From NCBI RefSeq assembly GCF_025643275.1, contig NZ_CP089977.1, positions 1,860,001-1,892,000 of the forward strand: a stretch of 32,000 nt of DNA, in the 5' to 3' direction. Under the pieces are notes generated by a model. That model ran no database searches, was not told the DNA's origin, and worked only from the letters and a program-made list of their open reading frames with translations. Positions 1-32,000 of this stretch are shown here, piece after piece. Each line of letters begins with the position of its first letter. Positions within the stretch are counted from its first letter, which is position 1. A program made the translations under genes and the position numbers. The DNA comes from Moraxella nasicaprae (GTDB lineage Bacteria > Pseudomonadota > Gammaproteobacteria > Pseudomonadales > Moraxellaceae).

Positions 1-318
1 AAGCATTGAATCCAAATCCTTAGATAAGATTATCGGCTCAGGATATACACTTTGTTAGCGTACACTCCAGTCGGCAAGTATTATAGCAAATTTATTTGAT
101 TTTTCAAGATGATATAGTCAATTCTATTCAAAACCAGACAAAGGTTTTGTGCTCAAAGTGAGCTTGCTTGCCCATAACAAAAACCCGCCCGCAGGCAAGC
201 TTGGGGCGAACGGTTTTGCTGTATGGTTTTTGATATGAATTAAGATAATTTCATGGGTGGTAATCAATATCATTGATGAAAAGGTTGGTACAATGTTGCC
301 AGATAAGAAGTGTGCCAC

Positions 319-1083
319 TTACTCGTTTAATTGAATTTCCCAAGCAACAGGAAAATATTTACCCGTAATGATAAATCTATCATCATTAAGATGTGCAATG
401 CCATTAAGTACATATTCTGGTTTTTGCAGATTAAGCGGTGAAACTAGCGTGGTAAAATCATAAGTTTTCACCACTTTTGCTGTAATGGGATTGATTTTAA
501 CAATGGTGTTACTTCCCCAGAGATTTGCATAAATATGACCATTGGCATATTCTAGCTCATTGATGTGCTTGATGGGTTTGTTATCTTGTTGAACTGATAT
601 TTCACCGATTTTTTCAAAATTTTGAGCATCTCTCATTTGCAATGTTGCCGTACCATCGGATAACCACATGATGTTTCTATCAAAATCGTATGCCAATCCC
701 CAACCTTCTGTTGTGATGTTGGTGATGTATTGGGGTTGTAGCTTGGGCAAGGTCCACAAGATAGCAATTTTTTCTCGCCAAGTCACTTGCCAGACCCCAT
801 GTGGTGTTATGGCAATCCCTTCTGCAAAAAGGTTGCTGGGCAGGGATTGGGCGTGATATGGCATGCCTGAGAGTAGGTCAAGATAGCCGATTTGCGATTG
901 TCCGTATAGACCCGATGAATATAGTAGTTTGCCTGTTTGGTGGTCAAACTGCAATCCTTGCATGAATAGAGGTTGGTGAATATAATGCGTTTTGATTAGA
1001 GTAAAGTCTGATGCGTGTGCAGAAAGGTTTAAAATAAAACTTAAAAGACCAAGGTAGATGAATGTGATGATTTTTGTTGTCAT
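319..1083 (-). CDS. glutaminyl-peptide cyclotransferase (plant/bacterial beta-propeller glutamine cyclase), secreted
   Basis: The ORF has family-typical blocks: LYSSGLYGQS, FAEGI, WQVTWRE, EGWGLAYD, LSDGT, NELEYANGHIYANLW. Start moved to the internal Met (MTTKIITFIYLGLLSF..., signal-peptide-like). The longer ORF extension runs through the rpmG terminator hairpin and into rpmG itself. Confidence 0.8.
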   Translation of the reverse strand: MTTKIITFIYLGLLSFILNLSAHASDFTLIKTHYIHQPLFMQGLQFDHQTGKLLYSSGLYGQSQIGYLDLLSGMPYHAQSLPSNLFAEGIAITPHGVWQVTWREKIAILWTLPKLQPQYITNITTEGWGLAYDFDRNIMWLSDGTATLQMRDAQNFEKIGEISVQQDNKPIKHINELEYANGHIYANLWGSNTIVKINPITAKVVKTYDFTTLVSPLNLQKPEYVLNGIAHLNDDRFIITGKYFPVAWEIQLNE

Positions 1084-1093
1084 AAGAGTTTCC

Positions 1094-1119
1094 GTAAAAA
1101 ACCCAGCAAATTTGCTGGG
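1094..1119 (-). terminator. rho-independent terminator of rpmB-rpmG
   Basis: Perfect palindrome cccagcaaatttgctggg (1102-1119). On the minus strand it is followed by a T-run (complement of aaaaaa at 1096-1101). It lies just downstream of the rpmG stop. Confidence 0.75.
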
Positions 1120-1130
1120 CTTTCCAAAAA

Positions 1131-1286
1131 TCATTTGATTTTTGCTTCTTTGAATAGTACATGTTGGCGTACTTTTGGATCAAATTTTTTGATTTCCATT
1201 TTGCCAGGCATGGTGCGTTTGTTCTTGGTGGTGGTGTAAAAATAACCAGTACCAGCAGTAGAAACTAGCTTGATTTTATCTCTCAT
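1131..1286 (-). CDS. rpmG: 50S ribosomal protein L33
   Basis: Absent from the ORF track (under 60 aa). Hand translation of the minus strand gives [51 protein letters not shown], a typical L33. It sits immediately downstream of rpmB, as in most bacteria. Confidence 0.9.
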
Positions 1287-1336
1287 GATTGTGTCCTTTA
1301 ACTTAGAAGGTTTCTAATTCATCTAAAAATCTAAAA

Positions 1337-1573
1337 TTAGATTTTTTGACCTTGTGCACGCAAATCGGCAAGCACTTTGTCGATGCCGTGTTTGTCGATG
1401 ATACGCATACCCTTAGATGAAACACGAAGACGAACAAAACGGTTTTCTGACTCTACCCAAAAACGATGGTTGTGTAGATTTGGTAGAAAACGACGGCGTG
1501 TTTTGTTGTTAGCGTGTGAAACATTGTTGCCCACTTGTGGGCGTTTTCCAGTCACTTGACATACTCGAGACAT
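1337..1573 (-). CDS. rpmB: 50S ribosomal protein L28
   Basis: [33 protein letters not shown]... is the canonical L28 N-terminus. An AGGAG Shine-Dalgarno sequence lies upstream. Confidence 0.95.
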
Positions 1574-1758
1574 GGTGAACTCCTAATCTTGGTGGCACGG
1601 ATATTGAGCGGTATCAGGTGTGCCAGTCTTGGTAGGGTGCTATTAAATGCGGTATGGACACAGCACAAAGTACCAAAGACTTTTTGTGGTTAGGCCACTC
1701 TTTGCTTACCGTTAAAGGCGACGACAATCAAGAAGTAGCAGAAAAAATTAAAGCCCAT

Positions 1759-1787
1759 ATTATACGCACATTTTTTTATTTTGGCAA
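1759..1787 (-). promoter_or_regulatory. sigma70-type promoter for rpmB-rpmG
   Basis: The minus strand reads TTGCCA, a 17-nt spacer, then TATAAT (plus-strand TGGCAA 1782-1787 and ATTATA 1759-1764). This implies a leader of roughly 175-180 nt before the rpmB ATG. Confidence 0.5.
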
Positions 1788-1837
1788 GAAAAACCAAAGA
1801 AAAATTGGTGCTTGAAATATGGTTTAAGCAAAATCAA

Positions 1838-2185
1838 TCATGATTTTGGCGACAAAGCATTTTTTGGTAAGCCAAAACCGTGCCAGCCATAGTGCATAAA
1901 ATTGCGGATATTGGCATGGTCATCGCCATCAGGATTGTCTAAAACAGCACGATAATGCTCGGCAAACAAAGTTAGAGTGTCGATTTGATTTAAACCATGC
2001 AGTTTGGCAAGACTGAATACTTTGGCACTGCCTTCATTGGTGCCAGCAGGATTGGTCACTTCGCCATTGCTAAATTCAACAGGGGTGTAGTGATAATGTG
2101 TTTCAATAAAAGACAGTACATCGGCAAATTTTAGGCTGCCATTACTGACACCCGCTAGGATTTTTGAAATGTCTGTGGCTTGCAT
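1838..2185 (-). CDS. HopJ type III effector family protein (small conserved protein of unknown role)
   Basis: The block NPAGTNEGSAKVFSLAKLHGL...LFAEHYRAVLDNPDGDDHANIRNFMHYGWHGF matches the HopJ family signature as I recall it. Start placed at the ATG (MQATD) behind a GGAAGA Shine-Dalgarno sequence, not at the upstream TTG. Confidence 0.7.
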   Translation of the reverse strand: MQATDISKILAGVSNGSLKFADVLSFIETHYHYTPVEFSNGEVTNPAGTNEGSAKVFSLAKLHGLNQIDTLTLFAEHYRAVLDNPDGDDHANIRNFMHYGWHGFGLPKNALSPKS

Positions 2186-2211
2186 CAGGATATCTTCCAA
2201 AAGTCAAAAAA

Positions 2212-2460
2212 TTAACGGTTAAAATAATCGTCATCGTCAAATGATGGTGGGGCAAAGTTACCTTGTTCTAGATGGCTCATGTGCATTTGCATAGAGCGTT
2301 CGTGCTGAATGCGTTGATAGATTTCTTCACGATGAACGGCGATGTCTTTTGGGGCATTGACACCCAAACGAACTTGATTGCCTTTAACGCCAAGTACGGT
2401 AACGCTGACTTCATCACCAATCATCAAGGTTTCGCCAACACGGCGGGTTAGAATTAGCAT
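2212..2460 (-). CDS. csrA: carbon storage regulator CsrA with extended C-terminal tail
   Basis: [52 protein letters not shown] is canonical CsrA. Start set at MLILTRR with an AGGAG Shine-Dalgarno sequence. The 29-aa upstream ORF extension is discarded. Confidence 0.9.
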
Positions 2461-2544
2461 AAGATTAGCTCCTGTGTGAGAAATATGACCGATTTTGTTC
2501 TTGTACCATGATGTTCCAGTCATTTTATCGGTCTTAATATAAGG

Positions 2545-2592
2545 CAAATAAAAATCTGCCTAATGCAATATTATAAAACGCATTAGGCAGAT
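2545..2592 (-). terminator. rho-independent terminator after lysC
   Basis: 13-bp perfect stem: atctgcctaatgc (2554-2566) pairs with gcattaggcagat (2580-2592). The loop is 13 nt and a T-run follows on the minus strand. Confidence 0.8.
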
Positions 2593-2660
2593 TGTCAGTA
2601 ACTTTACAATGATTTTGTGTATTTTTTATGCAACAAAATCCAACAAAAAGTTAGCTAAGA

Positions 2661-3947
2661 TTACAGACCAGCTACTTTGCTTTCGCCATCTTCACGGTCA
2701 AGACCAAATGCGGTGTGCAAAGATTTGACAGCTTTTTCTAGATGCTGCTCTTGAATAAGAACAGAAACCTTGATTTCTGAGGTTGAAATCATTTGTAGGT
2801 TGATGTTCTCTGAGGCTAGGGTTTCAAACATTTTGCTGGCAACACCTGCATGAGAACGCATGCCTACACCAACGATAGAAACTTTGACGACTTTATCATC
2901 GCCAACGATTTGGGTAGCACCGATGTCGTCTTTTACTTTTTCTTCTAAGATTTTGATGGCTTTATCAAAATCGCCACGAGGTACAGTAAAACTAAAATCG
3001 GTCACGCCATTTTCAGCGATATTTTGGATAATCATATCGACTTCAATGTTGGCAGCACCAATAGGGCTTAAAATGGCAGAAGCAATGCCTGGACGGTCAG
3101 GCACGCCAAGTAGTGCAATTTTGGCTTCATCACGGTTAAAGGCAATGCCTGAAATAACAGCGCGTTCCATATCATCTCCTTCATCAACGGTAATCAAAGT
3201 ACCGACATTTTGTTTAAATTCTTCATCAAAAGCACCATCGGTGCCTTCATCAAAACTAGACAGTACACGAAGCGGTACTTTGTATTTGCCTGCAAATTCA
3301 ACCGAGCGGATTTGAAGAACTTTTGAGCCTAATGATGCCATTTCTAGCATTTCTTCAAAGGTGATTTTGCCCAGTTTTTTGGCTTTTGAGGTAACTCGTG
3401 GGTCGGTGGTGTAAACGCCATCAACATCGGTGTAGATTTGACATTCGTCAGCACCAATGGCGGCAGCGATGGCAACCCCTGTGGTGTCTGAACCGCCACG
3501 ACCTAGTGTAGTTAGGTCATTGTTTTTATTGACACCCTGAAAACCTGCCACGATGATGACTTTGCCTTCTGCCAACTCTTTTTTAATGTTGTCAGCGTCG
3601 ATATGCTCAATGCGTGCCTTGGTGTGGGTTTCATCGGTCTTGATGGCAACTTGACGACCTGTCATTGATTTGGCGTCCACACCCAAATCTTTGAGTGTCA
3701 TTGCAAGTAGGGCGATGGAGACCTGCTCGCCTGTGGCAACCATCTGGTCGTATTCTCGTGGGTCAGGGTCGTTTGAGATTTCTCTTGCCAAGCCAATGAG
3801 TCGGTTGGTTTCACCGCTCATTGCCGATACCACGACCACTACTTGATGACCGTGATCATGCCAACGCTTGACACGCGCTGCGACATTTTTGATGCGGCTG
3901 GTGTTACCCATTGAAGTGCCGCCATATTTTTGTACGATTAGTGCCAT
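2661..3947 (-). CDS. lysC: aspartate kinase
   Basis: MALIVQKYGGTSMG, VVVVSAMSGETNRL, LGRGGSDTT, and a C-terminal pair of ACT-like regions. Confidence 0.95.
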   Translation of the reverse strand: MALIVQKYGGTSMGNTSRIKNVAARVKRWHDHGHQVVVVVSAMSGETNRLIGLAREISNDPDPREYDQMVATGEQVSIALLAMTLKDLGVDAKSMTGRQVAIKTDETHTKARIEHIDADNIKKELAEGKVIIVAGFQGVNKNNDLTTLGRGGSDTTGVAIAAAIGADECQIYTDVDGVYTTDPRVTSKAKKLGKITFEEMLEMASLGSKVLQIRSVEFAGKYKVPLRVLSSFDEGTDGAFDEEFKQNVGTLITVDEGDDMERAVISGIAFNRDEAKIALLGVPDRPGIASAILSPIGAANIEVDMIIQNIAENGVTDFSFTVPRGDFDKAIKILEEKVKDDIGATQIVGDDKVVKVSIVGVGMRSHAGVASKMFETLASENINLQMISTSEIKVSVLIQEQHLEKAVKSLHTAFGLDREDGESKVAGL

Positions 3948-4059
3948 GATATTTGCCTTATTTCACGCCCGATTATCCTAGGGCTTACCATGATTACACC
4001 GATTTGGTGCGTCTAAAATAAGTTTAACCAACACCAGACCTTATCTGGTGTTTTGATGA

Positions 4060-6708
4060 TTATGCTAAGCTGCTTAGGATTTGTTGTTCCAAGGCAGCTA
4101 AAATACTGTCGAGTTTGTCAGAATTGGCAGCACCCCCTTGGGCAAAGTCGGGTTTGCCACCACCTTTACCGCCCAATTCGCCAGCCAAATGACGAATGAT
4201 GTCGCCTGCCTTAACCTTATCCTGAGCAGACTTGGCAACACTGGCTGCCATTGCAAGGTCGGTTGTTTGACCAATAATGACAATAATGCCATTATTTAGG
4301 CGAGATTTTAGGGTATCCACAAGTCCACGAATGCTCTTGCCATCAATACCTGCCACTTTGGCAATCAGTACCTGATGCTCGCCTACTTGTTTGGCTTGCC
4401 CGATGAGTTCGCCAGCTTGCACGCTTGCTAATTTTTGTTGCAGTTGTTCTAGCTGTTTTTCAAGCTCTCGTTGTTTGTCGCTAAGTGCATTGATGCGTGG
4501 CAAAATCTCATTTCGTTTGGCTTTTAGGTTGCCAGCCAAAGTGCTAAGCGTGTGTTCGCCAGCTTGGATATAACGCAATGCTCCAAGACCTGTCAAGGCT
4601 TCGATGCGTCGAACACCCGCAGCAATGCCGCTTTCAGAGACAATTTTAAACATGCCAATATCGCCCGTTTGCATCACATGGATACCACCACACAGCTCGA
4701 TGGAGAAGGCGGATTTATCGGCATTTTCGCCCATTGTCAAAACACGCACGGTTTCGCCATATTTTTCGCCAAACAATGCCATCGCACCTTTTTTCAAGGC
4801 GGCATCAATCTCCATGTATTCTACGCTGACTGGCGTATTTTTTTGGATTTGTTCATTGACGATTCTTTCAATGGTATTAAGGTCGTCAGTACTGATGGGG
4901 CTTTCGTGAGAGAAGTCAAAACGAAGCACTTCGCTAGATACCAAAGAACCTTTTTGAGCAACGCCAGTGCCTAGCACTTCACGCAAAGCAGCGTGTAATA
5001 AGTGGGTGGCAGAGTGGTTTTTTGATGAAGCTTTACGAATATCATCAAGCACTTGGGCGTGAGCAGGTTGAGCATCATCAATCTGACCCATTTTGACTGT
5101 GCCATAGTGAATGATGGCTTGTCCTGATTTTTTGGTGTCTTCAACAGCAAATACACCGCTTGGTGTGCTGATTTCGCCAAGTTCACCAACTTGACCACCG
5201 CCTTCGGCATAAAATGGCGTGGCAGACAGGACGATAACTCCTTGCTCGCCTTCTTGTAGGCTGCTCACCGCTTTGCCATCTTGATACAAACCTGTGATGG
5301 TAGTATCGGCAGTCAAGGTTTCATAGCCTAAGAATTTGGTCGCTACATCGGTTTTGATGGCAGCGGTGTAATCGACATCAAATTTGCCAGCATCACGAGC
5401 TCTTTCTCGCTGTGCTTGCATGTGCAGTTCAAAACCTGCTTCATCAAGTTCGATGTTTCGTTCACGAGCGATGTCAGCGGTCAAATCAACAGGGAAGCCA
5501 TAAGTGTCGTATAGTCTGAAGACTGTTTCACCATCAAGCGTATCGCCATCATTGAGTTTGTCCAGCTCGCCTGACAATAGACGCAGACCTTGTGCCAAAG
5601 TTTTGGCAAATTGCTCTTCTTCTTTTTGGATAACCGCTTGGATATGTGCCTGTTTTTCAACAAGCTCTGGATAGGCTTTACCCATTTGCTCAACCAGTGC
5701 AGGCACAACCTGATAAAAGAAGCTGCCTGTTGCTCCAAGTTTGTTGCCATGACGCACTGCACGACGAATGATGCGACGCAGGACATAGCCACGACCTTCA
5801 TTGCTTGGGCGTACACCATCAGCAATCAGGAATGACACAGCACGGATATGGTCGGCAATGACTTTAAGTGAGGCTTGTTCTTCGTTGTTGATGCCCAAGA
5901 TGTTGGCGGCGGTATTCATGAGATTGACAAACAAATCAACTTCATAGTTGCCGTATTTGCCCTGCATGACAGAACTGATGCGTTCTAGTCCCATACCTGT
6001 ATCAACAGATGGTTTTGGTAGAGGTTCTAGTGTACCATCTTTTTGACGGTTAAACTGCATGAATACGCAGTTCCAAACTTCCACATAGCGGTCGCCATCT
6101 TCTTCTGGTGTACCAGGCAGACCGCCTTCGATGTGGTCGCCATAGTCATAAAAAATCTCTGAGCAAGGACCGCAAGGACCTGTGTCGCCCATCGCCCAGA
6201 AGTTATCCGATTCGTACTGCTTGCCTTTGTCGCCAATACGAATGATGCGTTCAGGAGCCAGCCCAACTTCTTGATGCCAGATGTCAAAGGCTTCATCATC
6301 GGTGTGATAGACGGTGACATAAAGGCGGTCTTTGGGTAGTGCCAGCCATTTTTCGTCCGTCAAAAACTCCCAAGCAAACTTGATGGCGTCTTTTTTGAAA
6401 TAATCGCCAAAGCTAAAATTGCCCAGCATTTCAAAGAAAGTATGATGGCGAGCGGTATAGCCGACATTATCAAGGTCGTTATGTTTGCCACCAGCACGCA
6501 CGCATTTTTGGGAGGTGACAGCTCGGTTGTAGTCTCTTTTTTCAAGACCTAAAAAGGTGTCTTTAAATTGGTTCATGCCTGCATTGGTGAATAGCAGGGT
6601 GGGGTCATTGTGAGGGATTAGGCTTGATGAGGCGACGGGGGTGTGATTTTTGCTGGCAAAAAAATCAATAAAAGCCTGACGCACTTCGTTTAGTTGCATG
6701 GTTTTCAT
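4060..6708 (-). CDS. alaS: alanine--tRNA ligase
   Basis: 882 aa. The N-terminus [42 protein letters not shown] is near identical in pattern to E. coli AlaS. An AAGGA Shine-Dalgarno sequence precedes the ATG at 6708. Confidence 0.97.
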
Positions 6709-7059
6709 AAAAAATCCTTAGCTGTCAGTTGTCATTGCTGACAGGGTGTTATTTTGGGTTTGATAAATTTGGGTGTTGGCTTGATTGGTGTGTCAATCGG
6801 TTGATTTTCCCACAATGAATGCTGATGAATGTTGGGTCAAGCCATCACAAAATGATTGTACATATATACAAACCAGTCATTTTAGCATAAAACAACCATC
6901 TTGACAGCTATTTTGGCGAAAATCATACAGCTTTTTTATGAATTTTACCAGAAAATTAAAAACCATAAAAAAATTACGGATTTTTTGCAAAAAACACTTA
7001 ACATTTTCCCAAAAAAGTTGTATAACTATATTGATTTCCTTATTCTCTTTGGGGGTTTT

Positions 7060-7254
7060 ATGAATTTTCCATTATTAAGCATTGTGTTTACCATTGCTTT
7101 TACCGTGATTATTGGTGTTTTGTTCGTGATTGCGGTTGTGACAGGATTTGATAAAGGTTCATACATCATTGGTGTGATTATTGCTGGTGCACTTATCAGC
7201 TTACCTGTATCAGTGGCAGTAACCAAACGAATCGCCAGCCTAAAAGGTGAATAG
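7060..7254 (+). CDS. small hypothetical membrane protein (two hydrophobic segments)
   Basis: MNFPLLSIVFTIAFTVIIGVLFVIAVVTGFDKGSYIIGVIIAGALISLPVSVAVTKRIASLKGE. Start trimmed to the ATG after GGGGG. The upstream part of the ORF is AT-rich promoter-like sequence. No family recognised. Confidence 0.45.
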   Translation: MNFPLLSIVFTIAFTVIIGVLFVIAVVTGFDKGSYIIGVIIAGALISLPVSVAVTKRIASLKGE

Positions 7255-7333
7255 CTGATGATTTGACGGCACAAATTTTGATGGTATAAATTTGTGCAGC
7301 TCGTTGCACGGCTTATCCAGCCGCATAACAAAC

Positions 7334-7369
7334 AAAAAAGCGATAACCGATGGCGTTATCGCTTTTTTT
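7334..7369. terminator. bidirectional rho-independent terminator (small membrane ORF / purB)
   Basis: An A-run, then the stem gcgataac / gttatcgc, then a T-run. It lies between convergent genes. Confidence 0.8.
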
Positions 7370-7386
7370 GTGATTAACCAGCAAAA

Positions 7387-8802
<1,416 letters not shown>

Positions 8803-8872
8803 TTATTATAGCAGATTTTTGAGGGTATTTGGGAAAAATGCCAAAATGATGAAATTTTATACAAAAATATGG

Positions 8873-9343
8873 CTAAATAGGCAGTAAATGACTGCGTTTG
8901 ATGGTCTGGACAGGGACTTCGGTTTTAATGTTTAAAACATTTTTGATGTGCGTTAGGTGTCTGACTTGAAACTGACGATAGGATTCTAGGTCTTTGACCA
9001 CCACTTTTAAGACAAAATCACAATCCCCCACCATCAAATAACATTCCTGCACTTCATCAACAAAACGAATGCTGTCCGCAAAGTGATTGACCGCATCTTC
9101 TGTTTGGGTTTTTAGCCACACTCGCACAAATAAGGTCAATCCGCAGTCTAATTTTTCGGCATTGAGCTTGGCGGTGTAGCCTGAAATAAACCCCTGTTCT
9201 TCAAGAATCTTGACACGGCGCAAGCAGGGCGATGGCGATAAACCCACCAGTTCGGCAAGCTGCGTGTTGCTTAGACTGCTGTCTTTTTGCAAGATATTTA
9301 AGATGCGTTTGTCGATTTGGTCGAGTTCCAAAATGCCACTCAT
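8873..9343 (-). CDS. Lrp/AsnC family transcriptional regulator
   Basis: LDQIDKRILNILQKDSSLSNTQLAELVGLSPSPCLRRVKILEEQGFI is the AsnC-type HTH, followed by a RAM domain. It is divergent from azlCD. Confidence 0.9.
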   Translation of the reverse strand: MSGILELDQIDKRILNILQKDSSLSNTQLAELVGLSPSPCLRRVKILEEQGFISGYTAKLNAEKLDCGLTLFVRVWLKTQTEDAVNHFADSIRFVDEVQECYLMVGDCDFVLKVVVKDLESYRQFQVRHLTHIKNVLNIKTEVPVQTIKRSHLLPI

Positions 9344-9500
9344 TACTATATCCTTGAAATTTTATGCCAATAAAAATCATAATGATAAAATATTCTACCA
9401 AAATACGCCATAAAAATCTGCAAAAACGCAATCCAATAGCGTATTATTTGACATACAATGATGACCATCAATCATAGCAAACAAAGTCATTATTATAAAT

Positions 9501-10229
9501 ATGCAAACCACCATCTATACCCCAAATATTGACGCTATCCCAAGCAGCGAAAAAGCTGAATTTTATCGTGGGGCAAAAGACGCCATTCCTGTGATGTTGG
9601 GTTTTATTCCTTTTGCCATGGTGCTGGGTGCATCTGCGGTAGGGGCGGGGTTTAAATGGTATGAACTTGGGCTTTTGACCACCACCAACTTGGCAGGTGG
9701 TTCGGAATTTACTGTCGTCAGCCTTTGGAATAATCCGCTTAATATCGGACTGATTGTTGTGATGGCGACTTTGGTTAATAGTCGCCACATCATCATGGGG
9801 GCAAATTTTTCGCTATTATTAAAGGATATGCCACGCAAAAAAGCATTGGCTTTGCTGTTTGTGATGATTGATGAAAGCTGGGCGATGGCGGTGGCTGATG
9901 CCAAACAATACAATCGCACTCGCCTGAATGTGCCTTATTATTTGGGCGTGGCAGGCGTGCTGTGCTTGACTTGGGCGGTATTCACCACACTAGGTGCGTA
10001 TTTTGCTCCGATGATTGGCGACTTAAAACAGTACGGCATGGACATGGCATTTACTGCTGTATTTTTGGTGCTGCTCAAAGGTATGTGGCAAGGTCTAAAA
10101 CCTGCCGTGCCTTGGTTGGTTAGTCTTGCGGTGGCAGGCGTGCTATATCACACGATTGACGGTGCGTGGTATGTGGCAGGTGGTGCATTGGCAGGCGTGC
10201 TATGTGCATTTTTGATGGAGTGTGAATGA
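9501..10229 (+). CDS. AzlC family branched-chain amino acid exporter subunit
   Basis: Polytopic membrane protein. An AzlC-like N-terminus (FYRGAKDAIPVMLGFIPFAMVLG). It overlaps the downstream AzlD-like gene by 4 nt (ATGA). Confidence 0.8.
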   Translation: MQTTIYTPNIDAIPSSEKAEFYRGAKDAIPVMLGFIPFAMVLGASAVGAGFKWYELGLLTTTNLAGGSEFTVVSLWNNPLNIGLIVVMATLVNSRHIIMGANFSLLLKDMPRKKALALLFVMIDESWAMAVADAKQYNRTRLNVPYYLGVAGVLCLTWAVFTTLGAYFAPMIGDLKQYGMDMAFTAVFLVLLKGMWQGLKPAVPWLVSLAVAGVLYHTIDGAWYVAGGALAGVLCAFLMECE

Positions 10230-10525
10230 TGGAATGGCAAGTGCTTTTAACCATTGTAGCATTGGCACTTAGTACCTACATGACCCGTATTGTTGGCTAT
10301 TTGGCATTCAGCAATCGTACGCTTAGCCCTAGGGCAACTCGTGTGATGCAGGCGGTGCCAGGCTGTGTGTTGATTGCCGTGATTGCTCCCGTGATTGTTT
10401 CTGGTAGCATTGCCAATATGGTGGCGGTGGCAGTTACCTGCCTTGCCATGTTGCGTTTTTCGTTATTGCCAACGGTGTTGATTGCCATTATTGTTACGGG
10501 TGTATTGCGACACTTGGGTTTTTGA
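10226..10525 (+). CDS. AzlD family protein
   Basis: 99-aa hydrophobic protein, translationally coupled to the azlC-like gene. Confidence 0.75.
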   Translation: MMEWQVLLTIVALALSTYMTRIVGYLAFSNRTLSPRATRVMQAVPGCVLIAVIAPVIVSGSIANMVAVAVTCLAMLRFSLLPTVLIAIIVTGVLRHLGF

Positions 10526-10684
10526 GCATGACAGCATTGATAGCATTGTTTCATTACCAATGAAGTAATATTTGTAATATTTATTTACATTTTCTCAACT
10601 GAAAATCATTATCTCATCTCACTATAATAAACTCATTCAAGGCGTGATGCCTTGATGGTTTCACTTAATCATGAGGATAATACA

Positions 10685-11083
10685 ATGAAAAAATTAGCCA
10701 CCATCACAATGATTGCTTTGACTGGACTATCTACCGCTGCATTCGCCGCAGGTGCTCAATCGGACGCCCGTACCGCTCACAAAAATGCCGTCAAAACCCG
10801 CACCGTGACTTATGCTTGTCAAGACCATCAAAAAGTAGCGGTTAAGTATGGCTTTAATAAACGCAACCAGCCAACTTATGCAGAAGCCAATCTAGATGGT
10901 AAGAGACGCTTTATGCCAATCAACTACAACAATAGCGATGCGACTGCTACTGAGTTTGGCGATGAGAATAATTATAGCGTGTTGTCTGATAAGATTACTT
11001 ATAAGACCGCTCGCAAAGGCTCAATCCAAATCCAATCGCCTGACAGCACTATCTTATACAAAAACTGTAAAGCAGTTAAATAA
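10685..11083 (+). CDS. secreted hypothetical protein, possibly MliC-like lysozyme-inhibitor fold
   Basis: Start set at MKKLATITMIALTGLSTAAFA (signal peptide) behind a GAGGA Shine-Dalgarno sequence. The mature part has a Cys near each end (VTYACQD ... YKNCK) and beta-rich spacing reminiscent of MliC. The family call is tentative. Confidence 0.6.
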   Translation: MKKLATITMIALTGLSTAAFAAGAQSDARTAHKNAVKTRTVTYACQDHQKVAVKYGFNKRNQPTYAEANLDGKRRFMPINYNNSDATATEFGDENNYSVLSDKITYKTARKGSIQIQSPDSTILYKNCKAVK

Positions 11084-11237
11084 TTTGGTCTATTGGTGTT
11101 ATAACCTTCTGTAAAACTAGTTTTTCGCTCATCCTAGGCTTGTCTATGGGGGAGCGAAAAACCGTCATGGTTTAACTTAGTTTGCCATGAATGCTTTTCT
11201 TTAATTTAGGGTTTTGCAGGAAATCTGATAAACCAAT

Positions 11238-11274
11238 AAAAACAGCTTAGGTTGATTGCCTAAGCTGTTTTTTT
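11238..11274. terminator. bidirectional terminator adjacent to the SulP stop codon
   Basis: 14-bp stem: aaaaacagcttagg pairs with cctaagctgttttt. The loop is 7 nt, with A/T runs on both sides. Confidence 0.85.
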
Positions 11275-11279
11275 ACGCA

Positions 11280-12800
11280 TCAGTTTTTTAGAATATCGAC
11301 TTCTTCATCTTTTTCTAGTGTGCCAAATTTATCCACTAAGGTCTTGCTGGCTTGATTAAGACCAAAAATCTCAACCGCCGCCCCAAGTTTTTGGTATTTT
11401 TGCACCACTTTATCTAGGGCGGCAACCGCAGAAATATCCCAAAAATGAGCATGACTGACATCAATGCTGACCGATGTTGGACTGCCAGTATAATCAAAAC
11501 TTGCCACAAAATCATCTTTTGATGCAAAAAACACTTGACCAGCCACGCCATACGCCAATGTCTGCGTGTCATCGGTTGGCAAAGGGCGAACTAGCATGTA
11601 TCGACCAATTTTGTGAGCGAAAAATAGTGCAGACAGTAGAACGCCAGCCAAGACACCCAGTGCTAAATTGTGACTATATACAACGATGGCGACCGTGCTT
11701 AGCATCACGACATTAAAGCCAATGGGGTGGGTTTTGAGTTTTTTGATGGATTGCCAATCAAAAGTACCCAAAGACACCATAATCATCACTGCCACCAACG
11801 CAGCCATGGGGATAATTTTGATGACATCGCTCAAAAACACCACCAAAATCAACAAAAACACCCCAGCCACCAGCGCGGAAAGGCGTGTGCGACCCCCTGA
11901 TTTAATGTTAATGACCGATTGTCCAATCATGGCACACCCTGCCATACCGCCAAACAGACCGCTGACAATATTGGCAAGCCCTTGACCTTGGCATTCTTTA
12001 TTTTTATCGCTGTCGGTTTCGGTCATTTCATCAAGCATATTGGCGGTCAGCAGTGATTCTAGCAAGCCAACCGCAGCAAGACTGAGCGAATAAGGCAGGA
12101 TAATCAATAAAGTATCAAGGTTTAATGGCACATCAGGCAATAAAAATATCGGCAAACTGTCTGGTAATTTACCCATGTCGCCCACCGTACGCACTTTAAA
12201 ACCTAGCCATAAGCTGATGAGTGTGACCAAAACCACCGTCACCAAAGTGGCAGGAATGAGTTTACCAATTTTTGGCAAATAGCCAAATCCATAGACAATC
12301 ACCAGCCCCAATGCGGTCAAAGCATAAGTTTGCCAAGACACACCTGCCAGATTTGGATTTAACTCTGGCATCTGTGCCATGAACACCAAAATCGCCAACG
12401 CATTGACAAAACCAACCATCACCGCCTGTGAGATAAATCGGGTCAGATTGCCCAGCTTAAACGCACCAGCCAGTATCTGAATGACACCTGTCAATAGTGT
12501 GGTGGCAAGCATGTATTGCAGTCCGTGATGTTTTACCAAGCTGACCAGTACCAATGCCATCGCACCAGTTGCTGCACTAATCATCGCTGGACGACCGCCA
12601 AAAAATGCACTCATCACAGCAATGCAAAATGAGGCGTACAATCCCACTTTGGGGTCAACGCCAGCAATGATAGAAAAAGCAATGGATTCAGGAATCAACG
12701 CCAATGCGACCGCCAGACCAGACAGGACATCAGCACGAGTGTTGGAGAGCCAATTTTGGCGAAACTCTTTGGGATTAAACGCAGAAAATAGGGTATTCAT
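11280..12800 (-). CDS. SulP family inorganic anion transporter with C-terminal STAS domain
   Basis: [26 protein letters not shown], many TM segments, and a STAS-like tail ([23 protein letters not shown]). The start is uncertain: 12800 (MNTLF), 12827 (MAGF) and 12863 are all possible. Confidence 0.88.
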
Positions 12801-12998
12801 AATAAAGGATTGGTTAAAACCAGCCATTGTAACATCAAAATACAATCGTGCAAAGTTTGCCAAGCCAGATTTATATCATTGGTTTTGTTATTAAAAATTG
12901 CTTATTTTGTAAATAAAACCAATCATTAAGAGTGCAACAGCACAATAAGATGATTGGCAAAAGCCATTAGCGATGACACAACCTGTCAATTTGCTTTG

Positions 12999-13268
12999 TT
13001 ATACTGCATTTGATGACGAGCATTGTGGGTTTTTGTTCTGATGAATGAGTTGCAAACCAACCAAAGGATCGATTTGTAATGCCTGACAATACCAAACAAA
13101 TTCTACAATATCAAGGCGACGATCACCTTCTTCGACTCGCTGCACATAAGAATGAGGCTTGCCCAATCGCTGGGCAAGCTGTCGCATGGTAAGTCGATGT
13201 TCTAGCCGTTCTTGGCGTAACCAATGGCGAAGGGCTATCATTTCTGAGCTATAAATACTTTTTGTCAT
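12999..13268 (-). CDS. XRE family helix-turn-helix transcriptional regulator
   Basis: LRQERLEHRLTMRQLAQRLGKPHSYVQRVEEGDRRLDIVEF is a typical Cro/C1-type HTH. It is divergent from the WYL regulator. Confidence 0.8.
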   Translation of the reverse strand: MTKSIYSSEMIALRHWLRQERLEHRLTMRQLAQRLGKPHSYVQRVEEGDRRLDIVEFVWYCQALQIDPLVGLQLIHQNKNPQCSSSNAV

Positions 13269-13305
13269 TCGCTATATTTACGATATATTGACAAATTACC
13301 CAAAA

Positions 13306-13343
13306 TGAGTACAATTAGAAAATTTTGTACCTATATTGAGTAC
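13306..13343. promoter_or_regulatory. candidate operator in the XRE / WYL divergent intergenic region
   Basis: Inverted repeat GTACAA-N10-TTGTAC at 13309-13330. Direct repeat TGAGTAC at 13306-13312 and 13337-13343, 31 bp apart. No promoter hexamers assigned. Confidence 0.3.
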
Positions 13344-13441
13344 GATTTTTTTTGGGTGATATTGCTACTAAAAATCATCTTGTTCATCAAGAATGTTATG
13401 ATATATTGATAATTTTATCTTATGAAATAGGAAATCAATCA

Positions 13442-14329
13442 ATGAGCAAATCGCTGCATGAAAAATTGGCATATCGACTGGCGGATATACTAACCATGCT
13501 CAATACTGGCGAGAGTTTATCAGTCGATGATTTGGCACAAAAATATCAAGTCAGTCGCCGAACCATCATGCGAGATATTGATGAGCGTCTGGCGTTCTTA
13601 CCCTTAGAAAAACAAGCGGGTCACTATCGATTGTCGGTGAATTATCTTGGACAGCTAAGCTACAAAGACATTCGCAATTTTGCTCAGATTTCTGGCATTG
13701 CTAAGCTATATCCCAATCTTGATGTTTCTTTTTTAAGAGAGATTTTAGACGAAAGAGCCGCGCAGGTGTATTCGGTCAAAGGCTATACATTTGAAGATGC
13801 TACGCAGTTTGAGGATTTAATTAGCCAAATTAAACAATCAATTCAGGAACAGCGTGAGATTTCTTTTGTATATAAAGGTGGTTCAAGACAGGTCAAACCA
13901 TACCAAATCGTTCATCATCGAGGGTGCTGGTATTTGGCGGCGGTCAAAGATGATGAATTGAAAGCCTATCGCCTAAGCAGAATGAGCAAGCTGTCTATTT
14001 TGGCACAAAAATTTGATGTTCAAACCGAATTTGTAGAACAACTCAAACAAAGTGAGAGTATTTGGTTTGGCAAAAATAAAGTTGAAGTTATCTTAAAAGT
14101 TAACGCAACAGTGGCTGCTCATTTTGCTCAAAGAAAGCTGTTGCCAGAGCAAAAATTAATCAAGGAACTGGATAATGGAGATTTGTTGTTATCTAGTGTG
14201 ATTGTTGATGAAAAACAGATTTTTCCTTTGGTTCGCTATTGGCTGCCGCATCTAAAAATCATCAGTCCAGATGGCTGGCAAGAACGATTGGAAGATGGGC
14301 TAAAAGATTATCTTGGTATGGGAGAGTGA
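13442..14329 (+). CDS. HTH + WYL domain transcriptional regulator (BrxR/CapW-like architecture)
   Basis: N-terminal DeoR-like HTH (LSVDDLAQKYQVSRRTIMRDIDE). Central WYL block (RQVKPYQIVHHRGCWYLAAVKDDELKAYRLSRM). Start trimmed to MSKSL. Confidence 0.85.
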   Translation: MSKSLHEKLAYRLADILTMLNTGESLSVDDLAQKYQVSRRTIMRDIDERLAFLPLEKQAGHYRLSVNYLGQLSYKDIRNFAQISGIAKLYPNLDVSFLREILDERAAQVYSVKGYTFEDATQFEDLISQIKQSIQEQREISFVYKGGSRQVKPYQIVHHRGCWYLAAVKDDELKAYRLSRMSKLSILAQKFDVQTEFVEQLKQSESIWFGKNKVEVILKVNATVAAHFAQRKLLPEQKLIKELDNGDLLLSSVIVDEKQIFPLVRYWLPHLKIISPDGWQERLEDGLKDYLGMGE

Positions 14330-14330
14330 G

Positions 14331-14537
14331 ATGTCATTTATTACCCCTAATATTTCGACGCCAAAGAAGTTTAAATGCACCAGCTGTGGCAAAGTGTACA
14401 CTAAGATGACAGAAGACCCGATGCCTCTACTGCATTTATTTACAAAATCAGATACGCCTCAGGAAGGTAAATGTGATGATTGCAAAAGTCTGACCGAAAA
14501 ACTTCTATCACTGGCAAAGTTTAGTGTGATTCGTTGA
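14331..14537 (+). CDS. small zinc-ribbon-like protein (CxxC...CxxC)
   Basis: MSFITPNISTPKKFKCTSCGK...GKCDDCKS. A GGAGAG Shine-Dalgarno sequence. The ATG lies 1 nt after the WYL gene stop, so the two are translationally coupled. Confidence 0.6.
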   Translation: MSFITPNISTPKKFKCTSCGKVYTKMTEDPMPLLHLFTKSDTPQEGKCDDCKSLTEKLLSLAKFSVIR

Positions 14538-14603
14538 AAGCGGTTGATAGCCAATGTGGTATTGATTATTTTTAGTGGATTAGTGTGGGTGTTTTGATCG
14601 TTC

Positions 14604-14885
14604 ATGATTCCAATGTTGAACATATCAGATTTAACGACATTTCCTTGTACAGCTTGTGGTCAATGCTGTCGACGAATTCATCTTAGTGAAATGACAGCAT
14701 TTTTGGACAGAGGGGACGGTATTTGTCACCATTTGGATTGTCAGACAAATTTGTGTCAGATTTATAATGACAGACCGCTGGTTTGTCGAGTGGAGGACTA
14801 TTATAAAACTTATCTTATCAATCAAATTTCTTGGGAGGAGTTTGTTGACATCAATGTGCAAGTGTGTAAAAACTTGCAAAACTAA
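14604..14885 (+). CDS. YkgJ family cysteine-cluster (Zn/Fe-chelating) protein
   Basis: The CxxCxxCC motif (FPCTACGQCCRR) plus downstream Cys residues (ICHHLDCQTNLCQIYNDRPLVCR) are typical of the UPF0153/YkgJ family. Confidence 0.75.
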   Translation: MIPMLNISDLTTFPCTACGQCCRRIHLSEMTAFLDRGDGICHHLDCQTNLCQIYNDRPLVCRVEDYYKTYLINQISWEEFVDINVQVCKNLQN

Positions 14886-14966
14886 TAGCAGACAAAGTCT
14901 AACCAAATAAAATGAATTTGCATTCTGTAATTGTAAAATTAATTTAATCATGTATAGGAGTTATCT

Positions 14967-15821
14967 ATGAATGCCAAGCAAAGAGTTGAGCGGTTAATCA
15001 AACAGGCTCAGTTAATTTTGAAAGAAAAAAAACATCAATTAGACACAAATAACGAGTCAGAGACCCCTGTTGTTGCAACTTGGGGTTTGATGAACGCAGG
15101 TAAAAGTTATTTGCTAAATATGCTAACTCATAATATTGATAAAGAATATTTTAAAACGAATGACATTAGGGAAACTGCCGAAGTTCATCGACTGGTTGCG
15201 GATGGTTGCGTATTTTTGGACACTCCTGGTTTAGATGCCAATGCCGAAGATAATGCAGAAGCTTTAAAGGGTGTGGCGCAGGCAGATGTGGTGCTATTTG
15301 TTCATCAGCTACAAGGTGAATTAGAGCAGGTAGAAGTTGATTTTCTTAAAGAGGTGGCAAATTCTTTTGGCAAATATGCTTCTGAAAATATCATTATTGT
15401 CATTAGTAAAATTGATAAAGAATCACCAGAAAAAGTTAAAGAAATTCAGGAGAAAATCCTAAAACAATGCCGTGACGAACTAGGATTTTCACCACAATGT
15501 TTTCAAATCTCCAATACTCGCTATCACAAAGGCGAGAAAGAGCATAAAGATGTGCTGATTGAGCAAAGTCATATTTTACTTCTAAGAGACCATATCCAAA
15601 AGCTCATCAAGGAAAATGCTAATCATGTTAGAAAGCAAAGAAAAAATCATAAACTACAACAGTATCAGACTGAATTGGTGGCTATTGAGCGAGAGTTGAA
15701 GCAGTTGCAGACAGAGATATTTACGCCATATTATCAAGCTTTGAAAAAAGTCGATGACCATATCCTTGATGTGATCAGACCCGAAGTCAAAGCTCGTGAA
15801 AAGCAATACAATGAACTATGA
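14967..15821 (+). CDS. minimal dynamin-family P-loop GTPase (G domain plus coiled-coil tail)
   Basis: G1 GLMNAGKS, G3 FLDTPGLDA, G4-like VISKIDK. The C-terminal roughly 90 aa are K/E/Q-rich and helical. AGGAG Shine-Dalgarno sequence. Confidence 0.85.
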   Translation: MNAKQRVERLIKQAQLILKEKKHQLDTNNESETPVVATWGLMNAGKSYLLNMLTHNIDKEYFKTNDIRETAEVHRLVADGCVFLDTPGLDANAEDNAEALKGVAQADVVLFVHQLQGELEQVEVDFLKEVANSFGKYASENIIIVISKIDKESPEKVKEIQEKILKQCRDELGFSPQCFQISNTRYHKGEKEHKDVLIEQSHILLLRDHIQKLIKENANHVRKQRKNHKLQQYQTELVAIERELKQLQTEIFTPYYQALKKVDDHILDVIRPEVKAREKQYNEL

Positions 15822-15833
15822 TGAGAGATTGGT

Positions 15834-16586
15834 ATGTGGAAATATTTACTTGGTGGAAGTATTCCAACTACAACAGCAAGAAACCCTATTGAAGAAAGAA
15901 TTGTTAAAAAAACACTTTCGAGTGTTTTAGGTAATAATGATGGTGATTATGACGACGATGACGGCGAGGATCTTGAAGAGGCACGCCGAGAAAAAGCTCG
16001 TTCAGAGATTTTAACTTCACTAAGTGAATACTTAGAAAAAGAAGGGAATCAGCTGATGAGCATCTTGGTTGAGCAAGGCATTGTTCAGTCGATGGTGTGT
16101 AAGCCTTATGTGGTACCTGCACGTGTTTCACTCTTCGGGTGGTTACCTATAACATTAGGGATGGAGATTAGAGTTTTCACAAATGATAAAAGTGCTCGTG
16201 ATTCATTGCGTGCGAGTGAAGATGTATTTAAACCTTTATCGATCCTCGGTAATGGTAAAAGAATTGAAGAACATTCACTACCAAGTTTTATAGAAAACTC
16301 TATTCAAAACATTGATTTAAATCAAGTATTGGATAAATCAGGCAAAAAATCTGAACTCGGTCGTGTGTTTGCCACTTCTAAGAAGTGGGCGTATTTTGCT
16401 CCCACCAAAGGAGCTGATAACCAGCGATTTATTTTCCAGAGAGTGACTGCCAATTTTTATTCATTGTATGATTGTGTTTTGACACCAACTGATGAATTTT
16501 GTCAGGATATGGAGCTGTTATCCCAGCTTGATGACGCATTGCAAAAAATTGAACAAGAAGTACATCAGATAACTAAATCGGTCTGA
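15834..16586 (+). CDS. paralog family member 1 (no hydrophobic N-terminus; poly-Asp tract; conserved N and C modules)
   Basis: 250 aa. GDYDDDDGEDLEEARREKARSEILTSLSEYLEKEGNQLMSIL ... FIFQRVTANFYSLYDCVLTPTDEFCQDMELLS. No family recognised. Confidence 0.8.
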   Translation: MWKYLLGGSIPTTTARNPIEERIVKKTLSSVLGNNDGDYDDDDGEDLEEARREKARSEILTSLSEYLEKEGNQLMSILVEQGIVQSMVCKPYVVPARVSLFGWLPITLGMEIRVFTNDKSARDSLRASEDVFKPLSILGNGKRIEEHSLPSFIENSIQNIDLNQVLDKSGKKSELGRVFATSKKWAYFAPTKGADNQRFIFQRVTANFYSLYDCVLTPTDEFCQDMELLSQLDDALQKIEQEVHQITKSV

Positions 16587-16622
16587 TGTTCAATACATTT
16601 ATTATCTTTTAGGAGTATAAAG

Positions 16623-17555
16623 ATGGCATTACCATTCTTGATTGGCGGTGCTGTGCTAGTTGGCGGAGCTTTGCTTGCTGCTGCTAGTAGCTCTGGTGGA
16701 AACTATGATGACGACGATGATGGCGAGGATCTTGAAGAGGCACGCCGAGAAAAAGCTCGTTCAGAGATTTTAACTTCACTAAGTGAATACTTAGAAAAAG
16801 AAGGGAATCAGCTGATGAGCATCTTGGCTGAGCAAGGCATTGTTCAGCCGATGGTGTGTAAGCCTTATGTGGCAACCATTAAAAAACCTGATGCATTGTT
16901 GGTTAGAATTTTTTCAAGAGCAAATAATGGCAAGGGTGTCAATTCCCAGAATCAATCAAGAGTTCCAATGCCAAGACGACGCAATCATGAACCAAGATTT
17001 AATGATTGGAATTCATCAATATTAGATCATGGGTTGAATTATGGCGGGAATAGACCAAGACGACGCAATCATGAACCAAGATTTAATGATTGGAATTCAT
17101 CAATATTAGATCATGGGTTGAATTATGGCGGGAATAGACCAAGACGACGCAATCATGAACCAGGATTTAATTATTGGAGTTCATCAATATTAGATCATGG
17201 GTTGATTTATGGTGGGAATAGACCAAGACGACGCAATTATGTAGTTGATGATAGAATTAAAAAAGGTTTGTTATCGGATTTTATCGAGCGCTCCATGACA
17301 CCTAATGAATCGGGCAGCATGTCAGCACTTGGCCATGTTTTTGCTACTTCTAAGAAATGGGCGTATTTTGCTCCAAAAAAAGGAGCTGATAACCAGCGAT
17401 TTATTTTCCAGCGAGTGACTGCCAATTTTTATTCACTGTATGATTGTGTTTTGACACCAACTGATGAATTTTGTCAGGATATGAGATTGCTTTCGAGAAT
17501 TAATACTACTTTGCGGAAAATTTCGCAAGAAACACATCAAACCAAACCGGTCTGA
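16623..17555 (+). CDS. paralog family member 2 (Gly/Ala hydrophobic N-terminus, poly-Asp, 28-aa tandem repeats in centre)
   Basis: 310 aa. MALPFLIGGAVLVGGALLAAASSSGGNYDDDDDGEDLEE... The centre holds 3.2 copies of RPRRRNHEPRFNDWNSSILDHGLNYGGN. The C-terminal module is conserved. AGGAG Shine-Dalgarno sequence. Confidence 0.85.
   Translation: MALPFLIGGAVLVGGALLAAASSSGGNYDDDDDGEDLEEARREKARSEILTSLSEYLEKEGNQLMSILAEQGIVQPMVCKPYVATIKKPDALLVRIFSRANNGKGVNSQNQSRVPMPRRRNHEPRFNDWNSSILDHGLNYGGNRPRRRNHEPRFNDWNSSILDHGLNYGGNRPRRRNHEPGFNYWSSSILDHGLIYGGNRPRRRNYVVDDRIKKGLLSDFIERSMTPNESGSMSALGHVFATSKKWAYFAPKKGADNQRFIFQRVTANFYSLYDCVLTPTDEFCQDMRLLSRINTTLRKISQETHQTKPV
16971..17237 (+). repeat. in-frame 84-bp tandem repeat, about 3.2 copies, inside paralog 2
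   Basis: Units start at 16971, 17055, 17139 and 17223 (partial). Units 1 and 2 read identical by eye. Unit 3 has a handful of substitutions. Confidence 0.9.
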
Positions 17556-17591
17556 TGTTCAATATATTTATTATCTGTTAGGAGTATAAAG

Positions 17592-18320
17592 ATGCCATTA
17601 CCATTATTGATTGGCGGTGCTCTACTTGGCGGAGCTTTACTTGCTGCTGGTAGCTCTGGTGGAAACCATGACGACGATGACGACGAGGATCTTGAAGAGG
17701 CACGCCGAGAAAAAGCTTGTTCAGAGATTCTAACTTCACTAAGTGAATACTTGGAAAAAGAAGGGAATCAGCTGATGAGCATCTTGGCTGAGCAAGGCAT
17801 TGTTCAGTCGATGGTGTGTAAGTCTGATGTGGCAACCATTGGAAAGCCTGATGTATTGTCGGTTAGAATTTTCGCAAGAAATAATCGGCGTGCCAATACT
17901 CCAATTTCATCTCCATCAGTATCTGGTGCATCATTTGGTTTTGCCGTTAATAGTATCTTTGGTGTCCTCCTTGGTAACTCGACTCAAAAAATCAAAGAGT
18001 ATTCACTGTCAAGTTTTATAGAAAACTCTATTCAAAACATTGATTTAAATCAAGTATTGGATAAATCAGACAAAAAATCTGAACTTGGTCGTGTGTTTGC
18101 CACTTCTAAGAAATGGACGCATTTTGCTCCAAAAAAAGGAGTTGATACTCATCGATTTATTTTCCAGCGAGTGACTGCCAATTTTTATTCACTGTATGAT
18201 TGTGTTTTGACACCAACTGATGAATTTTGTCAGGATATGGAGCTGTTATCCCGGCTTGATGACACATTGCAAAAAATTAAACAAGAAGTACGTCAGATAA
18301 ATAAATCTTTAATACATTGA
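17592..18320 (+). CDS. paralog family member 3 (Gly/Ala hydrophobic N-terminus, poly-Asp)
   Basis: 242 aa. MPLPLLIGGALLGGALLAAGSSGGNHDDDDDEDLEE... The centre is unique or mosaic. The C-terminal module is conserved. AGGAG Shine-Dalgarno sequence. Confidence 0.85.
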   Translation: MPLPLLIGGALLGGALLAAGSSGGNHDDDDDEDLEEARREKACSEILTSLSEYLEKEGNQLMSILAEQGIVQSMVCKSDVATIGKPDVLSVRIFARNNRRANTPISSPSVSGASFGFAVNSIFGVLLGNSTQKIKEYSLSSFIENSIQNIDLNQVLDKSDKKSELGRVFATSKKWTHFAPKKGVDTHRFIFQRVTANFYSLYDCVLTPTDEFCQDMELLSRLDDTLQKIKQEVRQINKSLIH

Positions 18321-18341
18321 TTATCTTTTAGGAGTATAAAG

Positions 18342-18938
18342 ATGCCATTACCATTATTGATTGGCGGTGCCGCTCTACTTGGTGGAGCTTTGCTTGCTGC
18401 TGCTAGTAGCTCTGGTGGAAACTATGACGACGATGATGACGGCGAGGATCTTGAAGAGGCACGCCGAGAAAAAGCTCGTTCAGAGATTCTAACTTCACTA
18501 AGTGAATACTTAGAAAAAGAAGGGAATCAGCTGATGAGTGTCTTGACTGAGCAGGGTATTCTTGAACCAACCTCATGCTCGTTTGAGACAGATGATATCG
18601 ACTTAGATGATGAGTTGGAAATCTGTGTTTTTGATAGAGATGACATGAAGGAAAGTCAATTTGAGCTACTCCTTGATGAAGCCATTGAAGACATGGATCA
18701 TTATAGAGATCATGAAGTCAATCTCTTTAAGCAGACGATTCGTTACAAATATCTTAATAGAATTCAGCCCGATGCCCAATCTGTATTTCAAAGAGTGTCG
18801 GTGAACTTTTATTCATTGTATAAAAATTCATTGTATAGCAATGGTTTTACACTCACTGAGGAGTTTCGCCAAGATATGAGATTGCTGTCAAAAATTGATA
18901 AAGAGCTATACAAAATCAAACAGCAGGCCGACACCTAG
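18342..18938 (+). CDS. paralog family member 4 (Gly/Ala hydrophobic N-terminus, poly-Asp, acidic divergent centre)
   Basis: 198 aa. Same N-terminal module. The C-terminal module has diverged (VFQRVSVNFYSLYKNS...LTEEFRQDMRLLS). Confidence 0.85.
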   Translation: MPLPLLIGGAALLGGALLAAASSSGGNYDDDDDGEDLEEARREKARSEILTSLSEYLEKEGNQLMSVLTEQGILEPTSCSFETDDIDLDDELEICVFDRDDMKESQFELLLDEAIEDMDHYRDHEVNLFKQTIRYKYLNRIQPDAQSVFQRVSVNFYSLYKNSLYSNGFTLTEEFRQDMRLLSKIDKELYKIKQQADT

Positions 18939-18973
18939 GCGAATTATTAAACTAAATCTCTTGGGAGGATAAA

Positions 18974-19492
18974 ATGTCCCTTAGTGCAAAAGAAGCTCAA
19001 ATATTATTAGACGAATACTTGGAGATGAGCAAAAGGCAATTGATGGATATTTTATCCAGCCATGGGATTGCTCAGCCAAGGCAATACACTTCCGCTGTCC
19101 AACTTTCTGAAAATCGTCATCGGTCTTTATTTGACAGAAATGATAAAAATGAAATATTTGGCGTATCGTTAGAAAGAACGATTGTGGAGATTAGCCGAGT
19201 TATTGAAACCAGTCGTGCCATCGATGCTGTTTCAGGTGCCACCTTTGATGATGATATTCTTGATGGTACTGATGATTATGCTTATCGATATTTTTTAAAC
19301 ACCATTGCTGACTCTCAACGATGGTCGCATCTTAATTTACTAAAAAGCGATGCTCAACGACTTTTCCAAAGAGTGATTTTTAATTTTGGTGTGTTGTATG
19401 AATCTGGTTTGGTACTAACAGATGAATTCTTACAGGACATCAGATTGCTTTTGGAAATCAATGACCTGCTAAAAGAAATTGCTGGTTCTTAG
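18974..19492 (+). CDS. paralog family member 5 (most diverged; lacks the hydrophobic and poly-Asp N-terminus)
   Basis: 172 aa. It retains only the cores EYLE..QLM.IL...GI.Q and LFQRVIFNFGVLYESGLVLTDEFLQDIRLLL. GGGAGG Shine-Dalgarno sequence. Confidence 0.8.
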   Translation: MSLSAKEAQILLDEYLEMSKRQLMDILSSHGIAQPRQYTSAVQLSENRHRSLFDRNDKNEIFGVSLERTIVEISRVIETSRAIDAVSGATFDDDILDGTDDYAYRYFLNTIADSQRWSHLNLLKSDAQRLFQRVIFNFGVLYESGLVLTDEFLQDIRLLLEINDLLKEIAGS

Positions 19493-19523
19493 TGATGATT
19501 TAAACAATAAAGAGGTATATATT

Positions 19524-21356
19524 ATGACACAACATACAATATTTAGAGAGCAGATGTTGGAGACTTTTGAAAATCTCAAGCAGGATTTTGCTCAAGCCTT
19601 AAAAGATGCTAAGCAACAAGAGCAAAATTTTGATACAGCTCTCAATCAATTTCAAAAAAATACTTTGGCTCATATTGCCAATTCCAGCAGTCAGCTTTCA
19701 TCAGAAAACCCACTATCGCCAGCCTTGCAACAAATCAATGCAACCTTGCAAAGCACCATTGGTAAATGGAATGAAAAAATTCAGCAGCAGGATAAGGGCG
19801 TAGGTTTTCGTTCTGGCTTCAATGATTCTTTATTGGTATTTGTGTATGGTAAAGTAAAGTCGGGAAAAAGCTCACTGGGCAACTATGTGGCGTGGGGCAA
19901 TACAGATCCAACACCTGAATTGCAAAAAAGTATTGATGTCAGATTTCACCCAGAATATTTTTCTGGCGAAAGAGCTGAATTTAAATATGGAGATGCGGAG
20001 CGAGAAGCTGAAAAAAATAAAAGTTTCCGTGTCGGTGCAACAGAAGCAACCAGTTCAATCCAGGGTTTTAGCTTGTCGGGTTTGACTTGGGTGGATTCTC
20101 CAGGTCTGCATTCGGTCAATGCTCAAAATGGTGATTTGGCAAAACAGTATGTTGAGCATTCGGATTTGATTTTGTACACCATGAAGTCCGATTCTCCGGG
20201 CAGGGAGTCGGATATCAGGGAGATTTTGGAGCTGTATAGAGCGGATAAAAAAATCCTACTACTTATCACAGGCAGTGATGATACAGATGAAGATGTCAAT
20301 AGCAAGGGTGAATTGGTTCAAGTCATTGTGATGAAAGACAAGGAACGCCGCCAAAGACAAATCAATCATGTGCGAGAGACTTTGGAGAAATTGCCAGAGT
20401 TGCAAGGTAAGACAGATAATATTGATATCATTTCTTTTTCTGCCAGATATGCACAGATGAACGCGGATAATGCGGTCAATTTCCATGACAGCGGCATGGG
20501 GCAGTTGTTTGAAAAATTACACCAAGTTGCCAGTGAAGAGGGTGTTAAATTAAAACAAAAAGTTCCTATGTTGAATTTCAAGCACTACATTAACGGCTTT
20601 GCCCAAGATGTCAGTGATATTGAGACTGCATTAGAAGAATTGCACCAACCGATTCAAAGAATCCAAAGAGAAGTTCCTAGATTGGTGGGCGATGAAATTA
20701 GACACATTCAATCTACCATGTATGATATTTTGCATGAAAGATTTGATGCCATCATTGCCAATCGAGAAGATAGTGCAAGCCAGGTGGAAGCTGCATTAAA
20801 TCAATTGCAAGCAACGCTACAAGAAAAGCACAATCAGCTATTTGATGAATCGCAGACCAAAATCATTACTCAGATATTATCTGAAATGGAACAAGGATTG
20901 ACCGACAGCATCAAGAACAATGCAACTTTGAGTATTCCTAAGTTTCAAATTGAGACTGTAAGAGTGGCAGAGGGTAAATATGTGGCTGGCAACAGAGGCT
21001 CCAGTGCGGCGATAGGTGCGGCAACAGGTGCAGCGATTGGCTCGGCGATACCTGTGGTGGGTACAGCCATAGGTGGTTTTGTCGGCGGTTTTGTCGGTGG
21101 TCTCTTGGGTAGGTCTTCCCGCAGGGAGACAAGGTATGTCTATGAGCGTTCTGGGGATAATCTGATGTCCATTCGCCAAGCCATCAGTAGTCAACTTCAA
21201 GACATCACCAGAGAGCATATGGGAGAGTTTCAGCAGGTGTTGATAGAGAGAACTCTAAAAACAGCCACAGATTTGCAGTTAAGCATTGAGCAAGAAATTG
21301 GGTTGTTCAAAAGTGCTGTAAATAATATTCAAAACGAGATTGAGGCAAAATTGTAA
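19524..21356 (+). CDS. dynamin-like GTPase with helical stalk and Gly-zipper membrane paddle (LeoB/LeoBC-like)
   Basis: G1 VYGKVKSGKSS, G3 WVDSPGLHS, G4-like LLITGSDD. Long helical regions. Hydrophobic Gly-rich segment GSSAAIGAATGAAIGSAIPVVGTAIGGFVGGFVGGLLG. Start set at MTQHTIF behind an AGAGG Shine-Dalgarno sequence. Confidence 0.88.
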   Translation: MTQHTIFREQMLETFENLKQDFAQALKDAKQQEQNFDTALNQFQKNTLAHIANSSSQLSSENPLSPALQQINATLQSTIGKWNEKIQQQDKGVGFRSGFNDSLLVFVYGKVKSGKSSLGNYVAWGNTDPTPELQKSIDVRFHPEYFSGERAEFKYGDAEREAEKNKSFRVGATEATSSIQGFSLSGLTWVDSPGLHSVNAQNGDLAKQYVEHSDLILYTMKSDSPGRESDIREILELYRADKKILLLITGSDDTDEDVNSKGELVQVIVMKDKERRQRQINHVRETLEKLPELQGKTDNIDIISFSARYAQMNADNAVNFHDSGMGQLFEKLHQVASEEGVKLKQKVPMLNFKHYINGFAQDVSDIETALEELHQPIQRIQREVPRLVGDEIRHIQSTMYDILHERFDAIIANREDSASQVEAALNQLQATLQEKHNQLFDESQTKIITQILSEMEQGLTDSIKNNATLSIPKFQIETVRVAEGKYVAGNRGSSAAIGAATGAAIGSAIPVVGTAIGGFVGGFVGGLLGRSSRRETRYVYERSGDNLMSIRQAISSQLQDITREHMGEFQQVLIERTLKTATDLQLSIEQEIGLFKSAVNNIQNEIEAKL

Positions 21357-21366
21357 CAGGTGTATC

Positions 21367-23004
21367 ATGACTAATGATTTTCAAGAATTGTTCAACACTT
21401 ATGACGATGTCAAGGCTCTTGTTGAAAAAGATGATAGTCAGCAACAGGATTTTGGGTCTGTCGCTAAGTGGTTTGAAGAAAAAAAGAAAAATCCTCAACT
21501 GTCCATCATGGTTTATGGGGTTTATAATGCTGGTAAGAGTACTTTTATCAATGCATTGCTCGGAGAAGAATTGGCAGCTACCGACGACATTCCGCTAACT
21601 GCCAAAGTATCTGCATATCGGTATAAAAATTATGAGATTTTAGACACACCAGGCATTGATGCACCCATTGAACATGAAAGAATTGCTGATGAGCAGTTAC
21701 TAAAATCTGACATTGTTTTGTTTGTTGTCAATCCATCAGGTGTGGTGGAGGAACAGGCAACGCTTGATAAGCTATTGTTTTTAATTGAAAAGCAAAAAAA
21801 GATTTTTTTGATTTTTAATGAAAAGCACGACTTGCAAGAGACGGATCGTATCAAATTAAAAGATCAAACTTATGCCCTAATACAGGAAAAGGCTGGTCAA
21901 AAAAATATGCATGATGTGCTTAAAGACATTCCAATTTATACCGTAAATGCAAAGCGTGCATTAAATGGTAAAAAGAAAAATAATACTCAGCTGATTGAAA
22001 TGAGTCGTATTTTGGAGGTTGAGCAAGCGATAGATAGATTTATTGATGACACTATTGAGTCTAATGATGTTTATTCATCACTTAAAACCAGTTTGCATAA
22101 TTATTTAGATGGATATATCAATCATCTGGATATTACAAACAATAGTGATGATGTCAAGAAAGCGTATAATAATGTTTTAAAAGAAATTGCTACCTGCAAT
22201 GCATCAGTCAAAGGACTGGCTAAGAGAGATATTAAAGATGCATCTTATGAATTAAAAGAACGGGTTGAAAGCTTGCTTTTATCTGCATTAAGTGGTGAAA
22301 ACGCCAATATGGAACAGCAGATTGAAGGGTTGATTAACCAACAAGTTCAGCGTGTAGATATGAGCGTCACAGATGCATTGAATGATGCAATTTTACGCAT
22401 TGGTAAATATACTGATGAATTAGAATTAATGCTTCCACAGACTTCCAGTCTAAATATTCGATTGGATAATTTTAGCCCCAATCATGATTTAGAGAAATCA
22501 TCTACTGCTTATGATGGTACTGGGATTAACACATCGTTATTGCAAAGCGGTATGCATATCATTGATCAGTTGGGCGTTGAGGGCATTCGTCAATCGCTTG
22601 CTGGCATTAAGATGATTGCACCAGATTTAATGAAAGGAATTGGCAATGTTGCCATGAAAAGAATGGCTGAGAATATTGTTAGATTTGCAGCCCCTATTGT
22701 TAGTGTTATTTCCATTGGAATGGAATTATGGAATGAACACAAGCAAAGAGAGGCGATGGAAAGACAGATGGAGGAGGAAAGACGAGCTAGAGAAAGATAC
22801 ATAGCTCAATGCCGAGATGCATCTAGAAAGTTGGCTGATGATTTTCAGATGAATCTATATCGGGAGTGGCAAAGCCAGATAGATGGATTTTTCCTACCAT
22901 GGCAACAAAAATTTCAAGAACAAAATGAGATTTTAGATGGTGAAAGTCAAGAATTGTCTTTGTTGATTATGCAGCTAAGTCAGTTAAAGGCGAAATTGGC
23001 ATAG
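21367..23004 (+). CDS. dynamin-like GTPase (LeoA-like)
   Basis: G1 VYGVYNAGKST, G3 ILDTPGIDA, G4-like IFNEKHD. Helical stalk. Hydrophobic segment IVRFAAPIVSVISIGMELW followed by a charged coiled-coil tail. Start set at MTNDFQ, 10 nt after the previous stop. Confidence 0.88.
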   Translation: MTNDFQELFNTYDDVKALVEKDDSQQQDFGSVAKWFEEKKKNPQLSIMVYGVYNAGKSTFINALLGEELAATDDIPLTAKVSAYRYKNYEILDTPGIDAPIEHERIADEQLLKSDIVLFVVNPSGVVEEQATLDKLLFLIEKQKKIFLIFNEKHDLQETDRIKLKDQTYALIQEKAGQKNMHDVLKDIPIYTVNAKRALNGKKKNNTQLIEMSRILEVEQAIDRFIDDTIESNDVYSSLKTSLHNYLDGYINHLDITNNSDDVKKAYNNVLKEIATCNASVKGLAKRDIKDASYELKERVESLLLSALSGENANMEQQIEGLINQQVQRVDMSVTDALNDAILRIGKYTDELELMLPQTSSLNIRLDNFSPNHDLEKSSTAYDGTGINTSLLQSGMHIIDQLGVEGIRQSLAGIKMIAPDLMKGIGNVAMKRMAENIVRFAAPIVSVISIGMELWNEHKQREAMERQMEEERRARERYIAQCRDASRKLADDFQMNLYREWQSQIDGFFLPWQQKFQEQNEILDGESQELSLLIMQLSQLKAKLA

Positions 23005-23010
23005 TGTCTA

Positions 23011-23043
23011 TACAACAGCAGCATTTTGCTGCTGTTGTATTTT
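23011..23043 (+). terminator. rho-independent terminator closing the GTPase operon
   Basis: 12-bp perfect stem: tacaacagcagc pairs with gctgctgttgta. The loop is 5 nt and TTTT follows. Confidence 0.85.
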
Positions 23044-23145
23044 AACATGAGATTAGTTATTTGAATGAAGTCAAGGGTTTGTTATGGCATGAGATGTATT
23101 GATTGTAATGCCTAGCAGAACATATTCAATCCAACAGGAGGTATC

Positions 23146-23790
23146 ATGACATTGGAAATTTCCCAGTTTTATCAAGATAATCGCCATCAATATCCACAAT
23201 CCATTCGTCTGCGTATCCATCGTGCATTAAGTTGGCTTGAACAAGCTGAGCGTAGTGACGATTTGGATAGTAGATTTATTTTCCTATGGATTGCGTTTAA
23301 TGCCATTTATGCCAACGATTTATCACACATCAGAAATACCGACAAAGGGGCTTTTGTTGAGTTTTTATATCGCATTTGTCAGTTCGATGTGGATAGTAAA
23401 ATCTATCATTTGATTTGGAATACATATTCTGGCAATATCCGTGTATTACTGGATAATCGTTATACTTTTCAGCCTTTTTGGGATTATCAAAATGGGTTGA
23501 TTAGCGAAAGGGCGTGGCAAGAGGATTTTGAGCTTAGTCAAAAAAAGGCCTATAACGCACTTGCTAGCAAGGATACGGTTGTTATTTTGACGGCTTTATT
23601 TTCGCATATTTATACATTGCGTAATCAGATTGTGCATGGCGGAGCGACACATCATAGTTCTGTCAATCGCCAGCAGGTCAAAGATGCTTGTGCAATTTTA
23701 TCTCGGATTTTGCCATTCATGATTGAAATTATTTTGCAAAATGCGGACAGGGATTGGGGTAAGCCTTTTTATCCTGTGGTTCAAGATTGA
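23146..23790 (+). CDS. HEPN-domain protein (putative RNase; Rx4H motif)
   Basis: 214 aa, all-helical-looking. N-terminal RIHRALSWLEQAE and FIFLWIAFNAIY helices. C-terminal YTLRNQIVHGG is an R-x4-H HEPN signature. AGGAGG Shine-Dalgarno sequence. The HEPN subfamily is not assigned. Confidence 0.7.
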   Translation: MTLEISQFYQDNRHQYPQSIRLRIHRALSWLEQAERSDDLDSRFIFLWIAFNAIYANDLSHIRNTDKGAFVEFLYRICQFDVDSKIYHLIWNTYSGNIRVLLDNRYTFQPFWDYQNGLISERAWQEDFELSQKKAYNALASKDTVVILTALFSHIYTLRNQIVHGGATHHSSVNRQQVKDACAILSRILPFMIEIILQNADRDWGKPFYPVVQD

Positions 23791-23820
23791 CATTTGGGAA
23801 TGCTTGTACCATCATTCAAT

Positions 23821-23851
23821 AAAAAAACCGCTCATCATTGAGCGGTTTTTT
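23821..23851. terminator. bidirectional terminator between the HEPN gene and mnmA
   Basis: aaaaaaa-ccgctc-atcatt-gagcgg-tttttt. Confidence 0.8.
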
Positions 23852-23865
23852 AAAAAATCAATGAC

Positions 23866-24975
23866 TTAGACAATTTTGGCATCACACCAATCAATCACAC
23901 CACCACCCAGACAAATCTCGCCATCATACAGCACCACCGACTGCCCAAGTGTTACCGCTCGTTGTGGCTCATCAAAGACCACACGGATTTTGTCGCCCTC
24001 GGTATACACGGTGCAGGCTTGGTCGGGCTGGCGGTAGCGGGTTTTGGCAACAAGTTTTTGACCGTTTTGGGGTGGGGCAGTTACCCAGTCCAATTTATAG
24101 GCGGTCAGTTCATTGCTCATCAAATAAGGGTGGTTATGCCCTTGACCGACAATCAGGCGGTTATTTTCTAGGTCTTTGTGTAGCACAAACCACGGCTCAT
24201 CAGGGCGATTTTTGACCCCGCCGATGCCAATACCGCCTCGCTGTCCGATGGTGTAATACATCAAACCATCGTGCGTACCCAGCTTGACCCCATCATCGCT
24301 ATAAATGTCGCCTTTTTGGGCAGGCAGATAAGTTTGCAAAAAGTCCTTAAATTTTCGCTCGCCAATAAAACAAATGCCTGTACTATCCTTTTTCTTGGCG
24401 GTTGCAAGTCCGTATTTTTCGGCAATCGCTCGCACGGCTGGCTTTTCTAGCTCGCCCACAGGGAATAAGGTTTTGGCAATTTTATCGCCAGAGACTGCAT
24501 ACAAAAAATAGCTTTGGTCTTTGTTTTCGTCCAGTCCACGAAGTAATTGTGCTTTATTATCAATAAGTTGCCCTTTTCTAACATAATGCCCTGTGGCAAT
24601 GTAGTCCGCCCCAAGTGTCAAGGCATAGTCCAAAAAGGCTTTGAATTTAACTTCTTTATTGCACAAAATATCAGGATTGGGTGTGCGACCTGCACGATAT
24701 TCGTCCAAAAAATGCTCAAAGACATTGTCCCAATATTCGGCACTAAAATTGGCGGTGTGCAAATGTATGCCCAATTTATCAGCAACCGCTTGTGCGTCCG
24801 CCAAGTCCTCCAAAGCGGTGCAATACTCGGTGCCATCGTCCTCTTCCCAGTTTTTCATAAACAGACCCTCTACTTGATAGCCTTGTTCTAAGAGTAGGGC
24901 GGCAGATACCGAAGAGTCCACACCGCCAGACATACCGACGATGACTTTTTTGTTGGTGTTTTGGTTCATTCTCAT
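23866..24975 (-). CDS. mnmA: tRNA 2-thiouridine(34) synthase
   Basis: [21 protein letters not shown]-loop, DQSYFLY, and RYRQ near the C-terminus. Confidence 0.95.
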
Positions 24976-25018
24976 TCTCTATAAAATTTATTTCAATTTG
25001 GGGATAAAATGTGATAAT

Positions 25019-25624
25019 TCAAGATTTTTTGGGGTAAACTGTACTTGTTATTATTGCTCCAACAAATGCCAATGCCATATCTTTATGAGCGTCCCACATA
25101 TCGCCTTGTTGTCCGTTATAATTTTCAGCGTCATTTTGGGATAATACCAAAGTCAATCCCCATTCAAACCATTCATACATCAAACTGCTTGCCATATTGA
25201 TGAGTAGGGCGATGAATACGAATTGCCTGTGGGTATTTTGATAAAAGTGGCGTTTGATGACATCATAAATGAGTGGATATAATAAAAGCCCATAACCAAA
25301 ATGCACCATTCTATCATACATATTTCTTTTAAAATTAAAAGTGTCGCTAATAGAAATCCCAAAAATTGCCATACTCCATTCATCATAAGGCACATAAGAA
25401 TAAGACCATACCGCCCCAAAAATATGTAATAACAAAAAGGCTGTCATTGCATACAGGCTAGTGGTGCTTATTTTGTGTTTAACAAATAAATACGCCATCG
25501 GTATCATTAAAATGAGTGTGCCCATTTGATGTAGCAGATAACTTTGCCAATATAAAGGTTTGATGCTGGCAATCGTAATGGCAAGCAATAACACGCTAAG
25601 GCTTGTGATGAGCGGTTTTGGCAT
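25019..25624 (-). CDS. polytopic inner-membrane protein, DUF2238/YjdF-like
   Basis: 201 aa with about 6 hydrophobic segments. The family call is from overall pattern only (YDRMVHFGYGLLLYP, YEWFEW). Confidence 0.6.
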   Translation of the reverse strand: MPKPLITSLSVLLLAITIASIKPLYWQSYLLHQMGTLILMIPMAYLFVKHKISTTSLYAMTAFLLLHIFGAVWSYSYVPYDEWSMAIFGISISDTFNFKRNMYDRMVHFGYGLLLYPLIYDVIKRHFYQNTHRQFVFIALLINMASSLMYEWFEWGLTLVLSQNDAENYNGQQGDMWDAHKDMALAFVGAIITSTVYPKKS

Positions 25625-25722
25625 GGTGGTCGGGGGTGTTTTTGGGTTGATTGCAAGTTATTTTAGCACAATGCATACACAAATTGTGTTATAATTTGCC
25701 AAATTTAACCAGAGAAAATACC

Positions 25723-26202
25723 ATGCTAAAAATCGGTCAAGGACTTGATGTTCATAGTTTTACCACAGGCGACTTTATCACGCTTGGCGGTATCAAAATC
25801 CCGCACACGCACGGCATTAAGGCACACTCGGACGGTGATGTACTGCTTCACGCTTTGATGGACGCCATGCTTGGGGCGTTGGCATTGGGCGATATTGGAA
25901 TGCACTTTCCTGATACGGACGACAAATGGCGTGGGGCGGACAGTAAAGAGATGTTAAAGGTGGTAAATGATTTAATCAAATCAAAAGGTTATCATCTTAT
26001 CAATGCTGACATGACGGTCATTTGTGAAGCCCCTAAACTAAGTCCGCATAATCAATCAATGCGTGAATGTATCGCTACCATTTTGGGGGTGGGTGTGGAC
26101 TGCGTGAGTATCAAGGCAACCACCAATGAAAAAATGGGCTATCTTGGGCGTGGCGAGGGGATATTTGCAAGCTCTGTGGTGCTGCTACAAAAAGTGGATT
26201 AA
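25723..26202 (+). CDS. ispF: 2-C-methyl-D-erythritol 2,4-cyclodiphosphate synthase
   Basis: MLKIGQGLDVHSF...HSDGDVLLHALMDAMLGALALGDIG.HFPDTD is canonical IspF. Start trimmed to MLKIG. Confidence 0.95.
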   Translation: MLKIGQGLDVHSFTTGDFITLGGIKIPHTHGIKAHSDGDVLLHALMDAMLGALALGDIGMHFPDTDDKWRGADSKEMLKVVNDLIKSKGYHLINADMTVICEAPKLSPHNQSMRECIATILGVGVDCVSIKATTNEKMGYLGRGEGIFASSVVLLQKVD

Positions 26203-26325
26203 TTTTGCTGATAAAAAATTCAAAAATTAGCCAATTTGTCGGTGCGTGTATTGCACGCCAATTTAATACATTATCATAGTGGTACGCACCTGACAGATTG
26301 TAGCGGTTTTTTTAGGATGATTTGA

Positions 26326-26925
26326 ATGGGAAAATTTATGATAAATCAAAATACCGCTCTGTTGTTAATTGATTTGCAAGTTGGTTTTGATAATCACGAC
26401 CATTGGGGCGGTCATCGCAATAACCCAAACTGTGAGCAGGTTTGTTTTCATTTATTACAACAATGGCGCAATTACCAAATGCCCATTTTCCATATCAAGC
26501 ATAATTCCACCGACCCCAATTCGCCACTGAGACCCAATCAAATCGGTAATGAGTTTAAGCCCCTAACCGCTCCAATGAGTGGCGAGATTGTGATTGAAAA
26601 AACGGTTAATTCTGCGTTTATTGGCACAGATTTAGAATATCAATTAAAAGTTCGTGGTATTGATACGCTGGTGATTGCTGGTTTAACGACCAATCACTGT
26701 ATTTCTACCACGACAAGAATGGCAGGGAACTTAGGCTTTACCGCATTTGTGGTGGCGGACGGTACGGCAACTTTTGACAGAGTGGGCTTTAATGGCACAC
26801 ACTACGATAGCCAGCTTGTTCACGACATTAGCCTTACCAGTTTGCATGGCGAATTTGCCACTGTTTTGATGAGTGATGAGCTTTTGGCGGATAAATTTTG
26901 GCAAATTGGTGCGAACAAGGCTTGA
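26326..26925 (+). CDS. isochorismatase-family cysteine hydrolase
   Basis: ALLLIDLQVGF, and LVIAGLTTNHCISTT with the catalytic Cys. The start could instead be 26338. Confidence 0.8.
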   Translation: MGKFMINQNTALLLIDLQVGFDNHDHWGGHRNNPNCEQVCFHLLQQWRNYQMPIFHIKHNSTDPNSPLRPNQIGNEFKPLTAPMSGEIVIEKTVNSAFIGTDLEYQLKVRGIDTLVIAGLTTNHCISTTTRMAGNLGFTAFVVADGTATFDRVGFNGTHYDSQLVHDISLTSLHGEFATVLMSDELLADKFWQIGANKA

Positions 26926-26985
26926 AATGTGCGATATTTTCCCCAATTTATGCTAAAATAGGTCAATATCTAATTTTGGAGTACG

Positions 26986-27324
26986 ATGATGAGTGACATT
27001 AACCCAGAAATCAAATCATTGATTGAAAATCAAATCAAAGACCATGCCGTTCTGCTATACATGAAAGGCACACCTCAGTTCCCTCAATGTGGTTTTTCTG
27101 CTCGTGCAGTAGAAGTGCTGACCCAGATTGGTCGTCCTTTTGCTTTTGTTAATATCCTAGAAAATCCTGAAATTCGTGCCACTTTGCCTCTGATTGCCAA
27201 CTGGCCAACTTTCCCACAGCTATGGGTCAATGGCGAGCTGATTGGTGGTAGTGATATTATTTTGCAAATGTATCAATCAGGCGAGTTAAAGCCCTTGATT
27301 GAAGAGCACAGCCCAGAAGTCTAA
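26986..27324 (+). CDS. grxD: monothiol glutaredoxin (Grx4 family)
   Basis: VLLYMKGTPQFPQCGFS active site, WPTFPQLWVNGELIGGSDI. Confidence 0.93.
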   Translation: MMSDINPEIKSLIENQIKDHAVLLYMKGTPQFPQCGFSARAVEVLTQIGRPFAFVNILENPEIRATLPLIANWPTFPQLWVNGELIGGSDIILQMYQSGELKPLIEEHSPEV

Positions 27325-27347
27325 TCGCACGACATGGATTGACACAT

Positions 27348-27373
27348 CGACCATCTTTTGATGGTCGTTTTTT
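27348..27373 (+). terminator. rho-independent terminator after grxD
   Basis: cgaccatc-tttt-gatggtcg followed by tttttt. Confidence 0.85.
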
Positions 27374-27418
27374 ATGGGTGTCTTTGATTGATAATGTACG
27401 AAGATTGGTAGGAATTTT

Positions 27419-27751
27419 ATGCAAACCATCAAGCAAATCTCAGAACAAATCATTAGTATCTGCAACACGCCAAACACCGCATTGCAAGCTATTCATTTGA
27501 TGATGCGACACGGTGGGGCTAGCCAGCTGGCTTGGCAGACACTCTATCATCGAGTGATGAGCGATGATGATGTCGATGGTGCTTATTATTTGGCAAGTTT
27601 TGCCCAAAAGATTGACGATTTGCCATTTGAGGTATTGCCGCTGGTCAGCTTGGTATTCACAAAAGGCGATGAGAATATGCGTCTGGCATTGCTTGACAAA
27701 TTACCAGAAGATGGCAAGACTCAGCTAAAAGCCTTGGGACTGCTGGATTAG
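27419..27751 (+). CDS. hypothetical protein
   Basis: 110-aa ORF with an AGGA Shine-Dalgarno sequence. No family recognised. Confidence 0.5.
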   Translation: MQTIKQISEQIISICNTPNTALQAIHLMMRHGGASQLAWQTLYHRVMSDDDVDGAYYLASFAQKIDDLPFEVLPLVSLVFTKGDENMRLALLDKLPEDGKTQLKALGLLD

Positions 27752-27778
27752 CCGTCAGTCCTTTGGTGCATGCGTGTC

Positions 27779-28231
27779 TCATTGAAAATGGGCAATAAAC
27801 CAATCCAACGCCATGTCATAGCCCAAATCCCCCAAGCCACAAATCACACCAACCGCCTTATCCGAAAAATAAGAATGCTGACGAAACGACTCTCTGGCGT
27901 GTACATTAGACAGATGTACTTCGATGAATGGTTTGTTTAGGGCGGCTAGGGCATCACGAATGGCAACCGAAGTATGCGTGAATGCAGCAGGATTGATGAT
28001 GATGCCATCAATAGGACTGCTACTTAATAACCCAACTTCTCCAATAAAATCAACGATTTGACCCTCATGATTGGACTGCAAGGTGATGAGCTTAATGCCG
28101 TGTTCTAAGGCTTTTTTGGTCAATCGATGCTCGATGTCGTGCAGCGTTGTGCTGCCGTAGATGTCAGGTTCTCGCTTGCCAAGCAGATGTAGATTAGCAC
28201 CATTAATCAGGGCGATGGTTTTGTTTGTCAT
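27779..28231 (-). CDS. aroQ: type II 3-dehydroquinate dehydratase
   Basis: [49 protein letters not shown]. Start trimmed to MTNKT. Confidence 0.93.
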
Positions 28232-28492
28232 ATAATTTTCTCTGGTGAGTTTGTTTGTATTGTAGTGCATTTATGGTGTTTTTGCATTAAATTTTCAGTA
28301 CCAAGATTGTTTATGGATATTTTTTAATAAAATAGTCAATATTTTGTTGATTTTCCTGTTGTTTGCCACTTGTATTCTATTTTTATCGTGGTATGATGAA
28401 AAGGTCTGAAAGCAAATCAGACAGATGAATTAGGCGATTTTGCCGACTGTGAACTACTGGGCTTGCCCCATCGATTGTCAAGGAAATTAGTT

Positions 28493-28699
28493 ATGTCTCG
28501 TGAACAAGGCACTGTAAAATGGTTTAATGACGCTAAGGGTTTTGGATTTATCCAGCGTGCAACTGGTGAGGATGTGTTTGTGCATTTTCGCTCAATCCAA
28601 AGCGAGGGTTATCGTTCACTAAAAGAAGGGCAGGCGGTCGAATTTGTGGTTACCGAAGGCGAAAAAGGATTGCAAGCCGAAGAAGTGACCAAATTGTGA
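28493..28699 (+). CDS. cold-shock protein (CspA family)
   Basis: [15 protein letters not shown] (RNP1) and DVFVHF (RNP2). Start trimmed to MSREQG. Confidence 0.93.
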
Positions 28700-28715
28700 T
28701 TTTAAAAACATAACC

Positions 28716-28750
28716 AAAACCCATCAGTCAAGTTGATTGATGGGTTTTTT
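28716..28750. terminator. bidirectional terminator between the csp gene and msrB
   Basis: aaaacccatca ... tgatgggtttt stem with flanking A/T runs, between convergent genes. Confidence 0.8.
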
Positions 28751-28756
28751 GTTGGG

Positions 28757-29176
28757 TTAGGGTTGTTCGTCAAGCGTGATGGCGACTGAGTTGATACAGT
28801 AACGAAGCCCTGTGGGTGTGATGTGATTATCATCAAACACATGCCCCAGATGTCCGCCACAATGATGACAAGTGATTTCTGTGCGTATCATACCATGTGA
28901 AAAATCAGCCGTTTCATCAACCGCATTGGGTAGGGCGGCATCAAAGCTAGGCCAGCCACAGCCAGAATGAAATTTACTTTGACTGGTGAATAATGGCGAA
29001 TGACAGCCACGACAACGATATACACCCATGATATCTGTATCTGTATAGATGCCCGTAAAAGCTCGCTCTGTGCCTTTTTGGCGTAGCACATAGTACGCCA
29101 ATTCATCGCCAAGATATGCACGCCAGTCAGCATCGCTCATCTGCTGTATGGTCTGTTTGTCTAAAACTTTTGTCAT
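28757..29176 (-). CDS. msrB: peptide-methionine (R)-S-oxide reductase
   Basis: Two CxxC pairs (YRCRGCHSPLF, ITCHHCGGHLGHVF), GCGWPSF, and RYCINS with the catalytic Cys. Confidence 0.93.
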   Translation of the reverse strand: MTKVLDKQTIQQMSDADWRAYLGDELAYYVLRQKGTERAFTGIYTDTDIMGVYRCRGCHSPLFTSQSKFHSGCGWPSFDAALPNAVDETADFSHGMIRTEITCHHCGGHLGHVFDDNHITPTGLRYCINSVAITLDEQP

Positions 29177-29385
29177 ATATGCACCTATTATGGTCTATGC
29201 TGTGATTGTTATTGTAGCCCAAATGATGGTGGTGAGCAAGGTTTATGGTGATATTTTTGCAAGATTATCTTGCATTATAAAAAATAAAACAGATAATCGG
29301 TGTATTTTTGTAAAGTTATGCTTGCAAAATAATGGTCTTGCAGTTATGATACTGCCATTGATTTGATTGTGAGTTAAGCCGACCA

Positions 29386-30963
29386 ATGAACAAACATTCC
29401 CAATATGTCGCCAATATTGACGCTGTGGCACAAGGCGAACGCCTCAAACAAAGTCGCAAAGCGTTGGGATTATCCGCCCAAGAGCTTGCCAATCAGATGA
29501 CTTTGGCGGGAGCGACCGTCAGTCGTGGTGCGATTGCCAACTGGGAATGTGGCAAAAATGGCATTGTCAGTAGCAAATTACCCATTCTTGCCCAAGTGCT
29601 TGGTGTGAGCGAAAGCTATCTGTTGCGTGGCGAACCATCGGTGCAATCGCCCAATTTGCCCAAGACACAACATCAATATCATCAACATGATAATAATCCA
29701 TCAAGGTACACCACTATGCCAAACCAAACCATTCAACCACTAAAAAAATCCAACAAACTTGCCAATGTCTGCTACGACATTCGTGGCGAATTATTACAAA
29801 CTGCCAATCGCATGGAGGCAGAAGGGCAACGCATCATTAAGCTAAATATTGGCAATCCTGCACCATTTGGTTTGGTTGCTCCTGATGAAATCATCAAAGA
29901 TGTGGCGATGAATTTGGCGGAGGCGTCTGGTTATTCAGATTCGAAGGGGATTTTTTCTGCTCGCAAGGCAATTTTGCAATATTATCAAGCCAAAGGATTG
30001 ATTGGTGCGACCGATGTTGGCGATGTGTACATTGGTAATGGTGTGAGCGAACTAATTGTCATGACCATGCAGGCAATGCTTGATGATGGCGATGAGGTTC
30101 TTATTCCTATGCCTGACTATCCACTGTGGACGGCAGCCACTCATTTGGCTGGCGGTAAGGCGGTGCATTATCGCTGTGTCGAAGAGAATGATTGGCAGCC
30201 TGACTTGGCGGATATTGAAAGCAAAATCACGCCACGCACCAAAGGTATCGTGGTCATCAACCCCAACAACCCAACAGGGGCGTTGTACTCTAACGAAACC
30301 CTCAAAGCCATCGCAGACCTTGCCGCCAAGCATCATTTGGTGGTGATGGCAGATGAGATTTATGATCGTATTTTGTATGATGAAGCGGTACATACGCCCA
30401 TGTGCACCATTGCCGAAGATTGCTTGGTACTGACCTATAACGGTCTGTCCAAGTCGCATCGCATCGCTGGATACCGTGCAGGCTGGCTGATGTTGTCTGG
30501 CAAAAAAGACCATGCGACTGACTTTATTGAGGGTTTGACGATGCTTGCTAGTATGCGTCTGTGTGCCAATGTACCAGCTCAATACACCATTCAAACAGCG
30601 ATGGGTGGCTATCAATCGATGCAGGCATTGACCGCTCCATCGGGCAGATTGTGCAAGCAGCGAGACTTGGCGGTCAAACGACTAAATGCCATCAAGGGCA
30701 TCAGTTGCACAATGCCAAAAGGGGCATTTTATTGTTTTGCCAAGATGGATCCAGCCGTCTATCCGATTGATAATGACATGAAATTCATGATGGAGCTGTT
30801 GATTGAAGAAAAGGTGCTGATTGTACAAGGCACAGGATTTAACTGGGATAAGCCTGATCATTTTAGGGTGGTGTTTTTGCCAAATCTGGCGGATTTGGAA
30901 GACGCAATGGATAGGCTTGATAGATTTTTTGCCAAAAAACGCAAAGAGTTTGACACAGACTGA
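29386..30963 (+). CDS. XRE-type HTH domain fused in frame to an AlaA/YfbQ-like class I aminotransferase
   Basis: Residues 1-82 form a clean Cro/C1 HTH (RLKQSRKALGLSAQELANQMTLAGATVSRGAIANWECG). A Q/H/N/P-rich linker follows. From Met111 (nt 29716) it is a full aminotransferase (KLANVCYDIRGE, KLNIGNPAPFGL, SKSHRIAGYRAGW with the PLP lysine). If the HTH is not translated, the CDS would be 29716-30963. Confidence 0.8.
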   Translation: MNKHSQYVANIDAVAQGERLKQSRKALGLSAQELANQMTLAGATVSRGAIANWECGKNGIVSSKLPILAQVLGVSESYLLRGEPSVQSPNLPKTQHQYHQHDNNPSRYTTMPNQTIQPLKKSNKLANVCYDIRGELLQTANRMEAEGQRIIKLNIGNPAPFGLVAPDEIIKDVAMNLAEASGYSDSKGIFSARKAILQYYQAKGLIGATDVGDVYIGNGVSELIVMTMQAMLDDGDEVLIPMPDYPLWTAATHLAGGKAVHYRCVEENDWQPDLADIESKITPRTKGIVVINPNNPTGALYSNETLKAIADLAAKHHLVVMADEIYDRILYDEAVHTPMCTIAEDCLVLTYNGLSKSHRIAGYRAGWLMLSGKKDHATDFIEGLTMLASMRLCANVPAQYTIQTAMGGYQSMQALTAPSGRLCKQRDLAVKRLNAIKGISCTMPKGAFYCFAKMDPAVYPIDNDMKFMMELLIEEKVLIVQGTGFNWDKPDHFRVVFLPNLADLEDAMDRLDRFFAKKRKEFDTD

Positions 30964-30981
30964 CCTTATTCATCAATCATT

Positions 30982-31010
30982 AAAAAACCGTCCATCTGGG
31001 CGGTTTTTTT
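30982..31010. terminator. terminator hairpin, copy 1 of a duplicated 28-bp element
   Basis: aaaaaaccgtccatctgggcggttttttt, between the convergent aminotransferase and XRE genes. Confidence 0.75.
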
Positions 31011-31021
31011 ATCATTGGGCA

Positions 31022-31423
31022 TTAAAAGGAGTTTTTGCTTTGAGTTGTTCGGTACAATGCAAGCATCTCATCTTTAATTGCTAATTCCTTTTCTTTTTGA
31101 ATCAGTAGCTCTTTTTGGTGGTCAATAATTAGTTGTAGGCGTGCAATTTCATCTTGGTTATTGCCAGTATATTGATGATAAGTTCCTTGAAAATTGACCG
31201 CACCATTTAGATGGTGAATAATATTGCCTTCTGTGGGTAGCAAATCAACAATACTGACCGCCAGCAGGTCAGCGATTTTTTGTAATTTATCAAGATTGAG
31301 CTTGGATTCGCCTCGTTCAATTTTAGAATATCCGCTGGGCGACATTGCAAGTTGCTCGGCAAATTCTTCCTGTGTAATCTTTTTTAATTCTCTTAACTGG
31401 CGAATTTTATCATGTGTTTGCAT
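31022..31423 (-). CDS. XRE family transcriptional regulator (phage-repressor-like, coiled-coil C-terminus)
   Basis: IRQLRELKKITQEEFAEQLAMSPSGYSKIERGESKLNLDKLQKIADLL. Confidence 0.8.
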   Translation of the reverse strand: MQTHDKIRQLRELKKITQEEFAEQLAMSPSGYSKIERGESKLNLDKLQKIADLLAVSIVDLLPTEGNIIHHLNGAVNFQGTYHQYTGNNQDEIARLQLIIDHQKELLIQKEKELAIKDEMLALYRTTQSKNSF

Positions 31424-31463
31424 GGATATTCCACTTTGTCGGTAAAAACTGTCGATATTGGAT

Positions 31464-31491
31464 TTGTGTAATATAGCCGATTATTTATAAT
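31464..31491 (+). promoter_or_regulatory. candidate promoter for the two small + strand ORFs
   Basis: TTGTGT, a 16-nt spacer, then a perfect TATAAT (31486-31491). It is divergent from the XRE gene. Confidence 0.4.
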
Positions 31492-31523
31492 TTCACAATA
31501 CTTTATTTTATAAGGAGTAAGCA

Positions 31524-31703
31524 ATGGCGAAACCGCCTGAGGTGTACGATAAATTGGCTATTTTTCATGAAGGTAAGGCAAAAAAGGCTTGGGCTAAGGC
31601 AAAAAATGGGGCGGAGGGCTACTATTATGCTGAAGCAAGAAAGCAATACGGTAAAGCAAAGATGCATGCACAGACCGCCGAACGCTTAAGACGAGGCGAA
31701 TAA
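31524..31703 (+). CDS. small hypothetical protein (59 aa, Lys/Ala-rich)
   Basis: Not in the ORF track. Hand translation gives MAKPPEVYDKLAIFHEGKAKKAWAKAKNGAEGYYYAEARKQYGKAKMHAQTAERLRRGE. A strong AAGGAG Shine-Dalgarno sequence lies 6 nt upstream. Confidence 0.5.
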   Translation: MAKPPEVYDKLAIFHEGKAKKAWAKAKNGAEGYYYAEARKQYGKAKMHAQTAERLRRGE

Positions 31704-31727
31704 TTTTTCATATTTGGAGATTTTATA

Positions 31728-31940
31728 ATGAGTTTTTTTAAAACTTTGGCAAAAAGTGCTGTTAGTTCGATGCAGCAACAGCAACAGCGTACAAATGATG
31801 CAAAAGAATGGGCTGAATATGCATCAGATGATGAAGTGGTTAGATATGCAATTAATGGCAGTAATAGTCTTAAAAAAGCTTTGGCATTGCAGCAAGTAAG
31901 ATTGCGTGGTCTTGAGCGTGAGTATCAAGCTAGAAGGTGA
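31728..31940 (+). CDS. small hypothetical protein (70 aa)
   Basis: ORF with a GGAG Shine-Dalgarno sequence. Contains a poly-Gln tract (MQQQQQR). No family recognised. Confidence 0.5.
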   Translation: MSFFKTLAKSAVSSMQQQQQRTNDAKEWAEYASDDEVVRYAINGSNSLKKALALQQVRLRGLEREYQARR

Positions 31941-31953
31941 TTTTTATTAAGAT

Positions 31954-31981
31954 AAAAAACCGTCCATCTGGGCGGTTTTTT
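31954..31981 (+). terminator. terminator hairpin, copy 2 of the duplicated 28-bp element
   Basis: aaaaaaccgtccatctgggcggtttttt, identical to 30982-31009. Confidence 0.75.
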
Positions 31982-32000
31982 GCATTCATGGCATGAGTTG

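Follow-up and report, generated by a model that had tools for sequence, protein, structure and literature searches.

A multi-gene relative of the Eleos dynamin-like system in Moraxella nasicaprae, with a predicted anti-phage function and a tandemly amplified accessory family

A locus of Moraxella nasicaprae is an undescribed, widely conserved extended form of the two-gene Eleos system. It lies in a stretch of 32,000 nucleotides (GCF_025643275.1, NZ_CP089977.1:1860001-1892000), which is the window of this analysis. On balance it probably represents the Eleos dynamin-like anti-phage system in a form extended by further genes. Eight tightly packed genes on the plus strand encode three P-loop GTPases (G1, G2, and G3) and five paralogous small proteins (P1 to P5) of a family called Acc here, and the run ends in a strong terminator (Table 1). 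A preliminary description of the window had placed eight open reading frames between 14967 and 23004 with spacings of 10-36 nt, and all were found there; the measured gaps from G1 to G3 are, in gene order, 12, 36, 36, 21, 35, 31, and 10 nt. Its other observations on the operon hold as well. Shine-Dalgarno sequences of the GGAG/GAGG type precede seven of the eight genes, with a weaker GAGAG before P1, and a consensus scan upstream of the terminator that follows G3 gives only short, weak intragenic candidates.

Table 1. Positions of genes and signals of the M. nasicaprae locus, counted from the first nucleotide of the window.
Feature	Coordinates	Strand	Remarks
XRE-family HTH gene, divergent, 89 aa	12999..13268	-	Pfam HTH_3 3.2e-08, HTH_31; PADLOC HTH_VI 5e-08
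Sigma-70-like promoter match, best of the region	13288..13315	+	TTGACA-16-TACAAT, 11/12; 5' of WYL gene; consensus match only
HTH-WYL-WCX transcription regulator	13352..14329	+	Pfam WYL 1.1e-12, HTH_11 4.3e-09, WCX 0.0017 (weak)
Small Zn-ribbon protein, 68 aa	14331..14537	+	CxxC ... SD ... CxxC
YkgJ / CxxCxxCC cysteine-cluster protein, 93 aa	14604..14885	+	Pfam PF03692 30 bits, cut-off 23
G1, stalk-less GTPase, 284 aa	14967..15821	+	N-terminal helix, G domain, 80-residue C-terminal helix
Acc paralog P1, 250 aa	15834..16586	+	Unanchored; N-terminus Pro/Thr-rich
Acc paralog P2, 310 aa	16623..17555	+	N-terminal anchor
Acc paralog P3, 242 aa	17592..18320	+	N-terminal anchor
Acc paralog P4, 198 aa	18342..18938	+	N-terminal anchor
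Acc paralog P5, 172 aa	18974..19492	+	No anchor, no acidic linker
G2, LeoBC-like dynamin-like protein, 610 aa	19524..21356	+	Glycine-zipper membrane paddle ~495-530
G3, LeoA-like dynamin-like protein, 545 aa	21367..23004	+	Hydrophobic segment 437-455
Intrinsic terminator	~23010..23040	+	14-bp stem then UUUU; -22.9 kcal/mol, z = -5.2
HEPN-like protein, 214 aa	23146..23790	+	Own Shine-Dalgarno sequence; 3' of terminator

G2 and G3 correspond to the two proteins of Eleos. G2 matches the PADLOC LeoBC model (4.9e-20; residues 22-608, model positions 7-566 of 601) and G3 matches LeoA (4.6e-38; residues 22-506, model positions 38-524 of 559), both nearly full length, which bears out the Eleos/LeoABC-like core proposed earlier. 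The Pfam domain Dynamin_N is found in both (1.2e-09 in G2, 4.6e-15 in G3), and G2 also contains Gly-zipper_Omp at 27.2 bits, over the cut-off of 25, and has a hydropathy of 1.71. With Dynamin_N over threshold, full-length Leo coverage, and hydrophobic segments at residues 502-529 of G2 and 437-455 of G3, the two proteins fit the definition of bacterial dynamin-like proteins as large GTPases that have a helical stalk and a segment for membrane binding. A sequence search of the PDB gives no match for G2; for G3 there are weak matches to LeoA (4aur), Cj-DLP, and BDLP, and otherwise generic Era/Der-type G-domain matches. The dynamin-type motif order reported for three GTPases was confirmed by re-reading the translations: GLMNAGKS / DTPG / SKID in G1, GKVKSGKS / DSPG / TGSD in G2, and GVYNAGKS / DTPG / NEKHD in G3, with the P-loop intact in each.

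Published Eleos consists of two genes, LeoBC and LeoA (Millman et al. 2022; the name is from Cury et al.). It defends against jumbo phages, and both P-loops are required in the B. vietnamensis system (Millman preprint). The M. nasicaprae locus has the same order of adjacent LeoBC-like and LeoA-like genes with both P-loops intact, and some of its relatives lie in defence islands. The locus differs in having four to six additional gene families conserved alongside the pair, namely the stalk-less GTPase, Acc, YkgJ, Zn-ribbon, WYL, and often a HEPN-like protein. G1 and Acc occur in each of the 18 complete loci related to it, and YkgJ occurs in 14 of the 17 that could be assessed; the locus is therefore classed as an Eleos variant and not as a plain member. 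By the DefenseFinder/PADLOC definition, adjacent genes with LeoBC and LeoA matches, the G2/G3 pair counts as Eleos, but PADLOC has no model that claims Acc, YkgJ, or Zn-ribbon, and G1, Acc, YkgJ, and Zn-ribbon are undescribed as Eleos components in the profile libraries and literature searched. Literature searches on dynamin with YkgJ, dynamin with WYL, S-4TM with GTPase, and LeoBC give no description of the architecture. As a side observation, the current annotation of the cassette genes is just "GTPase / hypothetical / dynamin family protein".

The distribution and neighbourhoods of the cassette bear on its function. The full order is (WYL)-(Zn-ribbon)-G1-Acc-G2 (LeoBC-like)-G3 (LeoA-like)-(YkgJ)-(HEPN-like), and the G1-Acc-G2-G3 core is found in at least ten genera plus plasmids. 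It occurs in Gamma- and Betaproteobacteria, including Acinetobacter, Pseudomonas, and Enterobacteriaceae, and on IncF conjugative plasmids of Klebsiella. Relatives often have defence systems as neighbours, namely type I R-M plus McrBC, BREX plus GmrSD, or Bsp6I R-M, and the plasmid cassettes adjoin S-4TM and TrlF. Clear defence-system neighbours are present at L001-3, L028, L030-31, L033, and L034 and absent at the window, L004, L005, and L008; several related loci have housekeeping neighbours. The earlier argument that the island context favours defence is supported by part of the relatives but not by the window itself, which is outside any multi-system defence island and is flanked by the housekeeping genes alaS, lysC, purB, SulP, mnmA, and ispF. 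The tRNA and Rfam scans of the window give no matches. GC content is 37-40% over the cassette and 43-47% in the flanks, and the low value was read as an island signature. A search of IMG/VR viral contigs for a phage-borne origin finds no relatives, which is neutral for the defence reading, and blastn of the Lelliottia cassette against complete E. coli genomes gives no match. An anti-phage defence function of the cassette is predicted as likely.

The third GTPase, G1, is a stalk-less LeoA-type G domain. By profile it is nearest to the N-terminal half of LeoA (4.9e-28 against the PADLOC model, positions 16-288 of 559), and its AF2 model (pLDDT 89.8) has a complete G-domain fold. Its 346 homologue clusters have lengths of ~275-292 aa. 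It has no hydrophobic segment (maximum KD 0.88), and with 284 aa and no trunk or paddle it falls outside the bacterial dynamin-like definition. The best Foldseek matches are the mitofusin-1 minimal domain, GIMAP7, Campylobacter DLP1/2, Toc34, LeoA, and IniA, while the PDB sequence search gives only generic Era/Der-type G-domain matches. G1 shares a G domain flanked by N- and C-terminal helices with the mitofusin minimal GTPase domain, GIMAP (AIG1), and Toc34, but the sequence identity is just 15-20%. The Pfam AIG1 model (PF04548) scores 25.7 bits against a cut-off of 27, and the GIMAP7 match has an E-value of 8.4e-08 but a TM of just 0.45-0.5.

ETEC LeoABC, from the tia pathogenicity island, also has a LeoA-like and a LeoB(C)-like protein with a membrane segment, and both operons contain three GTPase-related ORFs. 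In LeoABC a G domain is split: LeoC carries its N-terminal half, with the P-loop and switch 1, and a C-terminal TM, and LeoB completes the domain (PMC4159319). G1 on the other hand has all of the G-domain motifs G1-G4, a long coiled coil, and no TM, and G2 has a P-loop of its own and is not split. An identity of G1 with LeoC is ruled out, since LeoC is half a G domain plus a TM and G1 is a complete G domain without one. No Acc, YkgJ, or WYL is described for ETEC LeoABC. As the preliminary description had stated, neither published two-gene Eleos nor ETEC LeoABC contains this third GTPase, the family of small proteins, or the WYL, Zn-ribbon, YkgJ, and HEPN genes. DynA of B. subtilis and DLP1/DLP2 of Campylobacter are likewise paired bacterial dynamin-like proteins at the membrane, and DynA aids phage tolerance, but they are housekeeping or paired-only proteins without a third GTPase, an anchored accessory family, or regulator and effector partners.

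These known systems suggest two functions other than phage defence. When LeoAB is deleted, the Tat-GFP and OmpA associated with vesicles fall by half, and LeoA is recovered in the periplasmic fraction (PMC4159319), so the protein family can have non-defence readouts. M. nasicaprae is host-associated, and the Acc N-terminus could in principle serve as an export signal. Nevertheless, a vesicle, secretion, or virulence module, in which the GTPases drive OMV release and Acc proteins are cargo adaptors or periplasmic factors, is improbable here. The cassette is also present in soil and water Pseudomonas, Acidovorax, and Azonexus and can have R-M, BREX, and McrBC as neighbours, and a WYL regulator and HEPN partner are typical of defence loci. 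Also, the N-terminus of Acc lacks a basic n-region, and in several orthologues basic residues come after the hydrophobic segment, so a cytoplasmic C-terminus is favoured. We likewise see little chance that the locus is a general system for envelope stress or membrane repair that is not phage-specific, with Acc marking or stabilizing damaged membrane. The glycine-zipper paddle of G2 and the anchor of Acc would be in keeping with such a role, and DynA is reported to gather at sites of membrane damage and to delay lysis by phage (PMC8844932, PMC12998192). However, the distribution is patchy, island-like, and low in GC, the cassette is also carried on conjugative plasmids, and WYL, a HEPN partner, and rapidly diverging subunits are not expected in housekeeping repair systems.

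The small proteins between G1 and G2 form a conserved family with variable parts. The family has five parts: at the N-terminus a conserved hydrophobic anchor rich in Gly and Ala (MPLPWLIG...), then an acidic Ser/Asp linker, a helix of high charge, a variable middle, and, at the C-terminus, a conserved helical module. The five window proteins had been called paralogs, and this is upheld by protein alignment A1, with a mean column identity of 49% and conserved N- and C-terminal modules, and by DNA repeat families of 264-300 nt with up to 92% identity. They had also been described as anchored, which is true of P2, P3, and P4 but not of P1 and P5, which have no N-terminal hydrophobic anchor. P2 contains an in-frame tandem repeat (84 nt x 3.2, 16971-17241). 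The AF2 model of P3 is poor (pLDDT 53, with moderate confidence only for helices 32-67 and 186-241), and Acc interactions and topology are therefore without structural support.

An Acc family gene always lies between G1 and G2 in the 18 independent related loci. Linkage of the paralog family to dynamin-like GTPases, on which the earlier proposal had been made to depend, was therefore found in every related locus examined. Comparison of 17 single-copy Acc proteins with the window paralogs by hhalign gives a probability of 97.8% (E = 7.7e-13) on the C-terminal module; for the N-terminal anchor the probability is 91.7%. With the window paralogs as queries, a word-indexed search of 5.8 billion proteins returns only self matches and an exhaustive HMMER search adds only weak matches; a JGI metagenome scan with the paralog profile gives no match. 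Acc is claimed by no Pfam or NCBIfam model. The idea of a lineage-restricted orphan family was dropped, because position, architecture, and profile-profile comparison show a widespread, fast-evolving family. Acc orthologues look conserved within a genus, and the variability is thus long-range, without strain-level hypervariability.

The number of Acc copies varies among the closest relatives, with 2, 2, 3, and 5 copies, the last in M. nasicaprae only. The preliminary description had made a five-gene array part of the module. This is correct for the family, but the conserved state is one Acc gene, and the array is a clade-specific expansion, in which tandem amplification of Acc has led to five copies that have since diverged. 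A 192-aa protein 5' of G1 in L024 was rejected as a third copy (hhalign probability 1.6%). The missing anchors of P1 and P5, the very recent repeat expansion in P2, and the restriction of five copies to one genome could mean that the array arose by recent duplication, is neutral, and is decaying, with a single copy that functions. This is very unlikely, since all five ORFs are intact with their Shine-Dalgarno sequences, dN/dS of the terminal modules is ~0.2-0.5 at dS up to 0.6 or more (the middle is saturated), the unanchored P1 type is kept as first copy in three other lineages (L024, L035, and L036), and the P4-P5-G2 junction is preserved with 99.2% identity in an independent sample (L038). 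The five paralogs are thus maintained.

Another alternative is abortive infection, in which Acc, as a small single-pass membrane protein, is a toxic effector that disrupts the membrane like a holin, the GTPases restrain or trigger it, and the paralogs are alternative effectors. We consider it quite unlikely, as the first Acc copy is unanchored in every multi-copy relative and the anchor is missing in two of the five window paralogs, Pfam and PADLOC give no similarity of Acc to holins or known toxins, and the conserved helical module at the C-terminus resembles one for interactions. In its favour, the one hydrophobic helix of Acc, at the N-terminus, precedes a region of high charge, the Acc and G1 genes are closely coupled (~10 nt apart or overlapping), and in some loci the HEPN partner hints at a suicide strategy.

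The partner genes show that the functional unit is wider than the eight-gene span. The WYL regulator (PADLOC WYL 1.2e-30) has the N-terminal HTH, WYL, and WCX architecture of BrxR/CapW-like proteins, and its true start is likely the MSKSL methionine at ~13442. A WYL gene occurs within 3 kb upstream in about half of the related loci, and homologues are directly 5' of G1 in L001, L005, L007, L008, L013, L027, L030, and L032. The divergent XRE-family gene is possibly a second regulator; a similar divergent HTH gene lies 5' of the WYL gene in L027. Zn-ribbon homologues are found 5' of G1 in L035 and L036 by BLAST, the motif is present in at least ten related loci, and the invariants of alignment A6 are P, P, CxxC, SD, and CxxC. 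The upstream position of YkgJ, Zn-ribbon, and WYL described earlier holds for this locus, but the YkgJ homologues (41-68% identity) of the 14 loci are directly 3' of G3 and not 5' of G1. The YkgJ and Zn-ribbon genes have been relocated upstream in M. nasicaprae.

The HEPN-like gene had been placed downstream, and here it does follow the terminator, but it is co-operonic in close relatives: in L024 and L035, homologues 65-66% identical begin on the same strand 10-18 nt 3' of YkgJ. The gene also adjoins the cassette in L027 and L011. The motif YTLRNQxxHGGAT (Rx4H, R159-x4-H164) is invariant in five homologues (alignment A8); matches to Pfam HEPN_RiboL-PSP are sub-threshold (20.5-24.5 bits against 28.4), and the PDB sequence search gives no informative match. 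Since YkgJ, Zn-ribbon, WYL, and HEPN-like genes are recurrent partners, the functional unit is ~13288-23790, which replaces the narrower limits first given.

By analogy with Eleos, G2 and G3 would form a GTP-driven membrane-remodelling engine. G1 may regulate or nucleate it through G-domain heterodimerization and may form a stoichiometric complex with Acc. Acc would hold the complex at the inner membrane, with the C-terminal part of Acc facing the cytoplasm, and its Gly/Ala-rich anchor may pack against the glycine-zipper paddle of G2. The variable middle of Acc would set the trigger of the system, and extra paralogs would broaden its range; an adaptor, sensor, or cargo role of the paralogs, as proposed earlier, is an inference. 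WYL would repress the operon until infection or stress, and the HEPN-like protein, where present, may be an added RNase effector. A more speculative reading, with a small but real chance of being right, is that G1 and Acc are a split, membrane-anchored mini-mitofusin or atlastin that forms the sensing and nucleating arm of Eleos-type immunity. The G domain and some of the neck would come from G1, and the remaining helices and the anchor from Acc; the variable cytoplasmic module would recognize the trigger and recruit LeoBC/LeoA to the membrane as their site of action. On this view the Moraxella array would serve as a germline repertoire of sensor/anchor subunits that can replace one another, and unequal crossing-over between the conserved 5' and 3' gene modules would enlarge and shuffle it.

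The cassette adds genetically separable parts to Eleos: a regulator, a third GTPase, a fast-diverging and usually membrane-anchored partner, two small cysteine-cluster proteins, and, as an option, a HEPN effector. Such parts offer handles on sensing, membrane targeting, and output, in hosts that include the clinically relevant Acinetobacter, Pseudomonas, and IncF conjugative plasmids of Klebsiella. The natural series of 1, 2, 3, and 5 Acc copies is a ready-made experiment on subunit specificity. GIMAP- or mitofusin-like small GTPases working with bacterial dynamins would also provide a parallel for studies of cell-autonomous immunity in eukaryotes.

The three-GTPase cassette of the window is probably an extended, apparently undescribed variant of the known Eleos anti-phage system. 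G2 and G3 match the PADLOC models of LeoBC (4.9e-20) and LeoA (4.6e-38), respectively, over nearly their full length, and the Eleos gene order is kept, bearing out the Eleos-like core proposed in the preliminary description. Both proteins pass Pfam Dynamin_N, and G2 has a glycine-zipper segment above the Pfam threshold. Eleos was published as two genes, whereas the extended cassette adds the GTPase G1, a family of small proteins named Acc (P1 to P5 in the window), and recurrent partner genes. No model in Pfam, NCBIfam, or PADLOC (PADLOC-DB of 2023) covers Acc, and none in the same PADLOC version covers the partners YkgJ and Zn-ribbon protein. Plasmid copies of the four genes are labelled GTPase, hypothetical protein, dynamin family protein, and GTPase in RefSeq, and no description of the extended architecture was found in literature searchable without subscription.

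The genes from G1 to G3 are arranged as a compact array on the chromosome of Moraxella nasicaprae, the species to which the exact protein matches belong. All eight same-strand ORFs of the preliminary description were found, spaced 10-36 nt apart; the Shine-Dalgarno sequence is weaker for P1 and clear for the others, and the sequence motifs G1, G3, and G4 (not to be confused with the genes) can be read in the translations of all three GTPases. A strong hairpin terminator lies just 3' of gene G3, with a 14-bp stem followed by a U tract (-22.9 kcal/mol, z = -5.2). Candidates from a consensus scan upstream of it are short and intragenic, in agreement with the reported lack of an earlier strong terminator.

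Genes of the window from G1 to G3, with Acc copy numbers and unanchored first Acc copies of its closest relatives
Locus	Feature	Position	Strand	Acc copies in locus
Window	G1, GTPase	14967-15821	+	5
Window	P1, Acc paralog (unanchored first copy)	15834-16586	+	5
Window	P2, Acc paralog	16623-17555	+	5
Window	P3, Acc paralog	17592-18320	+	5
Window	P4, Acc paralog	18342-18938	+	5
Window	P5, Acc paralog	18974-19492	+	5
Window	G2, GTPase (LeoBC-like)	19524-21356	+	5
Window	G3, GTPase (LeoA-like)	21367-23004	+	5
L024	Unanchored first Acc copy	2064-2654		2
L035	Unanchored first Acc copy	1310-1978		2
L036	Unanchored first Acc copy	1558-2238		3

G1 is a complete GTPase domain with little else. It matches PADLOC LeoA (4.9e-28) over the N-terminal half of the model only (positions 16-288 of 559). 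The confident AF2 model (pLDDT 89.8) predicts a complete G domain that is preceded by an N-terminal helix and followed by a single C-terminal helix of 80 residues. Among PDB structures, Foldseek ranks the mitofusin-1 minimal GTPase domain, GIMAP7, Campylobacter DLP1/2, Toc34, LeoA, and IniA as most similar to it. The 346 clusters of G1 homologues are 275-292 aa long. LeoC was considered as a counterpart and ruled out. The ETEC protein comprises the N-terminal half of a split G domain, ends in a transmembrane helix, and is completed by LeoB (PMC4159319). G1, by contrast, has its whole G domain and lacks any hydrophobic segment, and G2 is not split.

Comparison of related loci shows that the window paralogs belong to a conserved family and are not orphans. 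A profile of the paralogs found only the paralogs themselves among 5.8 billion proteins, and an exhaustive search with it gave only a handful of weak matches. Through G1 homologues, 18 independent complete loci were reached, from Acinetobacter (two contexts), Conchiformibius, Buttiauxella, Lelliottia, Azonexus, Acidovorax, three Pseudomonas, Achromobacter, six metagenomic lineages, and Klebsiella IncF conjugative plasmids. The linkage of the small proteins to dynamin-like GTPases is conserved in all 18, where G1 precedes one or more small genes, with G2- and G3-like genes next. In Acinetobacter the stretch from WYL to YkgJ measures about 6.3 kb. Acc proteins of these loci have 150-250 aa and consist of a Gly/Ala-rich hydrophobic start of the MPLPWLIG type, an acidic Ser/Asp-rich linker, a strongly charged R/E/K helix, a variable middle, and a C-terminal helical module. 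Profile-profile comparison of 17 of them with the five window paralogs matched the C-terminal module (probability 97.8%, E = 7.7e-13) and the N-terminal anchor (probability 91.7%). Acc evolves fastest among the cassette members: between window and Acinetobacter its identity is about 20-35% over short stretches, compared to 51% for G1, 45% for G2, 38% for G3, 49% for WYL, and 62% for YkgJ. G1 and Acc are usually separated by about 10 nt and overlap in L036, suggesting translational coupling.

The five-gene array is a clade-specific expansion. Acc is a single gene in 14 of the 18 loci, and the multi-copy relatives (L024, L035, and L036) are those closest to the window, with G1 57-61% identical. 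The five proteins are true paralogs, as first described, with common N- and C-terminal modules around a variable middle and DNA repeat families up to 92% identical. They had also been called anchored and variable; the variable middle stands, while the N-terminal hydrophobic anchor is present in P2, P3, and P4 only and absent from P1 and P5. In the window and its three closest relatives the first copy is unanchored with a Pro/Thr-rich N-terminus, and later copies are anchored. It is likely that soluble and anchored copies share out their tasks in a conserved way. The N-terminus of this first-copy subtype is also aromatic (MWKYLLGGSIPTTT / MGFWDIFS..IPPTT). Purifying selection acts on the terminal modules of the five paralogs (dN/dS about 0.2-0.5); their middles are saturated. 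Among P2-P4 the N-terminal modules are more similar than the C-terminal modules, a pattern compatible with recombination or gene conversion among the copies. Within P2, an in-frame 84-nt tandem repeat (16971-17241, 3.2 copies, 96% matches, first two copies identical) encodes the 28-aa unit RRRNHEPRFNDWNSSILDHGLNYGGNRP; it is a very recent expansion within the variable middle of one paralog. In a second sample, the P4-P5-G2 junction is 99.2% identical to the window.

The recurrent partner genes, a promoter-like match, and a low-GC span show that the functional unit is larger than first described, about 13.3-23.8 kb. YkgJ (PF03692, above threshold) is directly 3' of G3 in 14 of 17 assessable loci and has been relocated upstream of G1 in the window. 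A small Zn-ribbon protein (CxxC...SD...CxxC) is found in at least ten loci, and about half carry an HTH-WYL-WCX regulator upstream of G1, either immediately adjacent or no more than about 2 kb away. A downstream HEPN-like gene has an invariant Rx4H motif and a Pfam score below threshold; it begins 10-18 nt past YkgJ on the same strand in both L024 and L035, and in L027 and L011 it is likewise adjacent. The best promoter-like match of the region in a consensus scan is upstream of the WYL gene. GC content is 37-40% over 13-23 kb (13000-23800) versus 43-47% in the housekeeping genes on either side (SulP, mnmA), and the coding strand keeps a positive GC skew throughout 13000-23800, consistent with horizontal acquisition. 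No tRNA genes or Rfam elements were found at the cassette borders in the window. A small XRE-family HTH gene (12999-13268, minus strand) is divergent from the WYL gene, as in L027. Two regulators may therefore act on the cassette, and this gene possibly belongs to the unit.

Some loci show decay or additions. The HEPN-like gene is broken in two in L027 (15372-16009), and G2 of one Acinetobacter genome (L031, 11407-13265) is split into ORFs of 392 and 227 aa, both signs of decay. In Pseudomonas sp. PDM04 (L012) a fourth GTPase (MMR_HSR1 and DUF697, 375 aa, 15051-16178) directly follows YkgJ, and a large RNase_H-like SF1 helicase and an ankyrin-repeat protein lie on the upstream side. AsnC, AzlC/AzlD, and Nm-ACP genes flank the cassette on opposite sides in the window (8873-11083) and its closest relative L024 (7965-11074), the cassette being downstream of Nm-ACP and SulP in the former and upstream of AsnC in the latter; it thus moved or was re-inserted within one chromosomal neighbourhood. 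Matching plasmid records include Citrobacter; in those inspected, from Klebsiella and Raoultella, IncF conjugative plasmids carry the four-gene G1-Acc-G2-G3 core and no YkgJ, as in L034 (Klebsiella quasipneumoniae plasmid NZ_CP084791.1, 70540-75599). Its neighbours are a putative pore-forming effector of the S-4TM type, a TrlF ATPase, a GNAT/DUF1778 toxin-antitoxin pair, and IS26.

The cassette most likely serves in defence, with a probability a little above even. The two-gene Eleos of Bacillus vietnamensis confers protection from the jumbo phages AR9 and PBS1 and requires both P-loops; in 60% of cases Eleos adjoins defence systems (Millman preprint). Relatives of the cassette lie immediately beside type I R-M and McrBC, BREX and GmrSD, or Bsp6I R-M, and plasmid-borne cassettes adjoin S-4TM and TrlF genes and a toxin-antitoxin pair. 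Other loci, including the window's own flanks, have housekeeping surroundings, and a vesicle or secretion module, general membrane repair, and a design with Acc itself as the toxin are live alternatives.

From the architecture, the operon coupling, and the charge pattern around the Acc anchor we infer how a defence cassette could work. There are no basic residues N-terminal to the anchor, and several orthologues have K or KK C-terminal to it. Acc would serve as a membrane tether and specificity subunit, G2 and G3 would form the engine, and G1, complexed with Acc, would be a G-domain partner or regulator. The WYL protein would act as repressor, and the HEPN-like protein may be an optional effector.

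Follow-up and report, generated by a model that had tools for sequence, protein, structure and literature searches.

Eleos, which consists of LeoA and LeoBC, is an anti-phage system with experimental support (Millman et al. 2022, bioRxiv 10.1101/2022.05.11.491447; 10.1101/2022.12.12.520048). In a subset of genomes, WYL proteins are encoded next to Eleos (PMC13622015), and in ETEC LeoC/LeoB represent a split dynamin-like protein (DLP) with a separate membrane anchor (Michie et al. 2014, PMC4159319). Here, we analyzed a window of 32,000 nucleotides from Moraxella nasicaprae (contig NZ_CP089977.1, positions 1,860,001 to 1,892,000), which harbors an operon resembling Eleos. Its genes encode, in this order, a WYL regulator, a zinc-ribbon protein, a short GTPase, a small protein present in five copies, a LeoBC-like and a LeoA-like DLP; in addition, it contains a gene for a CxxCxxCC protein. 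All features described below are located on the + strand.

The first gene of the operon encodes an HTH-WYL transcriptional regulator (13352..14329; Pfam WYL 1.1e-12, HTH_11 4e-9; PADLOC WYL 1.2e-30). The best promoter-like site (11/12) of a promoter scan lies at 13288-13315, and related loci carry a WYL gene of ~300 aa at the equivalent position. The zinc-ribbon-like CxxC...CxxC protein of 74 aa (14313..14537) is a conserved small operon member, with an ORF of ~60-90 aa at its position in locus L002 and in most genome loci. The CxxCxxCC (YcgN-like) cysteine-cluster protein (14604..14885, 93 aa; Pfam PF03692 8.8e-7) is encoded upstream here, while in nearly all other loci its gene is found downstream of the second dynamin-like gene. 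The short GTPase (14967..15821, 284 aa; Pfam MMR_HSR1 5.6e-11, Dynamin_N 6.9e-9) is a complete G domain with a C-terminal helical tail and without a membrane segment; it directly precedes the small-protein gene, a synteny shared by more than 50 loci. Downstream of the array, dynamin-like protein 1 (19479..21356, ~610-625 aa, likely ATG at 19524; Pfam Dynamin_N 1.3e-9, Gly-zipper 3.8e-6) matches PADLOC LeoBC (3.3e-20, covering 7-566 of 601), with a membrane paddle of the glycine-zipper type formed by residues ~505-545. Dynamin-like protein 2 (21340..23004, ~545-554 aa) matches PADLOC LeoA (2.2e-38, covering 37-524 of 559), shows weak PDB sequence matches to LeoA 4AUR, C. jejuni DLP 5OWV and BDLP 2J68, and is followed by a terminator-like hairpin at 23016-23031 (terminator scan).

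The operon thus shares with Eleos two consecutive dynamin-like GTPases matching the LeoBC and LeoA profiles near full length, membrane-paddle segments in both proteins, the WYL association of some Eleos loci and defence neighborhoods in some genomes. At 3/8 loci tested, we found type I R-M, SoFic, DruE and NERD-helicase genes nearby, and a recognizable defence neighbor was absent at the other 5/8. An anti-phage defence role of the operon is putative. The dynamin-like genes reached only 19.9 bits against the NCBIfam LeoA/HP0731 model, far below its 325-bit cutoff, so that "Eleos" denotes a resemblance here rather than demonstrated membership. In contrast to two-gene Eleos, the operon encodes a short but complete GTPase as its third, a dedicated helical small protein with a membrane anchor, whose family is absent from Pfam, NCBIfam and PADLOC, and the zinc-ribbon and CxxCxxCC proteins; all of these components lie outside the Eleos definition. 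A further likeness is LeoC of ETEC, an additional small piece that bears a GTPase and has a membrane anchor; a tandem accessory-gene array is not described for Eleos in the literature cited here.

An exhaustive profile search with the small protein returned only a handful of distant relatives, a family-profile search added 34, none of them named or assigned a Pfam domain, and the PDB held no structural or sequence relative. Every placeable relative lies directly after a ~280-aa GTPase gene and before dynamin-like genes of ~610 and ~550 aa. The family has a common layout of a hydrophobic N-terminal helix (MALPWLIG), an acidic/Ser linker, a long charged helix (the N-module), an indel-rich middle and a C-terminal helix pair (the C-module). 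The MALPWLIG helix is almost invariant, and the first 10 residues are the best-conserved part of the family (0.5 bit entropy). Within the array, the N-module is encoded at 15946..16113 with counterparts at 16705-16872, 17668-17832 and 18429-18563 (blastn 93-98%), corresponding to the long helix DLEEARREKARSEILTSLSEYLEKEGNQLMSIL (pLDDT 80-91 in the AlphaFold models of copies c3 and c4). The C-module is encoded at 16427..16533 with counterparts at 17399-17505, 18155-18261, 18779-18900 and 19357-19463 (repeat families D3, D4 and D6) and forms the helix pair FQRV..NFYSLY....T.EF.QD..LL (pLDDT 82-95). Both constant modules are helices conserved family-wide, and they are predicted to pack together as a folded helical core: helices 32-67, 186-201 and 210-241 of c3 and 35-70, 143-166 and 173-197 of c4 were modeled with pLDDT 80-95.

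Alternatively, the short GTPase and the small protein might be a third dynamin-like protein cut in two, the GTPase providing the G domain and first helices, and the small protein the membrane paddle and a GED-like helical tail. This would parallel the LeoC/LeoB split with its separate membrane anchor, and the five paralogues would be alternative C-terminal halves. The alignment of the short GTPase to PADLOC LeoA covers the N-terminal half of that profile (4.9e-28, positions 16-288 of 559), and hhalign placed family positions 17-128 (hydrophobic segment and ER-rich helix) on residues 415-533 of dynamin-like protein 2 (paddle and charged helix) with an E-value of 2.6e-4. However, the probability of this alignment was only 42%, the match rests on a charged helix of low complexity plus a hydrophobic stretch, and hhalign gave no match to dynamin-like protein 1 or the short GTPase. 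Foldseek found no dynamin stalk, and the anchor sits at the extreme N-terminus, in an element order unlike that of a DLP paddle. A split dynamin therefore appears unlikely.

Searching the six-frame ORFs of every locus with a family HMM, we found one copy of the small-protein gene in ~45 independent loci and two copies in L038 and the L002 lineage; five are present only here. The five-copy array, carried by only one complete genome, is genuine and represents an unusual, lineage-specific expansion in Moraxella nasicaprae. It occupies 15834-19492 with five intact, co-oriented ORFs of 250, 310, 242, 198 and 172 aa, exactly as listed in the initial annotation; each has its own Shine-Dalgarno (SD) sequence and none contains a stop codon or frameshift. 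Copy 1 (c1, 15834..16586) lacks the transmembrane N-terminus and has its N- and C-modules in common with c2 and c3. Copy 2 (c2, 16623..17555) has a transmembrane N-terminus and a basic centre (net charge +18), most of which is made up by a tandem repeat at 16971..17241 (84 nt x 3.2, 96% matches, Tandem Repeats Finder; repeat family D5) encoding 28-aa units RPRRRNHEPRFNDWNSSILDHGLNYGGN. Copy 3 (c3, 17592..18320) is a chimera, with 342 c2-like nucleotides at the 5' end (including the upstream region) and 322 c1-like nucleotides at the 3' end. Copy 4 (c4, 18342..18938) combines a transmembrane N-terminus and an acidic centre (net charge -14); over its first 243 nt together with the upstream region it matches c2 at 93% identity, whereas the remainder is anciently diverged. 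Copy 5 (c5, 18974..19492), without a transmembrane and acidic N-terminus, retains motif cores only. Kyte-Doolittle maxima in a 19-residue window reached 1.9-2.1 at the N-termini of c2, c3 and c4, and no such segment was detected in c1 and c5. The repeated SD context reported earlier (ATTTATTATCT.TTAGGAGTATAAAGATG) indeed recurs ahead of c2, c3 and c4. Likewise, the proposed rise in divergence along the array was borne out, with identities to c1 of 61, 70, 46 and 35% for c2 to c5.

Next, we analyzed the exchange of sequence among the copies. The N-module blocks of 151 nt at 15963-16113 and 16722-16872, which the initial annotation had described as nearly identical, differ at 2 positions from each other and each at 7 from the block at 17682-17832. 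Blastn delineated high-identity tracts of 168 nt between c1 and c2 (97.6%; 15946-16113 vs 16705-16872), 322 nt between c1 and c3 (91.9%; 16258-16579 vs 17986-18307), 342 nt between c2 and c3 including the intergenic region (90.1%; 16587-16928 vs 17556-17885) and 243 nt between c2 and c4 (93.0%; 16602-16844 vs 18321-18563), with E-values of 1e-56 to 1e-135, which excludes chance. The shared peptides quoted as evidence of mosaicism are all present in the alignment, and the mosaic itself is statistically real. At 220 variable sites of c1, c2 and c3, the odd-one-out was clustered in blocks, giving 61 runs compared to 135 +/- 6.8 after permutation, and 61 was reached in 0/100,000 permutations. When the longest stretch of identity was assessed in a GENECONV-like test, p was <= 5e-5 for c1-c2 and c2-c4, 1.5e-4 for c3-c4, and ~1-2e-3 for the pairs c1-c3 and c2-c3; a four-taxon PHI test with 37 informative sites was not significant (p = 0.08).

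The synonymous divergence inside one gene pair ranges from 0 up to saturation. Within a pair, dS increases from 0.00 (N-module of c1-c2) or 0.18 (C-module) to >1 in the N-terminus and centre, and for c2-c4 the 5' part has a dS of 0.30 and the C-module one of ~3. The nearest relative of c3 switches along the gene from c2 (5' half) to c1 (3' half, 92% identity). Neither purifying selection nor a simple tree can produce these patterns, and they indicate gene conversion or unequal crossover among the copies beyond purifying selection alone. Concerted evolution of the array is thus supported, as is the recent exchange that had been proposed as recent duplication or ongoing gene conversion.

The only second sample shows 98-99% nucleotide identity to this genome. 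Its short-read contigs break exactly within the repeated N-module, as might be expected if the repeats resulted from mis-assembly of one or two genes. However, the copies have different lengths, unique centres and intact frames, the source contig spans 2.1 Mb, and the second sample independently supports both array ends, c1 as well as c4-c5, at 98-99% identity, which makes an assembly artefact exceedingly improbable. Comparing the two samples, c4 and c5 together show 7 synonymous and 1 non-synonymous changes and are therefore maintained genes; the c5 protein is identical, with 3 synonymous changes. For c1, we counted 2 non-synonymous but no synonymous changes, and the second sample possibly carries a 10-nt insertion that shifts the frame.

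The centres between the modules span 72-185 aa in length and +18 to -14 in charge. They vary in length, sequence and charge but, unlike the initial description, do not differ completely, as c1 and c3 share ~60 centre codons and c2 and c3 ~35 after the N-module. The initial annotation further interpreted constant frames around variable centres as a specificity repertoire, i.e. alternative sensor or specificity subunits whose centres each recognize a different trigger (phage proteins, membrane states), with the frames plugging into the dynamin machine and recombination making new combinations. The location inside a defence-type operon, the five intact ORFs with their SD sequences, the purifying selection on c4 and c5 between strains, the real mosaic exchange, the strong differences of the centres in length and charge, and an omega of 0.35 in the centre shared by c1 and c3, which suggests that at least part of it is constrained, would fit such a repertoire. 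On the other hand, the AlphaFold centres are of low confidence and may be disordered (pLDDT <50 for residues 76-139 of c3 and 83-130 of c4), and the c2 centre is mostly tandem repeat; the suspicion of structureless linkers is thus partly justified. The same region is also indel-rich in single-copy orthologues (occupancy 0.07-0.43), so that its variability is not special to the array, and per-segment dN/dS gave no signal of positive selection in the alignable centres (c2-c3 omega ~1.1 over 23 codons). Moreover, amplification is very rare in the family (one five-copy and two two-copy cases among ~48 lineages), which means that a repertoire is no inherent part of the way the system operates. While recent exchange among the copies stands, we regard a selected repertoire as improbable.

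Conversely, the extra copies might be a neutral by-product of unequal crossover at a repeat-rich locus, redundant or decaying and without distinct function. The loss of the otherwise near-invariant N-terminus in c1 and c5, the repeat accumulating in c2, the changes of c1 in the second sample, omega values of ~1 in some short segments and the simple duplication in L038, whose two copies show a uniform identity of 77%, are consistent with this idea. It is nevertheless distinctly improbable considering the absence of stop codons and frameshifts from all five ORFs, the 7:1 ratio in c4 and c5, and module omega values of 0.19-0.28 between copies. In addition, the L002 lineage also keeps a soluble paralogue next to an anchored one; the pair has no remaining nucleotide similarity, and the duplication is therefore old and maintained. 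The best match of c4 is the TM-type paralogue of L002 (1e-13) and that of c5 its soluble paralogue (8e-9).

Altogether, the array is likely a lineage-specific amplification, from one or two copies to five, of one component that is conserved in the WYL-regulated, Eleos-like dynamin operon. The core formed by the N- and C-modules might dock onto the single-copy GTPase partners, with the N-terminal helix anchoring the complex in the inner membrane, and the small protein would then serve the dynamin machine as its membrane adaptor or as a regulatory subunit. Copies c1 and c5, without the anchor, are not explained by a simple membrane-adaptor picture. Moraxella nasicaprae appears to have two old paralogue types, anchored (c4-like) and soluble (c5-like), and unequal crossover and gene conversion probably generated and repeatedly patched the younger c1, c2 and c3. 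Exchange would occur across the longest identical stretches, which comprise the SD region ahead of the genes, the TM/acidic N-terminus and both modules. As all copies would have to remain compatible with a single set of partners, selection might preserve these stretches (module omega 0.2-0.3), leaving the middle free to vary in length, in charge and by internal repeat expansion.

Concerted evolution by gene conversion is known for bacterial paralogues such as opa and pilS in Neisseria, tuf and rrn copies, and hsdS shufflons. The array resembles such concertedly evolving tandem paralogues in its abrupt tract ends, conflicting local phylogenies and collapse of dS within tracts. The locus differs in having no expression site with silent cassettes, invertible segments or recombinase gene, and all copies are complete, co-oriented, SD-bearing and part of one operon. 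Polymorphic toxin systems (CDI, Rhs) carry arrays of orphan modules or immunity genes, which likewise combine tandem genes, conserved ends with variable parts, a conflict-related locus and inter-copy recombination. Here, however, the variable part is internal instead of C-terminal, one copy linked to GTPases is the usual state of the family, and no toxin or immunity domains were detected using Pfam, PADLOC and NCBIfam. The two-copy loci L002 and L038 share gene family and operon position with the array, but a comparable patchwork is absent from both.

Following the operon, a HEPN-like protein of 214 aa with an RNQIVH motif is encoded at 23146..23790 (Pfam RiboL-PSP HEPN 4.8e-4, weak and below the cutoff). 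Homologues follow the operon in the Moraxella MAG L009 (66% identical) and in L016, L032/33/36 and L042 (43-47%), making this gene a recurrent, though not universal, accessory.

The array comprises five consecutive genes on the + strand, namely c1 (15834–16586, 250 aa), c2 (16623–17555, 310 aa), c3 (17592–18320, 242 aa), c4 (18342–18938, 198 aa) and c5 (18974–19492, 172 aa), in which conserved N- and C-modules flank a variable centre. The repeats noted by eye in the initial annotation are confirmed: between c1 and c2, the 151-nt N-module blocks show 2 mismatches, and either one shows 7 against the block of c3. The Shine-Dalgarno (SD) context recurs before c2, c3 and c4 (AGGAG, 7 nt from the ATG, plus ~25 nt upstream). 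Using blastn, we found similar tracts between c1 and c2 (97.6% over 168 nt), c1 and c3 (91.9% over 322 nt), c2 and c3 (90.1% over 342 nt, intergenic region included) and c2 and c4 (93.0% over 243 nt), with E-values of 1e-56 to 1e-135. Besides that, c2 contains an internal tandem repeat at 16971–17241 with 3.2 copies of an 84-nt unit at 96% identity, the units encoding basic stretches of 28 aa, RPRRRNHEPRFNDWNSSILDHGLNYGGN. This repeat is recent and likely variable in length. An assembly artefact as the origin of the array is very unlikely and was rejected.

In a codon alignment, the relationships among the copies shift along the genes, in line with the mosaic sharing of segments that had been proposed. 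Over the N-terminal 45 codons, identity among c2, c3 and c4 is 92% or higher and c1 is unrelated; over the following 30 codons, c1–c4 are all nearly identical, and for ~35 codons after that c2 and c3 remain together. Further on, c1 and c3 are identical at 39/39 and 31/33 positions, with c2 at ~35% there, before c1, c2 and c3 become alike again in the C-module; the tail is common to c1 and c3. At the 220 variable sites of c1, c2 and c3, the 'odd one out' falls into 61 runs versus 135 ± 6.8 in permuted data, a value matched by 0/100,000 permutations, and a GENECONV-like longest-run test gave p ≤ 5e-5 for c1–c2 and c2–c4. The PHI test on c1–c4 did not reach significance (p = 0.08; 37 four-taxon informative sites). 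Synonymous divergence speaks most strongly against differential constraint as the sole cause. For c1–c2, dS is 0.00 in the N-module, 0.18 in the C-module and 1.3–1.9 in the N-terminus and centre; for c2–c4, it is 0.30 over the first 90 codons and ~3 in the C-module, despite the conserved protein motif there. Because of these contrasts within gene pairs, parts of the same genes differ greatly in age, which means that gene conversion or unequal crossover has occurred. The earlier suggestion of recent exchange is supported by the collapse of dS and by the significant run tests (the 'odd one out' among c1, c2 and c3, and the longest runs of c1–c2 and c2–c4). By such exchange, the upstream region, the N-terminus and the two core helices are kept alike, and the middle drifts or diversifies. 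We could not trace the history of the array to a single crossover: c3 is a chimera, 5' like c2 and 3' like c1, and yet it is located after c2, not between c1 and c2. Cassette-type antigenic or phase variation was rejected: all copies are complete, SD-bearing ORFs in one orientation, silent cassettes with an expression site or invertible segments were not found, and no recombinase turned up in scans of the ten operon genes and of ten flanking proteins.

Scans of the c1–c5 proteins against Pfam, NCBIfam and PADLOC gave no meaningful match, and when 5.8 billion proteins were queried with a word-indexed method, the sole matches were c1–c5 themselves, all of them Moraxella nasicaprae entries. Exhaustive profile searching across 1.84 billion representatives yielded, in addition, a related-strain fragment and four distant relatives of 156–181 aa. 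The family was revealed only by this exhaustive search and by synteny-guided collection, in which the short GTPase gene preceding c1 served as anchor and led to 17 reference-genome loci and 34 metagenome loci; where any source names the family proteins, the label is 'hypothetical protein' only. Genomes carrying the loci include Moraxella, Enterobacteriaceae, Aeromonas, Shewanella, Wohlfahrtiimonas and several Burkholderiales. Each relative lies directly 3' of a GTPase gene (~275–290 aa) and precedes dynamin-like genes of ~616–628 aa and ~556 aa wherever the contig extends that far. All five copies fill the interval from the short GTPase gene to the LeoBC-like gene, the same position as in >50 loci, and match the family profile, including its C-terminal L..F..LY.V.L motif, at 1.9e-15 to 1.3e-49 (hmmsearch).

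According to the family HMM applied to six-frame ORFs of all loci, the copy number is one in about 45 independent loci and two in the lineage of locus L002 and in locus L038; five copies occur only in the window. The same gene has been duplicated independently elsewhere (L038, L002). Both proteins of the L038 pair (2166–3486) are anchored and uniformly 77% identical, the second with a greatly expanded K/R-rich helix, and the pair is a plain duplication. The L002 pair (2152–3329), one soluble and one anchored protein with no nucleotide similarity between them, is ancient. Since c5 best matches the soluble and c4 the anchored L002 paralogue, the array combines two old lineages with younger, patched copies.

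The array lies inside a ~10-kb co-directional gene set with a SulP transporter gene on one side and mnmA on the other. The best promoter-like site is found upstream of the WYL gene, and the only convincing + strand terminator-like hairpin lies 3' of the last dynamin-like gene, with none within the array. Besides c1–c5, the set encodes an HTH-WYL regulator (Pfam 1e-12; PADLOC 1e-30), a 74-aa CxxC protein, a CxxCxxCC (YcgN-like) protein (14604–14885), the short GTPase (284 aa; PADLOC LeoA 5e-28, N-terminal half of the profile) and two dynamin-like proteins, DLP1 (19479–21356, 625 aa; PADLOC LeoBC 3.3e-20, profile 7–566 of 601) and DLP2 (21340–23004, 554 aa; PADLOC LeoA 2.2e-38, profile 37–524 of 559). 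In keeping with the bacterial dynamin-like type (a dynamin G domain, then a helical stalk bearing a hydrophobic paddle), all three GTPases match Pfam Dynamin_N and DLP1 has a glycine-zipper paddle; DLP2 has weak PDB sequence matches (LeoA 4AUR, 5OWV, 2J68). Across loci, the order is constant: WYL regulator (~300 aa), small Zn-ribbon protein, short GTPase, one small gene (151–199 aa), dynamin-like genes of ~610 aa and ~550 aa, and CxxCxxCC protein (~90 aa). In the window, the CxxCxxCC gene is located upstream of the short GTPase, whereas in nearly every other locus it directly follows the second dynamin-like gene (for example, L010 14907–15185 and L011 14787–15050). Judged from this gene order, the operon is rearranged in the M. 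nasicaprae lineage.

Adjacent genes that match the LeoBC and LeoA profiles, as expected of Eleos, are present as DLP1 and DLP2. Eleos (LeoA + LeoBC) confers GTPase-dependent protection against jumbo phages on B. subtilis (bioRxiv 10.1101/2022.05.11.491447) and was named in 10.1101/2022.12.12.520048. The LeoABC proteins of ETEC are structurally dynamins, with the membrane anchor on LeoC (PMC4159319), and Eleos is flanked by WYL regulators in some genomes (PMC13622015). However, Eleos consists of two genes, whereas the conserved unit described here is built from seven gene families, among them those of the small protein and of a third GTPase. The sole match to the curated LeoA/HP0731 family NF041922 (NCBIfam) was weak (19.9 bits vs a cutoff of 325) and fell on the 625-aa protein. 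Defence neighbours were found in 3/8 related loci tested, the other five being without PADLOC-recognisable neighbours: the operon adjoins a type I R-M system with SoFic in L013 (1855–8225), DruE with a type I R-M system in L025 (77–5628) and an NERD/UvrD helicase in L018 (15763–17403). Owing to the Eleos-type profile matches, the WYL regulator and these neighbours, we infer a plausible defence role for the operon, qualified by the missed NCBIfam LeoA cutoff and by an architecture other than two-gene Eleos. The operon was not found in a scan of viral contigs, so nothing suggests that phages carry it.

The most conserved part of the small-protein family is its near-invariant N-terminus MALPWLIGAA (0.5 bit entropy), which opens a hydrophobic helix of ~20 residues. 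Next come a linker that is acidic or rich in Ser, a strongly charged helix (ERRRRERAE...), a middle region with many indels (occupancy 0.07–0.43 relative to c4 residues 91–120) and, at the C-terminus, the L..F..LY.V.L motif and a long helix. In family alignments, the N-module corresponds to the charged helix and the C-module to the C-terminal helix pair. The hydrophobic N-terminus (Kyte-Doolittle 1.9–2.1, 19 residues), with the MxLPxLIG helix and acidic linker, is a feature of c2, c3 and c4 but is missing from c1 and c5; L002 also has a soluble paralogue. The first eight residues (M-A/P-L-P-W/F/L-L-I-G; 16623–16700, 17592–17665 and 18342–18420) are conserved far beyond the needs of a generic membrane anchor. 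As the paddle of DLP1 (residues ~505–545) is a glycine zipper, specific helix-helix packing is conceivable.

AlphaFold2 models built with a 40-sequence family alignment contain helices at residues 32–67, 186–201 and 210–241 of c3 (pLDDT 82–95) and 35–70, 143–166 and 173–197 of c4 (pLDDT 80–91), with pLDDT <50 for residues 76–139 and 83–130, respectively. Given the confident helices and the low values in the centres, the constant modules would form a folded core, and the centre is modelled as a poorly determined insertion. In the c4 model, a small strand pairing connects the C-module loop with the last part of the N-module. No PDB structures resembling the c3 or c4 models were found, and a PDB sequence profile search gave nothing significant (best E = 0.14); a match to the Mx1 stalk in that search (E = 0.18) was discounted as evidence. 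As a lead, the short GTPase and the small protein may together represent a split third dynamin, to which a single hhalign match (42% probability) points, with the part of DLP2 that comprises the paddle and charged helix. The centres range from 72 to 185 aa, with net charges of +5 (c1), +18 (c2, pI 10.8), +8 (c3), -14 (c4, pI 4.1) and -4 (c5), and one operon thus holds basic and acidic isoforms together. The earlier picture of conserved ends around entirely different centres holds for the constant modules and for centre length, but c1/c3 and c2/c3 share centre segments.

Contigs of a second sample (Logan SRR23387574) are 98.2% and 99.2% identical to the two array ends, and both end within the repeated N-module. 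They carry 7 synonymous and 1 non-synonymous differences in c4 (3' part) and c5, 7 and 0 in DLP1, and 6 and 1 in the short GTPase. The ratio in c4 and c5 indicates that these copies are maintained by selection, and this purifying selection is the main weakness of reading the array as a neutral by-product, which we consider improbable. In c1, there are 2 non-synonymous and 0 synonymous differences; its N-module has a 10-nt insertion at the contig end (L008 1470–1520, window ~15975–16020), which may be a frameshift that inactivates c1 in the second strain or an artefact of the contig breaking off in the repeat. Among the paralogues, omega is 0.19–0.28 in the modules, 0.35 in the centre segment common to c1 and c3 and about 1.1 in two short segments; no paralogue comparison was significantly above 1, centre dN/dS being uninformative where sequences are unalignable or saturated. 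The variable middles had been proposed as specificity elements of a recognition repertoire. We regard this as unlikely because the middles look unstructured and are equally variable in single-copy orthologues, positive selection on them was not seen, and amplification is exceptional within the family.

The best-supported reading is a lineage-specific amplification of a small membrane-anchored helical subunit in an Eleos-like three-GTPase operon, whose homogenised parts would have to keep fitting single-copy partners. In a far-reaching version that we hold to be rather doubtful, the small anchored protein would be the trigger-sensing or specificity subunit of a previously undescribed three-GTPase Eleos-like immune machine, and M. 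nasicaprae would have gained a multi-isoform sensor repertoire by amplification and gene conversion, with three anchored and two soluble variants and centres from strongly basic to strongly acidic. If true, the array would be a bacterial parallel to the conversion-prone tandem clusters of paralogues in animal immune GTPase systems. The array is genuine, statistically well supported and unusual, although only one genome is known to carry it and its functional meaning is inferred.

Dynamin-like/Eleos systems, WYL control of defence genes and concerted evolution of tandem paralogues are already known. In the literature, we found no description of the conserved operon variant, in which a third GTPase occurs together with the present small-protein family (outside Pfam, NCBIfam and PADLOC), nor of a five-copy mosaic array of such a subunit. 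Within the mechanistically obscure dynamin-like (Eleos/LeoABC) type of defence, the locus points to a conserved, unannotated operon variant that has both a third GTPase and a small helical partner protein of its own, anchored in the membrane. The array could serve as a natural experiment: the homogenised parts (N-terminus, long helix and C-terminal helix pair) would mark where compatibility with the single-copy partners is required and the free parts what can vary, providing testable predictions on interfaces and on any specificity determinant. If the copies are functionally distinct, they would form a rare intra-operon recombining subunit repertoire in bacterial immunity.

Two further genes were observed around the operon. 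On its 3' side, a 214-aa HEPN-like protein (23146–23790) has an RNQIVH motif and a weak RiboL-PSP HEPN match. Homologues with 43–66% identity lie 3' of the operon in six other loci (among them L009 15345–15983, L016 15608–16282, L032 13097–13906 and L042 7306–7992), and the protein may serve the system as an accessory effector. Upstream of the island, a 143-aa ORF (10652–11083) matches the ACP-like Pfam family Nm-ACP (5e-33) and is unrelated to the array.
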